64,000 bases of DNA from Myxococcota bacterium (GTDB lineage Bacteria; Myxococcota_A; UBA9160; JAFDDA01), in NCBI GenBank assembly GCA_965228475.1, contig OZ245817.1:4480001-4544000 (forward strand). Direction: 5' to 3'. The position numbers and the translations under genes were made by a program. Below are positions 1 through 64,000 of this stretch, piece after piece. The notes beneath the pieces are model-generated. The model worked only from the letters and a program-made list of their open reading frames with translations, did not search any database and was not told where the DNA came from. Positions within the stretch are counted from its first letter, which is position 1. The number at the start of each line of letters is the position of its first letter.

Positions 1-1315
1 GGTACCAGCGGATGGCCGGCTGGCCCCAGTGCTCCCACAGGTCGTGGACCTGATCGGGCGGCACGAGCCGGTCCGCCGTCCCGCCGAAGATGGCCCGGTG
101 CTCGTGGGGCACCCGACATTCGAGATCGAGCGGCGACACCACGCGCAGGACATCGTTCACGTGCTCCTGGAAGAGGCCCCCGTGCTCGATGGAGAGCAGC
201 TCGAGCGGCGCACCGTGGCGCCACATGAGACGCGAGAGGTCGGTCGCGGGAATTCCCGCGATCACGCAGGCGAGGTCGGCGTCGAGGGTCGAGAGCAGCG
301 AGGCGTTGTAGCCGCCGAGCGAGAGCCCGAGCGTGCCGATGCGCGTCGCGCCCTCGGCGCGCAGCCAGGAGAGCATCCGGCGGATGTCCCACATCGCCTG
401 GGCCTCGGCGTGGACGCCGTTGAACACGTCGCCGTCGAGGTAGCCGTCGCCGCTGCGGCGGCCGATCTTGCGCGGCCCGTGGATCGGGAGCACGGGCATC
501 AGCACGTTCAGATCGTGCTTCTGCCAGATGCGCCGGAAGGCGCCGATGTCGGTGAACGGCCAGCCCATCTGATAGCCGTGCACGCAGACGAGCCAGGGTT
601 TCTCCGGCGAACTCGCCCGCAGGATGCGGCCGTAGGCCGTGCGGTTCGGCGCGTAGCCGAGCCAGCGCTCGCGGCCGGGCTCGCCTTCCACCGGCTCGTA
701 CCCGCTCTCGAAGCGGAGCTCCTCGAAATCGACGCCGATGGCGCGGCGCTGCCGGAGCGAAACGTCTTCGAGCGGCGGCGGCGTCCGGTGGTAGTCGATC
801 GGCTTCTCGAGCCAGCCCTGGCTCTCGAAGAACTCGCTGCCCTCTTCGATCTCGGCCTGGATTCGTTCGCGCTCGAGCCCCCAGGGCGAACTGCGCGAGA
901 GGTTCATCGTCGAGAGCAGGACCTCGTCGACGGCGACCTGCGCCGCGACGCTCAGGGTGAGCGGCGGCGGCGGCACGCCGGGGAGATGCGGTTCCTGGCG
1001 AATGGCGGCGATGCCCGCCGCGATGAAGGAGGCGGCCGAGAAGCTCGCGAGCACGGCGCCGATCCCGACGCCCACGGTGAAGAACGTCGGCAGCGCGAAC
1101 AGCGTCCCGACCGCGGCGCCGAGGCCTGCGAACTGGGTGATGCGGTCGTCACCCGGCCAGAGCAGGAGCGAAACCCCGGACCCGAGCAGCAGCACACCGG
1201 GGACGAGGGCGAGCACGAAGCCGACGACGCCGAAGCTTCCGGCGCACCACAGCCAGGCGAGGCCCGCCAGGGCGGGGATGATGGCCTCGCGGGGCCAGCG
1301 CGGCTGCTCGTACAT
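1..1315 (-). CDS. Alpha/beta hydrolase with N-terminal membrane segments (ABHD18/DUF2048-like); 3' end runs off the window
   Basis: Not in the ORF track. Manual minus-strand translation from ATG 1315: MYEQPRWPREAIIPALAGLAWLW (hydrophobic), VCVHGYQMG, nucleophile motif GLSLGG, GTADRLVP; open to base 1. Confidence 0.8.
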   Translation of the reverse strand, partial: MYEQPRWPREAIIPALAGLAWLWCAGSFGVVGFVLALVPGVLLLGSGVSLLLWPGDDRITQFAGLGAAVGTLFALPTFFTVGVGIGAVLASFSAASFIAAGIAAIRQEPHLPGVPPPPLTLSVAAQVAVDEVLLSTMNLSRSSPWGLERERIQAEIEEGSEFFESQGWLEKPIDYHRTPPPLEDVSLRQRRAIGVDFEELRFESGYEPVEGEPGRERWLGYAPNRTAYGRILRASSPEKPWLVCVHGYQMGWPFTDIGAFRRIWQKHDLNVLMPVLPIHGPRKIGRRSGDGYLDGDVFNGVHAEAQAMWDIRRMLSWLRAEGATRIGTLGLSLGGYNASLLSTLDADLACVIAGIPATDLSRLMWRHGAPLELLSIEHGGLFQEHVNDVLRVVSPLDLECRVPHEHRAIFGGTADRLVPPDQVHDLWEHWGQPAIRWY

Positions 1316-1371
1316 GAAGACTCCCTTCCCTCGACCCGGACGTTACCTTCCCGGGCCGGGAGGTGGCAAAG

Positions 1372-2763
1372 ATGGGGTCGAGCAGGGGGAACGCAAGGTC
1401 GGGAAGCACGCAGGTCTCGCGCAGCCGCGCGTGGAAGACCCTCGGGGCCCTACTGGCGGCGGCGACCCTCACGGCCTGCGGCGGCGATGCGGAGGAGCCC
1501 GCCGCGGAGCCCGCACCCGAGCGCGCGGCAGCGAGCCCCCTCGCGGCGGCGATCGACGATGCGGCCGCGCGCCACGAACCCGAGGTGGTCGCCTGGCGGC
1601 GGGACATCCACGAGCACCCGGAGCTCTCCAACCGCGAGTTCCGCACCGCGGAGCTCGTCGCGAAGGAGCTCGAACAGTTCGGCCTCGAGGTCCGGCGCAA
1701 CGTCGCGCACACCGGCGTCGTCGCCCTGCTCGAGGGGGGACGGGAAGGCCCGATCGTCGCGCTCCGGGCGGACATGGACGCCCTGCCCGTCACCGAGGAA
1801 ACGCGGCTCCCCTTCGCCTCGCGGGTGCGCACCGAGTACGAGGGGCGCGACGTCGGCGTCATGCACGCCTGCGGCCACGACGCCCACACCGCCATCCTGC
1901 TCGGCGTCGCCAAGACCCTCTCCGAGATGCGGGACGAGCTCCCGGGCTCGGTGATGTTCATCTTCCAGCCCGCCGAGGAAGGCGCGCCCAAGGGCGAGGA
2001 GGGCGGCGCCAAGCTCATGCTGGCCGACGGCGTCTTCGCCCAGTGGCAGCCAGGAGCCATCTTCGGCCTGCACGTCGTCCCCCAGCACGAGGCCGGCGAG
2101 ATCGCCTGGCGCTCCCGCGGCGCCATGGCCAGCTCGGACCGGCTCCGCATCGAGATCCACGGCCAGCAGACCCACGCGGCCTACCCGTGGCTCGGGGTGG
2201 ACCCGATCACGGTCGCCGCGCGCACGGTCCTCGCGCTCCAGGCCCTGCCCGCGCGCAGCGTCGACGCCCGGATCCCCTCGGTCGTCTCGATCGGCCAGAT
2301 CCAGGGGGGCGTGCGCAACAACATCATTCCCGACCGGGTCGAGCTGGTCGGAACGATCCGCTCCCTCGACCCGCTCCTGCGCGAGAACCTGCACGAGCAG
2401 GTCCGCAAGACCGCCGTCGGGACCGCCGAGGCCGCGGGCGCCCGCGCCGAGGTCACCATCGACCGGGGCTATCCGGTGACCTTCAACGACCCGGAGCTCG
2501 TGCGCGCCTCGCTCCCGACACTCGAACGCGTCGCCCCGGGCCGGGTCGTCGAGACGCTACCCCGCACGGGCGCAGAGGATTTCTCCTACTTCGCCCGCGA
2601 GGTCCCGGGCTTCTACTTCTGGCTCGGCATCCGAGCGCCCGGAACCCGCCCCGAGGACGCCGCGCCCAACCACTCGCCGCTCTTCCGGATCGACGAGTCC
2701 GCCCTGGTCCTCGGCGTGCGCGCCCTCTCGAACCTCGCGGTGGACTGGCTCGCGGCGAACTGA
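1372..2763 (+). CDS. M20D family amidohydrolase/peptidase, probable lipoprotein
   Basis: WRRDIHEHPELS, ALRADMDALP, MHACGHDAH, FQPAEEG, AEDF, NHSP motifs; LTAC lipobox; GGAGGT before ATG 1372 (track start 1363). Confidence 0.9.
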   Translation: MGSSRGNARSGSTQVSRSRAWKTLGALLAAATLTACGGDAEEPAAEPAPERAAASPLAAAIDDAAARHEPEVVAWRRDIHEHPELSNREFRTAELVAKELEQFGLEVRRNVAHTGVVALLEGGREGPIVALRADMDALPVTEETRLPFASRVRTEYEGRDVGVMHACGHDAHTAILLGVAKTLSEMRDELPGSVMFIFQPAEEGAPKGEEGGAKLMLADGVFAQWQPGAIFGLHVVPQHEAGEIAWRSRGAMASSDRLRIEIHGQQTHAAYPWLGVDPITVAARTVLALQALPARSVDARIPSVVSIGQIQGGVRNNIIPDRVELVGTIRSLDPLLRENLHEQVRKTAVGTAEAAGARAEVTIDRGYPVTFNDPELVRASLPTLERVAPGRVVETLPRTGAEDFSYFAREVPGFYFWLGIRAPGTRPEDAAPNHSPLFRIDESALVLGVRALSNLAVDWLAAN

Positions 2764-2768
2764 GGCCC

Positions 2769-2792
2769 GCCCGGGCCTCCGGGGGCCCGGGC
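2769..2792 (+). terminator. GC-rich hairpin after the amidohydrolase, possible terminator
   Basis: GCCCGGGCC (2769-2777) / GGCCCGGGC (2784-2792) 9-bp stem; no U-tract. Confidence 0.4.
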
Positions 2793-2872
2793 CAGACGCT
2801 CCGCGGTGCCCCTCCCCGCTCCTCGCGCTCTGCGGTGGACTGGGCGGTGGCGAATTGAGACAATCGCCCGCG

Positions 2873-5260
2873 ATGGCCGATGCCCTACCGCCGCCCGTGG
2901 CTCCGCGGGTCGAACCGCCGCGTTGGCCGAACAGCCTCTCGGGACGCTTCGTCTTCCTGATCGATGCGGCGAGCGCCTTCGAGCGGAGCCTGCTCGAAGA
3001 GTGGGTCGCAGAGCACCGCCCGGAAGAGGTCTCCGACGCCGACATCGATTGCATCGCGATGCAATCCTCCCGGCGCGGCGGAAGGCGCAAACCCGACGCG
3101 GCCCTCGAGGCACGCCTCGCGGTGGGCGACGACCCGCTGCTGGTTCCGCTGCGCGTCTGCTGGCTCCCGCGCAAGAAGCCGGACGGCCGGCGCTCGGTCC
3201 GCTTCCGCGACCTCCTGTTCGGCGACCCGCGCGACCCGGGCCGGCTGCGCCAGCGCTTCATCCGTTCCCGCGAGCCGGACCGCTGCCGTCTCGTCGCGGG
3301 CGACCCGGCCCCCGCCTCCGAACTTCGCGAGCGCTGGCGCACCGCCTGCGGCTTCGCCGGCGCGGAGACGTTGAGCCTTCCCGAGTACGTGGCGCGCCAG
3401 GCCACCCTCGCCCTCGAGCGCGCCGAGCGGCGCCTGCGCGGCACGCGCTACAAGGTCCCGCGCTTCGTCCACGAAGGCATCCTCTCCCGGCCCGCGTTCC
3501 GCGGCGGCATCGAGCGCATCGCACGGGAGAGCGGGAAGGATGCAAGCCAGCTCGCGAAGACGGCGGCGCGCTACCTGCGCGAGATCGCCGCGACGCACAG
3601 CCCCTTCGTGATCGACCTCGCCTCGAACTTCATCCACTGGCTCTACACGCGCGGCTATTCCGAAACGATCGACTACGACCGCGAGCAGCTCGAGGGCATC
3701 TACGCCCTCGCCCAGCGCCACCCGGTCGTCTTCCTGCCGACGCACAAGTCGAACCTCGACCACCTCTCGCTGCAGTACGTGCTGCACCAGAACGGCCATC
3801 CGCCGAACCACACCGCCGGCGGCATCAACATGAACTTCTTCCCGCTCGGCATGCTCTGGCGCCGCAGCGGTGTCTTCTTCATCCGCCGGAGCTTCAAGGA
3901 CAACGAGCCCTACAAGTTCGTCCTGCGCCAGTACATCGACTACCTCGTCGAGAAGCGCTTCCCCCTCGAGTGGTACATCGAAGGCGGCCGCTCGCGCTCC
4001 GGGAAGCTCCTCCCGCCCCGCTACGGGATGCTCGCCTACGTGGTCGATTCCTACCGGCGCGCCAAGGCCGAGGACGTGATCCTGCTGCCGGTCTCCATCG
4101 CCTACGACCAGATCCAGGACGTCGGCAGCTACGCCGCGGAGCAGAGCGGCGGAGCGAAGCAGGCGGAAGGCTTGGGTTGGTTCCTCGGGGTGGTGCGCTC
4201 GCTCGGCCGGCCCCTCGGAAAGATCCACATGCGCTTCGGCGAGCCCCTCTCCCTGGCGAGCGTGCTCGGCCCCCCCGACCCGGAGGCCGAGCCGCGCGCG
4301 GACGAAGTGAGCCTCGCCATCCAGAAGATCGCCTTCGAAGTGTCGGCGCGAATCAACCGGGCGACGCCGATCACCGCGACGTCGCTCGTCTCGATGGTGC
4401 TGCTCGGACGCGGGGACCGCGCGATGAGCGCCGACCAGATCTTCGACGTCCTCGCACCGCGCCTCGAGTACCTGCGCAAGCGCAAGCTGCCGACCACCGG
4501 GGACCTCGAGCTCGACACGCCGGCCGGCGTACGCCGTGCTCTCGACGCGCTGGCAGGAAACAAGGTGCTCACCTGCTACGACCAGGGCCCGGAGCCCGTC
4601 TACGGCATCGAGGCGAACCAGCACCTCACCGCCGCGTACTACCGCAACACCATCGTCCACTTCTTCGTGAACGCCTCGATCTGCGAGCTGGCCCTGCTGC
4701 GCGCAGCCGAGCCCGAGGCCGGAGAGCCTCTGGAGGCGTTCTGGAAGGAGGCCATGGCCCTGCGCGACCTGCTGAAGTTCGAGTTCTTCTTCGCGGAGAA
4801 GGATTTCTTCCGCCAGGAGATCCGGGAGGAACTCTCGCTCCAGGCGGTCGATTGGGAGGACCGCATCCGCGAGGGCCCGGACTCGATCCTGCGCATGGTG
4901 ACGAACTGGAGCCCCTTCAGCTCCCACCGCACCGTGCGGCCGTTCATCGAGGCGTACCGGGTCGTGAGCGACGAGCTCGAGGGCGCCGACGGCCCGATCG
5001 ACGAGGCCAAGTTCCTGGCCGCGTGCCTGACGCGCGGACGCCAGTACCGTCTCCAGCGCCGCATCCGCAGCGAGGAGTCCGTTTCGAAGGTGCTCTTCCA
5101 GACGGCGCTGAAGCTCGCCGGCAACCGGGGGCTCCTCGACCCCGAGGCCGAGGACCTCGCCGAGGACCGGCAGGAATTCGCCGAGGAAGTCCGCAGCGTC
5201 GCCCGCCGCGTCGAGGGCATCGACGCCCTGGCCGCGAGCCGCAGCGCCGGGATCTGGTAG
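2873..5260 (+). CDS. plsB: Glycerol-3-phosphate acyltransferase (PlsB/GPAT family)
   Basis: HKSNLD (HX4D), FFIRRSF, YIEGGRSRSGK, PVSIAYD blocks; ~795 aa. Confidence 0.85.
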   Translation: MADALPPPVAPRVEPPRWPNSLSGRFVFLIDAASAFERSLLEEWVAEHRPEEVSDADIDCIAMQSSRRGGRRKPDAALEARLAVGDDPLLVPLRVCWLPRKKPDGRRSVRFRDLLFGDPRDPGRLRQRFIRSREPDRCRLVAGDPAPASELRERWRTACGFAGAETLSLPEYVARQATLALERAERRLRGTRYKVPRFVHEGILSRPAFRGGIERIARESGKDASQLAKTAARYLREIAATHSPFVIDLASNFIHWLYTRGYSETIDYDREQLEGIYALAQRHPVVFLPTHKSNLDHLSLQYVLHQNGHPPNHTAGGINMNFFPLGMLWRRSGVFFIRRSFKDNEPYKFVLRQYIDYLVEKRFPLEWYIEGGRSRSGKLLPPRYGMLAYVVDSYRRAKAEDVILLPVSIAYDQIQDVGSYAAEQSGGAKQAEGLGWFLGVVRSLGRPLGKIHMRFGEPLSLASVLGPPDPEAEPRADEVSLAIQKIAFEVSARINRATPITATSLVSMVLLGRGDRAMSADQIFDVLAPRLEYLRKRKLPTTGDLELDTPAGVRRALDALAGNKVLTCYDQGPEPVYGIEANQHLTAAYYRNTIVHFFVNASICELALLRAAEPEAGEPLEAFWKEAMALRDLLKFEFFFAEKDFFRQEIREELSLQAVDWEDRIREGPDSILRMVTNWSPFSSHRTVRPFIEAYRVVSDELEGADGPIDEAKFLAACLTRGRQYRLQRRIRSEESVSKVLFQTALKLAGNRGLLDPEAEDLAEDRQEFAEEVRSVARRVEGIDALAASRSAGIW

Positions 5261-5270
5261 TCGGCCGCGC

Positions 5271-5702
5271 CTAGCCGGCGGAGATCCGCCCGTCACGGAC
5301 CCGGGGGTCCGGAACCTCGCAGTGCTCGCCGCAGACCTCACCGCGGCCCGTGATGCGGAGTCGGTTGCGCGCGAAGAACCGGTACATCGCGTCGAACACG
5401 GGCCGCAGCAGCGGCCAACCGGTCGGCGCCACCAGCCAGCCGAGACCGACCGCGGCGTAGACCCGCCGGAACACCTCGACCCCTTCGACGAGCTCGCCGC
5501 TCGGCAGCACGCCGTGGATCCGCGCCATCAGCTCGCCGTGGGTGCGCCCGTAGCGGGCGGCGTCGAACCCCTCGGCGGCGATGTCCTCGAATCCCGCCCG
5601 AAGGCCTTCGGGATCGCGACGCCGCAGCATCTCGATCTCACGCACGCACAGGGGGCAATCTCCGTCGTAGAGTACCGTGATTTCAGGGCTTTTCGGGTTC
5701 AT
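5271..5702 (-). CDS. DCC1-like thiol-disulfide oxidoreductase (DUF393)
   Basis: VLYDGDCPLC (DxxCxxC) at the N-terminus, YRFFARNR at the C-terminus; GGAG before ATG 5702. Confidence 0.9.
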   Translation of the reverse strand: MNPKSPEITVLYDGDCPLCVREIEMLRRRDPEGLRAGFEDIAAEGFDAARYGRTHGELMARIHGVLPSGELVEGVEVFRRVYAAVGLGWLVAPTGWPLLRPVFDAMYRFFARNRLRITGRGEVCGEHCEVPDPRVRDGRISAG

Positions 5703-5747
5703 GGCTTCTCCGGGCAAGGCGTCGTGTCCAAGGGGAGGATCCCTCGA

Positions 5748-5801
5748 TGAACAACTTTTGTCAAACTTTTATTTGACAAAACTTAGACACTGGCCGATGA
5801 T
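5748..5801. promoter_or_regulatory. Divergent promoter region and probable CarH/LitR-type operator
   Basis: AT-rich island; perfect 10-bp inverted repeat TTTTGTCAAA (5756-5765) / TTTGACAAAA (5772-5781); TTGACA (5773) and TAGACA (5784) at 11-bp spacing; TTGACA-N17-GATGAT on the + strand. Confidence 0.75.
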
Positions 5802-5807
5802 CTCCCC

Positions 5808-6692
5808 ATGTCGGAGATCGAAGGACGCTATTCCGCCGCCGCCGCCAGCCGCCTCACCGGCGTCTCCGCGCACTGCCTGCGCGCCTGGGAGCGCCGCTAC
5901 GGGGCCGTCCGGCCGGTGCGCACGCCGGGCGGCGCCCGGCGCTACTCCGAGCGCGAGGTCCAGCGCCTCCGGCTGCTCCGCCGGGTCGTCTCGGTCGGCC
6001 ACCCCATCAGCGAAGTCGCGGGCCTCGATGACGGCGCCCTCAGCGCACGCCTCGCCGGAACCGAGACCGAGACCCCGCCGGCGGACCTCCGCATCGAAGA
6101 GATGATCGAGGCCGCGCGGGCCCTCGACGTGGACCGGATCGACAGCCACCTGGCGCGCCAGCTCGCAGCGCTCGGCGTGCGCGAGTTCACCCGCGAGGTC
6201 GCCCTCCCCCTGCTCCGCCGCGTAGGGGAGGAGTGGGAAGCCGGACGTTTGGCGCCGACGGGCGAGCACGCCATCAGCGCGACCCTCCGCAGCCTGCTCG
6301 GAGACACGCTCCGGCGCGAAACCTCCCACGCCGAGGGCCCGCGGCTCCTGTTCTCGACGCCCGCGGGCGAGCACCACGAGCTCGGCAGTTTGATCGCGGC
6401 CGCCTACTCCCTCGGCTTCGGCGCACGCGCCGTCTTCCTCGGCGCGAACCTGCCCGCCGAGGAGCTCGCCGCCGCCGCCATCCGCACGGGTGCGAGTGCC
6501 ATCGCCATCGGCCTGGCCGGCCTCGACGCGGAGTCGGCGCGCCGGGAGGCCGAGACCCTTCGACGACTGCTTCCCACGGAGGTCGCCCTGTGGGCCGGCG
6601 GCCCGGGGGCCGAGGCCCTCCGCGACCTCCCTGGAATCCGAATCATCTCGCGCCTGGAGGAAATCGAGAGCCATGTCCGTAGCATCCACTGA
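5808..6692 (+). CDS. MerR-family cobalamin-binding transcriptional regulator (CarH/LitR-like photoreceptor)
   Basis: [11 protein letters not shown]-binding motif; W-x9-EH ([12 protein letters not shown]); ExHxxG (EHHELG); FLGANLP. Confidence 0.9.
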
Positions 6693-7956
6693 CACGTCGG
6701 CCGCGCGCCCTGCCGCGATGGTCTCCGCCCTCGACGGCTACCTCGCCCGTGTGGGTCCGATGACGACGCTCACCCGGGAGGAGGAGGTCGTGCTCGCCAC
6801 CCGCGTGCGCACCGCGACGGCGGAGCTGCGCGACGCCCTCCTCGACATGCCCTACACGGCGAGCGCGATGGTCGGCCGCTGGTGCCACATCCGCTCGGAG
6901 AACCGCGTCACCGGGACGCTGCACGAGCTGCACCGCGACGGCTCCGGCAAGGATCGGAGCCCCGAGGTCGATGAACACCTCGGCGCGATCGATCGGATCC
7001 TTCGACGGCCCGAGCCGGAGACGGAAACGGGCCGGAAGCGGCGCGCCGCGCGCGTGCGGAAGCTCCTCGAAGCGGCGAGCCCGCCCACCGAGATCCTGCT
7101 CGAGATCCAGAAGGAGCTCGAAGGACTCCGCGGTCCGAAGTTCGACGCGGATCGCCAGATGCCGCGCGCCGAGTTCCTTCGCCGCATGCGCGAGATCGAA
7201 GCGATCCACGAGCGCCTGAACGAAGCCAAGAACGAGTTCATCCGGCACAACCTGAAGCTCGTCATCTCCCTGGCCAAGGACTTCCGCGGGATGGGCATCC
7301 CGTTCCTCGACCTCATCCAGGAGGGGAACATCGGGCTGGTGCGCGCGGTGGAGAAGTTCGAGCCCGAACGCGGGTTCAAGTTCTCGACCTACGCGGTGTG
7401 GTGGATCCGCCAGGCGTTCATCCGGGCGATCCAGCGCCACTCGCGGACGGTGCGTCTGCCCTCGCACGTCTACGACCGCCTGATCGCCTGCAAGCGGGAA
7501 GAGGAACGGCTCCAGCACGAGCTCGGCCGGGCGCCGCGGCCCGCGGAGCTGGCCAGCGCCCTCGCGCTCGACGAGCCGACGGTGGAGCGCCTGCTCGAAC
7601 AGCGGACCCAGGCCGTCTCCCTCGACCAGCCCCAGGGCGACGAGGACGACCGGAGCTTCACCGAGCGCCTCGCGGACCCGGACGTCGCGGACCCCTCCGA
7701 GGCCATCGATTCGGCCGCCTTCTCGAGTTCGCTGCGCGGGCTGCTCTCGACGCTCACGCCGCGCGAGCGCATGGTGATCGAGCGCCGCTTCGGCCTGCGG
7801 GGGCCGGAGGAGCCGCTGCGCGCGGTGGGCGAGCGCCTCTCGCTCTCGCGGGAGCGGGTGCGGCAGATCGAGGGTGCGGCCCTCGCCAAGCTCCGCACGG
7901 AGGCGCTGCGCTGCGGATACGATTCCCTGCTGGACGCTTGGGCTCCCGAGGACTAG
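6673..7956 (+). CDS. RNA polymerase sigma-70 factor, group 2-like (RpoD/RpoS family without region 1.1)
   Basis: Region 1.2 ([14 protein letters not shown]), region 2 ([32 protein letters not shown]), region 4 (SRERVRQIE); alternative start 6718. Confidence 0.9.
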
Positions 7957-7965
7957 AACGGAGGC

Positions 7966-8982
7966 ATGACGCTCGGAGAGTGGCAGGATCCGTTCCTGAC
8001 GAGGCTCGCACGCCGCCTGGTCACGATCCCCCTCTACTTCGTCCTGTTCGGCGTCTGTCTCACGCTGCTCCCCGCCCTGCTCGCGGTCGCAGCGGTCGCA
8101 GACCTCGTGCGCGGCGGACCGTGGGTGCTCGTCCGCAGCGTGCTGTTCCTCCAGTGGTACCTGTTCTGCGAGGTCGTGGGAATCGCGTTCGCCCTCGGGA
8201 TCACGGTGTTCGTCCGCGACCCGGAACGCCAGATCGAGCAATTCTTCCGGCTCCAGTGCCGCTGGCTGCGGGCCCTGTTCCAGGGCGGCGTCGTCTGCTT
8301 CTCGCTCCGCGTGGAGATCGAAGGCCGCGATGCCGTCTCTTCGGGCCCGGTTCTCGTCTTCATGCGTCACTCGAGCACGGCGGACGTCGTACTCCCGGGC
8401 GTGTTCCTCGCCGAGCCGCACGGGATCGTCCTACGCTACGTGCTGAAGCGGGAGCTCCTCTGGGACCCGTGCCTCGATCTCGCGGGGCATCGGCTCGTGA
8501 ACTGCTTCATCCGCCGGGGTTCCGGCGCACCCGAGCGCGAGATCGCCGCGATTCGCAGGCTCGGTGAAGACCTCGGCCCGGACGACGGCGTCCTGATCTA
8601 TCCGGAAGGGACGCGCTTCACGCCGTCGAAGCAGGCGCGCGCGCTCGAGCGGATCGCGAAGAGCGGAGACCTGCAACGGCTCGCGCGGGCTCGCGAGCTG
8701 ACCCACGTGCTCCCGCCGCGGCTCGGGGGCCCCCTGGCGCTGCTCGAACAGTGCCCCGACACCGACGTCGTGTTCCTGAGCCACACGGGCTTCGACGGCG
8801 CACGCTCCCTCGACGAGTTCTTCAACGGGGCGCTCGTGGGCCGGACGGTCCGCATGCATTTCTGGCGCTCCCCCCACACGGACATTCCGAAGGACGCCGA
8901 GGGGCGGGAAGCCTGGCTGTTCGACGAATGGCGGAAGGTCGACAAGTTCGTCGCCGCCCACGAAGAGGCACCCGGTTTTTGA
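7966..8982 (+). CDS. Lysophospholipid / 1-acyl-sn-glycerol-3-phosphate acyltransferase family protein
   Basis: HSSTAD (HX4D), YPEGTR; N-terminal TM helices; GGAGG SD. Confidence 0.85.
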   Translation: MTLGEWQDPFLTRLARRLVTIPLYFVLFGVCLTLLPALLAVAAVADLVRGGPWVLVRSVLFLQWYLFCEVVGIAFALGITVFVRDPERQIEQFFRLQCRWLRALFQGGVVCFSLRVEIEGRDAVSSGPVLVFMRHSSTADVVLPGVFLAEPHGIVLRYVLKRELLWDPCLDLAGHRLVNCFIRRGSGAPEREIAAIRRLGEDLGPDDGVLIYPEGTRFTPSKQARALERIAKSGDLQRLARARELTHVLPPRLGGPLALLEQCPDTDVVFLSHTGFDGARSLDEFFNGALVGRTVRMHFWRSPHTDIPKDAEGREAWLFDEWRKVDKFVAAHEEAPGF

Positions 8983-9443
8983 AGATCTACACCCTCGAGC
9001 GCGAACAGCTGATCGCGGCGGAGCCGGAGCGCGTCTTCGACTTCTTCGCCGACGCGAGGAACCTCGAAGCGATCACGCCCCCCTGGCTCGGGTTCCGCAT
9101 CCTCACGCCCGGCCCGATCGAGATGCGCAAGGGCGCGCGGATCGACTACCGGATCGGCCTCGCCGGCATCCCGATGCGCTGGCGGACCTGCATCGCGTCC
9201 TGGGAGCCCGGGCGCGGCTTCGTCGACGAACAGGAGAGCGGACCCTACGCCAAGTGGGAACACCACCACCGGTTCGAGTGCACCGACCGCGGCGTCTTCA
9301 TGAACGATCGCGTGCGCTACGCGCTCCCCCTCGGCCCCCTCGGCCGGATCGCGCACGCGGCGTGGGTCCACTCCGCCCTGGCCCGGATCTTCGATTACCG
9401 CTTCGCTCGCGTCCGGGAGGAGTTCGCGGAGGAGGTCGTTTGA
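8979..9443 (+). CDS. SRPBCC (START/cyclase-fold) ligand-binding protein
   Basis: VFDFFADARNLEAITPPWLGF, FVDEQESGPYAKWEHHHRF; TTG start overlaps the upstream TGA. Confidence 0.85.
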   Translation: MKIYTLEREQLIAAEPERVFDFFADARNLEAITPPWLGFRILTPGPIEMRKGARIDYRIGLAGIPMRWRTCIASWEPGRGFVDEQESGPYAKWEHHHRFECTDRGVFMNDRVRYALPLGPLGRIAHAAWVHSALARIFDYRFARVREEFAEEVV

Positions 9444-10237
9444 GCGAGCTCGCCTCCGTCTGGTTCGCGACGGCGGGCAGCCTCTTCGGCGCGCTCTTCC
9501 TGCTCTGGCTGCTGAGCCTCGCCCTGCGCGACGCGAGCATCGTCGACATCCTCTGGGGCCTCGGCTTCGTGCTCGTCGCCGGCACGGCCTTCGCCGTGGG
9601 CGACGGAACGCCGGCGCGCAAGGCGCTCGTCCTCGGGCTGGCCGCGCTCTGGGGCGGACGGCTCGCCGCGTACCTCGCCTGGCGGAACCTCGGCCACGGG
9701 GAGGACCCGCGCTACCAGCGCATGCGGCGGCACTACGGCGACCGCTTCTGGATCATCAGCCTCTTCTCGGTGTTCGCGCTGCAGGGGGTCCTGCTCTTCC
9801 TCGTCTCCCAGCCGCTGCAGCTCGCGCTGGCCGTCCCGGGCCCGCCCCTCGGCGCCCTCGACGCGGCCGGGGCCTCGCTCGTCCTGCTCGGCGTCGGTTT
9901 CGAGACCGTCGGCGACCTCCAGCTCGCGCGGTTCAAGGCCGACCCGGCGAACGCCGGCCGGGTGATGGACCGCGGCCTCTGGCACTACACGCGTCACCTG
10001 AACTACTTCGGAGATGCCGTCGCCTGGTGGGGCTTCGGCCTGCTGGCCTGCGCGGTCCCGGCGGGCTTCCTCGCGCTCGGCTCCTCGGCGCTGATGACGT
10101 TCCTCTTGCTGCGCGTGTCGGGCGTGGCGCATCTCGAGCGCTCGCTGCGCAAGACCAAGCCCGGCTATGCCGAGTACGTCGCTCGCACGTCGGCCTTCCT
10201 GCCGCGTCCGCCGAAGGCGCTGCCGCCCGAGGCCTAG
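9440..10237 (+). CDS. DUF1295 family membrane protein (steroid 5-alpha-reductase-like)
   Basis: ASIVDILWG, GEDPRY, GLWHYTRH.NYFG, YVARTSAFLP; TTG overlaps the upstream stop. Confidence 0.85.
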   Translation: MSELASVWFATAGSLFGALFLLWLLSLALRDASIVDILWGLGFVLVAGTAFAVGDGTPARKALVLGLAALWGGRLAAYLAWRNLGHGEDPRYQRMRRHYGDRFWIISLFSVFALQGVLLFLVSQPLQLALAVPGPPLGALDAAGASLVLLGVGFETVGDLQLARFKADPANAGRVMDRGLWHYTRHLNYFGDAVAWWGFGLLACAVPAGFLALGSSALMTFLLLRVSGVAHLERSLRKTKPGYAEYVARTSAFLPRPPKALPPEA

Positions 10238-10241
10238 GCCC

Positions 10242-11588
10242 CTAGCCGATCAGGTCCTGGATCGACTGCCACAGGACGACCAGCAGCAGCAGCGGGACCA
10301 CGGTGCGCAGCAGGAGGCGCCAGAGCCCGAACCAGGCCACGTCCTCGGCGCCCTGGCGCGCCTCGGCCTCCGGGTTCTTCATGACCCAGCCCACGAACAG
10401 GGCGAGCATCAGACCGCCGAAGACGAGGAAGACGTTCCCGGCGAGCTGATCCATCTTGCCGAGCACGTCGAGATCGAGGGCGGCGGGGATTCCGAGGGCG
10501 GCGACCGCGGCGCCGAGCACCAGCGCGGCCCGCCGCCGCTCCCAGCCGAGCTGATCGATCGCCGTCGAGACGACGACCTCGAGCAGCGAGATCGCCGACG
10601 TCAGCGCGCCGACGGCCAGCGCCACGAAGAAGAACGGCCCGACGACGCGGCCGGCGGCGCCCATCTCGTGGAAGGCCCCGGGCAGCGTGATGAACAGCGC
10701 ACCGACCGTGCTCCCCCCGACCTGCTCCTGGAGGCCGAGGGCGAAGAGCAGGGGAAAGACGGCCAGGCCCGCGACGAAGGCCACCCCGAAATCCGCGCCG
10801 GCGATCATCAGCGATTCGTTCGGCAGGTTTTCGTCCCGCCGCACGTAGCTCGCGTAGGTGAGCATCGCACCCATCCCAAGCGAAAGACTGAAGAAGGCCT
10901 GCCCGGCGGCGTGGTTCAGGACCTCGAAGCGGAGCACCTCTTCGAGATCCACGGAGAGGTAGAAGGCGTAGCCCTTGCCGGCGCCTTCGAGCGTGCCCGC
11001 GTAGATCGCGATGCCGCAGACGATCGCGAACAGGAGCGGCATCAGGACGAGGGAGGCGCGCTCGATGCCCCGGTTCACGCCCCCGAGCACGACGGCGATC
11101 GTGATCGCCATGAAGCCGAGGTGCCAGGCGACCGCGGCCGGCCCGGTCGAGACCGTCTCGAAGTAGGCACCGGCATCCGGCCCGAAGCCCGAGAGAGACG
11201 TCAGCCCATAGCGCAGGGTCCAGCCCGCGATGACGCTGTAGTAGGAAAGGATCAGGAATCCCGAGCCGAGGAAAAGCGCGCCGAGCGGCTTCCAGGCAGT
11301 TCCGCCGTAGTGGGCGAGTGCGCCGACCGGGCTGCGCCCGGACCCGCGTCCCACCACGAACTCCGCGAGCATCACCGGCAGCCCGACCAGGGCAACCAGG
11401 ACGAGGTAGACGACGAGGAAGGCGGCACCGCCGTTTTCCGCGGTCAGGTAGGAAAACCGCCACATGTTGCCCAGGCCGACGGCCGAGCCGACCGCGGCAA
11501 GGATGAAGCCGAGGCGGCTTCCCCATTGTTCCCGGCTCTCTGCGGGGTCGCGCTCTTCGGGACCTGCCTTCACGTTCGTCTCTCCCAC
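10242..11588 (-). CDS. Sodium-dependent transporter (NSS/SNF family)
   Basis: WGSRLGFILAAVGSAVGLGNMWRF, GQAFFSLSLG; many TM helices. Confidence 0.92.
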   Translation of the reverse strand: MGETNVKAGPEERDPAESREQWGSRLGFILAAVGSAVGLGNMWRFSYLTAENGGAAFLVVYLVLVALVGLPVMLAEFVVGRGSGRSPVGALAHYGGTAWKPLGALFLGSGFLILSYYSVIAGWTLRYGLTSLSGFGPDAGAYFETVSTGPAAVAWHLGFMAITIAVVLGGVNRGIERASLVLMPLLFAIVCGIAIYAGTLEGAGKGYAFYLSVDLEEVLRFEVLNHAAGQAFFSLSLGMGAMLTYASYVRRDENLPNESLMIAGADFGVAFVAGLAVFPLLFALGLQEQVGGSTVGALFITLPGAFHEMGAAGRVVGPFFFVALAVGALTSAISLLEVVVSTAIDQLGWERRRAALVLGAAVAALGIPAALDLDVLGKMDQLAGNVFLVFGGLMLALFVGWVMKNPEAEARQGAEDVAWFGLWRLLLRTVVPLLLLVVLWQSIQDLIG

Positions 11589-11699
11589 GGTTTCGTTCGC
11601 GCCGATGCCGTGCTCGTCAGGACGCGAATGTCAGGAGGGTTGCGCAAGATAACGAGCGCGGCGGCCCGGTCACCACCCACGCGTGTATACTCCGCCGCC

Positions 11700-12803
11700 A
11701 TGCCTTCCTCCTCCGCGCGAGACGTCGGCGGCGGCAGCAGCCCGGTGCGCCGCCAGATCCAATCCGCCCCAAATCAAGAGACGCCTTTCGAAGCGGTCGC
11801 CCCCCGGGCTTCCGTGTGGGTGGACGAACGCACGGAGGACCCGGACCACTTCGCGCGGTCCGTTGCGCGGGGCCTCTCCGGCGACCCCCGGCAGCTCGAC
11901 TGCCGCTACCTGTACGACGAAGCGGGGAGCGAGCTCTTCGCGGAGATCACCCAGCAGCCCGAGTACTACCCGACCCGGACCGAGGCCAGCATCCTCGAGC
12001 GCCACGCCAGCGAGCTGGCCCGGACCCTCGGCTCGATGCCGATCTGTGAGCTCGGCTCCGGCAACTCGGAGAAGACCCGCCTGCTGCTCGAGGCCTGGGC
12101 TGCCGAGACGGAGGGCGCGTTCCACTACGTCCCCATCGACATCGACCCGGGCGTGGTGCGCTCGGCCGCCGAAGAACTCGTCGCGGCCCACCCGACGCTC
12201 CAGGTCTCGGGCCTGGCCACCTCGTACGAGCACGCCCTCGAGCGCCTGCGGGAGCTCTCGCCGAAGCTCGTCCTGTTCCTCGGCTCGACGATCGGGAACT
12301 TCGAACCGGCGGAGATGGATCTCTTCCTACGCCGCATCCAGGCCGCACTCCAGCCCGGCGACGCCTTCCTGCTCGGCGTCGATCTCGTGAAGGACGCTTC
12401 GACCCTCGAAGCCGCCTACAACGACGCGGCCGGCGTGACCGAGCGCTTCACCTTGAACCTCTTCGAGCGCATGAACCGCGAGCTCGACACCGCCATCCCC
12501 GAGAAGGCCGTCGAGCACGTCGCGTTCTGGAACGAAGGCCGAGATCAAATCGAGATCTACGGCCGCTTCCGCGAAGCCGTCCAGATCGAACTCCCCGGCT
12601 TCGACGACGCCTTCTCCATCGAGTCCGGGGAGATGGTGCAGGTCGAGGTGAGCCGGAAGTTCCGCGTCGATCGCCTGGCCGAGGACCTCGCCCGCTACGG
12701 CCTTCGCCAGGAGCGGGTCTTCTCCGACCCCGAAGACCTCTTCGCACTGATCCTGCTGCGCCGGGAGAACGATGCAGAGCCGAACGGGCGCGACGCAGCC
12801 TGA
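11700..12803 (+). CDS. egtD: L-histidine N-alpha-methyltransferase (EgtD family)
   Basis: YLYDEAGSELF, PEYYPTRTE, ELGSGNSEKT, FLGSTIGN, AYNDAAGVT. Confidence 0.88.
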   Translation: MPSSSARDVGGGSSPVRRQIQSAPNQETPFEAVAPRASVWVDERTEDPDHFARSVARGLSGDPRQLDCRYLYDEAGSELFAEITQQPEYYPTRTEASILERHASELARTLGSMPICELGSGNSEKTRLLLEAWAAETEGAFHYVPIDIDPGVVRSAAEELVAAHPTLQVSGLATSYEHALERLRELSPKLVLFLGSTIGNFEPAEMDLFLRRIQAALQPGDAFLLGVDLVKDASTLEAAYNDAAGVTERFTLNLFERMNRELDTAIPEKAVEHVAFWNEGRDQIEIYGRFREAVQIELPGFDDAFSIESGEMVQVEVSRKFRVDRLAEDLARYGLRQERVFSDPEDLFALILLRRENDAEPNGRDAA

Positions 12804-12894
12804 TCCGGGCGTGGTATCTTCCGGCCCGATGCGATCCGCCCCCGTCGACGCGTCCGATCGTTCCTTCGCAACGCGGCCGGAGGCCCGTTAGCGC

Positions 12895-15492
12895 GTGCAT
12901 GCCCGCGGCGCCGCCAAGGCCGTTCGGCCCCATCGCCTGGATCCGGCCGTTCGGCCGGAGACGGTTTCCGTCCACGTCGCGGTGGACCCCCAGCGCGGGG
13001 AATCCTTCGAGGGCGAGGTGTCGATCTCGGTGGTCCTCGACGAGCCGCGCCGATCGATCGAACTCCACGCCGTCGATCTGAAGGTCTCGAAGGCCCGGGT
13101 CACCGTCGGCGGCCGGACCCTGACGGGCAAGATCACCGCGAAGCCCGAGTTCGAGACGATCCGCATCGCGCTTCCGGAAAGCCTTCCCGCCGGTACGGTC
13201 ACGCTCGAGCTGGCGTTCGCCGGAACGCTCCGGAGCGACTTGCGCGGCCTCTACGCCTCGAGCGCCGGGAAGCGCCGCTACGCCTTCACCCAGCTCGAGG
13301 CCACCGACGCGCGCCGCTTCTTCCCGTGCTTCGACGAACCGGTGATGAAGGCCCGCTTCCGCATGGCCGTGACGACGTCGGCGAAGAACACGGTGCTCTC
13401 GAACGCGCCGATCGCCCGGACGAAGAAGCTCCCGCGCAACAAGAAGCGCGTCGAGTTCCGGGAGACGCCACCGCTCTCGACCTACCTGGTCGCCCTGGCC
13501 GTCGGCGAGCTCGAAGCTTCGCGCGCCGTGAAGCTCGGGACGACGCCGATTCGCGTCTGGCACGTCCCGGGCAAGAAGAAGCTCACCGGCTTCGCCCTCG
13601 AGTGCGCGAAGGAAACCCTCGCGCGCCTCGAGCGCTACTTCGACCTGCCCTACCCCTACGAGAAGCTCGACCTCGTCGCCGTGCCGGACTTCGAAGCCGG
13701 CGCCATGGAGAACGCCGGCGCCGTGTTCTTCCGGGAGACCCTGCTACTGGTCGACCCGAAGACCGTGACCCTCGCAGAGAAGAAGCGCGTGGCGGAGGTC
13801 GTGTGTCACGAGCTCGCGCACATGTGGTACGGCGACCTCGTCACCATGGCCTGGTGGGACGATCTCTGGCTGAACGAGGCCTTCGCCACCTGGATGGCCT
13901 TCGCGATCGTCGACGACTGGAAGCCCGAGTGGAAGATGTGGCTCGACTTCCAGCACTACCGGGGCGCCGCCCTGAACCTCGACGCCCTCGACAACACCCA
14001 CCCGATCTACGTCGAGGTGAAGACCCCGGCGGAGGCCACGGAGAACTTCGACCTCATCACCTACGAAAAGGGCGCCTCGGTGGTCCGCATGGTGGAGAAC
14101 TGGCTCGGTGCGAGCGCCTTCCGCAAGGGCGTCCGGCGCTACGTGCGCAAGCACGCCGAGGGCAACACCGTGGCCTCGGACCTCTGGGACGCGCTCTCCG
14201 CCGCCTCCAAGCAGGAGGTCGAGCCGGTCGTCCGCGCCTGGATCGAGCAGCCGGGCTTCCCCGTGCTCTCGCTCCGGCACGCGCGCGAGCGGGGCAAGAG
14301 CATCCTGCACGCGAGCCAGGAGCGGTTCTCGGGCTCTCTGCGCAAGGGCAAGGCCGACCGTACGCGCTGGCCGGTGCCGTTCGTGGCGCGCATCGGCGGC
14401 GCGCGCCGCGGGAAGTCCCGGCTCGAGCGGCACGTCATCGAGGGAGCGCGGGCGCGCATCCGTCTCGGCACGGGAGCGCCGCGCTTCATCCACGGCAACG
14501 CCGAAGCTTCGGGCTTCTACCGGACCCAGCACGACGCCGCGATGCTGCGCGACCTCTCGGCGGGGCTCGGCGCCCTCTCGGACGTCGAGCGCCTCTGCCT
14601 GATCTCGGACCAGTGGGCGCTCGTCCGCGCCGGACGGGTTCCGATCGAGAGCTACCTCGACCTCGTCACCGTCTTCGGCGGCGAGACCGAGCCGGACCTG
14701 CTGGTCACGCTGCGGAGCGCCCTCTCCGTCGCGAACGATCAGCTCGCGGCCGGTGCCAGCGAGGGCGTCCGCAACGCCTGGCGGAGCTTCCTGATCGACA
14801 CGTTCTGCGAGCACCTGCTCGAGCTCGGCTGGCGCCCGGGCCGCGGCGAGGGCGACAAGGAGCGCGTGCGCCGTGCCGTCACCGTCTCGCTGCTCGGTGG
14901 CATCGCCGAGTGGGAGGCCGTGACGGAGGTCGTCGACGAGAAGTGCCGGGAATACCTCGCGGACCGCGGCTCCCTCGAGCCGAACCTCGCCGACCCGGTC
15001 GTCTCCCTCGCCGCCCGTCAGGGCGACGCCGATCTCTACGAGAAGTTCCTGCGCGCGGAAGCGAAGGCGGCCACGCCCCAGGAACGCCGGCGCTTTCTCT
15101 TCGCGCGGGCGGACTTCCGCGACGCGAAGCTTCTGGAACGAACCCGGCGCGCGTGCCTCGACGAGATCTCCGTCCAGGACATGCCGTTCCTGATCGTGCG
15201 GATGCTCCAGAACCCCGCGGGCCGCGAGGACACCTGGGCCTTCCTGCAGCGGCGCTGGCCGAAGCTCGCCAAGCGCTTCCCGCCGGCCCTCGTGACGCGG
15301 ATCATCGACGTCCTGCCGGAGCTACAGACGCCCAAGCACCGCCGCGAGGTCGCCGCGTTCTTCCGAAAGAACCCCGTCCCGACCGGCAAGCGCGCCGTCG
15401 CCCAGGCCCTCGAACGCTTCGACCTCAACCAGGCCTTCCGCAAATCCAGCCAAGAGGGCTTCGAGCAGTGGATCACCCGACCGAGGCCCTAG
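12895..15492 (+). CDS. M1 family aminopeptidase (PepN/ERAP-like)
   Basis: GAMEN; HELAH-x18-E (WLNEAF); YEKG; ERAP1-like C-terminal domain. Confidence 0.93.
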   Translation: MHARGAAKAVRPHRLDPAVRPETVSVHVAVDPQRGESFEGEVSISVVLDEPRRSIELHAVDLKVSKARVTVGGRTLTGKITAKPEFETIRIALPESLPAGTVTLELAFAGTLRSDLRGLYASSAGKRRYAFTQLEATDARRFFPCFDEPVMKARFRMAVTTSAKNTVLSNAPIARTKKLPRNKKRVEFRETPPLSTYLVALAVGELEASRAVKLGTTPIRVWHVPGKKKLTGFALECAKETLARLERYFDLPYPYEKLDLVAVPDFEAGAMENAGAVFFRETLLLVDPKTVTLAEKKRVAEVVCHELAHMWYGDLVTMAWWDDLWLNEAFATWMAFAIVDDWKPEWKMWLDFQHYRGAALNLDALDNTHPIYVEVKTPAEATENFDLITYEKGASVVRMVENWLGASAFRKGVRRYVRKHAEGNTVASDLWDALSAASKQEVEPVVRAWIEQPGFPVLSLRHARERGKSILHASQERFSGSLRKGKADRTRWPVPFVARIGGARRGKSRLERHVIEGARARIRLGTGAPRFIHGNAEASGFYRTQHDAAMLRDLSAGLGALSDVERLCLISDQWALVRAGRVPIESYLDLVTVFGGETEPDLLVTLRSALSVANDQLAAGASEGVRNAWRSFLIDTFCEHLLELGWRPGRGEGDKERVRRAVTVSLLGGIAEWEAVTEVVDEKCREYLADRGSLEPNLADPVVSLAARQGDADLYEKFLRAEAKAATPQERRRFLFARADFRDAKLLERTRRACLDEISVQDMPFLIVRMLQNPAGREDTWAFLQRRWPKLAKRFPPALVTRIIDVLPELQTPKHRREVAAFFRKNPVPTGKRAVAQALERFDLNQAFRKSSQEGFEQWITRPRP

Positions 15493-15529
15493 ACGCGGCT
15501 CGAGATGATTCGGGACGATGCAAGCGGAG

Positions 15530-15623
15530 CGGGCCGGGGTCCCATCCGGGACCGTAAACCACGCCCTGGAGCTCTAGCCGAGAAGCCGCCCAAGACGCCG
15601 GTCCCGGATGGGACCCCGGCCCG
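15530..15623. repeat. 25-bp perfect inverted repeat with 44-bp spacer (REPIN/MITE-like)
   Basis: CGGGCCGGGGTCCCATCCGGGACCG (15530-15554) is the reverse complement of 15599-15623; lies between convergent genes. Confidence 0.85.
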
Positions 15624-15640
15624 GGCCGCGTCCCTCGGGC

Positions 15641-16726
15641 TCAGCTCCCCGCGCCCTTCGCCTCTTCCTGCGCGACCATCGGTTCGAACCGCCCCTTGTC
15701 GAGCGCCTTCATCATCGCGTCCGAAGCCTTGATCTTCCCCGACTTCACCAGGTCGAAGAGGCAGTCGTCCATCGCCTGCATCCCTTCCTTCTTCCCGCCC
15801 TGGATGATGGAAGAGATCATGGGCGTGTTGCCCTCGCGGATGACGTTCCCGAGGCCCTGGGTGCGAAGCAGGATCTCGTGGACCGCGCAGCGGCCCTTCC
15901 CGTCCGCGGTCGGGACGAGGAGCTGGGAGACGACGGCGCCGAGGCTCTCGGCCAGGCTGATGCGCACCTGGCTCTGTTCCTCGGCCGGGAAGGCGTCGAT
16001 GATGCGGTCGATGGTCTTGGCAGCGCTGTTGGTGTGCAGCGTTCCGAAGACCAGGGAGCCCATCTCGGCCGCGGTGATCGCGAGCGAGATCGTTTCGTAG
16101 TCGCGCATCTCGCCGACGAGAATGATGTTCGCGTCCTGGCGGATCACCGCGCGCAACGCGCCGCCGAAGCCGTCGGTGTGGTCCCCGACCTCGCGATGCG
16201 AGATCACGCACTGATCGTTCTGGTGAACGAACTCGACGGGGTCCTCGATCGTCACGATGTGCTTCGCGTGCTTCTTGTTGATGCGATGGATGATCGCCGC
16301 GAGCGTCGTCGACTTGCCCGAACCCGTCGGCCCGGTGACGAGCACCAGCCCCGATTCGAGATCGGCCAGGTCCACGATCGACTGCGGAATCCCGAGGTCC
16401 TCCGCCGGGATGATCTCTTCGGGGATGATGCGAAAGACCGCGCCGGCCCCGTTCTCCTGGGTGAAGTAGTTCGCCCGGAAGCGGGCCACGCCCGGAATGG
16501 CGTGGGCGAAGTCGAGGTCCCCGCAGCCGCTGTACTCGTTCCACTGCTTCTCGTTCGTGATCTCCTCGAGCAGATCTCGGAGCGTCTCGTCCGAGAGCGC
16601 CGACTCGCCGGGGATCGGAACGAGACGGCCGGACTTGCGGAAGCGCGGCTCGAGCGTGGCGGCCAGGTGGAGGTCCGAAGCGCCCTCGGTCTTCAGCATG
16701 GTGAGCAGGCGATCGATCTCGGCCAC
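15641..16726 (-). CDS. pilT: Type IV pilus retraction ATPase, PilT family
   Basis: ASDLHL, GPTGSGKS, TIEDPVE, VGEMRD, GTLHT, GNVIRE, GMQAMD. Confidence 0.9.
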   Translation of the reverse strand: MAEIDRLLTMLKTEGASDLHLAATLEPRFRKSGRLVPIPGESALSDETLRDLLEEITNEKQWNEYSGCGDLDFAHAIPGVARFRANYFTQENGAGAVFRIIPEEIIPAEDLGIPQSIVDLADLESGLVLVTGPTGSGKSTTLAAIIHRINKKHAKHIVTIEDPVEFVHQNDQCVISHREVGDHTDGFGGALRAVIRQDANIILVGEMRDYETISLAITAAEMGSLVFGTLHTNSAAKTIDRIIDAFPAEEQSQVRISLAESLGAVVSQLLVPTADGKGRCAVHEILLRTQGLGNVIREGNTPMISSIIQGGKKEGMQAMDDCLFDLVKSGKIKASDAMMKALDKGRFEPMVAQEEAKGAGS

Positions 16727-16728
16727 GG

Positions 16729-18252
16729 TTATTCCTTCCCGCCGAAGCGCCGCGGGTCATCGCAGAACCGGAGCGCGGATTCCTTGGTGATGGTGCCGTC
16801 CGCGACGAGCTTCTGGAGCGACTCGTCGAGCAGGCACATGCCGTGCGCGGCACCGGTCTGGAGGATCGACTGGATCTGCACGGTCTTGTTCTCGCGGATC
16901 AGGTTGCCCACGGCCTTGGTCACGACCATGACCTCGAGGGCCGGCACGCGCCCGTTTCCATCGGCACGCGGAACGAGCCGCTGGGAGATGACCGCGCGGA
17001 GCGACTCGGAGACCATCGTGCGGATCTGGTTCTGCTGGTTCGGCGGGAACACGCCGATCAGCCGGTTGATCGTGCGGATGGCCGAGTTCGTGTGCAGCGT
17101 GCCCAGCACGAAGTGGCCGGTCTCCGCGGCCGTCAGGGCCAGCGAGATCGTCTCGAGGTCCCGAAGCTCGCCGATCCCGATGATGTCCGGGTCTTCACGC
17201 AGCGCCGCACGCAGCGCCCGGGCGAAGGTCTCGGTGTGCGGGCCGACCTGGCGCTGATTGACCAGACACGACTTCGTCTTGTGGACCACCTCGATCGGGT
17301 CTTCCACGGTGATGATGTGGTCCTCGCGACCTTCGTTCACGAGCGAGAGCAGCGCCGCCATCGTGGCGGACTTGCCGCATCCGGCCGGGCCGGTCACGAG
17401 CACCATGCCCTGGTGGTAGCCGGTGAACTTGGCGAGTGATTCCGGAAGGCCGAGGCTCTCGAGCGTCGGCGGCTCGGGCGGAACGAGACGGAACGTGGCG
17501 TCGAGCCCGCGCTGCTGACGGTACGCGTTCGAACGGAAGCGTCCGACGCCGTCGAGGGCGTAGGCGAAGTCCACCTGTCCGGTCCGGCAGAGCGCCTCCC
17601 ACTGCACGTCGTCGAGCAGGTCGGAGAGCATCGCCTCGCACTCGTTCGGGTCGAGAGGCTGTTCACCGTGCATCCGGAGTTCGCCGTTCACGCGCATGCG
17701 CAGCGGCGCCCCGGCATGGACGTGGAGGTCGCTTGCGCCGAGATCCGCGGCCTCCTTCATCAGGGCGTGCACCTTCTCGCGCGCGCCTTCGGAGCCGGGC
17801 GGCCGGGCCGCGACTTCGATCGAGCCGACGGTTGCCGCAGCGCCGGCGGGATTCGCGCTCTCCGTCTTCGCCGGAGCGGCGGGTTTCTGCGGAGCGGGCC
17901 GGTCCTGTGCGGGGCGCGGCGCCTCCGCCGGAGCCGCACTCGCGCTCGCCGCCGGTTCGGGCGCGGCGCTCTTCTCCACGATGGGCTTCGAGGGCACGCG
18001 CGCCGCGGCGGGTTCCGGAGCAGGCGCGGCCCCCTGCGCTGCCTTCTGGGCGCGGTGCTTCACGAGCATGTCGCGCTGGATCTGCACCAGGCGATCGATC
18101 TGCTTCTGCTGGGCCCACCCCTTCTCGATGAAGTAGTCGCAGAGGCGGGCGGGGTCGCCCTCCTCGCGCATCGCTTCGGCGAGCTGGTCGGCGGTGATCA
18201 GTTTGTAGTGGACGGCCAGGCGGCCGAGCAGCGGAGTCTTTGCGTCGCTCAT
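16729..18252 (-). CDS. pilT: PilT-family ATPase with N-terminal MshEN-like extension and Ala/Pro linker
   Basis: GPAGCGKS, TVEDPIE, ALREDPD, GELRD, TGHFVLGTLHT, AVGNLIRE; ~155 extra N-terminal residues. Confidence 0.88.
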   Translation of the reverse strand: MSDAKTPLLGRLAVHYKLITADQLAEAMREEGDPARLCDYFIEKGWAQQKQIDRLVQIQRDMLVKHRAQKAAQGAAPAPEPAAARVPSKPIVEKSAAPEPAASASAAPAEAPRPAQDRPAPQKPAAPAKTESANPAGAAATVGSIEVAARPPGSEGAREKVHALMKEAADLGASDLHVHAGAPLRMRVNGELRMHGEQPLDPNECEAMLSDLLDDVQWEALCRTGQVDFAYALDGVGRFRSNAYRQQRGLDATFRLVPPEPPTLESLGLPESLAKFTGYHQGMVLVTGPAGCGKSATMAALLSLVNEGREDHIITVEDPIEVVHKTKSCLVNQRQVGPHTETFARALRAALREDPDIIGIGELRDLETISLALTAAETGHFVLGTLHTNSAIRTINRLIGVFPPNQQNQIRTMVSESLRAVISQRLVPRADGNGRVPALEVMVVTKAVGNLIRENKTVQIQSILQTGAAHGMCLLDESLQKLVADGTITKESALRFCDDPRRFGGKE

Positions 18253-18264
18253 CGTCCCTGCTGC

Positions 18265-18290
18265 ATCGGCAGAGGGGAGCGCCGCGTTGA
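18265..18290 (-). promoter_or_regulatory. sigma28-like promoter upstream of the pilT pair
   Basis: TCAAC-N16-CCGAT (GCCGAT) on the minus strand, 12 nt before ATG. Confidence 0.6.
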
Positions 18291-18361
18291 GCGCCGTCGG
18301 GGAGAACGGGGCGGGACCTGCGGGTCCGGCGCACCCGGAAGCGAAGACTCGGGCGAAAGCC

Positions 18362-19399
18362 CTAGAGCAAAGCGAGCTGCTCGCCGCCGGGCCGGCGGAA
18401 CGCAGCCGTCGAGAGCTCCGCGCCGCGCCGCGCCAGGCCGTGCCGCCGCAGGGAGAGCGCGAAGAGCGCCTCGGTGTGGTCCGCTTCGAGCCCCGTCCCG
18501 CGCTGCCGCACGGCGAAGCGCGAATCGTAGAGCTCGCCGCCGCGCATGGCGCGCACCTTGGAGATCACCTTGGCCTTGCGCTCGGGAAAGTGACGCTCGA
18601 GCCACTCCTCGAACAGCGGCGCGATGCCGTGGGGCAGCCGGAGCATGACCTTGCTCGCCGCGCTCGCCCCGGCCGAGGCCACCGCGGCGACGATGGCCGG
18701 GATCTCGTGGTCGTTGAGCGCCGGGATGACGGGCGCGACCATGGCCATCACCGGAACGCCGGCGGACGCGAGCATTTCGATGGCCTCGAGCCGCCGCGCG
18801 GGCGGCGAGGCGCCCGGTTCGAGGATGCGCTGCAGGCCCGGGTCGAGACTCGTCACGGAAACCGCAACGGAAGCGGCACCGTGGCTCGCGAGCTCCGCAA
18901 GCAGATCGACGTCGCGCGTCACCAGCCAGCTCTTGGTGACGACGGTCGTCGGGTTTCGGAACTCGGCCAGGACTTCGAGGCAGCCGCGCGTGATCCGGAG
19001 CTTCCGTTCCGCAGGCTGGTAGCCATCCGTGACCCCCGAGAGCGCCACCACGCGCGGCTCCCAGCGCGGGCTCGCGAGCGCCTTGCGCAGGAGCGCCGGC
19101 GCCTCCGGCTTGAACAGGATCTTCGTCTCGAAATCGACGCCCGCCGAGTAGCCGAGGTACTCGTGGAAGGGCCGCGCATAGCAGTACGTGCACGCGTGCG
19201 TGCAGCCCCGGTAGGGATTCACGCTCGCGTCGAAGCCGATGTCCGGGCTGTCGTTCGTCGCCACGATCGAGCGGGTCGGATCCCGCAGGAGGGTCACGCC
19301 CGGAAGCTCGTCGTCGCTCGGGACGTACTCCGCGTCGAGCTCGACGGCGCGGGTCTCGAAGCGGTTCTTCGGCTGGGTCCAGGTTCCGCGGGGACGCAT
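18362..19399 (-). CDS. PA0069-family radical SAM protein (SplB/photolyase-like DNA repair family)
   Basis: SVNPYRGCTHACTYCYARP (CxxxCxxC), TDGYQPAE, APVIPALND; C-terminal QLALL. Confidence 0.9.
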   Translation of the reverse strand: MRPRGTWTQPKNRFETRAVELDAEYVPSDDELPGVTLLRDPTRSIVATNDSPDIGFDASVNPYRGCTHACTYCYARPFHEYLGYSAGVDFETKILFKPEAPALLRKALASPRWEPRVVALSGVTDGYQPAERKLRITRGCLEVLAEFRNPTTVVTKSWLVTRDVDLLAELASHGAASVAVSVTSLDPGLQRILEPGASPPARRLEAIEMLASAGVPVMAMVAPVIPALNDHEIPAIVAAVASAGASAASKVMLRLPHGIAPLFEEWLERHFPERKAKVISKVRAMRGGELYDSRFAVRQRGTGLEADHTEALFALSLRRHGLARRGAELSTAAFRRPGGEQLALL

Positions 19400-19504
19400 G
19401 GGCGAAACTAAACCGAAAACTGACCCTCACGGCAAGGCGGCACCAAAAGGCTCTCGCGGCGGGCACTTGACCCGCCGCGGGGAGCCCCCTTTCCTTCGCC
19501 GGGC

Positions 19505-21246
19505 ATGCCGCTCGAACCCTTCGACTCGCTCCGGGACCGGCTCCGCCGAATCGACGGACGGAGCTACTCGGCCTACCGCGAGCTGCGGGGCGGCTTCGAG
19601 AGCGGCGGGCTCGAGCTCCACGTGGATGCCGTCCAGGGCGACCCCTTCGCGGCGCCCTCGCGGGTCCGCGTCCGAATCGACCAGCGCGAAGCCGGGCTGC
19701 CGCCGAGTGGTTCGGGTCGCGGGTGCGCCGCATCGCGCTCGAGGACCTCCTGGCCCGGCGCGCGCGCCGCGCCATCCGGCGCGAGGTCGCCGGCAGCCGG
19801 GGCAGCGGCCGAAGCGGCGAGGTCGGCTGCGACGCGGGCGGCCAGCAGATTCTCGAGCGGAGCGCCGCGCGGGTGGACGAACGCTTCGCGGAGCTGCGCC
19901 TGCGCGTCGGGCTCCCGGCGGCGGGGCGGCGCGTGCGCGGGCGCGACGCCGAGGCGCTCCTGTGCGAAGAACTCGTCCGCGTGGCCGAGCGCGCCCTGAT
20001 CTTCGACGACTCCCCCGAAGGCTGGGCGGAAGAGGCGCGGGACTTCATCGCGTGCGCCGAGAACCACGCGCACCTGCAAAGCGAGCTCGCGGCCCGCGGG
20101 CTCGTCGCCTTCGTGGCGGACGGCGCCGTCCTGCCGCGCCGAAGCGGCGTCGACGACCGGCCGCTCGAGGGGAGCGATGCCGTGCCCTTCGTCTCCCCGG
20201 AGTCGCTTCGGGTCACCCTGCCCGTTCCCCATGCCGTCGACGGCGCGCGGGAGGTCACCGGGATGGGCATCGCGAAGGGCGTGACCCTGGTCGTCGGCGG
20301 CGGCTATCACGGGAAGTCGACTCTGCTCGCCGCGCTCGAGCGCGGGGTCTACCCGCACGTCCCGGGCGACGGGCGGGAACGCGTCGTCGCCGACGCGGGC
20401 CTCGTGAAGATCCGCGCCGAGGACGGCCGCTCCGTCGCGGGGGTCGACATCCGGGGCTTCATCGGAACCCTGCCGGGCGGGCGGGCGACCGGGCGCTTCT
20501 CGAGCGAAGACGCCAGCGGCAGCACGAGCCAGGCCGCGAGCCTGGTCGAAGCGCTCGAGGCCGGCGCGACGGGGCTCCTGCTCGACGAGGACACCTGCGC
20601 CACCAACTTCATGGTGCGCGACGAGCGCATGCGCGCCCTCGTACCGGACGACGAAGAGCCCATCACGCCCTTCCGCGAGCTCATCCGCGAGCTGCACGCG
20701 AGCCGGGGCGTCTCGACGGTGCTCGTGATCGGCGGCGTCGGCGACTATTTCTCCGTCGCCGACACCGTGGTGCGAATGGCGGACTACGGCGCCGCGGACG
20801 TGACGGACGAGGCCCGACGGATCGCACGGGGAAACGCGCCGGCAACCGGGCGCGAACCTCTACCGGAGCCGCCGAGCCGCACCCCGGCGCCCGAGAGCAT
20901 CGACGCTTCCCGCGGCCGGCGCGCGGTGAAGGTCGCCGCGCGCACGAAGCGTCTGCTCTCCTTCGGGCGGGAGGAGATCGACCTCCACGCCCTCGAGCAG
21001 CTCGTCGATGCGAGCCAGACCCGGGCGATCGGTCACGCGCTCCACCGGCTCGCCACGCGCCACCTCGGCGACGGGCGGACCCTCGCAGAGGCGCTCGACG
21101 CCCTCGACGCCGAGCTCGACGAAGCGGGCGTGGACCGCCTCGGCTCCGAGCGCGGCGAACACCCCGGCGAACTCGCACGGCCGAGGCGGATGGAGATCGC
21201 CGCCGCCCTGAACCGGCTGCGGACCCTTCGCCTACGCGACGGGTGA
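19505..21246 (+). pseudogene. ABC-ATPase-class P-loop protein split by a one-base frameshift near 19700-19704 (pseudogene or sequencing error)
   Basis: N-terminal part (IDGRSYSAYREL, VQGDPFAAPS) in the 19505 frame; remainder (GGGYHGKST, KIRAEDGR, DASGSTSQA, DEDTCATNFMVRD) in the 19723 frame. Confidence 0.8.
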
Positions 21247-21265
21247 GCCCGCCCCGCTTTGCGAC

Positions 21266-21931
21266 TCAGGCGTAGCGGAAGGTCGCGACCTGGCACTTGT
21301 CGCAGTGGAAAGCGTGGAGACGCGGGCGGCCGCGCCAGCTCGTCGTGCCCGGGAGGCCGCCGAGGGCGTTCGGCAAGCCCACGGGTTCCCCGGCCGACCG
21401 CCAGTGAACCCCGGCCATCGGGACGAGGAAGCCCTCCGCCATCGGCGCCTCGCAGCTCGGGCAGACGACGCCGGTGAGCGGCGGGTCGAAGCGCGACGTC
21501 GGCGGCAGGACTTCGCCGAAGGAGCGCTGCACGCGCAGGGCGACGAGGACGATGAGCAGCACGAGCGCGGCGAGGGCGGCGGTCACGGCGTAGAGCAGCG
21601 CCTGGGAGTTCTCGAGGGTCGCTTCGAGGGTGCAATCGACACGGCCGTCGACGAAGATCACCCGGGTCGCCGTGCCGAGCTCGACGGCCTCGTGGTGGGC
21701 GTGGTTCGTCTCCGTCGTGCAAGTCTCACCGGCCCGCGGCCCCGAAGCGATCTCGACCCGCAGGTACGGAGCGCTCTCCTTGCCGACGATCGTCGCCTCG
21801 GCGCGCTCGCCGTGGTGGTACGCCTGGTAGCAGCGCCACGCGGTCGTCATCGGCCCGGCCATCGCCACGGCGATGACGCCGAGCACGAGTCCCGCGACGC
21901 CCCAGATCCGAACGGCCACCGGTCGCTTCAT
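21266..21931 (-). CDS. Hypothetical membrane protein with C-terminal zinc-ribbon-like domain
   Basis: Two TM segments; CPSC...MAEG and HCDKC Cys pairs. Confidence 0.7.
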   Translation of the reverse strand: MKRPVAVRIWGVAGLVLGVIAVAMAGPMTTAWRCYQAYHHGERAEATIVGKESAPYLRVEIASGPRAGETCTTETNHAHHEAVELGTATRVIFVDGRVDCTLEATLENSQALLYAVTAALAALVLLIVLVALRVQRSFGEVLPPTSRFDPPLTGVVCPSCEAPMAEGFLVPMAGVHWRSAGEPVGLPNALGGLPGTTSWRGRPRLHAFHCDKCQVATFRYA

Positions 21932-21940
21932 CCCCTCGTC

Positions 21941-21966
21941 ATCGGAACTGCCGCGTCGGCGCTTGA
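21941..21966 (-). promoter_or_regulatory. sigma28-like promoter
   Basis: TCAAG-N16-CCGAT, 9 nt before ATG 21931. Confidence 0.6.
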
Positions 21967-22017
21967 CCGGCGGCCCGCGCTCGCGCCGCCGGACGCCGCT
22001 CAGTACGCTCCCTCCCG

Positions 22018-22428
22018 ATGGAATCGCCTCAGATCCCCTCGGAACGCACCATCCGCGGCTTCGCTGCGCTCGACCTGCTCGTGACGGCGCCGCTCGCCGT
22101 GCCGGGCGTGGCCGGCGGCCTGCTCGCGCTGCTCTACCGCCTCGACGCCGCGCTCGGTGGCGCGGCGGGAGCGGTTCCCGCGCTCCCGAGCCTCGGCTGG
22201 CTGTTCGTGCACCTCGCCGGGATCCTCGGCGTGGTCTGGGCCGTCGCCCGTCTCCGCATGCCCGACCCGCGGCTCGCGCGGATCGACGGAGTGGGCCGCA
22301 CCGCGGTGGCCGGACTGCTCTCCCTGGGAATCCTCGGCGGCGACGTTCCGGCCGTCTTCTGGGCCTTCGTCGCGACCGAGCTGGCGGGCGCCGTCGCCCA
22401 GCTCCTGCCGCGCGGTCGCGCCTCGTAG
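22018..22428 (+). CDS. Hypothetical 4-TM membrane protein
   Basis: Hydrophobic ORF with typical codon usage; TACGCT 8 nt before ATG. Confidence 0.7.
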   Translation: MESPQIPSERTIRGFAALDLLVTAPLAVPGVAGGLLALLYRLDAALGGAAGAVPALPSLGWLFVHLAGILGVVWAVARLRMPDPRLARIDGVGRTAVAGLLSLGILGGDVPAVFWAFVATELAGAVAQLLPRGRAS

Positions 22429-22574
22429 GTAGGGAGTGCGGGTTCCGGTTCGCCCGGTGGAGGGCAAAGGGCTTCCGTCCGCGCGGAACACGGGTTCCAC
22501 CCGGCGGCCCGGCCGGTGAGCCGGCGGCGGCTCAACTCGTGGATTTGTAACGCGTTTCAATTTTGGGGCGCGTA

Positions 22575-22589
22575 CGGTACGGAACTTGC
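22575..22589 (+). promoter_or_regulatory. sigma54 (-24/-12)-type promoter
   Basis: CGGTACG-GAAC-TTGC with GG (22576-77) and GC (22588-89) 10 nt apart, preceded by an AT-rich tract. Confidence 0.6.
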
Positions 22590-22649
22590 GTACGTTTCGG
22601 CGGCCGGTGCCGCTTGCCGCGTGCGCCGGACCTGGGGGAAGGCTTCGAA

Positions 22650-25229
22650 ATGACTACGAAAATGGAATCGCCGTTCGCATCCGCTCCGCTCCGGAATGCG
22701 GGCCTGTTCGCGCTGCTGCTCGTCGCCCTCGTCGCGGGCGGTTCCCCCAGCTGCAAGCCGCCGCCGCAGCTGCTGATCGACTCGCCGACCCACGGCGAGT
22801 TCCTGCTCGGGACGAGCATCTCGGTCTCGGGCCGCGCGATCGGCCTCGGCACTCCGGTGAGCTTCACCGTGAACGGCGTGGCCGTTCCGGCCTTCGCCGG
22901 GGAGAACTGGAGCGTCTCCATCCCCGCGAACCCGGCCGACGTGTTCATCCCGATCGAGGCCGTCTTCGTCGTGCAGGGCGGCGCGGTGAAGACCGAGCGC
23001 CTGACCGTCGTGCTCGCCGACGGCGTGAACTCGAACTTCGTCCTCGACGGCACCGCCTCCGCCCAGGCCGCGGGCCTGCGCATCGGCGACACGGGCCTCG
23101 GCCAGATCGCGCCGATCGTCGAGAGCCTCTCGGGTGACGCGATCGACATCAGCTCGCTCATCCTCGGCCAGAACCCGATCGCCCAGGGCAGCTTCAGCGG
23201 CATCAGCTACACGGCCAACGCCGTCGACGCGGCCATCGGCGGCTTCGGGCTCGTCGCCGACGCCACGCCCTCGGGCATCGCCGCCGACGTCACCGTCAAC
23301 GACCTGTTCGTCGAGATCGACCTCGAACTCGGCATCCTCGGCTCGTGCACGCTCGAGATCTCGACCACCAACGCGGTGATCTCCGGCACCTACGACCTCG
23401 CGCCCCTCGCCTCGGACCCGTCCTTCGCGGACGTGAACCTGGTCTCGGCGATCGGCGTATCGCTCGGTGGATTCAACTCGCAGTTCGTCTCGGGCGCCTG
23501 CAACGACCCGCTGATCGGCGACATCGTGAACCTGATCATGGGCCAGAACGAGATCCAGGATCTCGTCGAGGACGGCTTCGAGAGCAGCCTCGGGGACCCG
23601 GACGGCGGCGGGCCGCTCGACTCGCCCCTGGCCGCCGCCATCGAACAGGCGCTGGCGGGCATCTCGATCGCCGGCCCCGTGGGCGACGCCCTCGTGGCCG
23701 ACGTCGACGCGCCGATCTCGAGCATCAGCGAAGACGCGGACGGCCTGACGATCGTCGCGGACATGGCGATCACCGCGACGGCTCCGGCGCCGGGCGCGCC
23801 GGACCTCCCGGCCTCCTACGAGATCGCCGAGACCTTCCCGACCTTCGGCAGCACGACGCCCGTCGGCGGCCTGCCCTACGGCATGGCCTTCGCGCTCTCG
23901 AGCTCGGGGCTGAACCAGCTGCTGAAGGCGCAGATCGAGAACGGCCTCCTGCAGGAATCCCTGACGGAGTTCTTCGGGCAGCCGATCACGGCGGGCCTCC
24001 TGACCCTGCTCTTCCTCCCCGAACTCTCCATCGTCGCGCCCGGCGAGGCGATCACGATCGAGATCCGGCCGACGCTCGCGCCGGTCTTCACCGGCGCCCC
24101 CGGCCCGGCCGGCGAGCTGGCGGAGCTGAAGATCGCGGGCCTCTCCGTCGCACTCGTCCTGGCGAGCCAACAGGAAGACCTGCTCGTGATGGACGTCGCC
24201 ATGGACGCCGGCGTCGACCTCGCGTTCACCGCGGCGGGCCTCGGCTTCAACCTGGCGACGCCGAGCGCCGCGGGCATCACGATCACGATCATCGACAACC
24301 CCTTCGGCATGAACGAGAACGATCTCGTCACGACCTTCCAGAGCATCTTCCCGCTGTTCGCTCCGGAGCTCACCAGCGCGATCGACTCCTTCCCGATCCC
24401 GTCGCTCCTCGGGCTCGACCTCTCGCCCGTCGAGGTCGCGCGCATGCCGGGCGGCTACCTCGGGCTCTTCGCGGACCTCGTCGAGCAGCCGACGACGAAG
24501 ATCCAGAACGTGGTGTTCACGGACCAGTCCTCGGGCGACTTCAACCAGCAGGGCGGCTGCTGGCTGCGCGAGTGGCGGCACCGCCTGGCGGGCCAGAGCA
24601 GCGCAACGACCGTGAACGCCAACATGAAGGGCATGCTCGGCGCCGACGCCGGCTGCACGACCAACGACGCCGAATCCATCGCCACCGTCGACTACCGGGT
24701 GAACTTCGACGTGGAGGCGGTGGCCGGCGAGCAGTGGACGCTCACGATCGACCACTCGATCCTCGGCGCCTTCAACCGCATCTCGGACGGCTACACCGAC
24801 GGCATCGGCTTCCAGGACGGCGGCGGCGCCGCCTGGTTCCAGACGCCGGTGCAGGCGACCTACTCGATCGACGGCGGGACCCCGGTGCCCTTCGACTTCT
24901 CGGCGTCGCCGAGCGGGCTGGCCTACGACGGGATCGGCGGCTGCTCCTGCAGCGAAGACGTCGAGTTCTCGGGCAGCGCCCAGGCCATCGTCCAGGGGAC
25001 GACGAACGCGGCCGTCGAGCTCCACTTCGTGTTCTCGATGGAGTCGGAGTCGGATTCGAACACGGCCTTCCCGACGGCCAACGGCGACGAGCTCGCCATC
25101 CGCCTCGGGAAGAACGACACGATCGACAACAACTTCACCACGGGTTCCTACCCGGGTGCGGGCAACCGCAACATCGCCGACGACGGCCACTTCGTCGACG
25201 TCCTGCTGACCACCGCCCCGACGCCGTAG
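22650..25229 (+). CDS. Large secreted/lipoprotein: Ig-like N-terminus, probable BPI/LBP (TULIP)-like core, Cys-containing C-terminal domain
   Basis: Signal peptide ending ..GSPSC; acidic, beta-rich; AAGLRIGDTGLGQI and MAFALSSSGLNQLL resemble the starts of the two BPI domains. Confidence 0.7.
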   Translation: MTTKMESPFASAPLRNAGLFALLLVALVAGGSPSCKPPPQLLIDSPTHGEFLLGTSISVSGRAIGLGTPVSFTVNGVAVPAFAGENWSVSIPANPADVFIPIEAVFVVQGGAVKTERLTVVLADGVNSNFVLDGTASAQAAGLRIGDTGLGQIAPIVESLSGDAIDISSLILGQNPIAQGSFSGISYTANAVDAAIGGFGLVADATPSGIAADVTVNDLFVEIDLELGILGSCTLEISTTNAVISGTYDLAPLASDPSFADVNLVSAIGVSLGGFNSQFVSGACNDPLIGDIVNLIMGQNEIQDLVEDGFESSLGDPDGGGPLDSPLAAAIEQALAGISIAGPVGDALVADVDAPISSISEDADGLTIVADMAITATAPAPGAPDLPASYEIAETFPTFGSTTPVGGLPYGMAFALSSSGLNQLLKAQIENGLLQESLTEFFGQPITAGLLTLLFLPELSIVAPGEAITIEIRPTLAPVFTGAPGPAGELAELKIAGLSVALVLASQQEDLLVMDVAMDAGVDLAFTAAGLGFNLATPSAAGITITIIDNPFGMNENDLVTTFQSIFPLFAPELTSAIDSFPIPSLLGLDLSPVEVARMPGGYLGLFADLVEQPTTKIQNVVFTDQSSGDFNQQGGCWLREWRHRLAGQSSATTVNANMKGMLGADAGCTTNDAESIATVDYRVNFDVEAVAGEQWTLTIDHSILGAFNRISDGYTDGIGFQDGGGAAWFQTPVQATYSIDGGTPVPFDFSASPSGLAYDGIGGCSCSEDVEFSGSAQAIVQGTTNAAVELHFVFSMESESDSNTAFPTANGDELAIRLGKNDTIDNNFTTGSYPGAGNRNIADDGHFVDVLLTTAPTP

Positions 25230-25239
25230 CGCGTCGGGG

Positions 25240-26760
25240 CTAGGCGCCCCCGTCGAGCCCCGCGCGGTACGCGGCGAGGTCCCGTTTCACGACGGGCGCG
25301 AGCACGTAGAGCGCGAGCACGTTCGCGAGCGCCATGGCGAAGACCAGGGCGTCCGAGAAGTCGAGCACGGCTTCGAGCTGCGCCGTGCAGCCCACGACGA
25401 CCGACGCGCAGAAGATGAGGTTGTAGACGAGCCGCGCGCCGCGCGTGCGCCCGAAGAGATAGAGCCAGCCCGCCAGGCCGTAGTAGGACCAGGAGATCAT
25501 CGTCGAGAACGCGAAGAGCGCGACCACGACGGCGAGAGGCTTCGGGAACCAGGGCACGACGCTCGCCAGGGCCGCCGACGTCAGTTCGACGCCCGAGGCG
25601 TCCCCCGGCGGCGTGGACGGGTCGTAGACCGTCACCGTGATCACCAGCGCCGTCAGGCTGCACAGGATGACCGTGTCGATGAACGGCTCGAGCAGCGCCA
25701 CGTAGCCCTCGGTGATCGGCTGGTCCGTGCGCACGGCCGAGTGGGCGATGGCCGCGGAGCCGATGCCGGCCTCGTTCGAGAACGCCGCCCGCCGGAACCC
25801 CAGGATCAGCACCGCGAGTGCGCCGCCCTGCACGCCCTCCGGCGCGAAGGCCCCGCGCACGATCGCCTCGAAGGCCCACGGGAGCTTCTCCGCGTTGGCC
25901 CCGATCGCGACGAGCGCCATCGCGACGTAGAGGAGCGCCATCACCGGGGCGAGCTTGCTCGTCACGCGGGCGATGCTGCGGATCCCGCCGACGATCACGA
26001 GCGCGACGAGCGCTGCCAGGCCGAGCCCGAAGAGCCAGCCGCGCCCGGCGAAGGGGCTCGCCCCGCCGCCCGTGACGCCGACGGTCTGCACGAAGGCCTG
26101 GTTCGCCTGGAACATGCTGCCGATCCCGAGGCAGCCGAGCAGGATGCACGCCGCGTAGTAGAGCGCGAGGCCCCGGCCGAGACGCGGCCAGCGCCGCTCC
26201 GCGAAGCCCTTCTCGAGGTAGTACATCGGGCCGCCGGCGACGGTGCCGTCGGGGTCGGTCTCGCGGTAGCGCACCGCGAGAGCGCACTCGACGAACTTGC
26301 TCGACATGCCGAGGAAGCCGGCCACGACGAGCCAGAAGATCGCACCGGGGCCTCCGACGGAGATGGCGATCGCCACGTGGGAGATGTTCCCGACGCCGAC
26401 GGTGCCGGAGATCGCCGTGGCCAAGGCCTGGTAGTGCGAGACCTCGCCCTCGGCGTCCTTGCGTTTCCCTCCGCTCGTGACGAGCCGGAGGGCGTGGGGG
26501 AGCCCCCGGACGTTGATGAAGCCGAGGTAGAAGGTGAAGAAGACCGCGCCCGCGACGAGCCAGAGCACGATCAGGGGCAGCTCCGTTCCGCCGACGGAGA
26601 CCGAGAAGAAGACCACCTCCGAGAGCGCCCTCGCAAGCGGGGCGAAGGCCGCATCGATCGAGGCGTCGATCCCGTCGGCAGCCTGGGCGATCCCGTCGGC
26701 GGCCCGGGCGGGGCGGGCGGCGGCCAGGGCGAAGCCGACGGCGATGAGGCGAGACGTCAC
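25240..26760 (-). CDS. Alanine/glycine:cation symporter (AGCS family)
   Basis: ALATAISGTVGVGNI, GGPGAIFW, GGPMYY, FSNEAGIGSA, EPFIDT, FAFSTMISWSYYG. Confidence 0.92.
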   Translation of the reverse strand: MTSRLIAVGFALAAARPARAADGIAQAADGIDASIDAAFAPLARALSEVVFFSVSVGGTELPLIVLWLVAGAVFFTFYLGFINVRGLPHALRLVTSGGKRKDAEGEVSHYQALATAISGTVGVGNISHVAIAISVGGPGAIFWLVVAGFLGMSSKFVECALAVRYRETDPDGTVAGGPMYYLEKGFAERRWPRLGRGLALYYAACILLGCLGIGSMFQANQAFVQTVGVTGGGASPFAGRGWLFGLGLAALVALVIVGGIRSIARVTSKLAPVMALLYVAMALVAIGANAEKLPWAFEAIVRGAFAPEGVQGGALAVLILGFRRAAFSNEAGIGSAAIAHSAVRTDQPITEGYVALLEPFIDTVILCSLTALVITVTVYDPSTPPGDASGVELTSAALASVVPWFPKPLAVVVALFAFSTMISWSYYGLAGWLYLFGRTRGARLVYNLIFCASVVVGCTAQLEAVLDFSDALVFAMALANVLALYVLAPVVKRDLAAYRAGLDGGA

Positions 26761-26819
26761 GAGCCCTCCTGTGGGCCCGGCGGGACCCTCCTTCGGACGG
26801 TGATGCTAGCCTGCCGGCC

Positions 26820-27671
26820 ATGAGCGAAGCACTCACCGTCACGCCGCTTTCCGGCGTCCTCGGCGCCGAGATCCACGGCGTCGACCTCGCCTCCGGCGCG
26901 ACGCCGGAGGCCGTCGCGAAGATCCGCGCCACGCTGCTCGACGAGGGGGTGGTGGTGATCCGCGGTCAGAAGCTCGATCGCGCCCAGCAGCTCGCCTTCG
27001 CGCGGCAGCTCGGAACCCCGGACGAGCACCCGATCGCGAACTCCATGGAGGAGCACCCGGAGGTCATCCGCGTGGCGAGCCCCAAGGGCGAAGGCGCCTT
27101 CTTCGGCACCTCCTGGCACACGGACAACAGCTTCTTCGAGATGCCGAGCGCGATCACCGTGCTCTACGGCGAGACGATCCCGCCAGCGCGCGGCGACACG
27201 GTCTTCGCCTCGATGGAGCGCGCCTGGGAGACCCTCTCCGCGCCCATGCGGGAGCTCCTCGCTCCGCTCTCAGCGGTCCACTCCGCGGCGCGCGCCTACG
27301 ACCCCCGCACCACGGGCAACGAGAAGTACGAGGGCAAGACCGCCATCTCCTACACGATGTCCGATCGCGTCTACGAGGAGAACGTGCATCCGGTCGTGCG
27401 CACGCACCCCGAGACGGGCCGGAAGAGCCTCTACGTGAACCCGATGTTCACCGAGCGCATCCTCGGCCTGAATCCCAACGAGAGCGATGCGCTGCTCGAG
27501 ATGCTGCACGCCCACTCGACGCGCCCGGACTTCACCTGCCGCGTCTCCTGGGAGCCGGGGCAGCTCACGGTCTGGGACAACCGCTTCGTCCAGCACTACG
27601 CGATCGACGACTACGCGGACTACGAACGCGTCATGTACCGCGTGACGCTCGAGGGCACGCGGCCCGTCTGA
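26820..27671 (+). CDS. TauD/TfdA family 2-oxoglutarate-dependent dioxygenase
   Basis: WHTD (HxD), HPVVRTHPETGRKSLYVN, WDNRFVQH. Confidence 0.92.
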   Translation: MSEALTVTPLSGVLGAEIHGVDLASGATPEAVAKIRATLLDEGVVVIRGQKLDRAQQLAFARQLGTPDEHPIANSMEEHPEVIRVASPKGEGAFFGTSWHTDNSFFEMPSAITVLYGETIPPARGDTVFASMERAWETLSAPMRELLAPLSAVHSAARAYDPRTTGNEKYEGKTAISYTMSDRVYEENVHPVVRTHPETGRKSLYVNPMFTERILGLNPNESDALLEMLHAHSTRPDFTCRVSWEPGQLTVWDNRFVQHYAIDDYADYERVMYRVTLEGTRPV

Positions 27672-28507
27672 TGCCGCCGCGCCTGCTCGTGCTCGATGCC
27701 TATGCGCCCGAGGGCCGCGCGGCGGTGCGCGGGGCGGGCGGAACCGAAGCCGGCGCACTCTACCGGCGCATGCTCGAAGGCCTCGCCCCCGGCGCGCGCG
27801 TCGACGTCGCATACCCGGCAGATCCGAGCCCGGAGCTCCCGAGCGCCGCGGAACTCTCCGCCTACGACGGCGTCGTCTGGACGGGATCGAGCCTCACCAT
27901 CCACGAATCGGACGACCCGCGCGTGTCGGCGCAGGTCGGCTTCGCCCGGCGCGTCTTCGACGTGGGCGTGCCCTCCTTCGGAAGCTGCTGGGCGGCACAG
28001 CTCGCGGTCGTCGCCGCCGGGGGACGCTGCGCGGCGAGCCCGCGCGGCCGCGAGTTCGGCATCTCCCGGCAGATCGCGCTCGAAGCCTCGGGCCGGGAGC
28101 ACCCGCTCTACGCCGGGAAGCCGGCGACCTTCGATGCCTTCACGAGCCACGCCGACGAGATCGCGGAGCTTCCGTCCGGCGCCACACGCCTGGCCGGGAA
28201 CGCCTGGAGCCACGTGCAGGCCGTCGACGTGCGCCACGGCGCGGGGCGGTTCTGGGCCGTGCAGTACCACCCGGAGTACGACCTCCACGAGGTCGCGTGC
28301 CTGTGCCGCTTGAGGCGCGACGAACTCGTCGCCCAGGGCACCTTCGCGAGCGCCGAAGAGGCGGACCGCTGGATCGAAGCGGCCGAGGCGCTGCACGCGG
28401 ACCCGTCGCAGCGCCCGCCGGGCCTCGAACTCGATGCCTCGCTCGCCGAAGCGGGGAGGACGATCGAGGTCCGCAACTGGCTCGACTCCCTCGGATCCGA
28501 CGCCTAG
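27671..28507 (+). CDS. Type 1 glutamine amidotransferase (GMP-synthase-like)
   Basis: GSCWAAQ nucleophile Cys; VQYHPE; start overlaps the dioxygenase stop. Confidence 0.85.
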   Translation: MPPRLLVLDAYAPEGRAAVRGAGGTEAGALYRRMLEGLAPGARVDVAYPADPSPELPSAAELSAYDGVVWTGSSLTIHESDDPRVSAQVGFARRVFDVGVPSFGSCWAAQLAVVAAGGRCAASPRGREFGISRQIALEASGREHPLYAGKPATFDAFTSHADEIAELPSGATRLAGNAWSHVQAVDVRHGAGRFWAVQYHPEYDLHEVACLCRLRRDELVAQGTFASAEEADRWIEAAEALHADPSQRPPGLELDASLAEAGRTIEVRNWLDSLGSDA

Positions 28508-28510
28508 CCG

Positions 28511-30067
28511 CTAGCGGGCAAGTGCCTTGAAGGCCGCGCGCCAACGGTCCGCTTCGGCCTGGGCCGCGCGGCCCGCCCCCGTGCGCGGGCCGTACAGGCG
28601 GGCGGCGCTCTCCATCATCGCCACCGCCTCCGCCGCGCGCTCGTTGCGCAGCAGGACGATCGCGCAGAGACGCGCGACGTCGCCGAGGTTGCGATCCTCG
28701 CCGATGGCCGCGAGCAGCGTCGCACGCGCGGCGAAGCGCGACTGCTGCGCCTCCCGGGTGGCAGCACGGATCCCGGCGTTGCGGATCTTCAAGTTGGCAT
28801 CGAGCCCCGCCGCGAGCGCGGCGACGAGCGCCTCCTCGTCGACCTCCTCGAGGACGTCCCGCTCGAGCCCGGCCCGGCTGAAGCCCCTCTGCCGCGTGAC
28901 GCCGACGATGGCCGCGTTGTAGCGATCGAGGCGCCAGACACCACCGGCGGGGTTCATGAGGGAAGGGACGGAATCGTCGAGATGGATTCCGCCGTAGAGG
29001 TGCAGGATCTCGTGGGCCAGCGTGCGTCCTTCGCGGTCCGCCGGGTCGAGGCGCACGACGAGCTCGCGCCCGAGATAGTTCGCCTGACCGAGCCGGCGGG
29101 CATTGGCCGTCCGCGGGGACTTCCGGCGCGTGAAGCCGGCCACGATCCCGCGCGGCGGCCCCGCGCCGACGCTCCGGCGCAGGGACTCATGGATCGAAGC
29201 GAGCGCGTCCGAGGCGCCCGCGCTCGAGAAACCCCGGAAGGAAACCGGGATGAACTGGGTTCCGAGCAGCGGACCGAGCCCGCGCGCGGCGCGGCTCAAG
29301 GCGAAGCGCAGCTCGAACCGCCAGCCTTCCCGGGCCCGAACCGTCTCGTCCGCGTAGACGTGGACCGGGACCAGCCGGTTCGGGACGTCCTCATCGCCGA
29401 GCTCCGCCAGGAAGGCGAGTGCGAGCGCCCCGGTGCCCGGCCGGAGGTCCGCCATCAGGAGGGCCATCAGGGCCTGGTGCTTCGCCGGTTCGCGCTCCCC
29501 GCCGGCGAGACTCGCCCGCGCCGCGTCGAGCTGCGCGCGGGGGTCGTAGGGGTGTGCTGCGGCCAGGGCCTGTACGGCCTGCGGAGTGGAAGACGACGGC
29601 TCCCGGGCGAGGCCGGTCAGCGCGAAGCGGCGGGCGTTCACCACCGGGTCGAGGGGCGAAGCCGCGAGCGCGGCGTCCAGGTGTGCGCGCGCCTCGGCCC
29701 GGCCCCCGTCGGCGACCGCGAGCTCCGCCAGGCCGAGACGCGCGCGGCGCTGGCCGGGAGCCCGCTCGACGGCGGCCAGGAAGGAAGCCCGCGCCGCCGC
29801 GGGGTCGCCCTCCGCGAGCGCGACGGCGCCGAGGCCGGCGTGGGCCGCGGCCGAGCCTTCGTTCTGGGCGAGGACCCGGGCGAAGCGGTCGCGCGCGTTG
29901 CGGAGGTCGCCTCCGGCGAGGGCGCGCTCGGCGAGCTTCAAGAGCTGGGTCTCGAAATCGCTCGCGGCGCCGGCTGGGCCCGGCACGGCGAGCCCAGCCA
30001 CGACGGCAATGGCAACGGCGAAGACGACCGCCGCTGCACGCCAGACCGGGGGGAGGATCCGCGAGAT
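28511..30067 (-). CDS. Secreted TPR-repeat protein with metzincin-type zinc protease motif (start uncertain; GTG 30001 possible)
   Basis: Signal-like hydrophobic stretch; TPR-like repeats (AHAGLGAVAL, ARLGLAELA); HEILHLYGGIH and SLMNP Met-turn. Confidence 0.7.
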   Translation of the reverse strand: MSRILPPVWRAAAVVFAVAIAVVAGLAVPGPAGAASDFETQLLKLAERALAGGDLRNARDRFARVLAQNEGSAAAHAGLGAVALAEGDPAAARASFLAAVERAPGQRRARLGLAELAVADGGRAEARAHLDAALAASPLDPVVNARRFALTGLAREPSSSTPQAVQALAAAHPYDPRAQLDAARASLAGGEREPAKHQALMALLMADLRPGTGALALAFLAELGDEDVPNRLVPVHVYADETVRAREGWRFELRFALSRAARGLGPLLGTQFIPVSFRGFSSAGASDALASIHESLRRSVGAGPPRGIVAGFTRRKSPRTANARRLGQANYLGRELVVRLDPADREGRTLAHEILHLYGGIHLDDSVPSLMNPAGGVWRLDRYNAAIVGVTRQRGFSRAGLERDVLEEVDEEALVAALAAGLDANLKIRNAGIRAATREAQQSRFAARATLLAAIGEDRNLGDVARLCAIVLLRNERAAEAVAMMESAARLYGPRTGAGRAAQAEADRWRAAFKALAR

Positions 30068-30069
30068 GG

Positions 30070-32889
<2,820 letters not shown>

Positions 32890-33101
32890 GACGCGCCGAT
32901 CCCCTCTCGTTCGTCTTCCCGGGCAAACTAACCCATCGGTTCGGCCGGGCGCTGGCTCAAGGCACCCCGCCCTGGTGGGTTCCCCGGACGGCCACGGGGG
33001 TTTCCCGGGCGGCTCTCGCGGCCCCCTGGAATGGACGTCGACAGGGCCGCTCGGGTTCAGTGTAGACTGGGCGGAACGAGCACGCGTGAGGAGGACCGAC
33101 C

Positions 33102-33656
33102 ATGATGCTCCGAACCCTCGCCGCCGCCGCCGCTCTCTCGCTCCCCCTGGCCTGCGGACCCGACCCCGAACGAAGCGAAGCCGACGCCCTGCCCGACGTC
33201 GCGGCGGCCCCGGCGCCCTTCTCGGGCACCTTCCGCGTCAGCGGGCGGACCATCGACGAAGCGAGCGGTGCCGCCCGGGACATCGCCGGCACCATCGTCC
33301 TGGCCCAGGAGGGCGAGAACTACACGGCGAGCTTCGAGCTCGAGACGCTCTTCCCGACCCCCGACGGCAGCGCCACCGAGGCCCAGGTGGTCGGAACCGG
33401 CAAGGGTCAGCTCGAGAGCGGAGAGCTCGTCGGGACGGCCGAGACCCAGATCATCCTGGCCCAGGTGCCGGGGGTGGACGCGGACTTCGCCTTCCTGCCC
33501 CGACAGTACGGCCCCCGCATCACCTCGGAGTCCCGGACCCGGGTGAACCGCGACGGGTCGCTGACGATCGAGATCCAGAGCCGGGCCGCCGAAGGCGAGA
33601 GCTACCGCGCCACGCGGACCACCGTCCGCGGCACGCGGATCTCGCCGAGCCGCTAG
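33102..33656 (+). CDS. Hypothetical lipoprotein
   Basis: PLAC lipobox; GAGGAGG SD; beta-rich body. Confidence 0.75.
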   Translation: MMLRTLAAAAALSLPLACGPDPERSEADALPDVAAAPAPFSGTFRVSGRTIDEASGAARDIAGTIVLAQEGENYTASFELETLFPTPDGSATEAQVVGTGKGQLESGELVGTAETQIILAQVPGVDADFAFLPRQYGPRITSESRTRVNRDGSLTIEIQSRAAEGESYRATRTTVRGTRISPSR

Positions 33657-33678
33657 CCGGGCTCGCCGGGCAGGACGG

Positions 33679-34890
33679 TCAGCCCTCCGCGAGGAGGGCG
33701 TCGATCTCGGACTCGCCGAGGCCGGCCTCCGCGAGCACGGCCCGGGTGTCGGCTCCGAGCGGCGAGGCGGCCGCCGGGCGCCGCAGGTCGTGGCCGTCGA
33801 TGCGGATCGGGCAGGTGATCGTCTCGAAGCGCCCGGCCTCGGCGTGCTCGAGCTCGTGGAAGTAGCCGTGCTCCCGGGCGCTCGGGTCGTTCGGGACCTC
33901 GTCGATCCGCTTGACCGGCGCCCAGATCAGCCGGGCCTCGCCGAGCACCTTCTCCCACTCCTCGAGGGTCCGCTTCACGAAGGTGGTCTCGAGCTCCGTC
34001 ACCAGCTCCGCGGCGTTGGCCGTGCGCGCCCAGCCGTCCGCGAAGCGCTCGTCGGCGAGGAGGTCCTCCCGGCCGATGGCCCGACAGAACGTGTCCCAAT
34101 AGCGGTCCGGCTCGATCATGCAGAGCATGAGCCAGCGGTCCTCCCCCGCGACGGGGTAGGTGTTCCAGAGCGGGTTGGTCGGCGCCTTGCGATCGTGGCG
34201 CTTCGGGGCCTGGCCGGTCACGAGCGAGTTCGCGGCGTCGTTGCCGAGGATGTGCAGGGCGGTGTTGCGCAGGGAGACGTCGACGTAGGTGCCCTTCCCC
34301 GTCCGCTCGCGCTCGCGCAGTGCCGCGAGCACGCCGACCACGAGGTTGCTCGCCGCCGCGTGGTCGCCGATTCCGGGCCGCTGCATCGAAGGCGGAACGC
34401 CCTCGTCCCGGATCAGGTCCATCAGCCCGCCGCGGGCCCAGTACGCCGTGTAGTCGAAGGCCGGCTCGTTCTCGCGCGGCCCGCCGAGGCCGTACCCGCT
34501 GATGCCGCCGATCACGAGGGAGGGCTTTCGCGCGAGGAGCGTCTCGTGGTCGAGCCCGTACTTGCGGCGACGCTCGGGCAGGAGGTTCGTGATCATCACG
34601 TCGGCGTCGTCGATCACCCGAAGCAGGGCCTCGCGCACGTCGGCGCGCCGCAGGTCGAGGGCGACGGAGCGCTTGCCGCGGTTGTCCATCTGGAACGCCG
34701 GGGATTCCGGGAAGTCCGAATCGAAGCCCTGGAAGGCGGGCCGGCCCTTGCGGTAGATCTCGCCGTTCGGGACCTCGACCTTCACGACGTTGGCGCCGAG
34801 ATCCGCGAGCATCGCGCCCGCCGCCGGGACGGCGACGAAGCTCGCCACCTCGACGACGCGAAGATCGGAAAGCAGGCCGGTCGAACTCAT
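33679..34890 (-). CDS. CaiB/BaiF family (class III) CoA-transferase
   Basis: LADLGANVVKVE, NRGKRSVALDL, ISGYG, PAFD, GTYVDVSL. Confidence 0.92.
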   Translation of the reverse strand: MSSTGLLSDLRVVEVASFVAVPAAGAMLADLGANVVKVEVPNGEIYRKGRPAFQGFDSDFPESPAFQMDNRGKRSVALDLRRADVREALLRVIDDADVMITNLLPERRRKYGLDHETLLARKPSLVIGGISGYGLGGPRENEPAFDYTAYWARGGLMDLIRDEGVPPSMQRPGIGDHAAASNLVVGVLAALRERERTGKGTYVDVSLRNTALHILGNDAANSLVTGQAPKRHDRKAPTNPLWNTYPVAGEDRWLMLCMIEPDRYWDTFCRAIGREDLLADERFADGWARTANAAELVTELETTFVKRTLEEWEKVLGEARLIWAPVKRIDEVPNDPSAREHGYFHELEHAEAGRFETITCPIRIDGHDLRRPAAASPLGADTRAVLAEAGLGESEIDALLAEG

Positions 34891-35957
34891 GCAGCACCTC
34901 CTTGGCTCGAAGCGGGCTCCCATTCTACCCATGCGCCGTGGTGCTGTGCGCGCCCGAGCAGGCGATCCTCTCCGCCGGGCCACGTCCGCAGGCGGATCTC
35001 GACGTACTTCATGTGGGGCGGCTCGCTGCGCAGCCAGGCGAGCGGCGCCCGCGGCGTCGCCCGGGCGCCGGCGGCCTCCACGGCCGCCCGGATGCGCTCC
35101 TGTTCGGGGCGCGGGACGTACCACCACATGGTCGAGTGGTGAAGCACCGTCGCCTGGCCCTCGGGGAGCTCCGCCAGCTCGCGCTCGACGAAGTCGCCCG
35201 CGAAGGCCTCCTCGATGGGCGCCGGGCCGGGCAGCGCCTTCGCGGCGCCGTCCAGGAGCGCCAGGCGATCGGTCTGGTCGGCCCAATAGAAGCTCTGAAT
35301 GAAGCGGAGCTGCTCGGGATCCGTCGCGTCGATGGGCGCGAGGTCGCAACCCTTGCGCGAGGCGATCTCGACCGGCGTGTCGAGCGCCGGCGCGGGCCCG
35401 CTCCAATCGCAGGCGAGAACGAGCGGCGCCTTCGGATCGCCCCAGCGGTGGGGACCGAGTTCGTAGCGATAGCGATCCCAGTACAGGATCAGGCCGGCGC
35501 TGCTCCCGATCTCCCGCAGCCGGAGCGGGAGTCCGGTCTCGCGCGCCACCTGGAGAAAGCCCCCGAGCAGACCGCAGCAGCGGCGCACCTCGTTCGTCTG
35601 CACCTGGCGCTTCATGCGCGGCGCGATGTCTTCGAGGTGTTCGTCCATGGCCGCGATGAAGGCGTCGCCGAGCTCCGGCCAGCGCGGCGTGCCGCCGCCG
35701 AAGGGGTGGAAGCGCGCGAGCTCCGGGGCCTTGCCTTCGAGCAACAGGCCCTGCACCGCGCCGAGCACGCGCTGGGGCATGGCGTCCAGGACGGGATGGC
35801 CATCGAAGTGCTCGAGCAGACGCTCGGTGGGCCCGTGCGCAGCGAGGTCGTCCGCGCAGCGCTCCATCAGCCGCCCGGCGATCCCGGACGTCTCCGCCGA
35901 GGTGACGGCCTGCTGGCGAAGCGCACCCAGGAGGGCCTCGAAGCGTTCCGGGGACAT
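34887..35957 (-). CDS. DUF2332 family protein
   Basis: QTNEVRR, EIGSSAGL, GCDLAPID, HHGAWVEW. Confidence 0.85.
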   Translation of the reverse strand: MSPERFEALLGALRQQAVTSAETSGIAGRLMERCADDLAAHGPTERLLEHFDGHPVLDAMPQRVLGAVQGLLLEGKAPELARFHPFGGGTPRWPELGDAFIAAMDEHLEDIAPRMKRQVQTNEVRRCCGLLGGFLQVARETGLPLRLREIGSSAGLILYWDRYRYELGPHRWGDPKAPLVLACDWSGPAPALDTPVEIASRKGCDLAPIDATDPEQLRFIQSFYWADQTDRLALLDGAAKALPGPAPIEEAFAGDFVERELAELPEGQATVLHHSTMWWYVPRPEQERIRAAVEAAGARATPRAPLAWLRSEPPHMKYVEIRLRTWPGGEDRLLGRAQHHGAWVEWEPASSQGGAA

Positions 35958-36310
35958 CAGGGGGCGGGAGCCAGGACTGCGAGAACGAGCAGGCGGCCGG
36001 CGCCACTGTTCCGGATGCCGTGGGGCACGCCCTCGGGCGCGACCAGCATCACGCCGGCGGACATGGGCACCTCCTCGCCCTCGAGCAGGAAGATGCCCTC
36101 GCCTTCGAGGACGTGATAAACCTTGTCCATCCCTTCGTGGGAGTGGAGCGCGTGCTCCTGCCCCGGCTCGAAGGCGTTCAGGCCGACCATCACCCGGTCG
36201 GACCGGAAGATCGTGGCCTTGCCCATCTTCTCCGGGTTGTAGACCGCGTAGCGTTCCGGGCGAAGAGGGACGGGATGGTTCGCGGGGGGATCGAGGGGTT
36301 GGTCCGCCAT
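35957..36310 (-). CDS. Cupin domain protein
   Basis: HSHEGMDKVYHVLEGEG...PEGVPHGIRN. Confidence 0.85.
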   Translation of the reverse strand: MADQPLDPPANHPVPLRPERYAVYNPEKMGKATIFRSDRVMVGLNAFEPGQEHALHSHEGMDKVYHVLEGEGIFLLEGEEVPMSAGVMLVAPEGVPHGIRNSGAGRLLVLAVLAPAP

Positions 36311-36344
36311 GGCGACGATGTTATCGCGCGAGCCCGAACCGGCC

Positions 36345-37241
36345 ATGACGCTCGAGGAGTGGCGCGCGGCCGGCGCCGAGTTCCGCTTCAACGGCCGCCG
36401 CATCTTCTACGCGAGCGAGGGCCTCGGTGCCCAGGGCGAGGCCCTCGTCCTGGTCCACGGTTTCCCGACGGCGTCCTGGGATTGGCACCGCGTGTGGGGT
36501 CCGCTCGCGGACCGCTTCCGCGTGATCGCGCCGGACATGCTCGGCTTCGGGTTCAGCGAGAAGCCGGACCCGCACGTCTACTCCATCGCCGAGCAGGCCG
36601 ATCTCCACGAAGACCTGCTCGACCTCCTCGCCGTCGACCGCGTCCACATCCTCGCGCACGACTACGGGGATACCGTGACCCAGGAGTGGCTCGCGCGCGC
36701 CGTCGAGGGAACGGCCCGGCAGAAGATCCAATCGGTGTGCCTGCTGAACGGCGGGCTCTTCCCGGAGGTCCACCGCCCCCGCTTCGTCCAGAAACTCCTC
36801 GCCGGGCGCTTCGGGCCCTGGTTCTCGAAGCTCAGCAACGAGCGGGGCTTCGCGCGCAGCTTCTCGGCCGTCTTCGCCGAGGACACGCGGCCGACGCGCG
36901 CCGAGCTGCGCGACTTCTGGCGCCTGCTCACGGAGAACGACGGCCACCGCATCGGACACCTGCTGATCCGCTACCTCGAGGAGCGTGAGACGAACCGCGA
37001 GCGCTGGGTGGGGGCTCTCGTCGAGGCGAAGCAGCACGGCATCCCGCTGCGCTTCGTCAACGGCGCCGAGGACCCGGTCTCCGGCGCCCACATGCTCACG
37101 CGCTATCGCGCCGTGGTGCCCGACGCCGACTGGATTTCCCTCGACGCCATCGGCCACTATCCCCAGGTCGAGAGCCCGAAGGGCGTGCTGCGCGCGTACT
37201 TCGGCTTCTTGCGCCGCCACGGATTCCTACCCGAGGAGTAG
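36345..37241 (+). CDS. Alpha/beta hydrolase (MEST/epoxide hydrolase-like)
   Basis: HGFPTAS, HDYG nucleophile Asp, DPVSG, GHYPQVE. Confidence 0.88.
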   Translation: MTLEEWRAAGAEFRFNGRRIFYASEGLGAQGEALVLVHGFPTASWDWHRVWGPLADRFRVIAPDMLGFGFSEKPDPHVYSIAEQADLHEDLLDLLAVDRVHILAHDYGDTVTQEWLARAVEGTARQKIQSVCLLNGGLFPEVHRPRFVQKLLAGRFGPWFSKLSNERGFARSFSAVFAEDTRPTRAELRDFWRLLTENDGHRIGHLLIRYLEERETNRERWVGALVEAKQHGIPLRFVNGAEDPVSGAHMLTRYRAVVPDADWISLDAIGHYPQVESPKGVLRAYFGFLRRHGFLPEE

Positions 37242-37249
37242 AACGCCCC

Positions 37250-37630
37250 ATGGAACCCACCCTGCTCTTGACCTGCGCCGCGATCGGATTCTTCGCCGGA
37301 GGCATCGGCGGCCTGCTCGGCGTCGGCGGCGGCATCATCATGGTGCCGGCCTTCATCCGCTTCCTCGACCTGCCCGCTTCCCATGCCGTGGCGACCTCCA
37401 TCACGGTGATCGTCTTCATCTCGCTCTCGGCGGCGCTGAAGCATCACCAGCAGGGCAGCACGCAGTGGGGGATCGTCGCCCTGGTCGTGGTGACCTCCGT
37501 GGTGGGGAGCTGGCTCGGGGCGGCCTTCACCGACGACGTGCCCGAGCGCACGCTGCGCCTCGGCTTCGCCGCCTTCCTCATGGTCGTCTCCCTCGACATG
37601 GCCAGCCGGGCCTGGAAGCTCCCGCACTAG
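37250..37630 (+). CDS. TauE/SafE (TSUP) family permease, half-size
   Basis: GGLLGVGGGIIMVP, AVATS; 126 aa, ~4 TM. Confidence 0.8.
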   Translation: MEPTLLLTCAAIGFFAGGIGGLLGVGGGIIMVPAFIRFLDLPASHAVATSITVIVFISLSAALKHHQQGSTQWGIVALVVVTSVVGSWLGAAFTDDVPERTLRLGFAAFLMVVSLDMASRAWKLPH

Positions 37631-37640
37631 CGACGCGTTC

Positions 37641-38225
37641 TCAGGAGGGACAGGGCGGCAGGCTCAGGGCGACGATGTCCGGCTTCGCATCCTCGTCGAA
37701 CATGCCGATCACCGTGGCGAAGCGCTGCACGGCGTAGACCTCGTGGCGCGCGCGGTGGGCCCGGTTGATGACGTCGCGGTCGTCGTGTCGTTCGGGCTGC
37801 ACGCAGGTGACGCTGCCCTTCCGCAGCATCTCGAGCTTCGCACCCGCGAGGCCGTGCGCCTCTTCCTTGGTGCCGGGCATCGTCACCCAGGGCGTGCCCT
37901 CGATGTCGACGACCCAGAGGCGGAGGTCTTCCGTCGGCGCCTTCAGGACGATCACCTCTTCGAGTTCGGACATCACCGCGTAGGCCGCCAGGAAGAACAC
38001 CACCGGCGTGACCAGGAGCGCCAGCATCCGTCCGGTGCGATGGCGGCCGATCATCAGCCAGGCACCGAGCGCGAGGGCGCCGAGGCCACCCAGGAGGTTC
38101 CCGCCTTCGGGCCAGTCGTAGGGGCCCGCGTGCTGCAATCGGACCAGGAAGACCGCCACCCCGAGCGCCAGCATCAGACTTCCGAGGGGCCGCGCCAGGC
38201 GACCGGCGACACCGCTTTCACTCAT
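37641..38225 (-). CDS. Hypothetical membrane protein
   Basis: Three N-terminal TM segments and soluble C-terminus (LRLWVVD); overlaps the upstream gene's stop. Confidence 0.7.
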   Translation of the reverse strand: MSESGVAGRLARPLGSLMLALGVAVFLVRLQHAGPYDWPEGGNLLGGLGALALGAWLMIGRHRTGRMLALLVTPVVFFLAAYAVMSELEEVIVLKAPTEDLRLWVVDIEGTPWVTMPGTKEEAHGLAGAKLEMLRKGSVTCVQPERHDDRDVINRAHRARHEVYAVQRFATVIGMFDEDAKPDIVALSLPPCPS

Positions 38226-38820
38226 CTCGTTTCTCCCGTTCTTCTTTCGTGGGCGCGGCGTCCTCGCCCCGGCGAAGAGCCAGGGCGTGGAAGGCCGAGG
38301 GTACGTCGTGATGGCACTTCGTGAGAAGGGCCGTGATGGCGAGCTGATCGATGGCGCAGACGACGAGAAAGAGCGCCGCGAAGCGGAAAACGGCGGGCTG
38401 GTCGAAGAGCAGGAGGAGCGGGACGCCCACGCCCATGAGCACGGCGTCGAGCTTCGCGGCGAGGGTGTGGAAGCCCGGGACTTCGCCGTAGCGGACGGTG
38501 GCGATGGCGGTCGGCGCGAGCAGGCAGACGAGCGCGAGCGCGACGTAGCCCGCCTCGCGCCGCACGATCTCCGGCCAGAGCCAGTAGGCCGCGAGCGGGA
38601 AGGAGGCCCAGATCGCGAAGTCGGCCCACTGGTCGAGCCGCGCGCCGAACTCCGACTCGAGGCCGTAGCGCCGCGCGACGACGCCATCGAGCACGTCCGA
38701 GAGCAATGCGAGGGCGAACAGCGCGAGGAACGGCGCCATCGCGCCCGTCCACGCGAGCCAGAGCAGCACGGGCGCGCTCGCCAACCGGAAGCTGCTCAAG
38801 GCGTTCGGAACTCGCGACAT
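38218..38820 (-). CDS. CDP-alcohol phosphatidyltransferase family protein
   Basis: PNALSSFR; DVLDGVVARRYGLESEFGARLDQWAD signature. Confidence 0.9.
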   Translation of the reverse strand: MSRVPNALSSFRLASAPVLLWLAWTGAMAPFLALFALALLSDVLDGVVARRYGLESEFGARLDQWADFAIWASFPLAAYWLWPEIVRREAGYVALALVCLLAPTAIATVRYGEVPGFHTLAAKLDAVLMGVGVPLLLLFDQPAVFRFAALFLVVCAIDQLAITALLTKCHHDVPSAFHALALRRGEDAAPTKEEREKRDE

Positions 38821-38822
38821 CC

Positions 38823-39227
38823 CTAGGCCTCTTGGCGGACGCTTCGCATCGCCCGGCCGAGGGCCGCCAGGGCGAAACCGGGGAGCGAGAAGGCCAGGGC
38901 CATCGCAACGCCCGCGCGCCAACCGTAGCCACTCGGGCTGACCTCACTCCAGACGAGGTGGCTCAGTGCGACGTAGAAGGCGTAGACCGTGGCCGCGGGG
39001 AGGATCCAGGGGCGCTCGGCCCAGAAGGCCCAGGCCGCGACGGAGAAGATTGCCCAGTGCAAGGGCGCCGTGGCGATCGCCCAGAAGCCTCGGACCTCGA
39101 AGCCGAACCAGACCTCGACCTCGCGCACCTCGGGCAGGAACAGGTCGCGGTAAACGAGGAAGACGACCGTCGCGGCGCAGAAGACGGCCAGGGCGCGCAT
39201 CCAACCGCGCGCCGCGCGCGGCGTCAC
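38823..39227 (-). CDS. Hypothetical membrane protein
   Basis: Four hydrophobic segments, EVWFGFE; GTGA overlap with the GGT stop (ATG 39200 alternative). Confidence 0.7.
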   Translation of the reverse strand: MTPRAARGWMRALAVFCAATVVFLVYRDLFLPEVREVEVWFGFEVRGFWAIATAPLHWAIFSVAAWAFWAERPWILPAATVYAFYVALSHLVWSEVSPSGYGWRAGVAMALAFSLPGFALAALGRAMRSVRQEA

Positions 39228-40735
39228 CGCACTTCCATCGCGCTGCCACCGCGGCGCGGGTCGCCCGCACCGTCGCGCCCGGGCTCGACGGCATGGACGC
39301 CGCCGAAGTAGACGTCGCGCTCCGGCCAGGCGTTCAGCGGTCCGAGCCCCGCGACGAGCCGCGCGGCCTCCGCGTCGACCGCCTCCGGCTCCGCCTGGAT
39401 CCGCTCGCCGTCCCAGTGCACGCGCGGCGCCTCGACGGCGTCCCGCGCGGACAGTCCGAAGTCGACCACGCTCGAGAGCACCTGGAAGATGGCCGTGCGG
39501 ATGCGCTTGCTGCCTCCGCTCCCGACGACGAGCCGCACGCGATCGTCTTCGAGCAGGACGCTCGGCGCCATCATCGATGCGACGCGCTCTCCGGGCGGGC
39601 TCGCGTGGAACCCGTCCGGGTGGAGATCGTCCTCTCCGAGCATGTTGTTCAGCATGATGCCCGTCCCGGGGACCACGTAGCCGGAACCCTCGCCGTTGCT
39701 CGTCGTCAAGCTCGCGACGTTGCCCTCGCGGTCGGCGACGGAGACGTGGGTGGTCCCGCGCTGGAACCGTCGGACGCGGCCCGTACCGCCTTCGAGCGCG
39801 ACGGCATCGGTCGAGAACGAGGGCACCTCGCCGGCCGCCCGCAGGCTCTCGACCTCCTGCATCACCGAGATCCACGCAGCGAGGTGTTCCGGGGAACCGA
39901 AGCGCACTCCGGCGAGGTCGATCTTCTCGAGCAGCGAGAAGGAAAGCGCGATGAGCGCCCCGCCGAGCGAAGGCGGCGGGTTCGTCAACACGCGCTGTCC
40001 ACGGTACTCGAACGAGAGAGGCTCCCGCGCGATCACGCGGTACGCCGACAGGTCCTCCCGTGTGACCAGGCCCGCTCCGCCATCCATGTCCTCGACCAGC
40101 CGCTCGGCCGTCACGCCTTCGTAGAAGCGCGAGCCGAGATCCTCCGGCAGGTTCTCGAGCGTCTCGGCCAGATCGGGATTGCACAGGAGCTCGCCTTCGG
40201 CGGGCGTGCGCCCCTTCGGCGCGAAGATCGCCGCGGCGCCGGGCGTCAGCGTGAGGATCGGCGCGAGGAGCGAGAGGAAGTACGCCTGGCGCGCGTTCAC
40301 CGGGACGCCCTCCCGGGCGAGCCGGACCGCCGGCGCGACGACCGACCGCAGCGAGAGCCGGCCGAGGGTTTCGTGGACCTGGAGGAATCCGGCGAGGTTG
40401 CCCGGAACGGCCACCGAACCGAGCCCCACGTTGAAGGTCTGCTCGGAGGCGGGGAACCGGAGGGTCACGGGGACGAAGTGGGGCTCGACGTCGGCCAGGG
40501 CCCGGCCACGCCCCGGAGTGTCGACGAAGAAATCGTAGACGCGGGCCCGGCCGTCGGCGGTGCGCGCCAGGAGGAAGCCACCGCCGCCGAGGCTCGTCAG
40601 CGCCGGCTCGGCCGCGGCGGCCGCGAAGCCCGCCGCCACCGCCGCATCGAAGGCGTTGCCGCCGGCCGAGAGGATCTCGGCCGCCGCCGCCGTGACGAGG
40701 GGGTGTCCGCTCGCGACCCGCCCGGAGCCGCCCAT
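39224..40735 (-). CDS. ggt: Gamma-glutamyltransferase family (Ntn-hydrolase)
   Basis: GGNAFDAAVAA, SLGGGGF, GTTHVSVAD (catalytic Thr), LNNMLGE, SMMAP, DPRRGG. Confidence 0.9.
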   Translation of the reverse strand: MGGSGRVASGHPLVTAAAAEILSAGGNAFDAAVAAGFAAAAAEPALTSLGGGGFLLARTADGRARVYDFFVDTPGRGRALADVEPHFVPVTLRFPASEQTFNVGLGSVAVPGNLAGFLQVHETLGRLSLRSVVAPAVRLAREGVPVNARQAYFLSLLAPILTLTPGAAAIFAPKGRTPAEGELLCNPDLAETLENLPEDLGSRFYEGVTAERLVEDMDGGAGLVTREDLSAYRVIAREPLSFEYRGQRVLTNPPPSLGGALIALSFSLLEKIDLAGVRFGSPEHLAAWISVMQEVESLRAAGEVPSFSTDAVALEGGTGRVRRFQRGTTHVSVADREGNVASLTTSNGEGSGYVVPGTGIMLNNMLGEDDLHPDGFHASPPGERVASMMAPSVLLEDDRVRLVVGSGGSKRIRTAIFQVLSSVVDFGLSARDAVEAPRVHWDGERIQAEPEAVDAEAARLVAGLGPLNAWPERDVYFGGVHAVEPGRDGAGDPRRGGSAMEVR

Positions 40736-41640
40736 CAGCCGCCGTCGCCTTTGCCGGTCTGGCGCGCCAGGGCTTCGCTCCCCGCGAGGTCGTCGACGAA
40801 CTGCCGCGCCGTCCGGCCCGAGCGCGAGGAGCGGTCGAGGGCGAAGCGCAGGGCCTCGGCCCGGAGGCGATCGGGGGGCACCTCGAGGCCGGCCTGCTTC
40901 GCGTAGTGCTCGACGATCTCGAGGTACGTCGGCTGCTTGAACCCGTAGAAGCCGAGCAGCAGACCGAAGCGATCCGAGAGCGCGAGCTTCTCCTCGACCG
41001 CCTCGCCCATGCGCAGCTCGCCGTCCTCGTCGAGATGGGCGCCGGCCGAATCGCTGCGCAGCTCGGGCATCAGGTGGCGGCGGTTGCTCGTCGCGACGAC
41101 GCGGACGTTCTCGGGCGGCGCTTCGACGCTTCCCTCGAGCGCCGCCTTGAGTTCCCGGTAGCTCGACTCCTGGTGATCGAAGGAGAGATCGTCGCAGAAG
41201 AGCAGGAAGCGGTAGGGCTGGCCGCGCAGCAGGGCGACGACTTCCGGCAGGTGCATCAGGTCGGCCTTGTGGACTTCGACGAGCCGCAGGCCGCGCTCGC
41301 CGAACCTCGGGACCAGGCCCTTCACCGCCGAGCTCTTCCCGGTGCCGCGCTCGCCGAACAGGAGGACGTGGTTGGCGGGCAGGCCCCGGACGAACTGTTC
41401 GGTGTTTCGCACGAGCTTGGCGAGGGCCGAATCGATGCCGAGCAGGTCGTCGAGGTCGAAGGTCGCGGGGTCCTGGACGGGGACGAGACGCCCTGCGCCG
41501 GCCACGACCTCCCAGCGGAAGACGTGAACCGTCTCGAACACGGCCGGATCGAACTCGGGCCCGACCGCCCGCGCGAGCGCGCGCTCGGCGAGGCGGAGCA
41601 CCCGCTGGAAGCTGTCGAGGAGTTCCGAGGCCCGGCCCAT
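40735..41640 (-). CDS. DUF815 family AAA+ ATPase
   Basis: GERGTGKSS, FCDDLSF, ATSNRRHL, EEKLALSDRFGL, SGRTARQF. Confidence 0.9.
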   Translation of the reverse strand: MGRASELLDSFQRVLRLAERALARAVGPEFDPAVFETVHVFRWEVVAGAGRLVPVQDPATFDLDDLLGIDSALAKLVRNTEQFVRGLPANHVLLFGERGTGKSSAVKGLVPRFGERGLRLVEVHKADLMHLPEVVALLRGQPYRFLLFCDDLSFDHQESSYRELKAALEGSVEAPPENVRVVATSNRRHLMPELRSDSAGAHLDEDGELRMGEAVEEKLALSDRFGLLLGFYGFKQPTYLEIVEHYAKQAGLEVPPDRLRAEALRFALDRSSRSGRTARQFVDDLAGSEALARQTGKGDGG

Positions 41641-41761
41641 GGCGGCGGATTGTAGACCCCGCCCGGCCGCCGGGCTCGCAGGAAGCGCAGCCCGACTCGC
41701 AGGCCAGCGCCCCGCGCCCACGCCCAGGGACGGCCGTAGACGGAAGCCGTAGACTCGGCAG

Positions 41762-41998
41762 GTGCCCCGGAACCGCGAGATCGACGCCGCCGAAGCCGCC
41801 CGCGTAGGACTTTGCGTCCGCTGCCGCCACGCCGGGCAGCAGGACAACCCACGCGGCAGCCGCTTCTGGCGCTGCCTTCGCGCCGAGAGCGACCCGCGCC
41901 TGCGGCGCTACCCCCCGATCCCCGTCGCGGCCTGCTTCGCGTTCGAGGCGGACGGATCGGCGCCGGAGGACCCTGCGGGGCTCGAGGACGGGGGTTGA
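41762..41998 (+). CDS. Small Cys-rich hypothetical protein (possible metal binding)
   Basis: GLCVRCRHA...FWRC...RYPPIPVAAC, four Cys; TAGACT 6 nt before GTG. Confidence 0.65.
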   Translation: MPRNREIDAAEAARVGLCVRCRHAGQQDNPRGSRFWRCLRAESDPRLRRYPPIPVAACFAFEADGSAPEDPAGLEDGG

Positions 41999-42198
41999 GG
42001 AGGCCGGGGCGCCGGGCGGGAAGAAAGCGTGCGAATCAGCGCGGCGGGTACTTCGACGTCGGCAGCGGCTGCGAGAGCGGGAGCGTGTCCGGGTCTTGAC
42101 CGGTCCGGCCCCTGGTGCGACTCCCGACCTCCTCGCCTGCTGAGTGCCCCTCGGCCCCCTCCGGGTTCCACCCGCGGCGATCGTGCTAGCGTCGGCCC

Positions 42199-42675
42199 GT
42201 GGCGGACGGACCCGAACTCGGCGAAAAAGCTCCGGACTTCACCCTCGAGTCGACCGCGGGCGCGGTCTCCCTCGGGGAACGGCTCGCGAAGAGCGCCGTC
42301 CTCCTCGTCTTCTACCCCGGCGACGACACGCCCGTCTGCACCCGCCAGCTCTGCGACTACCGGGACAACCTCTCGGTCTTCGAGGGGCTCGGCGTCGACG
42401 TCCTCGCCCTGAACACCCAATCGCTCGATTCCCACCGGGCCTTCGCCGAGAAGCACGACCTCCCCTTCCCGATCCTCGCCGACGAGGACGGAGCGGTCTG
42501 CAAGGCCTACGGGGCGACCGGGCTCCTCGGCATGACGAAGCGAGCGCTCTTCCTGATCGACCGGGGCGGCATCGTCCGCTACCGCCACGTCGACTTCCCG
42601 ATGTTCCGCCGCAAGGCCAGCGAGCTCGAAGACATCATCTCCTCGCTCGGCGGGACGGACCTCGGGGATGGCTGA
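42199..42675 (+). CDS. bcp: Peroxiredoxin (BCP/PrxQ)
   Basis: FYPGDDTPVCTRQLC (PxxxTxxC, CxxxxC). Confidence 0.88.
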   Translation: MADGPELGEKAPDFTLESTAGAVSLGERLAKSAVLLVFYPGDDTPVCTRQLCDYRDNLSVFEGLGVDVLALNTQSLDSHRAFAEKHDLPFPILADEDGAVCKAYGATGLLGMTKRALFLIDRGGIVRYRHVDFPMFRRKASELEDIISSLGGTDLGDG

Positions 42676-42710
42676 GCCCCACCAAGAGGAATCATGAGGC
42701 AGGAGAAATC

Positions 42711-43247
42711 ATGAGGCGCTGGTTCATTCTCTCGGCGATCGGACGCGACCGCCCGGGCCTCGCAGCCCAGCTCGCACAGCTCGTGCTCGATTGCGACGCG
42801 AGCCTCGACGACTCCCGCATGACCATCCTCGGCAGCGACTTCGCGATGATCCTCCTGTGCTCGTCCTCGAGCGACGAGGCCGCGGACCGGCTCGCCGTCG
42901 GCGCCAAGCAGCTCGAGCGGGATCACGGCCTCACCATCCTGATGCGGCACCTCGACGAAGGCCCGCGCCCGACGCTGCCCGCCGCCGACCACGTGCTCTA
43001 CCGCCTCGAGGCGGCGGGGGCGGACAAGGCGGGGATCGTCGCCGGCGTGTGCGGCGTGCTCGCGGAGCAGCGCGTGAACATCGCCGAGCTTTCGACGCGG
43101 AGCCGGCCGGGACCGGGCGGCGCGCCGCACTACGAGATGCAGCTCACGATCGAGGTGCCCGAGGACGTCGACCTCGGCGGCCTGCGGGCGGCGCTCGACG
43201 CCTGCGCGGACCGGCTGGTGATCGATCTGCTCCTGGCGCCGGCCTAG
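42711..43247 (+). CDS. GcvR-like tandem ACT-domain protein
   Basis: SAIGRDRPGL, DSRMTILG, GADKAGIV; adjacent to bcp as in enterobacteria. Confidence 0.85.
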   Translation: MRRWFILSAIGRDRPGLAAQLAQLVLDCDASLDDSRMTILGSDFAMILLCSSSSDEAADRLAVGAKQLERDHGLTILMRHLDEGPRPTLPAADHVLYRLEAAGADKAGIVAGVCGVLAEQRVNIAELSTRSRPGPGGAPHYEMQLTIEVPEDVDLGGLRAALDACADRLVIDLLLAPA

Positions 43248-43271
43248 CCAGCGCCGCAGGAGCGGAGCCCG

Positions 43272-43961
43272 CTAGGGCTCGCGCGTCATGCGCTTCTCGA
43301 TCTCCGCGATGTCCTCGTCGCTCCCGTCCCGGAACTCGGCGACGTCGCCCCAGCGGTCGGGCATCGCGACTTCGAGCTTCTCGAAGAAGTTCTCGAGGAA
43401 GCGGTAGGTCAGTCCCCAGACGATGTGCCGGCCCGGCTCGCCGACCAGGATGCCGGGAAAGCGCAGCCCGCGAATCCCGTAGTGGGTGCGCCGTTCCGGA
43501 TCGAGCAGGTCTTCGATGGGGAACCAGAACGCCTCGGCCACCTCGTGGTTCGGCTCGAGCGGCGCCGGGTCGCGGACGGCGTAGACGTAGGCCGAGATCA
43601 CCATCGGGATCTCCCGCCCGGCGTGGCGGCCGCGCAGGTCGTCGAGCTGGCCGAGGAGTTCGGCGCCGGCCAGGGTGACCGAAACCTCTTCGAGCGTCTC
43701 GCGCTCGGCGGCGTGGCGCGGGCCTTCGTCGCTCTCCTCGACGCGCCCTCCCGGGAAGGCCATGTGCCCGGACCACGGGTCGCCCGCGAACTCGGCGCGC
43801 TCGATGAACAGCACGTCGAGGCCGGGCCCGTCCCCGCCGGCCGGCCGCAGCACCATCGCCACGGCGGCGCGCCGCTTTCGCTGCCCGTCTTCGGTCTCGC
43901 CGGATTCGAGCTGCGCCGGATGCTTCGCGAGGGCCCGGCCGATCGACTCGAAGTCCTTCAC
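43272..43961 (-). CDS. CoA pyrophosphatase (Nudix, NudL-like)
   Basis: WSGHMAFPGG, AAERETLEE Nudix box, IVWGLT. Confidence 0.88.
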   Translation of the reverse strand: MKDFESIGRALAKHPAQLESGETEDGQRKRRAAVAMVLRPAGGDGPGLDVLFIERAEFAGDPWSGHMAFPGGRVEESDEGPRHAAERETLEEVSVTLAGAELLGQLDDLRGRHAGREIPMVISAYVYAVRDPAPLEPNHEVAEAFWFPIEDLLDPERRTHYGIRGLRFPGILVGEPGRHIVWGLTYRFLENFFEKLEVAMPDRWGDVAEFRDGSDEDIAEIEKRMTREP

Positions 43962-44001
43962 GCGAACCCTCGGGATCCGCTCTCGACCGATTCGAAACCC
44001 C

Positions 44002-45525
44002 TCACCCCGCGCAATCGAGCTCGACGTGGACGATGCGTTCTTCGGGGGCGTCCCCCGAGCCCTCGCGCCGCTGGCCGAGGTAGAAGCTGCGGGCGTCGGG
44101 CACGAGGCTGATGCCGGTGGGCGCACCCCAGGCGGCGGTCTCCCCGAGATCGACGCGCTGGCCGCCGCCCTGGGTCGGCCCCCAGACGACTTCGGTCTCC
44201 TGGAAGAGGCCAGCGTCGTCCGCCAGGGCGCGTGCGTAGACCGGCGCGACGGCGAAGCTCACGGCGTCGGGCAGCAGACCCGAAGCGCTCGCCCGCCGGG
44301 CACTCGCCGCCACGTACCAGCCGCCGTCGGTGTTGAAGGATGCCCCGCCGATTCCGGCGACGCTCTCGCCGAGCGCGAGCGCGGATTCCGTCGCCGGGTC
44401 GACGGCATCGATCCGCGCGGGCCCGAGCGGATTCCCCCGAGCGAACACCAGGGCGCGCGCGTCGGGCGACCACGCCAACGGCGCCAGCCAGTCCGCCCCG
44501 CCCTGGGCGAGCGTTCCGACGCCGCCGAGCTGGAGCGAACCGTGGCCCGAGACGAGGCCGCCGGACACCGCCCGGTAGCGTCCGCCCTCGCCCCGCGACC
44601 ACGCGAGCGTGTTCGGGGAGGGCCCGAAGAGCGCCCCTTCGTCGGGGCCGGGCTCGTAGGTGATCCGGCGCGACTTCACGCCGCGGAGCGCCGCCGAGGT
44701 GTTCAAGAGATGGAGTTCGGTGTTTCCCGGGCGGCGCCAGCTCACGTGACGGTCCGTGTCGAAGGCGACCGAGGCGCCGCCCCGGCTCGGCGCGGGCCGC
44801 CGGTTGTTGCCGGGCTCGCCGCAGGTGAGGCAGGCGTGCTCGCCCGAAGCGAGCGTCATCCGATGGATCTGCCGCCGGCCTTCGGGGCCCGGGGCATCGT
44901 AGAAGAGATGGTTCCCCTCGGCGTCGAGGCGCGGGTGTGCCCCGGTCTCGTGGACGACCGCAACGCGGCTCGCACGCGGCGAACACTCGGGCAGGGGCAC
45001 CGTGTCGATCGTCGCGTCGTGGTCGAACACGGCCCGTCGGTTCGCGTCCGTCCGCGTGGGTTCCTCGGCACCGAGGGACGCGGAGAGCGCCGAGGCCGAA
45101 AGGAGTACGAGCCCGCCGCCCAGGACCGCGAGCAGCACGGCGCCGACCTGGGCGCCGAGGCCGCCCACGGGAACCTGCCGGCGGGCGGCCCAGGCGAAGG
45201 CCGCGGCCAGGAGCAGGAACACGAGGAGGAAGGAAGCGACCGGACTCGGCGGAAGCTGCAGCAGCGCGAGCGCGAGGGCGGGCCATGCCACGAGCCCCGC
45301 GCTGGCGGCGCGGGCGAAGCGCGCACCGCGGTCCGGCTCGTCCTGGGGGCGGCGGTCGAGCAGGTGCGCGACCAGCAGCACGACCAGCCCCCCGGCCAGC
45401 GCGCCGAGCCGCACCCACAGACGCGCCGGTTCGTCCGGGTGTTGCGAGACGAGGCTGGCGACCGCCAGGGCACCCAACGCACCGGGGCCCAGACCCGAAA
45501 AGAAACACCAAGCTCGCCAGAACAC
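44002..45525 (-). CDS. Membrane-anchored protein with TolB/PD40-like beta-propeller
   Basis: About five N-terminal TM segments; CLTC; WSPDARALVF-type repeats. Confidence 0.65.
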   Translation of the reverse strand: MFWRAWCFFSGLGPGALGALAVASLVSQHPDEPARLWVRLGALAGGLVVLLVAHLLDRRPQDEPDRGARFARAASAGLVAWPALALALLQLPPSPVASFLLVFLLLAAAFAWAARRQVPVGGLGAQVGAVLLAVLGGGLVLLSASALSASLGAEEPTRTDANRRAVFDHDATIDTVPLPECSPRASRVAVVHETGAHPRLDAEGNHLFYDAPGPEGRRQIHRMTLASGEHACLTCGEPGNNRRPAPSRGGASVAFDTDRHVSWRRPGNTELHLLNTSAALRGVKSRRITYEPGPDEGALFGPSPNTLAWSRGEGGRYRAVSGGLVSGHGSLQLGGVGTLAQGGADWLAPLAWSPDARALVFARGNPLGPARIDAVDPATESALALGESVAGIGGASFNTDGGWYVAASARRASASGLLPDAVSFAVAPVYARALADDAGLFQETEVVWGPTQGGGQRVDLGETAAWGAPTGISLVPDARSFYLGQRREGSGDAPEERIVHVELDCAG

Positions 45526-45584
45526 ACCACCCCCTCGCCGGATGCGAATGTTACCACCCCCGCCGCGCGCTACCGTCGCGCGCG

Positions 45585-46805
45585 ATGCCCCTCCCCCCCG
45601 CCACCTCGCCGGCCGACGCCGCGCGCCTGATCGCCCTGGCCCGGAAGGACCGCGCGGCGGCCTCCGAAGCGCTCCTGGGCCTCCCGGTGGACGATCAGGT
45701 GGCCCTGGTCTGCCAGTCCCCGCTGGGCGAGCGGGCGGGGCTGCTCTCCCTGGTGCCGAAGCCCGAGGAGGTCATCCCGCGCATCCCCGAAGCCGAGCTC
45801 TGCTTCATCGTGAAGGCCGCGGGGCCGAGCCACGCCGGCTGGATCGTCGAACACGCGAGCCCGGAGCAGCTCGTCGCCTGCGTCGACCTCGATGGCTGGG
45901 ACGGTGCCCGGTTCGCGCCGGGGCGTTTCCGCGATTGGTGGCTCGCCGCCGCCGACGCCGGCCCGGAGACCCTGCTCCGCTGGCACGGGAGCCTCGACCC
46001 CGAGCTCCTCGTGCTCGAACTCCAGGGCCGCATCGAAGTGACCCAGAAGCCCGACGACGCCACCGAGCGGGAAGGCTGGGCACCGCCGCCCGGATCCCAG
46101 ACCCTCGACGGGGACTTCCACTACCGCCCGCTCCGCGAAGGCGACGACCTCGCCGAGCTCACGATGCTCCTGAAGTGCCTCTACGAAGCGAACTACGCGG
46201 ACTACTTCCGCGTGATGCAGGGCCCGCGTCACGAGCTCCCGATCGAGACCGAGGAGTGGGCCCTTCGCTGGCGGACGGGCCGGCTCGAAGACCTCGGCTT
46301 CCCGTCGCGCGAAGACGCCGCGGCGCTCTTCGCGAGAATCGAGCCCGAGGAGCGCGGCGAACTCCACGACGATGCCGCCGTGCTCGACGTGGCCGGCTTC
46401 CGGTTGCCCGTCTGGTTCCCGAAGGTCCCGATCGCCGTCGATGCGGAACACGCCGTGCTCGCGGCCGCCGCGCGGCTCCCGGAATCGCTGCGCGAAGGCT
46501 TCCTGTACCGCCTGATGGCCGTCGCGAACAAAGTGGCCGTGGCCTACGGCCTGCCGCTCTCGGACGTCGAATCCGTCCCCGCGGCGATGGACGAAGCCGT
46601 GCGCATGACGAGCCGCGGGCTCGAGGAGATCGCGCGCGCGAACGGCGTGGCGACCGAGGAGGTCCTGCGCAGGACGTCGCTCGAGCGGCTCTTCCGCGTG
46701 GGTGCCTCGTTCCATCCCGAGAAGGCCGAACGCGTGCTCGAACTCGGAGAAGCTCCCCTCGAAGAGAAGCCCGGAGCCGACGACGCGGCCGAAGCGGAGA
46801 GCTGA
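45585..46805 (+). CDS. DUF6178-like protein
   Basis: HASPEQLVACVDLDGW, LDPELLVL, EEWALRWRTGRLEDLGFP, LFRVG. Confidence 0.75.
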   Translation: MPLPPATSPADAARLIALARKDRAAASEALLGLPVDDQVALVCQSPLGERAGLLSLVPKPEEVIPRIPEAELCFIVKAAGPSHAGWIVEHASPEQLVACVDLDGWDGARFAPGRFRDWWLAAADAGPETLLRWHGSLDPELLVLELQGRIEVTQKPDDATEREGWAPPPGSQTLDGDFHYRPLREGDDLAELTMLLKCLYEANYADYFRVMQGPRHELPIETEEWALRWRTGRLEDLGFPSREDAAALFARIEPEERGELHDDAAVLDVAGFRLPVWFPKVPIAVDAEHAVLAAAARLPESLREGFLYRLMAVANKVAVAYGLPLSDVESVPAAMDEAVRMTSRGLEEIARANGVATEEVLRRTSLERLFRVGASFHPEKAERVLELGEAPLEEKPGADDAAEAES

Positions 46806-46836
46806 CCGGGCAACGAGAACCGATGCCCGAAACGAA

Positions 46837-46869
46837 GAACGCCCGCGAACCGACGGCTCGCGGGCGTTC
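46837..46869 (-). terminator. Intrinsic terminator of the histone-fold gene (possibly bidirectional)
   Basis: GAACGCCCGCGA / TCGCGGGCGTTC 12-bp stem followed on the minus strand by TTCGTTTC. Confidence 0.75.
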
Positions 46870-46889
46870 CAGACTCTCGAGAGCGGCGA

Positions 46890-47108
46890 CTAGATGTCGA
46901 CGGCCTTGATGGTCTTGCGCTTGTTGCCGATCGCGCGCGCCTCGGCACCCTTGATGATGTCGCGGACGTGCGCGTCGAGCGCAGCGTAGAACTCACTGCT
47001 CACGTTGCACTTCTTGGTCGCGCCCTTGGTGCGCGACTTCGAGATGATGAGCTCCGCCGGCTTGCTGCTGCGGCGACGCGTTGCCTTCTTCTTCTTACGA
47101 GCTGCCAT
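46890..47108 (-). CDS. Prokaryotic histone-fold protein with basic N-terminal tail
   Basis: 72 aa; core ELIISKSRTK..NVSSEFYAALDAHVRDIIKGAEARAIGNKRKTIKAVDI with the RKTxxxxD L2 signature; GGAGG SD. Confidence 0.85.
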   Translation of the reverse strand: MAARKKKKATRRRSSKPAELIISKSRTKGATKKCNVSSEFYAALDAHVRDIIKGAEARAIGNKRKTIKAVDI

Positions 47109-47188
47109 GTTCCGTTTCCCTCCAACGTCGGTGCCGGTTCACGGCGACCGCGTGTTCCCCCCTCGGCTTGCCCGAGGTTCCGGGGCCG

Positions 47189-47216
47189 ATCATAAGCAAC
47201 TTTCCGTCGGGGGCAA
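47189..47216 (-). promoter_or_regulatory. sigma70-type promoter of the histone gene
   Basis: TTGCCC-N16-TATGAT on the minus strand, ~80 nt upstream of ATG. Confidence 0.6.
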
Positions 47217-47316
47217 CGGAAAAACGGCCGAAATCGGGCGCGGGAAGCCGCCTGGAGCCCGTTCTCGAAATCGCTTCCGAGACGACTCCGCCGGCCGGTT
47301 CGCTAGTTTCGCTTCC

Positions 47317-48189
47317 GTGCGGGACGTGAGCCAGGCATCGGAGCAAGCCGCGAAGCAGGCCGATTACGGCGCGGCGCGGAGCGAGTTCTTCACGCGCCCG
47401 GAACTCGACGGCGTGCGGCTCCATGCACTGCACTGGGGTGACCCGGATGGGCCGGCCATCGTGCTCGTCCACGGGGGCGGGGCCAACGGGCATTGGTGGA
47501 AGCAGCTCGCGCCCTCCCTCGCGAACGGCGCCCACGTGGTCGCGCTGGACTTTCGCGGGCACGGGGATTCGGACTTCCCGGAACGGCTCGCCGAAGGCGA
47601 CTTCCAGAGCGATCTTCATGCCTTGCTCGACCAGCTCGAAGCCCCGGACGCCGTTCTCGTGGGCCATTCCATGGGCGGAGAAGTCGTTCTACGCGTGGCC
47701 GCCGGCGGCCGTGCGACGCCCCGGGGCGTCGTCCTGCTCGATCTCGCGCGGGGCCGCAGCGACCGGGCCCGCCGCCTATTGCGGCGGGCTCTCACGATCC
47801 GTCACGCCTACCGGACGCGCGAGGAGGCCATCGAGCGCTTCCGCTTCGTCCCGCCCGCCGTCCACGTGGAGGAGGCGCTCCGGAACGAGATCGCCTCCCA
47901 CTCCGTCCACGCGGATGCCGGGGGGCGCTGGAGCTTCAAGTCCCACCGGGGCTGGATCGATGCGATCCCCTCGGACGAAGCGCGCCCGAGCGACGTGGCC
48001 TGCCCCGTGCTCTTCCTGCGCGGCGACGAGAGCGGAATCTGCAGCGAGGACGGGGCCCGCGAGCTGGTCGGGGCCCTGCCGCACGGGCGGCTCGCGACGA
48101 TCCCGCGCGCGGGGCACCACGTCCATCTCGACGCACCCGAGCCCACGGCGCGCGAGATTCGCCACTTCCTCGCCGGCCTTCCGCGCTGA
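47317..48189 (+). CDS. Alpha/beta hydrolase
   Basis: VHGGGAN, DFRGHGDS, GHSMGG, AGHHVHLD. Confidence 0.88.
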   Translation: MRDVSQASEQAAKQADYGAARSEFFTRPELDGVRLHALHWGDPDGPAIVLVHGGGANGHWWKQLAPSLANGAHVVALDFRGHGDSDFPERLAEGDFQSDLHALLDQLEAPDAVLVGHSMGGEVVLRVAAGGRATPRGVVLLDLARGRSDRARRLLRRALTIRHAYRTREEAIERFRFVPPAVHVEEALRNEIASHSVHADAGGRWSFKSHRGWIDAIPSDEARPSDVACPVLFLRGDESGICSEDGARELVGALPHGRLATIPRAGHHVHLDAPEPTAREIRHFLAGLPR

Positions 48190-48298
48190 GGCCCACCCCG
48201 GGTCGCCGACGGTCCGGCAGCGCGGATCCCCGCCAGGAGGCCGGGGGCGGGGTGTATGATGCCCGCGTCCGGCGCCTTTCGCGCCGCGGGAGCCCGAC

Positions 48299-49705
<1,407 letters not shown>

Positions 49706-49706
49706 G

Positions 49707-50120
49707 CTAGGCGCCCTTCGGGCCGCGCCGTTCGCGGTAGGCCGCCTCCCAGTCGCGGCCATCGAAGCGTTCCGGCGCGAGCGCGGCGAGACGTTCGAGC
49801 GTCATGCCGTCGAGGCAGCGCACGTTCACGTCGATCTTGTCCGGGTCCGAGCGCGCGACGTAGAACGGTGCGACCCCGCACTCCCGGCAGAAGTGGTGCT
49901 GCGCGCGCCCCGTCCCGAAGCGGTACGTCGCGAGCGGCGGGGCTTCCCCGAGCAGGCGGAAGCGTTCGCGCGGCACGTACCAGTGGACGTAGGCCTTCTT
50001 CGTACAGATCGAGCAGTTGCAGACCTCGACGCCCGCGAGCTCGGCTTCGACCTCGAAGCGGACGGCTCCGCAGTGACAGCCGCCCTGGTGGAGCGGCGCG
50101 GCGGGTTCGTTCGAGGCCAT
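49707..50120 (-). CDS. GFA/CENP-V family protein
   Basis: GGCHCGAVRF, CNCSIC, HHFCRECG. Confidence 0.9.
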   Translation of the reverse strand: MASNEPAAPLHQGGCHCGAVRFEVEAELAGVEVCNCSICTKKAYVHWYVPRERFRLLGEAPPLATYRFGTGRAQHHFCRECGVAPFYVARSDPDKIDVNVRCLDGMTLERLAALAPERFDGRDWEAAYRERRGPKGA

Positions 50121-50216
50121 GGAGCACGAGTCTAGCTCCTGCCGACGGCGCGCGAGGCGGTTGCGTGCGGGCTGCGCGCCGGTTGCCGAGGGAGCCCGAG
50201 ATCGGCCATCGCGGCG

Positions 50217-50242
50217 TCAAGACGCTCCGCACTTCCACCGAT
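50217..50242 (+). promoter_or_regulatory. sigma28-like promoter
   Basis: TCAAG-N16-CCGAT. Confidence 0.55.
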
Positions 50243-50333
50243 CCAGATGGGGAGTCACCCGGATTCCCGCGGACCTGCCGCGGAGCCCTGCGCCCATGAG
50301 CGGACGCGTCCGCCGTGAATTCGGAGTTTCCCC

Positions 50334-51149
50334 ATGCGTTTCTCGCGACCCCTGCTCTCGCTCTCGCGAGCCTTCGTGCTTTCCCTGGCGCTGCCGTTCT
50401 TCGCTTCACCGGCGAGCGCGAGCCTCTTCCTTTCCACCACGGGCAACGCGGCGCTCCCCGGGCTGAGCTTCAGCGGAGACGACGTCGCGCTCTGGGACGA
50501 AGCCGGCGCCAACGCGAGCCTCGCCCTCGACGATGGGAACTTCTCGGGCAACGAGAACATCGACGCCTTCCACCGCCTCGACTCGGGATCCTTCCTGATC
50601 TCCACCTCTGGAAACGCCACGCTCGGCGGACTCACCTTCGGAGACGACGACATCGTCCTCTACGACCCCGGCTCGGACACCGCGTCTCTCGCGTTCGACG
50701 GGGGCGCGCTCTTCTCGAACGGCAACGAGGACGTGGACGCCGTCTCGGTGCTGAGCAACGGGAACCTGCTCCTCTCGACGCGAGGCAACGCGACCCTCGG
50801 TGGGCTCACCTTCCGGGACGGCGACCTCGTCGAATACGACGCCGTGAACGACGTCGCGACGCTGTTCTTCAGCGAAGACCTCTTCCTGGCCGGTGAGGAC
50901 GTCGACGCGGTGCATGCCTTCGCGGACGGGACGCTGCTGATCTCCACCCAGGGCAACGCTTCCCTGGCCGGGCTCGCGTTCGGGGACGACGACGTCGTGC
51001 GCTACGACCCGCTCGGCGGAACCGCGGCCCTCACCTTCGACGGCGCCCACTTCGCGAGCGCCTTCGAGGACGTGGACGCCGTGGCCGTTCGCGAAGCGCC
51101 CCTCCTGGCGCTGTTCGCGCTTCCGCTCCTGCTCGCCCGCCGCAACTAG
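50334..51149 (+). CDS. Secreted Asp-rich repeat protein with PEP-CTERM-like C-terminal sorting signal
   Basis: Signal peptide (ASPASA); four ~59-aa repeats STxGNAxLxGLxF..DD(I/L/V)..YD; C-terminus AVREAP-LLALFALPLLLA-RRN. Confidence 0.75.
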   Translation: MRFSRPLLSLSRAFVLSLALPFFASPASASLFLSTTGNAALPGLSFSGDDVALWDEAGANASLALDDGNFSGNENIDAFHRLDSGSFLISTSGNATLGGLTFGDDDIVLYDPGSDTASLAFDGGALFSNGNEDVDAVSVLSNGNLLLSTRGNATLGGLTFRDGDLVEYDAVNDVATLFFSEDLFLAGEDVDAVHAFADGTLLISTQGNASLAGLAFGDDDVVRYDPLGGTAALTFDGAHFASAFEDVDAVAVREAPLLALFALPLLLARRN

Positions 51150-51208
51150 CGGAAGGGGTCGGACGCCGGCATCGCCGAAGTCGGCCCGGCTCGGGTAGTC
51201 TCTCCGGC

Positions 51209-52231
51209 GTGAGAACGCTCGACTTCCGCAGCGACACCGTCACGCGCCCGACCGCCGCCATGCGCGAGGCCATGGCCCGAGCCGAGGTGGGCGACGACGT
51301 CTACGGCGACGACCCGACCGTGAACCGCCTCCAAGAGGTCGCCGCCGAGCGGCTCGGCATGGAGGCCGCACTCTTCGTGCCCTCGGGAACGATGGGAAAC
51401 CAGGTCTGCATCCGAACGATGACCCGGCACGGCGACGTCGTCCTCGCCGGGCACGGCGCCCACGTCCTGCGTTTCGAAGCGGGCGGTGCCGCAGCGCTGG
51501 CCGGCGTGCAGATCGAGACGATCGGAAGCGGAGGCTTCTTCGACGCCGACGATCTCGCCGCCGCCATCGCGCCCGACGAGCAGCACTACGCACCCACCAC
51601 GCTCGTCACCGTCGAGAACACCCACAACACCGCAGGTGGCCGCGTGTTCCCGCTCGAGGCCGTGCGGGCCGTGGGCGAGAAGGCCGCAGAGCGCGGCCTC
51701 GCCCGCCACCTCGACGGCGCGCGGCTCTTCAACGCGGTGGTCGCCACCGGCGTGCCGGCCCGCGAATGGGCCGCGCACTTCGACACGGTGACGTTCTGCC
51801 TCTCGAAGGGGCTCGGCGCACCGGTGGGCTCGATCGTCTGCGGCTCCGCAGAACGCATCGCGCGCATCCACCGCGCGCGGAAGCTCCTCGGGGGCGGCAT
51901 GCGGCAGGTCGGCATCCTGGCCGCCGCGGGCGTTCACGCCCTCGAACACCACGTGGACCGGCTGGCCGACGACCACGCGAACGCGACGCGCCTCGCCGAA
52001 GGCCTCGCGGCGCTCGGGCTCGAGCTCGTCGCCCGCCCCGAGACGAACATGGTCTACTTCCGCGTCGACGACGTGATGGGCTTCCTGCGGGAGACGCGGG
52101 CGCGCGGGCTCTGGATCAACCCGATCGACCCGGAGGTCTTCCGCGCCGTGACGCACCTCGACCTCGATGCCGACGACATCGAAGACGCCCTCGGCCGGCT
52201 GGCCGAAGCGTTGAAGGCCCTGCGGAACTAG
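51209..52231 (+). CDS. ltaE: Low-specificity L-threonine aldolase
   Basis: DFRSDTVTRP, VGDDVYGDDPTV, HLDGARLFNA, CLSKGLGAPVGS. Confidence 0.93.
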   Translation: MRTLDFRSDTVTRPTAAMREAMARAEVGDDVYGDDPTVNRLQEVAAERLGMEAALFVPSGTMGNQVCIRTMTRHGDVVLAGHGAHVLRFEAGGAAALAGVQIETIGSGGFFDADDLAAAIAPDEQHYAPTTLVTVENTHNTAGGRVFPLEAVRAVGEKAAERGLARHLDGARLFNAVVATGVPAREWAAHFDTVTFCLSKGLGAPVGSIVCGSAERIARIHRARKLLGGGMRQVGILAAAGVHALEHHVDRLADDHANATRLAEGLAALGLELVARPETNMVYFRVDDVMGFLRETRARGLWINPIDPEVFRAVTHLDLDADDIEDALGRLAEALKALRN

Positions 52232-52234
52232 CCC

Positions 52235-52945
52235 CTAGTTCTGTTCGACGATGTCGAGGAGCTCCACGTCGAAGTGCAGCGCCGCGCCCGGCTTGATGTG
52301 GGGCGGGGCGCCGCGGTCGCCGTAGGCGATCGACGACGGGCAGATCACGCGGGACTTGCCACCGACGCCCATACGCTGGAGCGCCTCCGTCCAGCACGGA
52401 ATCACGCGATTCAGCGGAAAGACCGCCGGCGTACCGCGCTCCTTCGAGCTGTCGAAGACCGTGCCGTCGCGCAGCGTACCGTGGTAGTGGACGCTCACCG
52501 TGTCGGTGGCGGCGGGCTTGCGATCGCTCCCCGGCTCCACCTCGATGTAGACCAGGCCCGAGGGCGTCTTCACGGCGCCGGCCTCGCCGGCCTGCCCCTC
52601 GACCCACTCCTGGGACGCGAGCTTCTCGGTCTCCGCGCCCGCCGACTGCCGCTCGCGGAAGAGCGCGGCCAGGCGCTGCTGGTACTGGTCGACCTCCACG
52701 GCGGCGTCCTTGCCCTCGATCGCATCGGTGGCGCCGGCCTTCACCGCCTGGCGCTCGCGCTCGCTCAGCTGGAACTCGGCCGCGCGCTTCATCACGAAGT
52801 ACCCGAGCGAGTAGAAGGCCTTGTCGTCCTCGGTCTCGAGGGCGGGCGCTTCCGCGCTCTCGGCACCCTGCTGCTGCGCCGGGCAGCCGGAGAGGAAGAT
52901 CAGGCTGGTCACGGCGAGACCGGTGGCGAAGATCCTGGATTGCAT
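52235..52945 (-). CDS. FKBP-type peptidyl-prolyl isomerase (FkpA/Mip-like lipoprotein)
   Basis: LSGC lipobox; VHYHGTLRDGTVFDSS, VIPCWTEAL, FDVELL. Confidence 0.92.
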   Translation of the reverse strand: MQSRIFATGLAVTSLIFLSGCPAQQQGAESAEAPALETEDDKAFYSLGYFVMKRAAEFQLSERERQAVKAGATDAIEGKDAAVEVDQYQQRLAALFRERQSAGAETEKLASQEWVEGQAGEAGAVKTPSGLVYIEVEPGSDRKPAATDTVSVHYHGTLRDGTVFDSSKERGTPAVFPLNRVIPCWTEALQRMGVGGKSRVICPSSIAYGDRGAPPHIKPGAALHFDVELLDIVEQN

Positions 52946-53101
52946 CGCGGTTCCTTCGGTGATGACCCGGACGGCGGGCCCGGGGAACGCCGGAGTGTAG
53001 GGGACCGCCGCCCCCATCGCTGGGCTTCGCGCGGTTCTTCGGGTCGCAGGACTCAAGCCGGGCGCCCGTCCGAGCCATGAGTCCATCTTGGGGGTGCGCG
53101 T

Positions 53102-53533
53102 TTGAGGATCGAAGCGATTCAGGGAGCCTGGCCGGTCCATCGGCCGCTGCCCATCGTGCGCCTGCGAAGCAGCGCAGCCGCCGAGATCCAACCCTCCCGG
53201 AACCGGATGATCGCCGCGACCGGCGCCGCGCCCAACGTCCGGGCCCCCGCCCCGACGAGGCAGCTCACACCGGCGGAGCGCGAGCTCATCGGCGCGGGCG
53301 AGGGTGTTCGGCCTCCGGCCACACCGACGGCGCAGGCCGTGGAGGCCCGAATCCGCGCCGAGCGAGCCGAGTTGCCGCCGCCGAGCCTCGCGATCCGGCC
53401 GGGCGACGGGCCGCAGGAGAGCTCGCGGGCCGCCGCGCGGCAGGGCTTCGGCGAGGAAGTCGCGCGCAGCTACGCCCGAGCACACGAGGCGGAGGCACGG
53501 GCGAGCGACCGCCGCATCGACCTGCGTGCCTGA
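53102..53533 (+). CDS. Hypothetical protein ending RRIDLRA
   Basis: Fills the intergenic gap; TTG start uncertain. Confidence 0.5.
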   Translation: MRIEAIQGAWPVHRPLPIVRLRSSAAAEIQPSRNRMIAATGAAPNVRAPAPTRQLTPAERELIGAGEGVRPPATPTAQAVEARIRAERAELPPPSLAIRPGDGPQESSRAAARQGFGEEVARSYARAHEAEARASDRRIDLRA

Positions 53534-53556
53534 GCCGCATCGACCTGCGCGCCTGA
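53511..53556 (+). repeat. Tandem 23-bp duplication including the stop codon
   Basis: GCCGCATCGACCTGCGTGCCTGA followed by GCCGCATCGACCTGCGCGCCTGA (1 mismatch). Confidence 0.9.
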
Positions 53557-53597
53557 GCCACTTCGACAGCCCCGCGCGAGCCCGTCATTCTCCGGGC

Positions 53598-54419
53598 GTG
53601 GAACGAGACCACCCCACGCTGGCGCGGGTCGGCCGCACTCGGGTCGATGCCGGAACCCTCACTCGCGACGACGATACCGTCGCCTGCGAAGGCCCCCTCG
53701 AGATCCAGATCGAAGGGCACTCCCTCGCCGTGGTCATGCGCACCCCGGGGCACGACGTCGAACTCGCGACGGGCTTCCTCTTCACCGAGCGCGTACTGGG
53801 CGGGCCCGACGAACTCGTCTCCGTACACGCCTACTCGAGATCGCGCGACGAGGAAGAGGATCACGTGGTCCGGGCCGTGCTGCGCGCGGACGTCCAGCCG
53901 GACGTCGAGCGCCTGAAGCGAAACCTCTTTGCGAGTTCGAGCTGCGGCGTCTGCGGCAAGGCGACCCTCGAGAACGCCCTGGCCCACGCTCCCGCGCTCG
54001 ACGACCCCGCGCGGTTCCCGGCCTCCTACTTCGAACCCCTGCCCGAGGCCCTGCGCACCGCGCAGGAAGGCTTCGATCGCACCGGTGGACTGCACGCGGC
54101 CGCGCTGTTCTCGCCCGAGGGCCGAAGGCTCGTGGTGCGCGAGGACGTCGGGCGTCACAACGCCGTCGACAAGGTGGTGGGCGTCGCGCTTCGAGAGGGC
54201 CTCACGCCGCTCACCGGACACGTCCTCATGGTCTCCGGGCGCATCTCCTACGAGATCGTGCAGAAGGCCCTCGCCGCTCGGATCCCCGTGGTCGCGGCGG
54301 TGTCGGCCCCGACCTCGCTCGCCGTCGAGCTCGCCGAAGCGTCGGGGATCGCGCTGGTCGCCTTCCTGCGCGGGCCGCGCTTCGCGGTCTACGGCGAGCG
54401 GGACCGCGTCGTAGGCTAG
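53598..54419 (+). CDS. fdhD: Formate dehydrogenase accessory sulfurtransferase FdhD
   Basis: MRTPGHD, SSCGVCGK, TGGLHAA, REDVGRHNAVDK, SAPTSLA. Confidence 0.93.
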   Translation: MERDHPTLARVGRTRVDAGTLTRDDDTVACEGPLEIQIEGHSLAVVMRTPGHDVELATGFLFTERVLGGPDELVSVHAYSRSRDEEEDHVVRAVLRADVQPDVERLKRNLFASSSCGVCGKATLENALAHAPALDDPARFPASYFEPLPEALRTAQEGFDRTGGLHAAALFSPEGRRLVVREDVGRHNAVDKVVGVALREGLTPLTGHVLMVSGRISYEIVQKALAARIPVVAAVSAPTSLAVELAEASGIALVAFLRGPRFAVYGERDRVVG

Positions 54420-54440
54420 AATTTCCGGCCGAGGAGGCCC

Positions 54441-56750
54441 GTGGCACGCTCCGGAGACGACCAGGACAGCCAGGCCGCGGGAGGCCTGGGAGCGCTCACC
54501 AGCGCCCTCGAGCACACCGCGCGCGGGCCGGGGTTCGTCCGCGGCATCCGCTCGTTCCTGGGCGTCAACCAGACGGCCGGCTTCGATTGCCCCGGGTGCG
54601 CCTGGCCGGACCCCGACGACCGGGCCGCCCTCGAGTTCTGCGAGCAGGGCGTGAAGGCCGTCGCCCACGAAGCCACGCGCCAGACCATCGGGGCGGAGTT
54701 CTTCGCGGCGCACCCGATCTCCGAGCTCCTCGAGAAACCGGGCTCCTGGCTCGAACGACAGGGGCGCCTCGTCGAGCCCCTCTACCGGGCGCCGGGCTCG
54801 GACCACTACCGCCCGATCCAGTGGGAGGAGGCCTTCGATCGCTGCGGCCGCGCCCTGCGCGCGCTCGACTCGGCGGACGAAGCCATCTTCTACACGTCCG
54901 GGCGAACGAGCAACGAAGCGGCGTTTCTCTACCAGCTCTTCGCCCGCCGCTTCGGAACGAACAACCTCCCGGACTGCTCGAACATGTGCCACGAGTCGAG
55001 CGGCGTCGGGCTGACCGAGGCGATCGGCGTCGGCAAGGGCACCGTCACGCTCGCGGACTTCGATCAGGCCGACGCGATCTTCGTGGTCGGGCAGAACCCG
55101 GGCAGCAACCATCCGCGCATGCTCGCGACCCTCCAGGCCGCGAGCCGGCGGGGCTGCCGGATCGTGAGCATCAACCCCCTGCGCGAGCGCGGCCTCGTGC
55201 GCTTCGCCCACCCGAAGGAGCCCCTCGCGCTGCTCGGCAGGAGCACGCCGATCGCCGAGCGGTTCCTCCAGGTCCGGGTCGGCGGCGACGTCGCGCTGTT
55301 CAAGGCGCTCGCCAAGGAAGTGCTCCAGGCCGAAGCCGGCGCTCCCGGCACGGTGCTCGATCGCGGCTTCCTGTCCGAACACACCGCGGGCTTCGACGCC
55401 TACCGGGAAGCCCTCGAGGCCATCCCGCTGACGGAGCTCGTCGCGGCCTCCGGCGTTCCCCAGGAAGAGATCGAAGAGGCAGCGCGGATCTACTACGAGG
55501 CCGAACGCGTGATCGTCTGCTGGGCCATGGGCGTGACGCAGCACGCGCACGGCGTCGCGAACGTCCAGGAGATCATGAACCTGCTGTTGCTGCGGGGGAA
55601 CATCGGCAAGCCCGGTGCGGGGCCGTGCCCGGTCCGAGGCCACAGCAACGTCCAGGGCGACCGCACGATGGGCATCCACGAGCGGCCCGCCGCGGCCTTC
55701 CTCGACCGGCTCGAGGAGGAGTTCCGCTTCTCCCCGCCGCGCGAGCACGGCGTCGACACCGTCGGCGCGATCGAAGCGATGCGCGACGGCCGCGGAAAGG
55801 TCTTCTTCGGACTCGGCGGGAACTTCGTCGTGGCGGCTCCGGACACCCCGGTGGTCGAACGCGCCCTCGAACGGACCGACTTCACCGCCTTCGTCGCGAC
55901 CAAACTGAACCGCTCCCATCTGCGGACCGGACGGGAATCCCTGCTCCTGCCGTGCCTCGGCCGGACCGATCGCGACGCCCACGCGGGCAGCGACCGCTTC
56001 GTGAGCGTCGAAAACTCGATGGCCGTCGTGCACCGTTCGGCGGGCCGCCTGACTCCGGCGGGGCCCGAGCTGCGAAGCGAACCCGAGATCGTCGCGGGCA
56101 TCGCTCACGCCACCCTCGGAAGCGAGGACGGGATCGACTGGCTCGCCCTCGGCGCCGACTACGACCGCATCCGCGATCACGTGAGCCGGGTGGTGCCGGG
56201 CTTCGAAGACTTCAACCGGCGGATCCGCGAGACCGAGGGCTTCGTCCTGCCTCGCGCGCCGATGGAGCGCCGCTTCGAGACCGCCTCGGGCAAGGCCGAG
56301 TTCAAGGTCCACACCCTCCCCCCGGACCCGCTCGCGCCGGGCCAGTTCCTGATGATGACCCTCCGCAGCCACGACCAGTACAACACGACCGTTTACGGCG
56401 ACGACGACCGCTACCGCGACGTCCGGGGCGGGCGGCGCGTCGTCCTGATGCGCGAGGACGATGCCCGGAGTGCCGGCCTCGGCGAGAACGACGCGGTCAC
56501 CCTCACGAGCCACCATCGGGGCGAGACGCGATCCCTCGACGGCTTCCGCGTGGTCTTCCACGATCTGCCCGCGCGCTGCGTCGGCACCTACTTCCCCGAG
56601 GCGAACCCGCTCGTCCCGCTGGCCCAGCGCGACGAGCGAAGCCGGACGCCCGCCTACAAGTCCGTCGTCGTGACCCTCGCGGCGTCCCCGTCCGACTCCG
56701 CCGGCACCTCCCGCTCTTCGGACCCGGAGGCCACGCCGGGCGCGCCGTGA
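54441..56750 (+). CDS. FdhF/YdeP family molybdopterin oxidoreductase
   Basis: GFDCPGCAWPD, YTSGRTSNE, NNLPDCSNMCHE, RGHSNVQGDRTMG, RSHDQYNT. Confidence 0.93.
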   Translation: MARSGDDQDSQAAGGLGALTSALEHTARGPGFVRGIRSFLGVNQTAGFDCPGCAWPDPDDRAALEFCEQGVKAVAHEATRQTIGAEFFAAHPISELLEKPGSWLERQGRLVEPLYRAPGSDHYRPIQWEEAFDRCGRALRALDSADEAIFYTSGRTSNEAAFLYQLFARRFGTNNLPDCSNMCHESSGVGLTEAIGVGKGTVTLADFDQADAIFVVGQNPGSNHPRMLATLQAASRRGCRIVSINPLRERGLVRFAHPKEPLALLGRSTPIAERFLQVRVGGDVALFKALAKEVLQAEAGAPGTVLDRGFLSEHTAGFDAYREALEAIPLTELVAASGVPQEEIEEAARIYYEAERVIVCWAMGVTQHAHGVANVQEIMNLLLLRGNIGKPGAGPCPVRGHSNVQGDRTMGIHERPAAAFLDRLEEEFRFSPPREHGVDTVGAIEAMRDGRGKVFFGLGGNFVVAAPDTPVVERALERTDFTAFVATKLNRSHLRTGRESLLLPCLGRTDRDAHAGSDRFVSVENSMAVVHRSAGRLTPAGPELRSEPEIVAGIAHATLGSEDGIDWLALGADYDRIRDHVSRVVPGFEDFNRRIRETEGFVLPRAPMERRFETASGKAEFKVHTLPPDPLAPGQFLMMTLRSHDQYNTTVYGDDDRYRDVRGGRRVVLMREDDARSAGLGENDAVTLTSHHRGETRSLDGFRVVFHDLPARCVGTYFPEANPLVPLAQRDERSRTPAYKSVVVTLAASPSDSAGTSRSSDPEATPGAP

Positions 56751-59700
56751 CGGGGCTCTTCCAGGACGTTCGCGGCGCCGAGCGTCGCCGGTTCCAGTTC
56801 TTCTTCGCACTCTCGGCCCTGCTCGGCGCAGCCCAGGTCGTCGGCATCACCGGCTCCGAGGCGCTCTTCCTCGCCGTCTACGGCGTCGAGTGGCTGCCGC
56901 ACACCTTCGTCGCCGCCGCCTGCTTCACCGTCGGCATGTCCTGGCTCTACGCCTCGGTCGTCGGCCGCGCCCGCAACGACTCGCTCTTCGAGCGCATGCT
57001 GATGATCTCCGCCCTCGTCCTCGCCGGAATGACGGCCGGCCTCGCGGCGGGAATGCAGTGGCTCCTGCCCGTCCTCGTCTGCCTCTACTGGGCGAACTAC
57101 GCGATCTTCCTCAATCACTACTGGACGTTCACCGGCGACTACTTCGACACCCTGGCGACCAAGCGTCTCTTTCCGCTGTTCACCGTCGGTGCGAGCCTCG
57201 GCAGCATCGGCGGCGGCGTTCTGGCCGCGGGCGCGGTGCGCGTCGCGCCCCCCGAGAGCCTGATCGGCCTTTGGGCCCTGTGCCTCGCCGCAGCCGCCGT
57301 GCTCCTGCATCGCAACCGTCAGCGCCTTCGACGCTGGGGGCCGCTCGAGCTCGAAGAAGCGGACGACACCTCGCTGCAGGGCATCCAGGGCGCGCTGGGC
57401 CTGATCCGGCAAACGCCCCTCGGCCGGCGCCTCGCCCTCTCGGCCGTCGCGATGGTCCTTTCGCTGTTCGTCCTCCAGTACCTCTACAGCGACGTCTTCA
57501 CCCGGACCTTCACGAACGCCGAGGACCTCGCCTTCTTCTTCGGCGTCTACCTGGTCGTCACCAATCTCGTCGAGGTCGCCGTCGAGGTCTGGGTGACGCC
57601 GCGTCTGATCCGCCGCTTCGGCGTCGCGACCACGAACGTCCTCCACCCCCTGCTGACCGTCCTTTCCTTTGCAGCCCTCGCCTTCGACTATCGCCTCGGC
57701 GCGGCGGTGCTCGCCCGGGCCAACCGCGAGATGGTCGAGAACGCGATGGCCGGACCGGTGCGGAACCTGGTCTACAACGCCCTGCCCCACTCGGTGCGCG
57801 GCCCGGCGCGCGCCTTCTTCGAAGGCATCGTCGTCTACTCGGGCATGGCCGTCGCCGGCACGGTGCTGATCCTCCTGACCGGACGCCTCTCTCCGGCGGC
57901 GCTGTGCGCCGCGGGCGGAGCGATCGCCCTGCTCTACCTCGCGGCCAACCTCGGCGTGCGGCGGCAGTACCTGCGGACCCTCGTCGCCGAGCTGCGCGAA
58001 GGACGGATCGACCTGGAATCGCTCTCGGACGAGCTCGGACGCTGGGAACTCTCGCGGCTCGCGGAGCTGTGGCGGACCATGCTCGAAGCGCGCGACGACC
58101 GCGCGGCCTCCCTGGCGAGCCAGCTCGCACCTCAGCTCGCGGCGCGCGGCGCGGTCTCCACCCTTCGCGCGGGGCTCGACCACGACGACGCGATCGTGCG
58201 CCGAGCCTGCGTGGCGGCGCTCGGTGTAGCCGGGGGAGCGGCCGGCCAGGGTGCAGCCGACGACGCGGTCCTGCTCGCGCTCGAGGACGAAGACGCCGGC
58301 GTGCGCAGGGCCGCCGTCGAGGCCCTCCCTCCGGTGATCCGGACCCGCAGCCAGGAAACCGCGCTGCGCCGCCGGCTCGGGGATGCGAACCCCCGCGTCC
58401 GAGCGGCGGCGGCCGTGCGGCTCGGAGCCGACGGCGAGGCGACCCTCGCCGAGATGCTCGCGGCTCGGGAGACGGACACGGTCTGCGCCGCCCTCGGGCA
58501 TCTCCCTCCGCCCGCGCTCGAGAAGGCCCTCGAGACCCTCGACGAGAGTGAACCGTCCGTTCTCGCCGCGGGCCTCGAGGCCGCCGTGCGTCAACTCGAC
58601 CCGGTTCCGATCGACGCCACCCGCCTCGCCACCTGGGCGAAGCACGACGATGCCGCCGTGCGCGCGGCTGCGGTCCACGCCCTCGGCACGCGCCGCGAAC
58701 CGCAGGTTTCGGAGACCCTTGCCGAGACCCTCGGCGACGCCGCCCGCACCGTCCGGTTGACCGCGGCCGAGGCCCTCGGCAGCCGCGGCTCGGAAGGTGC
58801 GGCGGCGGCCGAGCCGAAGCTCCGGTCGACTTCCACCCGCGCCATCGAGGGCGCGATCCTCGCGATCGCCGCAACCGGGCTTCCGGAGGGCAAGGAGCGC
58901 TTGCGAGAGGAGCTCGCACATCGCGTGCGCGAATCGTGGCGCGCTCTCCTCTGCCTGAACCAGCTGCCGGAGGACGACGAGACCCTCCCGGGACGCTTCC
59001 TGCGCATCGCCCTGGCCGACGCGCTCGCCCGCAACTGGGGCCTCGCGTTCTTCCTGCTCGAACACACGGAAGACCGATCGCTCATGCGCAGCGTGGAGAA
59101 GGCCCTGCGCTTCGCGACGGCGCGAGGCCGCGGCTCTGCCCTCGAGGTGCTCTCGAACCTCGGCGACCGAGAGACGGCACGGCTCCTCGTGCTGCTGGCC
59201 GAGCCCGCCGAGGTCGCCGACAAGCTGAGCGAGGTCGAGGAAGACCTCGAGGTCCCGACGGACACCGAAGGCGCTCTGGCCCTCGCACGCGGCTCGGCGC
59301 ACCCCTGGATCACGGCATGCTTCTCACTCCCGGAACGCTCGGGTCCGGAACGGAACCGGCTGGAGGACGTCATGGAGAAACTTCTCGGTCTGAAGCAGGT
59401 GCCGCTCTTCGCGCACTTCAGTCTCGAGCAGCTCGAAGGGATCACCCGCGTCACCCAGGAACGCACCTACCGTGCCGGCGAGCTCATCCTCGAAGAGGGC
59501 GCACCGGGCGGCGAGCTCTACGTCGTGCTGGCGGGATCCGTCCGTGTCTGGAAGAACCACTCGACGCCCGAGGCGATCGACCTCGGCACCATGGGCCATG
59601 GCAGCTACTTCGGCGAGATGGCGATCTTCGACGACAAGCCGCGCAGCGCGACCATCGTGGCCGACCAGGACACCCGCGTCCTGATGCTCGGCGGAGAACG

Positions 59701-59815
59701 CCTGAAGGAGTTCGTGATGCAGGCGCCCGAGATGGCCTTCCAGATCCTCTCCGTCCTCACGACCCGCATCCGTGAGGTCGAAGGGCGGCTCGACCAGGTG
59801 CTTCGGGAGCGCTGA
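56747..59815 (+). CDS. Membrane protein: MFS/TLC(NTT)-like transporter + HEAT repeats + C-terminal cNMP-binding domain
   Basis: About 12 TM (KRLFPL motif); repeated D..VR.AA..ALG; LKQVPLF..GELYVV..FGEMAI..PRSATI; GTGA overlap with upstream stop. Confidence 0.85.
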   Translation: MTGLFQDVRGAERRRFQFFFALSALLGAAQVVGITGSEALFLAVYGVEWLPHTFVAAACFTVGMSWLYASVVGRARNDSLFERMLMISALVLAGMTAGLAAGMQWLLPVLVCLYWANYAIFLNHYWTFTGDYFDTLATKRLFPLFTVGASLGSIGGGVLAAGAVRVAPPESLIGLWALCLAAAAVLLHRNRQRLRRWGPLELEEADDTSLQGIQGALGLIRQTPLGRRLALSAVAMVLSLFVLQYLYSDVFTRTFTNAEDLAFFFGVYLVVTNLVEVAVEVWVTPRLIRRFGVATTNVLHPLLTVLSFAALAFDYRLGAAVLARANREMVENAMAGPVRNLVYNALPHSVRGPARAFFEGIVVYSGMAVAGTVLILLTGRLSPAALCAAGGAIALLYLAANLGVRRQYLRTLVAELREGRIDLESLSDELGRWELSRLAELWRTMLEARDDRAASLASQLAPQLAARGAVSTLRAGLDHDDAIVRRACVAALGVAGGAAGQGAADDAVLLALEDEDAGVRRAAVEALPPVIRTRSQETALRRRLGDANPRVRAAAAVRLGADGEATLAEMLAARETDTVCAALGHLPPPALEKALETLDESEPSVLAAGLEAAVRQLDPVPIDATRLATWAKHDDAAVRAAAVHALGTRREPQVSETLAETLGDAARTVRLTAAEALGSRGSEGAAAAEPKLRSTSTRAIEGAILAIAATGLPEGKERLREELAHRVRESWRALLCLNQLPEDDETLPGRFLRIALADALARNWGLAFFLLEHTEDRSLMRSVEKALRFATARGRGSALEVLSNLGDRETARLLVLLAEPAEVADKLSEVEEDLEVPTDTEGALALARGSAHPWITACFSLPERSGPERNRLEDVMEKLLGLKQVPLFAHFSLEQLEGITRVTQERTYRAGELILEEGAPGGELYVVLAGSVRVWKNHSTPEAIDLGTMGHGSYFGEMAIFDDKPRSATIVADQDTRVLMLGGERLKEFVMQAPEMAFQILSVLTTRIREVEGRLDQVLRER

Positions 59816-59851
59816 ACCCGTTGCCGGTCACTTGCCGGCTGCCGATACCCT

Positions 59852-59877
59852 TCAAGGCACTCCCGCCAACGGCCGAT
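59852..59877 (+). promoter_or_regulatory. sigma28-like promoter
   Basis: TCAAG-N16-CCGAT (GCCGAT) just upstream of the diguanylate cyclase. Confidence 0.6.
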
Positions 59878-59886
59878 CCCGAGGTG

Positions 59887-60846
59887 GTGAAGCTCCAGAT
59901 CCAGGAAGTGATGACCAAGGACGTCGAGTCCGTCGGCCCCGAGGCCGGCGTGGACGACGTCCTCACGCTCATGTTGGAGCGCCGCATCTCCTGCGTCCTG
60001 GTCTGCGAAGAAGGCATCCCGCTCGGCGTGATCAGCGAACGCGACTTCGTGCGTCGACTCTCGGAGAGCCTCGAAGGAAGGCCACTCCCCGAAACGGCGG
60101 GCCAGCTGATGTCGAGCCCGCCCGTGACCGTGGAGCAGTTCTGGAGCGTCGACCGGGCGATGGAGGTCGTCCAGGAGAAGCGCATCCGCCGCCTGCCGGT
60201 CGTCGACCGCGCGGGAGTCCTGGTCGGGCTCGTCACCCAGACCGACCTCCTCGATGCGCAGCACATGCGGCTCGCGCGAACCGTCGAGGTTCGGACGCGC
60301 GAACTTCAGGCCGCGAACGATCGCCTGCGCGCCCTGTCCCTGAAGGACGGGCTGCTCGAGATCGGAAACCGCCGTGCGATGAACGAGATGCTCGAGAAGG
60401 CGCACCGCCTCGCCGAACGCTACGACCGCCCCTACTCGGTGGTCCTTGCGGACGTCGATCACTTCAAGGCCTACAACGACTACTACGGGCACCCCGAAGC
60501 GGACGAGGTCCTGAAGCGGATCGCGAACGCCCTGTGCGAGACCGCGCGCGCCTCGGACACGGTGTTCCGCTACGGCGGCGAAGAGATCCTCGTGCTGCTT
60601 CCGGAGACCGCGATCGAGGGCGCACGCACGATGGCCGAGCGCGTCGTGGCAGCGGTGCGGGCCCTCGACATCGCGAGCGAGCCGACCGCCGAAGGCTTCG
60701 TCACGGTGAGCTGCGGCATGGCGTCCTCGCACACCGCCGACGGCGGCCCCTCGGCCTGGCTCGACGTCCTCTCGCGCGCGGACGCATCGCTCTACGATGC
60801 CAAGCGCTCCGGGCGCAACCGGGTCGGAGCGGTTTCGCCTTCCTGA
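59887..60846 (+). CDS. CBS-pair diguanylate cyclase
   Basis: Two CBS domains; DVDHFKAYNDYYGH; RASD I-site; RYGGEEI; AKRSGRNR. Confidence 0.9.
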   Translation: MKLQIQEVMTKDVESVGPEAGVDDVLTLMLERRISCVLVCEEGIPLGVISERDFVRRLSESLEGRPLPETAGQLMSSPPVTVEQFWSVDRAMEVVQEKRIRRLPVVDRAGVLVGLVTQTDLLDAQHMRLARTVEVRTRELQAANDRLRALSLKDGLLEIGNRRAMNEMLEKAHRLAERYDRPYSVVLADVDHFKAYNDYYGHPEADEVLKRIANALCETARASDTVFRYGGEEILVLLPETAIEGARTMAERVVAAVRALDIASEPTAEGFVTVSCGMASSHTADGGPSAWLDVLSRADASLYDAKRSGRNRVGAVSPS

Positions 60847-60929
60847 CACCCGCCGCGCGTCCGGCGCCGCGGCGCGCAGCGGCCGGGCCTACGCTTGATC
60901 GCGTCACCGAATTCGCCAAACTCCGTCTC

Positions 60930-61433
60930 GTGATCAAGATCGCGATGAGCACGCGGATCGCGGCCGACCGGGCCCGGATCTGGTCGGCGCTGGCCGACGG
61001 CTCGGAGCGGGTCCGCTGGGATGGCCCCCTCGAGGCTCCGCTCGACGTCGCGCCCGACCATCCCCGCCCGGGGGATCACGCGCGCTGGCGCTACCGCCTG
61101 AACGGGATGCCGGTGATCCTGAGCGAGCGCACCCTCGAAGTGGTGGAGGGCAAGCGCCTCCGCTCGGCCGTGGCCCTCGGCCCCTTTCGTTTCGACCTCG
61201 CCTACACGCTCGAGCCGGACCCCGACGGCCGGCGCATGCGGCTCTCGGCGGTGCTCGCCGCCTCCAACGTCGTGCCGGTGGTGGGCGGCGTGCTCGACCG
61301 CTTCGCCGTTCGGCGGATCGCGAGCGAACTCGTCGCCCGCCTGCTCTCGGACGTGCGGGCGCACTGCGAAGGCGTTCGGCCCGAGGCGCCGGCACCGGTC
61401 CCCACCCCACGCCTGGCAAGGGAGAACGGATGA
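60930..61433 (+). CDS. SRPBCC/polyketide-cyclase-fold protein
   Basis: IAADRARIWSALAD pattern; C-terminal amphipathic helix. Confidence 0.7.
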   Translation: MIKIAMSTRIAADRARIWSALADGSERVRWDGPLEAPLDVAPDHPRPGDHARWRYRLNGMPVILSERTLEVVEGKRLRSAVALGPFRFDLAYTLEPDPDGRRMRLSAVLAASNVVPVVGGVLDRFAVRRIASELVARLLSDVRAHCEGVRPEAPAPVPTPRLARENG

Positions 61434-61918
61434 AGACCCTGCTTCGCATTCTCGGTCTCGGGCTCCTGGTCGTTCTGATCGGGACCGCGGGGCTGGCCAT
61501 CGCCGCGCGCTTCAACGACGGCCCGCTCGCGATCTTCGCAGGGGGCCCTTTCTCGGAGGGGGAACTCGTCGAGCTGACCTGGCACGACGCGACGTTCCTG
61601 GCCGACGTCGAAGAGCTCGAGTGGCAGCTCGAGGAACCCCCGCGCTCGCGCATCACCTGGGTCGTCGTCCACGACCGCATGGCCTACATCCCGTGCGGCA
61701 TGCCCGAGTTCCGGCTCTGGAAGCAGTGGCCCCACGAGGCGGTGCAGGACGGGCGCGCCATCTTCCGGATCGACGGGAAGCTCCACCGGCGCCATCTCGT
61801 GAAGGTCGACGACCCTGCGCTCGAAGCGAAGCTTCGCACCCAGACCGGCGAGAAGTACGGCGTCGAGGACTACCCGGGCGAACTCTGGTTCTTCCGCGTC
61901 GATCCGCGGCGGGGCTAG
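61430..61918 (+). CDS. Hypothetical membrane-anchored protein
   Basis: N-terminal TM; DGPLAIFAGG; ATGA overlap with the upstream gene. Confidence 0.75.
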   Translation: MKTLLRILGLGLLVVLIGTAGLAIAARFNDGPLAIFAGGPFSEGELVELTWHDATFLADVEELEWQLEEPPRSRITWVVVHDRMAYIPCGMPEFRLWKQWPHEAVQDGRAIFRIDGKLHRRHLVKVDDPALEAKLRTQTGEKYGVEDYPGELWFFRVDPRRG

Positions 61919-61930
61919 CGCGGCAGGCCG

Positions 61931-63280
61931 CTACCCGGCGGCGCGCACGCTCTCGCCGAGGATGTCGAGCAGCTCCTCGAGATCCTCGTCCGGGATGTTC
62001 ACGGAAGGCGTCACGTAGACCACGTTCCCGAGCGGCCGCAGGTAGGCCCCGCGCCGCCGCGCCTCCTCGAAGACCCGCCAGCCCGCCTCGGCCAGGTACC
62101 CGGAAGCCCCCGCCAGATCGAGAGCGCCGATCATGCCGAGCGTTCGCACGCGCTCGACGTGGGGCAGTCGGCCGAGCTCGCGGAAGGTGCGCGCGATCTT
62201 TTCGGCCTTGCCCTTCGCCTGATCGATCACCCGCTCCTCTTCGAACACGTCGAGGACGGCCAGGGCGACGGCGGCGCCGAGCGGGTTTCCGCAGAAGGTG
62301 TGCCCGTAGTAGAAGGCACGGTCGTTCTCGCCGAGGAAACCTTCGAAGATGCGGGACGAAGAGATCGTCGCCGCCATCGGGAGCGTTCCGCCGACGAACC
62401 CCTTCGCCATGCACAGGACGTCCGGGGCGACCCCGGCGTGATCCGCCGCCCACATGGGCCCGGTGCGGCCGTAGCCCGTGAAGACCTCGTCGAAGATCAG
62501 GAACGTGTCGTGCGCGTCGCAGATCTCGCGGGCGCGGCGCAGGTACTCCGCGTCGTAGATCCGCATGCCCGAAGCGCCCTGCACCATCGGCTCGAGCACG
62601 ACGGCGGCGATGCGGTCGGCGTGGCGTGCGACGGTCTCCGCGAGGGCCTCGGCCGCCGCCTCCGCACCGACGGCCGGATCGCCCGGCGAAGGAACGTGGT
62701 GGCACTCGAGCAGCGCGCCCTCGAAGGGCTTGCGGAACACCTCGACCCCGCCGAGGGCCGTCACGCCGAGGGTCTCCCCGTGGAAGGCGCCCTCGAGGGA
62801 GACGAAGGCCTTTCGTCCGGGCCGCTCGTTCTGCGCCCAGAACTGGATCACCTGCTTCATCGCGACCTCGACCGAGGTCGAGCCGTTGTCGCTGAAGAAG
62901 ACGTGGTCGAGCCCTTCGGGTGCGATCTTCGAAAGCCGCGCCGCGAGCTCCGCGGCCGGCGCGTGGGTGATGCCGGCGAGCGCCGCATGGCAGAGCTTGT
63001 CCGCCTGGTCCTTCAGCGCCGCGACCACGCGCGGATGGTTGTGGCCGAGGGTCGAGGTCCACCAGGAGGCGTTGCCGTCGATGTAGCTGCTGCCGTCGAC
63101 GTCGTGGAGACGGACCCCGGAGGCGCGCTTCACCACGATCGGGTCGATCCGCTTCCGGTAGTCGTCCATCGCCGTGTAGGGGTGCCAGAGGCACTCCTTG
63201 TCGAGGGCGACGATGTTCTCGCGCTCGCCGGGGATCACACCCCCCGGCGAGCCGCCCTTGTCACGTTCGTCCCGTGACAC
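61931..63280 (-). CDS. bioA: Adenosylmethionine-8-amino-7-oxononanoate aminotransferase
   Basis: LWHPYT, ASWW, DNGSTSVEVAMK, FDEVFTGYGRTG, AKG, LRPLGN. Confidence 0.93.
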   Translation of the reverse strand: MSRDERDKGGSPGGVIPGERENIVALDKECLWHPYTAMDDYRKRIDPIVVKRASGVRLHDVDGSSYIDGNASWWTSTLGHNHPRVVAALKDQADKLCHAALAGITHAPAAELAARLSKIAPEGLDHVFFSDNGSTSVEVAMKQVIQFWAQNERPGRKAFVSLEGAFHGETLGVTALGGVEVFRKPFEGALLECHHVPSPGDPAVGAEAAAEALAETVARHADRIAAVVLEPMVQGASGMRIYDAEYLRRAREICDAHDTFLIFDEVFTGYGRTGPMWAADHAGVAPDVLCMAKGFVGGTLPMAATISSSRIFEGFLGENDRAFYYGHTFCGNPLGAAVALAVLDVFEEERVIDQAKGKAEKIARTFRELGRLPHVERVRTLGMIGALDLAGASGYLAEAGWRVFEEARRRGAYLRPLGNVVYVTPSVNIPDEDLEELLDILGESVRAAG

Positions 63281-63283
63281 GCG

Positions 63284-64000
63284 CTAGAGCACGGCCTCGG
63301 CGAGAACGCGGAGGGAGTCGGGCCGGGCGCCGCCGATCAGCATGTCGGTGACGGGCGATTCCTTCCACGCGGCGAGCCGGTCCCGGATGCGGTCCGCCGG
63401 GCCGACCAGGGCGACCTCGTCGACGAGCGAGTCCGGCACGGCCGCGAGCGCTTCGCCCTTCTTCCCGTCGAGGTAGAGATCCTGGATCGTCTTGGCCTCG
63501 GCCTCGTAGCCGAGGCGGATGGCGTAGTCGTTGTAGAAGTTCTTGCCGCGCGCGCCCATGCCGCCGATGTAGAGCGAGAGCATGCCCTTCACCGGCACCC
63601 GGCACTGGTCGAGATCGTCGCCCATCACGCAGGTCACGAACGGCGCGATCGAGAAGTCGGCGAGGCTCTTGCCGCCGCCGGCCTTCGCGAAGCCCTTCTC
63701 GAGCGCGGGCTCGAGCAGGTCGAAGCGCTCGGGGTTCATCCAGACGGGAATCAGCCCGTCGGCGACCTCGGCGCTGCACGCGATCCCCGCCGGCCCGATC
63801 GACGCCGTGAAGATCGGCAGGTCTGCGCGGCCGTGCAGGATGCTCTTCAGCGGCTTGCCGAGACCCGAGGACTTCGGCCCGTCGTAGGGCACCTGGTAGT
63901 GCTCGCCCTTGTGCTCGACCGGCGCTTCGCGCGCGAAGATCTTGCGCAGGATGTCGATGTACTCGCGCGTGCGCGTGAGCGGCTTCCCGTAGGCCGTGCC
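63284..64000 (-). CDS. LLM-class (F420/flavin-dependent) oxidoreductase; 5' end beyond the window
   Basis: Frame open to base 64000: KPLTRTREYIDILRK, GLGKPLKSI, LYIGGMGA..NFYN. Confidence 0.88.
   Translation of the reverse strand, partial: GTAYGKPLTRTREYIDILRKIFAREAPVEHKGEHYQVPYDGPKSSGLGKPLKSILHGRADLPIFTASIGPAGIACSAEVADGLIPVWMNPERFDLLEPALEKGFAKAGGGKSLADFSIAPFVTCVMGDDLDQCRVPVKGMLSLYIGGMGARGKNFYNDYAIRLGYEAEAKTIQDLYLDGKKGEALAAVPDSLVDEVALVGPADRIRDRLAAWKESPVTDMLIGGARPDSLRVLAEAVL

Follow-up and report, generated by a model that had tools for sequence, protein, structure and literature searches.

A predicted B12-dependent light-sensing repressor in one putative operon with an RpoD-like sigma factor: a probable second layer of light-controlled transcription in a Myxococcota bacterium

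Streptomyces coelicolor and S. griseus possess the LitR-LitS system, in which a B12-based photoreceptor repressor of the MerR type is paired with a sigma gene (PMC11519972; PMC9758184), so that derepression by light yields a sigma factor that relays the signal. Operators of CarH repressors are described as tandem 11-bp repeats of the form nnnnTnnACAn overlapping promoter elements (PMC9304148), and the light-sensing CarH family is defined by the adenosyl-capping motif Wx9EH (PMC8156234, which also defines the classic B12 motif with its SxV/T element, ExHx2G-x41-SxV/T-x22-27-GG). In Rhodobacter sphaeroides, photo-oxidative stress turns on, via sigmaE-ChrR, the non-ECF sigma factor RpoHII, which controls most of the response (PMC6852236). 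Light regulons have also been described for the class II LitR proteins (PplR/PmlR) of Pseudomonas (PMC9758184), as has a MerR-like/ChrR blue-light response in Vibrio cholerae (PMC5241685), and the group 2 sigma factors of cyanobacteria are RpoD-like, presumably non-essential proteins that serve environmental reprogramming (10.1101/2021.12.09.472044; PMC1087845). Here we analyse a 64-kb stretch of DNA (the window) from an uncultured myxobacterium-like organism, in which a predicted B12-dependent light-sensing repressor lies in one putative operon with an RpoD-like sigma factor, an arrangement through which light would probably activate a further tier of gene regulation.

Pfam searches combined with refinement of gene starts recovered, at the same coordinates, all six genes that a first-pass annotation had reported between positions 5271 and 10237: a divergent DCC gene, followed by carH, a sigma-70 gene, and genes for an acyltransferase, an SRPBCC protein and a DUF1295 protein (Table 1). 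The called frames are backed in each gene by a GC3 of ~0.86-0.94; for the DCC gene, ATG 5702 is a likelier start than TTG 5717, the first possible one.

Table 1. Genes and predicted regulatory sites of the carH-sigma locus (positions in the window)
Feature	Coordinates	Strand	Basis and remarks
DCC1-like thiol-disulfide oxidoreductase gene	5271..5717	-	Pfam PF04134, 90.4 bits; divergent from carH
Predicted CarH operator	5758..5790	.	Full 11-bp repeats (nnnnTnnACAn) 5769-5779, 5780-5790; partial 5758-5768
Sigma-70-type promoter-like site TTGACA-17-GATGAT	5773..5801	+	Consensus scan; shuffles mean 0.2
carH, MerR-type DNA-binding and AdoCbl-binding light-sensing domain (predicted), 294 aa	5808..6692	+	Pfam MerR_1, B12-binding_2, B12-binding
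Sigma-70 family factor, 427 aa	6673..7956	+	Pfam Sigma70 r1_2 (weak), r2, r3, r4
PlsC/AGPAT-like acyltransferase, 338 aa	7966..8982	+	Pfam PF01553, 41.7 bits
SRPBCC (START/Bet v1-like) lipid- or ligand-binding protein, 154 aa	8979..9443	+	Pfam PF03364, PF10604 (Polyketide_cyc/SRPBCC)
DUF1295 membrane protein, 265 aa	9440..10237	+	Pfam PF06966, 231.7 bits; PF02544, 24.4 bits

The predicted operator contains the palindrome TGTCAA-N8-TTGACA (5759-5778), which occurs once in the 64 kb and in none of 100 shuffles; the tandem TnnACA-N5-TnnACA likewise occurs once, against 0.06 expected. The range 5200-10400 holds a single promoter-like site, located directly upstream of carH, and its -35 hexamer lies beneath the operator repeats. 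The -10 hexamer is separated from the carH ATG by 6 nt, so the transcript would be leaderless or nearly so. The proposed coupling of carH and the sigma gene under one control thus agrees with a single promoter-like site under a predicted CarH-type operator. The unit had been noted to contain neither carotenoid nor photolyase genes, and this holds for the entire 64 kb, where tblastn and Pfam searches (46 ORFs) detected no homologue of photolyase, CMAS, lycopene cyclase, DUF523, YhhN, GDSL or DUF1365, and no second sigma factor.

We consider it fairly probable that darkness keeps this operon repressed and light induces it, the sigma factor relaying the signal in a LitR-LitS-like cascade with a group-2-like sigma. 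As judged from knowledge of the family, AdoCbl-bound CarH oligomers would occupy the tandem 11-bp repeats over the -35 element in the dark; UV-to-green light would photolyse AdoCbl, CarH would leave the DNA, and housekeeping RNA polymerase would transcribe the operon. Because the genes are translationally packed behind one promoter-like site, the sigma factor would be made together with CarH itself (negative autoregulation) and three lipid-related proteins. It would then carry the light signal to unlinked promoters, the candidate targets being the photolyase, fatty-acid methylase and carotenoid genes that occur at CarH loci of relatives and are absent from the window; purely conjecturally, its regulon might be wider still. 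The acyltransferase, SRPBCC and DUF1295 proteins, together with DCC, may counter photo-oxidative damage by remodelling or repairing membrane lipids. The earlier idea that light releases the sigma factor needs qualifying: the predicted effect of light is to lift the repression of sigma gene transcription, and as the unit shows no anti-sigma gene, nothing would be "released".

Analysis of the sigma factor reveals region 1.2 (a weak Pfam match of 18.1 bits), a non-conserved region of ~130 aa, and regions 2, 3 and 4; region 1.1 is absent from the alignment, in which ~20 residues precede region 1.2 versus ~95 in E. coli RpoD. ECF (group 4) sigma factors comprise regions 2 and 4 only, span ~170-200 aa, and are usually encoded with a cognate anti-sigma gene. 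An ECF identity was rejected, given the length of 427 aa, the presence of regions 1.2 and 3, and the lack of an anti-sigma-like gene in the unit. The non-ECF, RpoD/RpoS-like character that had been claimed is borne out by NCBIfam profile scores, which amount to 229-276 bits for RpoD/RpoS-type models overall (270-276 for RpoD/SigA-family models, 243 for RpoS), compared with 138 for RpoH and 100 for FliA; TIGR02937 matches as a generic superfamily model only. The protein misses the cutoffs of the RpoD equivalogs (NF004208, 270 vs 555 bits; TIGR02393, 229 vs 354), the former of which is passed by 26 of 30 long comparison proteins, and with 276 bits it also falls below the cutoff of 384.5 of TIGR02997, the cyanobacterial group 2 model used for comparison. 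Phylogeny, suggested in the first-pass annotation as a check, does not group the window sigma with primary RpoD: a branch with SH-aLRT support of 100 splits its family (32 rows) from 13 RpoD rows, and FastTree on 144 rows recovers the same split. This family of 400-500-aa RpoD-like proteins accounts for 93 of the 144 tree rows and, judged by length and full-length alignment, for ~90 of the best 150 50%-identity clusters. Regions 2.4 (WWIRQA) and 4.2 (SRERVRQIE) are conserved, and the residues reading the -10 and -35 elements are nearly those of RpoD, which suggests that sigma-70-like promoters are recognised; the protein may therefore overlap the housekeeping sigma instead of defining a separate regulon. 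We conclude that it belongs to a distinct 400-500-aa RpoD-like family that is neither primary RpoD nor ECF, and that regions 1.2-4 together with the RpoD-like promoter-reading residues mark it as a probable group-2-type factor.

To place the locus in a wider context, we used a comparison set of 80 listed CarH loci from other genomes (1.21 Mb), which excludes the genome of the window and its closest (55-65% identical) relatives. The palindrome TGTCWA-N8-9-TWGACA occurs there at 13 sites in 12 loci, versus 0.06 in 50 dinucleotide shuffles. All 13 adjoin light-related genes: eight lie upstream of carH, two separate carH from the acyltransferase gene (L008, L010), one separates carH from the sigma gene (L015), another the sigma gene from DCC (L016), and the last precedes a gene for lycopene cyclase (L020). 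Tandem repeats are found at six sites (versus 0.62 in block shuffles), each of them upstream of either carH or the sigma gene; those at L015 7374-7390 and L022 9958-9974 precede the sigma gene. The CarH-sigma pairing, for which a synteny search had been proposed, does recur. A sigma gene lies at most 4.4 kb from carH in four Myxococcota-type loci (the window, L015, L016 and L022), with a CarH-type site preceding the sigma gene or its operon in all four, and the order M20-PlsB-carH-sigma is common to the window, L015 and L022. Three sigma and three CarH orthologues from metagenome contigs agree exactly in the length of their longest contig (44278, 6583 and 10180). Within a 36-row CarH clade, 18 of 22 loci have no sigma gene in the flanks examined, so the pairing is patchy; in L006 the sigma gene is 6 kb from carH and has no obvious operator upstream. 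Methylococcaceae pair CarH independently with a different RpoD/RpoS-like sigma, in the order CarH-sigma-HflKC-FtsH.

This patchiness could mean that CarH controls the operon while the sigma factor is a passenger, i.e. a redundant RpoD-like paralogue with no dedicated light regulon, or a general booster of sigma-70-type promoters. Such an explanation would fit the nearly RpoD-like residues for -10/-35 reading, as well as the fact that no sigma-dependent promoter was identified, no motif being common to the intergenic stretches that follow the sigma gene in L015 and L022. We nevertheless regard it as unlikely: although L015, L016 and L022 differ in gene arrangement, each retains a predicted CarH-type operator for the sigma gene itself, which argues for selection on its control by light, and the independent pairing in Methylococcaceae also speaks against it.

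The lipid-related genes show a different distribution. Among the 80 listed CarH loci, homologues of the acyltransferase are found in 12, of SRPBCC in 13, of DUF1295 in 12 and of DCC in 10. In six of these loci carH is followed directly by acyltransferase-SRPBCC-DUF1295 with no sigma gene, five of the six having a divergent photolyase gene; the lipid genes thus constitute the common CarH cargo, and the sigma gene is a lineage-specific addition. The coupling of lipid genes to the CarH-sigma unit noted before is therefore real but not peculiar to that unit. The acyltransferase has both catalytic blocks of the PlsC/AGPAT type, HX4D (RHSSTAD) and (F/Y)PEGTR (YPEGTR), as read from the translation, in addition to the PF01553 match; its NCBIfam matches (YihG/AGPAT) are weak. 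The DUF1295 protein is probably related to steroid/sterol reductases, given its sequence match to SRD5A2 (7BW1, E 0.0027); for its AF2 model (pLDDT 85.6), Foldseek returned no match at E<=0.001, and the best matches, 4QUV (E 0.17, TM 0.42) and 7BW1 (TM 0.49), are weak.

Under light control of the whole unit, the five genes from carH to DUF1295 should form one transcript. An alternative is that the sigma and lipid genes have internal promoters answering to other signals, their adjacency reflecting genome compaction. Consensus scans predict GC-rich bacterial promoters poorly, and relatives do have separate promoters, as the sigma gene of L015 and of L022 follows an upstream region of its own; those upstream regions, however, themselves bear CarH-type sites. 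In the window there is no intergenic space for such promoters, in line with the tight packing described earlier: the sigma gene starts at ATG 6673 (preceded by GGAGG at 6656-6660 and backed by the alignment of orthologues) and overlaps the end of carH (stop 6690-6692) by 20 nt; the acyltransferase ATG 7966 is 9 nt past the sigma stop; and the TTG starts of SRPBCC (8979) and DUF1295 (9440) each share a TTGA with the preceding stop. Neither promoter-like nor terminator-like sites, moreover, were found between the genes. We thus think it improbable that the genes form separate units, and favour a single predicted operon behind one promoter-like site.

The light-sensing function of the regulator is predicted from two family-defining motifs. 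The claimed RxWERRY, W-x9-EH and ExHxxG motifs are all intact (RAWERRY; W143-x9-E153-H154; E188-x-H190-x-x-G193) and align with Thermus CarH, to which the protein can be matched over its full length (5C8D, E 9.5e-29; likewise 3WHP). W143, E153, H154 and H190 are invariant across 40 relatives, at least 90% of which also retain E188 and G193. In the classic B12 motif the GG is spaced correctly (x41, then x26), but G-L-A replaces SxV/T by hand count on the translation, at a position that varies among relatives. That deviation, and a score of 130.5 bits against the cutoff of 400 of the CarH equivalog NF052513 (TransRegCarH), still the best NCBIfam match, might hint at a sensor of cobalamin supply or redox, the operon being a B12-status response. 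Since Wx9EH is the defining motif of the light-sensing family as described in PMC8156234, and photolyase and carotenoid genes adjoin the same operator type in related loci, we hold a B12-status response to be very improbable and retain a CarH-type photoreceptor as the predicted regulator. Least credible of all is that the sigma factor is the primary housekeeping sigma of the organism, for although some relatives carry the automatic JGI name "primary sigma factor" and the AF2 model (pLDDT 87) is structurally closest to RpoD/SigA chains, the protein misses the RpoD cutoff, lacks region 1.1 and falls on the opposite side of the support-100 branch.

A bolder and rather doubtful extension of the CarH-sigma cascade would make the whole 400-500-aa family the dedicated "daylight sigma" of Myxococcota-type bacteria, directly targeted by CarH. 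If so, light would put a second housekeeping-like sigma factor on RNA polymerase and reprogram much of transcription in non-phototrophs, in parallel with the use of group 2 sigmas in cyanobacteria, and the unrelated CarH-sigma-HflKC-FtsH arrangement of Methylococcaceae would be a convergent solution.

No description of a carH-group-2-like-sigma architecture was found in the searchable open-access literature. The MerR-type repressors of Pseudomonas and Vibrio act at clusters with photolyase, short-chain dehydrogenase, FAD oxidoreductase and UfaM/CFA-type genes, resembling the photolyase, DUF523/DUF1722, CMAS, DUF1365 and SDR genes of L015, L016 and L022; as described, however, they have no B12 domain, use LOV partners or ROS, and control a unit without a sigma gene (PMC9758184, PMC5241685). 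The Rhodobacter cascade likewise has a non-ECF second sigma and lipid-modifying genes in its core response, but its input is singlet oxygen via an ECF/anti-sigma pair and its second sigma is of the sigma-32 type (PMC6852236), as opposed to a predicted B12 photoreceptor repressor and an RpoD-like sigma in the window. The cyanobacterial group 2 sigmas are RpoD-like as well, but the window sigma belongs to a separate family and scores below the cutoff of their model. To our knowledge, none of them is under CarH-repressor control. With the CarH proteins of Myxococcus xanthus and Thermus thermophilus the window regulator shares domain order, Wx9EH and ExHxxG (PMC9304148, PMC8156234, PDB 5C8D) as well as an operator of 11-bp TnnACA repeats over a TTGACA -35 (PMC9304148); those proteins are described as controlling carotenoid operons that are read by the primary sigma and contain no sigma gene (PMC9304148, PMC8156234), whereas the window lacks carotenoid genes and its CarH has GLA for SxV/T. 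As in LitR-LitS, the photoreceptor repressor is predicted to control a sigma gene directly, from an operator upstream of the carH-sigma operon. LitS, however, is an ECF (group 4) factor that drives carotenoid genes (PMC11519972; PMC9758184), while the window sigma is a 427-aa RpoD-like protein with regions 1.2-4, encoded together with lipid genes. The CarH, RpoD-like sigma and lipid operon is thus best seen as a variation on a known LitR-LitS-type cascade, in which the class of the sigma factor differs.

Five genes lie on the plus strand at 5808-10237, led by carH and, directly behind it, the sigma factor gene (table); reading frames were chosen by codon-position GC, since the window has a GC content of about 71%. 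Pfam confirmed all domains claimed in the first-pass annotation, and the overlapping or near-abutting gene order it described can be read in the sequence: the sigma gene overlaps carH by 20 nt, and is followed by a 9-nt gap and two TTGA overlaps. The sigma start has GGAGG 12 nt upstream and agrees with the N-termini of orthologues. The claim that the unit lacks carotenoid and photolyase genes holds for the entire 64-kb window; genes for CMAS, DUF523, DUF1365, YhhN, GDSL or another sigma are likewise absent from it. An Rfam search of the entire window gave zero family matches, thus no cobalamin riboswitch there. Beyond the unit, a long ORF ends in a Methyltransf_33 domain (histidine-specific SAM methyltransferase, EgtD-like), which may hint at ergothioneine-type thiol synthesis encoded near the light operon, and two neighboring genes encode PilB/PilT-like ATPases of the T2SSE family.

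Features of the window and of CarH loci from other genomes (L-numbers), each in the coordinates of its own sequence; operator repeats are predictions
Sequence	Feature	Position	Strand	Remark
Window	PlsB-type glycerol-3-phosphate acyltransferase gene	2855-5260	+	directly upstream of DCC; no operator of its own
Window	DCC1-like gene	5271-5717 (ATG 5702 likelier start)	-	opposite direction to carH
Window	partial CarH-operator repeat	5758-5768		
Window	full CarH-operator repeat	5769-5779		TTATTTGACAA; fits nnnnTnnACAn
Window	full CarH-operator repeat	5780-5790		AACTTAGACAC; fits nnnnTnnACAn
Window	promoter-like site TTGACA-17-GATGAT	5773-5801		ends 6 nt ahead of carH ATG
Window	carH	5808-6692	+	294 aa
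Window	sigma-70 family gene	ATG 6673 (long ORF from 6490)	+	427 aa
Window	acyltransferase gene	7966-8982	+	start 9 nt past sigma stop
Window	SRPBCC gene	8979-9443	+	TTG start; TTGA overlap with acyltransferase stop
Window	DUF1295 gene	9440-10237	+	TTG start; TTGA overlap with SRPBCC stop
Window	sodium:neurotransmitter symporter family (SNF) transporter gene		convergent	4 nt beyond DUF1295
Window	Methyltransf_33 domain	~11853-12803	+	beside SNF transporter gene
Window	T2SSE-family ATPase gene pair	15641-18252	-	
L007	YhhN/GDSL region	12538-14433		
L017	YhhN region	8440-9081		
L019	YhhN/GDSL region	7710-9635		
L008	PNPOx-like gene, carH, palindrome	8413-9916		palindrome between carH and acyltransferase gene
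L010	PNPOx-like gene, carH, palindrome	6175-7678		palindrome between carH and acyltransferase gene
L015	palindrome	7360-7379		between carH and sigma gene
L015	tandem repeat	7374-7390		
L016	palindrome	15611-15631		between sigma gene and DCC, ~50 bp from sigma start
L020	palindrome	2557-2576		between ABC ATPase and lycopene cyclase genes, upstream of the latter; 6.4 kb from carH
L022	MerR-only regulator region	6272-8778		
L022	tandem repeat	9958-9974		37 bp ahead of sigma ATG
L058	region of carH and the divergent sigma operon	3648-9918		

The AT-rich DCC-carH spacer of 105 bp carries the sole sigma-70-type promoter-like site in 5200-10400, and a scan of that region found no promoter-like or terminator-like sites between the five genes. 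Because the site ends so close to the carH ATG, the carH transcript would have little or no leader. Published CarH operators, according to the accessible text of the Myxococcales CarH survey (PMC9304148), are tandem 11-bp repeats of the form nnnnTnnACAn, one including the -35 element; two full repeats and a partial one are found in the spacer. The palindrome TGTCAA-N8-TTGACA, the left portion of this predicted operator, occurs once in 64 kb (0 of 100 shuffles), and the tandem form TnnACA-N5-TnnACA once in the window (expected 0.06).

Judged by its sequence, the regulator belongs to the CarH type. Its alignment with Thermus thermophilus CarH (5C8D/3WHP; E ~1e-28) covers the full length, and it possesses both W143-x9-E153-H154 and E188-x-H190-x-x-G193, motifs that jointly define CarH homologs according to the available part of a review (PMC8156234). 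Among 40 relatives W143, E153, H154 and H190 are invariant, while E188 and G193 are found in at least 90%. Two reservations apply: G-L-A stands in place of the SxV/T element, and with the CarH equivalog model of NCBIfam the protein scores only 130.5 bits against a cutoff of 400.

The window sigma scores highest in NCBIfam with TIGR02997 (RpoD/SigA family; 276 bits, cutoff 384.5) and the RpoD equivalog (270 bits, cutoff 555), followed by RpoS (243), RpoH (138), SigB/F/G (117) and FliA (100 bits); the sole cutoff it passes is that of the generic sigma-70 superfamily, TIGR02937 (110.9 bits, cutoff 42.9). It lacks region 1.1, retains region 1.2 and has a helical segment, about 130 aa long, that is specific to the family; regions 2.4 and 4.2 contain WWIRQA and SRERVRQIE, respectively. 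Its AF2 model (pLDDT 87) matches RpoD/SigA chains of holoenzyme structures. Thirteen sigma proteins are 55-64% identical to it and the remainder at most 49%. An exhaustive representative search yielded a large group of proteins, 400-500 aa long, whose alignment with it is full-length (38-58% identity); those of at least 550 aa align over the C-terminal half only, and 26 of the 30 long proteins scanned pass the RpoD equivalog cutoff. A word search with residues 20-185 led to nothing beyond the 10 members of the orthologue group; named or characterized relatives did not appear.

FastTree, run on 144 rows, groups the window sigma with its 13 orthologues (clade support 100) inside a family of 93 rows (support 100, branch 0.78), to which the sigmas of L015/L022, L016 and L006 also belong. 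This family is separate from E. coli RpoS and from a 37-row group that includes E. coli RpoD and all 26 cutoff-passing rows; IQ-TREE reproduces this split with 54 rows (SH-aLRT 100 for the family, 99 for RpoD). Rooting on E. coli RpoH placed the root on a long branch within the family; we therefore claim a split, not a rooted clade, and draw no order of gain or loss. That the protein is a primary RpoD, a grouping which the first-pass annotation had named as counting against its proposal, agrees with its modeled fold, but we reject it given the missing region 1.1, the RpoD equivalog score and the position outside the RpoD group in both FastTree and IQ-TREE. An ECF factor is rejected as well, the protein having 427 aa and regions 1.2 and 3. 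On scores, trees, regions and model, the window sigma is classified as group-2-like, neither ECF nor primary RpoD.

A profile search of genome contigs with the 40-sequence CarH alignment recovered at least 601 stretches and at least 80 CarH loci, all listed ones at most 48% identical and from genomes other than the window's own and its closest relatives. Searches of the 80 listed loci (tblastn with window proteins and an HMM of the sigma family) found homologs of the acyltransferase in 12, SRPBCC in 13, DUF1295 in 12 and DCC in 10, and a sigma in 10, a count that covers non-ECF sigmas only, the HMM being insensitive to ECF sigmas. Three kinds of arrangement are seen. In the sigma-less kind (L001, L007, L008, L010, L017, L019) carH directly precedes acyltransferase-SRPBCC-DUF1295, and DCC follows on the same strand (L001, L007, L017) or on the opposite one (L008). 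A YhhN gene lies farther downstream on the same strand in L007, L017 and L019 (behind DCC in the first two); in L007 and L019 a GDSL-type lipase gene follows as well. Divergent photolyase genes occur in L001, L007, L017 and L019, and also in L073; that of L008 lies downstream. L015 and L022 are syntenic with the window (M20-PlsB-...-carH-sigma) and also have DUF523/DUF1722 and CMAS-type methyltransferase genes, the acyltransferase gene and, in L022, photolyase and DUF1365. In L016, carH-SDR is followed at some distance by acyltransferase-SRPBCC, and the sigma gene adjoins DCC on the opposite strand.

The PlsB gene, a further lipid gene adjoining the unit, keeps its position in L015 and L022; the M20 and PlsB proteins of L022 are about 60-73% identical to those of the window. 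L022 also encodes a MerR-only regulator without a B12 domain (class II LitR-like) between DUF523/DUF1722 and photolyase genes; as this group is divergent from carH-sigma, two light regulators share one locus. The few named sigma and CarH homologs come from Myxococcota or Myxococcales MAGs, most others being metagenome proteins. L002, L003, L007, L009 and L022 are labeled Spirochaetales/Spirochaetaceae, yet they fall among Myxococcota/Deltaproteobacteria-labeled loci in the CarH tree, and the labels of these MAG records look unreliable.

In relaxed form, TGTCWA-N8-9-TWGACA, the palindrome has 13 sites in 12 of the 80 listed loci (1.21 Mb); 50 dinucleotide shuffles gave 0.06 on average. Eight are upstream of carH (L001, L004, L006, L007, L016, L017, L019, L073), and the others are listed in the table; the site at the lycopene cyclase gene of L020 is likely a remote CarH target at a carotenoid gene. 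In L008 and L010 carH stands behind a PNPOx-like gene without an operator, an order in which CarH would escape autoregulation. The tandem repeat T[AT]GAC[AT]-N5-T[AT]GAC[AT] has 6 sites among the 80 listed loci (0.62 in local block shuffles), all upstream of carH or a sigma gene. With palindromes and tandem sites combined, all four Myxococcota-type loci whose sigma is no more than 4.4 kb away from carH (window, L015, L016, L022) have a CarH-type site ahead of the sigma gene or its operon; they represent three distinct gene arrangements. No such site was seen at the sigma gene of L006, 6 kb from carH, and the DNA behind the sigma genes of L015 and L022 has no common motif suggestive of a sigma-dependent promoter.

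Three of the 13 close sigma orthologues match a close CarH orthologue exactly in the size of the longest contig (44278, 6583, 10180), indirect evidence that the two travel together. In the CarH tree the window protein belongs to a 36-row Myxococcota-type clade (support 99), and sigma-linked loci occur in three of its four subclades. The expectation that the pairing is shared by relatives was thus borne out in part: carH-sigma recurs in L015 and L022, with the sigma nearby in L016, but only 4 of 22 clade loci, several of them short, have a sigma within the fetched flanks.

A second pairing is found in six Methylococcaceae loci (L040, L046, L051, L058, L059, L067), where carH is divergent from an operon encoding a 390-420-aa sigma, two SPFH/Band-7 (HflK/C-like) proteins and FtsH (Pfam annotation in L040 and L058 only). 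The L058 spacer contains a TGTCAA-N9-TATACA element, and SRPBCC, PAS and fatty-acid hydroxylase genes lie farther along its operon. This sigma scores best with RpoD/RpoS models (209 bits vs 127 for RpoH) and in both FastTree and IQ-TREE forms a long branch of its own, apart from the Myxococcota family. From these sequences the pairing looks independent of the Myxococcota one, and the unit looks like a putative light-gated proteostasis module.

The window acyltransferase shows both the HX4D and the PEGTR block and weakly resembles AGPAT/YihG. For DUF1295, Pfam indicates kinship with steroid/sterol reductases, as do weak matches in sequence and in fold (TM <0.5 throughout the fold search), so that the putative reductase assignment derives mainly from Pfam. 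Constant neighbors of the lipid genes at CarH loci are photolyase, DUF523/DUF1722, CMAS, DUF1365, SDR and YhhN, a set that, in the accessible portions of the respective reports, also appears in the Rhodobacter sigmaE singlet-oxygen regulon (PMC6852236), the Pseudomonas class II LitR regulon (PMC9758184) and the Vibrio blue-light response (PMC5241685), with CFA and DUF1365 in a Chlamydomonas light/singlet-oxygen context (PMC4067076). Given this company, light-induced lipid remodeling or repair would be a reasonable reading of the lipid genes. It is strengthened by YhhN, a family that includes lysoplasmalogenases, and GDSL genes at CarH loci.

The B12-photoreceptor circuits known so far either act on structural genes (carotenoid, photolyase) as their last step or run via ECF sigmas. 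If true, a CarH-controlled RpoD-like sigma would be a new route for spreading a light signal across the genome in non-phototrophic bacteria, and would assign a role to a so far unnamed sigma family of considerable size, mostly from uncultured Myxococcota. The acyltransferase-SRPBCC-DUF1295-DCC(-YhhN-GDSL) genes under one operator type point to an uncharacterized light-induced membrane-lipid programme. In optogenetics, the compact unit of operator, CarH and sigma could act as a light-to-sigma amplifier; LitR-LitS, the Streptomyces photoreceptor-ECF sigma pair, is already used as such a device in Streptomyces, according to the available text of PMC11519972. In the open full-text literature, including the accessible part of the Myxococcales CarH survey (PMC9304148) and with subscription journals outside this coverage, we found no description of CarH/LitR paired with a non-ECF sigma; the circuit logic itself is known from LitR-LitS. 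Both systems share that logic, a photoreceptor repressor gating a sigma gene, but the window differs in sigma class, sigma family and lipid cargo.

Follow-up and report, generated by a model that had tools for sequence, protein, structure and literature searches.

Within the window, that is, the whole stretch of 64,000 nucleotides of Myxococcota DNA analysed here, an open reading frame of 72 codons is located on the minus strand at 46890..47108. It starts with ATG, ends with the stop codon TAG (46890..46892, minus strand) and encodes the protein MAARKKKKATRRRSSKPAELIISKSRTKGATKKCNVSSEFYAALDAHVRDIIKGAEARAIGNKRKTIKAVDI. Codons 1-19 (47052..47108, minus strand) specify a basic N-terminal tail, MAARKKKKATRRRSSKPAE, that contains nine lysine or arginine residues and one glutamate; as counted from the sequence, these nine basic residues fall among residues 1-16. 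Codons 20-72 (46893..47051, minus strand) correspond to a predicted alpha3-truncated histone fold, an assignment based on a profile run against the PDB, an AlphaFold model, Foldseek and invariant alignment columns. The ATG is the earliest start codon past the upstream stop in this reading frame, and the next in-frame ATG, GTG or TTG is a GTG at codon 36 that lies inside the fold and whose use would delete helix 1, so that the tail cannot be avoided by assuming a later start.

On one side of the gene lies DUF6178, convergent and with its end at 46805, and on the other side a divergent gene for an alpha/beta-hydrolase; the histone gene is therefore monocistronic. It is present as a single copy in the 5.0-Mb one-contig genome. 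In the GC profile, the gene region reaches about 64% as compared with about 72% around it, which is due to the Lys codons and the intergenic DNA, and the local profile gave no sign of a genomic island.

Expression signals of the histone gene

Upstream of the gene, a promoter-like site of the sigma-70 type is present on the minus strand at 47189..47216, with a -35 element TTGCCC (47216-47211), a 16-nt spacer and a -10 element TATGAT (47194-47189). With 9/12 matches it is the sole promoter-like site in the interval 46500-47600, and 0.0 such sites were expected from shuffled sequences. Sites with at least 9/12 matches were likewise found upstream of the gene in 48 of 69 orthologues vs. 0 of 66 control stretches. 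Among these 48, the -35 sequence TTGACT occurs 33 times, the 16-nt spacer 46 times and the -10 sequence TATGAT 22 times, and a GC-rich stretch, e.g., CGCGCC, lies directly past the -10 box in orthologue promoters. As judged from these sequence comparisons, the predicted histone promoter is well supported.

The predicted 5' leader of about 75-80 nt (47109..47188, minus strand) comprises a hairpin CCUCGG-GCAAG-CCGAGG, then a run of G residues (47157-47162) and then the Shine-Dalgarno sequence GGAGG(G) at 47118-47123, 9-10 nt ahead of the ATG; similar Shine-Dalgarno sites precede the ATG in 67/69 genes. Leaders of the orthologues span about 35-150 nt (median 91), and a G-run of at least five residues is present in 42/69 of them vs. 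9.1% of background 85-nt stretches. A hairpin usually lies ahead of this G-run (mean z -1.09, 9/42 below -2); the leader from the window alone has a z-score of -1.33, with 21/200 shuffles folding as well. For a subgroup of 13 leaders, RNAalifold predicts two hairpins with compensatory changes in 8/17 pairs, and the combination of MAFFT and RNAalifold on 41 G-run segments yielded no consensus structure (0 pairs). An Rfam scan of 46700-47400 returned seven matches with E-values of 0.5-9.2, all far under the gathering scores, and none of these families fits. Pairing of the G-run with the GC-rich stretch past the -10 box into a 5'-terminal stem was considered as well and dropped: four pairs are without two-sided change, and the GC-rich stretch may be situated upstream of the transcription start. 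The leader element is regarded as real.

The space that separates the histone gene from the convergent DUF6178 gene holds, at 46828..46870 on the minus strand, an intrinsic-terminator-like hairpin followed by UUCGUUUC. The hairpin itself (46836-46870) comprises 16 pairs in RNAfold, and the 81-nt stretch around it has a folding energy of -45.1 kcal/mol (z -5.2; 0/200 shuffles fold as well). A simple terminator scan listed four other sites and did not include this 3' hairpin. Altogether, the layout agrees with the earlier note, which had described a stand-alone gene for a 72-residue protein with nine Lys/Arg among the first 16 residues, preceded by its own promoter and a GGAGG ribosome-binding site and followed by a terminator. 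Its concern that the true start might lie downstream of the tail finds no support, as no other start keeps helix 1.

Fold and class of the encoded protein

Scans of the 72-residue protein against Pfam and NCBIfam returned no family, and the Pfam entry PF00808 (CBFD_NFYB_HMF) gave no match up to an E-value of 10. Such genes therefore stay "hypothetical," just as had been expected of them. A search of the PDB with the single sequence retrieved only 9f2c (E 0.002). Decisive evidence came from a profile built from 30 family members (A2) and run against the PDB: its best matches are two face-to-face histones, the archaeal HTkC (9f2c, E 4.3e-13) and HLp of Leptospira (9qt0, E 3.8e-11), followed by HBb (8cmp, 1.3e-8; 8fvx, 5e-8), HmvA (0.0098) and chains of NF-YB (above 0.2).

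Structure prediction points in the same direction. With 24 close sequences as input, AlphaFold at first gave a poor model (pLDDT 66.5), which found no match with Foldseek and was rejected. The model derived from 79 sequences has a pLDDT of 82.4, with values of 89-96 in the core and of 51-61 over residues 1-20. It features alpha1 at residues 24-30, an alpha2 of 24 residues (38-61) and an alpha3 that amounts to a single turn (69-71). The first nine Foldseek rows are exclusively HTkC, HBb and HLp chains, all of them alpha3-truncated histones, with E-values between 3e-3 and 5e-2, a probability of 1.00, a TM to target of 0.74-0.84 and an rmsd of 1.7-2.5, and eukaryotic core histones come next; the E-values obtained for this predicted model are modest. 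As judged by profile and model, the protein is a true bacterial histone. The identification put forward earlier, which had relied on the motif RKTxxxxD (R64-K65-T66...D71 in the protein) and was to fall if profile and structure searches found no histone fold, has thus been borne out, the fold having been found by both.

According to Schwab et al. (2024; PMC11390915), alpha3-truncated histones form two main groups and are marked by an alpha3 of 3-4 residues, an alpha2 that is 4-5 residues shorter than the nucleosomal one, and an RxTxxxxD motif. For face-to-face (FtF) tetramers, the same paper describes a conserved Arg and a conserved Asn at the dimer-dimer interface (R48/N52 in the logo, the Arg six and the Asn two residues ahead of the motif Arg), both of which bacterial dimers are stated to lack. 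In HLp, R49, N53 and R55 are reported to form the tetramer network and R55 and D62 the RD clamp, while S14, K15, K17, K21, K54 and R59 make the most DNA contacts (Hu et al., 2025; PMC12701072). For HTkC, the exchange R45A is reported to convert the tetramer to a dimer (bioRxiv 10.64898/2025.12.06.692711).

The Myxococcota histone carries each of these features. Its 24-residue alpha2 and the alpha3 at 69-71 conform to the alpha3-truncated fold in the model. Residues R58, N62, R64 and D71 align with R49, N53, R55 and D62 of HLp, and R58 also aligns with R45 of HTkC. Across the alignment of 79 sequences, N62, R64, T66 and D71 are invariant, the intramolecular clamp motif of loop 2, R64/T66/D71, thus being retained throughout, and R58 reaches a conservation of at least 90%. 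All six DNA-contact residues of HLp have identical or like-charged counterparts, namely S25, R26, K28, K32, K63 and K68. Furthermore, both FtF structures rank ahead of HBb, HmvA and NF-YB in the profile search. A bacterial dimer is at odds with the presence of the interface Arg and Asn (R58, N62) and with the position of HBb below both FtF structures, and a nucleosomal histone of the HMf type, with an alpha3 of about ten residues and a match to PF00808, is at odds with the one-turn alpha3 and the failure to match PF00808. HTkC has a Glu at the position of N62 in the profile alignment, so that the Asn is not universal in the FtF class. All sequence-level hallmarks of this class are therefore present, and a ring tetramer is predicted by analogy. 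The gene adds to the already described FtF class and does not represent a new kind of protein.

HLp from Leptospira perolatii (PDB 9QT0-9QT2; PMC12701072) shares with the Myxococcota histone an alpha3 of a single turn whose end lies one residue past the clamp Asp, the R/N/R tetramer residues, the RD clamp and matching DNA-contact positions; the predicted structure superimposes with a Foldseek TM to target of 0.84 and an rmsd of 1.7 over 56 residues at about 25% identity. The two differ at the N-terminus, where the first six to seven residues of HLp are unresolved in the crystals, whereas the Myxococcota protein has a Lys/Arg-rich tail of 17-19 residues with a net charge of +8 that starts with MAARKKK. 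They also differ in genomic setting: Leptospira species are reported to have one histone and no HU (PMC12701072), while in the Myxococcota genome three histone-fold genes are accompanied by two for HU/IHF, and the conserved neighbours are SMC, MAP and DUF350 in the case of HLp and the alpha/beta-hydrolase, DUF6178 and NUDIX genes here. Thermococcus kodakarensis HTkC (PDB 9F2C) is the best sequence match and the top Foldseek row (33-34% identity), and its tetramer-essential R45 corresponds to R58. However, this archaeal protein of 59 residues, with which the alignment begins at residue 4, has no basic tail, contains Glu in place of the invariant N62 and coexists with nucleosomal histones. HBb/Bd0055 from Bdellovibrio bacteriovorus (PDB 8CMP, 8FVX) resembles the Myxococcota protein in its alpha3-truncated fold, in RKT...D and in a Foldseek TM of 0.75-0.79 but is a DNA-bending dimer without a tail and, according to Schwab et al. 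(2024; PMC11390915), without the interface Arg and Asn.

Conservation of the tail and distribution of the gene

For a survey of the tail, 80 related loci were fetched, of which 68 together with the window gene gave the 69 genes analysed. Eleven loci were left out because their C-terminal motif did not match the search pattern (L011, L018, L024, L040, L041, L059, L062, L065, L069, L070 and L077); they carry the labels Planctomycetota, Eisenbacteria, Latescibacterota, Krumholzibacteriia or Methylomirabilis. A further one, L055, was left out for want of an ATG start. All 69 genes specify a basic tail ahead of the sequence LIISK, with a length of 9-20 residues (median 17); Lys/Arg number seven in the median (44% of residues), and the net charge averages +6.1. 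Conservation is concentrated at its two ends. The N-terminus MAA[R/K]KKK is near-invariant (M1 in 69/69, A2 in 68/69, A3 in 65/69, Arg or Lys at position 4 in 66/69 and K6 in 67/69), and the junction to the core follows the pattern KP[A/V][E/D], with K and P in 55/69 each and Glu or Asp in 69/69, while the middle of the tail is variable in both length and sequence. Sequence comparison thus indicates that conservation at the two tail ends goes further than amino-acid composition. Among more distant family members, some are tail-less with 56 residues (P0157, P0186), and others bear tails of 30-47 residues rich in Lys, Ala and Thr (P0141, P0144, P0158, P0192).

By charge count, residues 1-19 of the window protein contribute +8 and its core +7, hence +15 for the monomer; a tetramer would carry about +60, and the tails account for about half of the net charge. 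The tail, Lys/Arg-rich in sequence and predicted to be disordered from its low pLDDT, is real by these measures, the start codon being secure, and the earlier note was right in describing it as such. The accompanying statement that short-alpha3 or face-to-face histones are mostly tail-less is contradicted for bacteria by Schwab et al. (2024; PMC11390915), in whose main text bacterial FtF histones are said to bear positive tails commonly and the class is said to occur in Myxococcota.

Eukaryotic core and linker histones as well as the tails of Asgard histones resemble the Myxococcota protein in that a small DNA-binding fold is extended by a disordered segment of strongly basic character. The H3/H4 tails are much longer, and the sequence of the Myxococcota tail is lineage-specific. 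HU extensions in some bacteria constitute further Lys-rich tails on DNA-packaging proteins.

A word-indexed protein search returned 1206 proteins at E-values up to 0.01; among the 120 matches listed of these 1206, most have 69-75 residues and 18 are named "histone H3/H4" by JGI. Clustered at 50% identity, the matches of an exhaustive search amount to 100 clusters, of which 32 have E-values up to 1e-10. Relatives are present in 399 species genomes, and the best 80 all stem from metagenome-assembled genomes, mostly labelled Myxococcota or Deltaproteobacteria. In a sample of the phylum, the gene was found in 25/121 genomes including the source genome: 17 of the 18 other genomes of the same order are positive, with the single miss consisting of 820 contigs, as are all three genomes of a sister family from the same class, and only four more positives occur among the other sampled genomes of the phylum. 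The histone core has a median identity of 77% to that of the window across the loci, and the identities at the same loci are 45% for DUF6178, 48% for the hydrolase, 53% for NUDIX and 62% for the amidase. The histone is near-universal in its order and evolves slowly.

Gene order is partly conserved across the 80 loci, with DUF6178 convergent in 61, the hydrolase divergent in 60, NUDIX nearby in 57 and the amidase in 20. DUF6178 is a neighbour in 0/14 loci labelled Planctomycetota, Eisenbacteria/Eiseniibacteriota, Latescibacterota, Krumholzibacteriia or Methylomirabilota, and the synteny is therefore read as lineage gene order. For DUF6178, the search gave no PDB relative, only DUF6178 clusters and a weak lead to AtcB, and the divergent hydrolase is a generic alpha/beta-fold enzyme. 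A functional link between the neighbours and the histone was rejected, as the known facts on the neighbour families contain no pointer to chromatin.

Other chromatin genes and proposed mode of action

The source genome contains further genes for chromatin proteins. Two HU/IHF genes are located outside the window. A tail-less HBb-like histone of 62 residues is encoded at G000:C1:4014547-4014735 (PDB 8fvx, E 1.6e-12); it has Asn and Asp at the two FtF interface positions and no similarity to the window histone in BLASTP. A third histone-fold gene at about 2359410-2359934 encodes a Cys/His-rich N-terminal domain with the patterns CxxC, CxxxxC, CxxxC and H-x5-H, which an Ala/Pro/Lys linker connects to an HBb-like fold (8cmp, E 1.2e-4); in Pfam it gave only a weak zinc-finger match (E 0.1). 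The combination of a Cys-rich domain with a histone fold is the architecture of the ZZ histones of Schwab et al. (2024; PMC11390915). The Cys-rich domain was found in 45/61 genomes of the order, and in the rows compared it sits on the strand of the histone-domain match, about 100 nt upstream of it. As far as the main text of Schwab et al. (2024) goes, no statement on several histones per genome was found, and co-occurrence is addressed there only for IHF histones. Given the HU/IHF genes and the two other histone-fold genes, the window histone need not be the main organiser.

Taking the evidence together, we consider it quite likely that the gene encodes an alpha3-truncated FtF nucleoid histone that forms a ring tetramer wrapping DNA, with the tails adding electrostatic grip, and that is transcribed alone. 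Two chains would combine to a histone handshake dimer and two dimers to a ring-shaped tetramer closed via R58, N62, R64 and the C-terminus. DNA, of which about 60 bp are reported to be wrapped round the ring in HLp (PMC12701072), would wrap the ring through alpha1 and both loops, L1 and L2. Each chain would contribute a disordered tail of 17-19 residues with a net charge of +8, and the four tails would emerge from the ring where alpha1 has its N-terminal end, beside the DNA path. There they would most likely provide non-specific electrostatic grip on wrapped or neighbouring DNA by charge neutralisation and perhaps by contacts to a second duplex. The tetramer, the wrapping of DNA and the role of the tails are inferred by analogy with HLp and HTkC. 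Transcription would proceed alone from the conserved near-consensus promoter and end at the strong hairpin; from these expression signals, and again by analogy with HLp and HTkC, the histone is presumed to be abundant.

Other readings have to be weighed against the FtF tetramer. A tailed dimer of the HBb/Bd0055 type that bends DNA in the manner of HU/IHF and does not wrap it would be in line with the profile matches to HBb at E-values around 1e-8 and with Foldseek scores for HBb chains that equal those for HLp and HTkC. It appears unlikely, however, since the two FtF structures are the best profile matches, since R58 and N62, which bacterial dimers lack according to Schwab et al. (2024; PMC11390915), are conserved here, and since the HBb-like paralogue of the same genome, with its Asn and Asp at these positions, is not similar to the window histone in BLASTP. 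That the histone fold serves another task, as a specific regulator or as a basic protein binding RNA or ribosomes, appears highly improbable. The warning in Schwab et al. (2024; PMC11390915) that prokaryotic histone-fold proteins need not all organise genomes speaks for it, as does the presence of HU/IHF and two other histone-fold genes; the counterparts to all six DNA-contact residues of HLp, the near-universal occurrence of the slow-evolving gene in its order and the conserved near-consensus promoter argue against it.

Two further readings concern the tail. It could act as a regulated platform on which acetylation of Lys or phosphorylation of Ser/Thr switches compaction. The near-invariance of MAA[R/K]KKK exceeds what a constraint on composition alone needs, T10, S14 and S15 are present in the tail of the window protein, and the genome has one gene of the HDAC family. 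However, Ser/Thr are missing from 34/69 tails, which argues against a conserved phospho-switch and thus against the phosphorylation that had been suggested for the tail at the outset; the mid-tail is variable, the HDAC family also occurs in 9/14 control genomes, the genome search found no SET-domain gene, and no modifying enzyme is among the conserved neighbours. Such regulation is accordingly quite unlikely. A layered, eukaryote-like chromatin, in which the tailed ring tetramer acts as wrapper, the tail-less HBb-like histone as bender and a zinc-finger-histone fusion is added, and in which AARKKK is exposed by removal of Met as a recognised, modifiable handle, would be a very unlikely arrangement.

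It was not until 2023-2025 that bacterial histones came to be recognised. Most bacterial FtF representatives stem from uncultured organisms, as stated by Hu et al. (2025; PMC12701072). The known picture of such proteins is unchanged by the present gene, the class having already been reported in the phylum. The locus provides a cleanly delimited example in which every element has been mapped, from promoter and leader through start, tail and fold to the terminator. New details are that the tail starts with a conserved MAA[R/K]KKK, that promoter and leader are conserved, that the histone is near-universal in its order and that one genome combines three histone-fold genes with HU/IHF. The tailed histone occurs there together with HU/IHF, a second histone that is HBb-like and a fusion of a histone with a Cys-rich domain, which makes this genome a natural system for the division of labour among histone types.

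Neighborhood and upstream region of the histone gene

With regard to its surroundings, the histone gene of the window resides in a conserved neighborhood (window positions 43272-48189), as judged by comparison with the best 80 of the 399 species-genome loci that contain a relative. A gene for an alpha/beta hydrolase is oriented divergently to the histone gene in 60 of these 80 loci, a DUF6178 gene is convergent with it in 61 and a NUDIX gene lies nearby in 57. The DUF6178 neighbor is absent from all 14 loci that carry the label of another phylum. A functional link between the histone gene and its hydrolase, DUF6178 or NUDIX neighbors was not found.

Comparison of orthologous loci furthermore supported a promoter-like site at window positions 47189-47216 on the minus strand. 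The pattern found throughout the order consists of TTGACT, a 16-nt spacer, which is present at this length in 46 of 48 sites, TATGAT and a GC-rich stretch such as CGCGCC. This arrangement is reminiscent of the stringently controlled rRNA promoters of Escherichia coli, in which a 16-nt spacer is likewise combined with a GC-rich discriminator.

The 5' leader (window positions 47109-47188, minus strand) was compared with those from the same set of 80 loci. Upstream of the histone genes, a layout is kept that comprises a hairpin, a run of five to eight G, a second hairpin and the SD, in this order. The G-run occurs in 42 of 69 leaders (68 of the 80 loci plus the window) vs. 9.1% of background stretches, and in a subgroup of 13 leaders compensatory changes were observed in eight of 17 predicted pairs, all of them within the two hairpins. 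A search of Rfam yielded no match for the leader of the window's gene. The element could serve as an mRNA stabilizer, as a standby ribosome site or as the target of a regulator.

Further histone-fold and HU/IHF genes in the same genome

A second histone gene, of the "bacterial dimer" type represented by HBb/Bd0055 from Bdellovibrio bacteriovorus, is located at G000:C1:4014547-4014735 (L084:248-436, plus strand) on the single contig of the genome. The encoded protein (62 aa) lacks a tail, matches PDB entries 8fvx and 8cmp (E 1.6e-12) and carries N and D at the positions of R58 and N62, the predicted tetramer-interface residues of the window's histone, to which BLASTP detected no similarity. Within the order, its use as a query gave a match in 47 of 61 genomes, a count that includes many matches to a fused Cys-rich/histone form.

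This fused form is encoded by a third histone-fold gene (G000:C1 about 2359410-2359934, plus strand; L086 ORF 595..1335), the true start of which is probably near position 811 of L086. An N-terminal Cys/His-rich domain with a C4 plus C2H2-like pattern is joined via an Ala/Pro/Lys-rich linker to a C-terminal HBb-like fold (PDB 8cmp, E 1.2e-4). In Pfam, the protein matched only zf_C2H2_13 (E 0.1). The Cys-rich domain occurs in 45 of the 61 genomes, adjoining a histone-domain match. The architecture of the third gene's product is termed "ZZ histone" by Schwab et al. (2024; PMC11390915).

The genome contains two HU/IHF-family genes. One of them (G000:C1:2437402-2437671, L085, minus strand) is directly preceded by a pheT-like gene and followed by a MerR-like gene, which is the usual context of ihfA.

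Variant architectures among relatives of the histone

Among more distant family members, P0141, P0144, P0148, P0156, P0158, P0172 and P0192 feature N-terminal tails of 30-47 residues with K/A/T-rich repeats resembling those of linker histones, while P0157 and P0186 (56 aa) are devoid of any tail. C-terminal extensions are present in P0170 and P0171. Relatives of ~120 aa (P0175, P0188, P0189, P0198, P0202, P0203, P0206-P0208 and P0216) contain two tandem copies of the fold per chain, with two matched stretches in each protein, and in P0212 (260 aa) such a doublet is preceded by an N-terminal extension. The ~120-aa tandem-fold proteins are natural pseudodimers.
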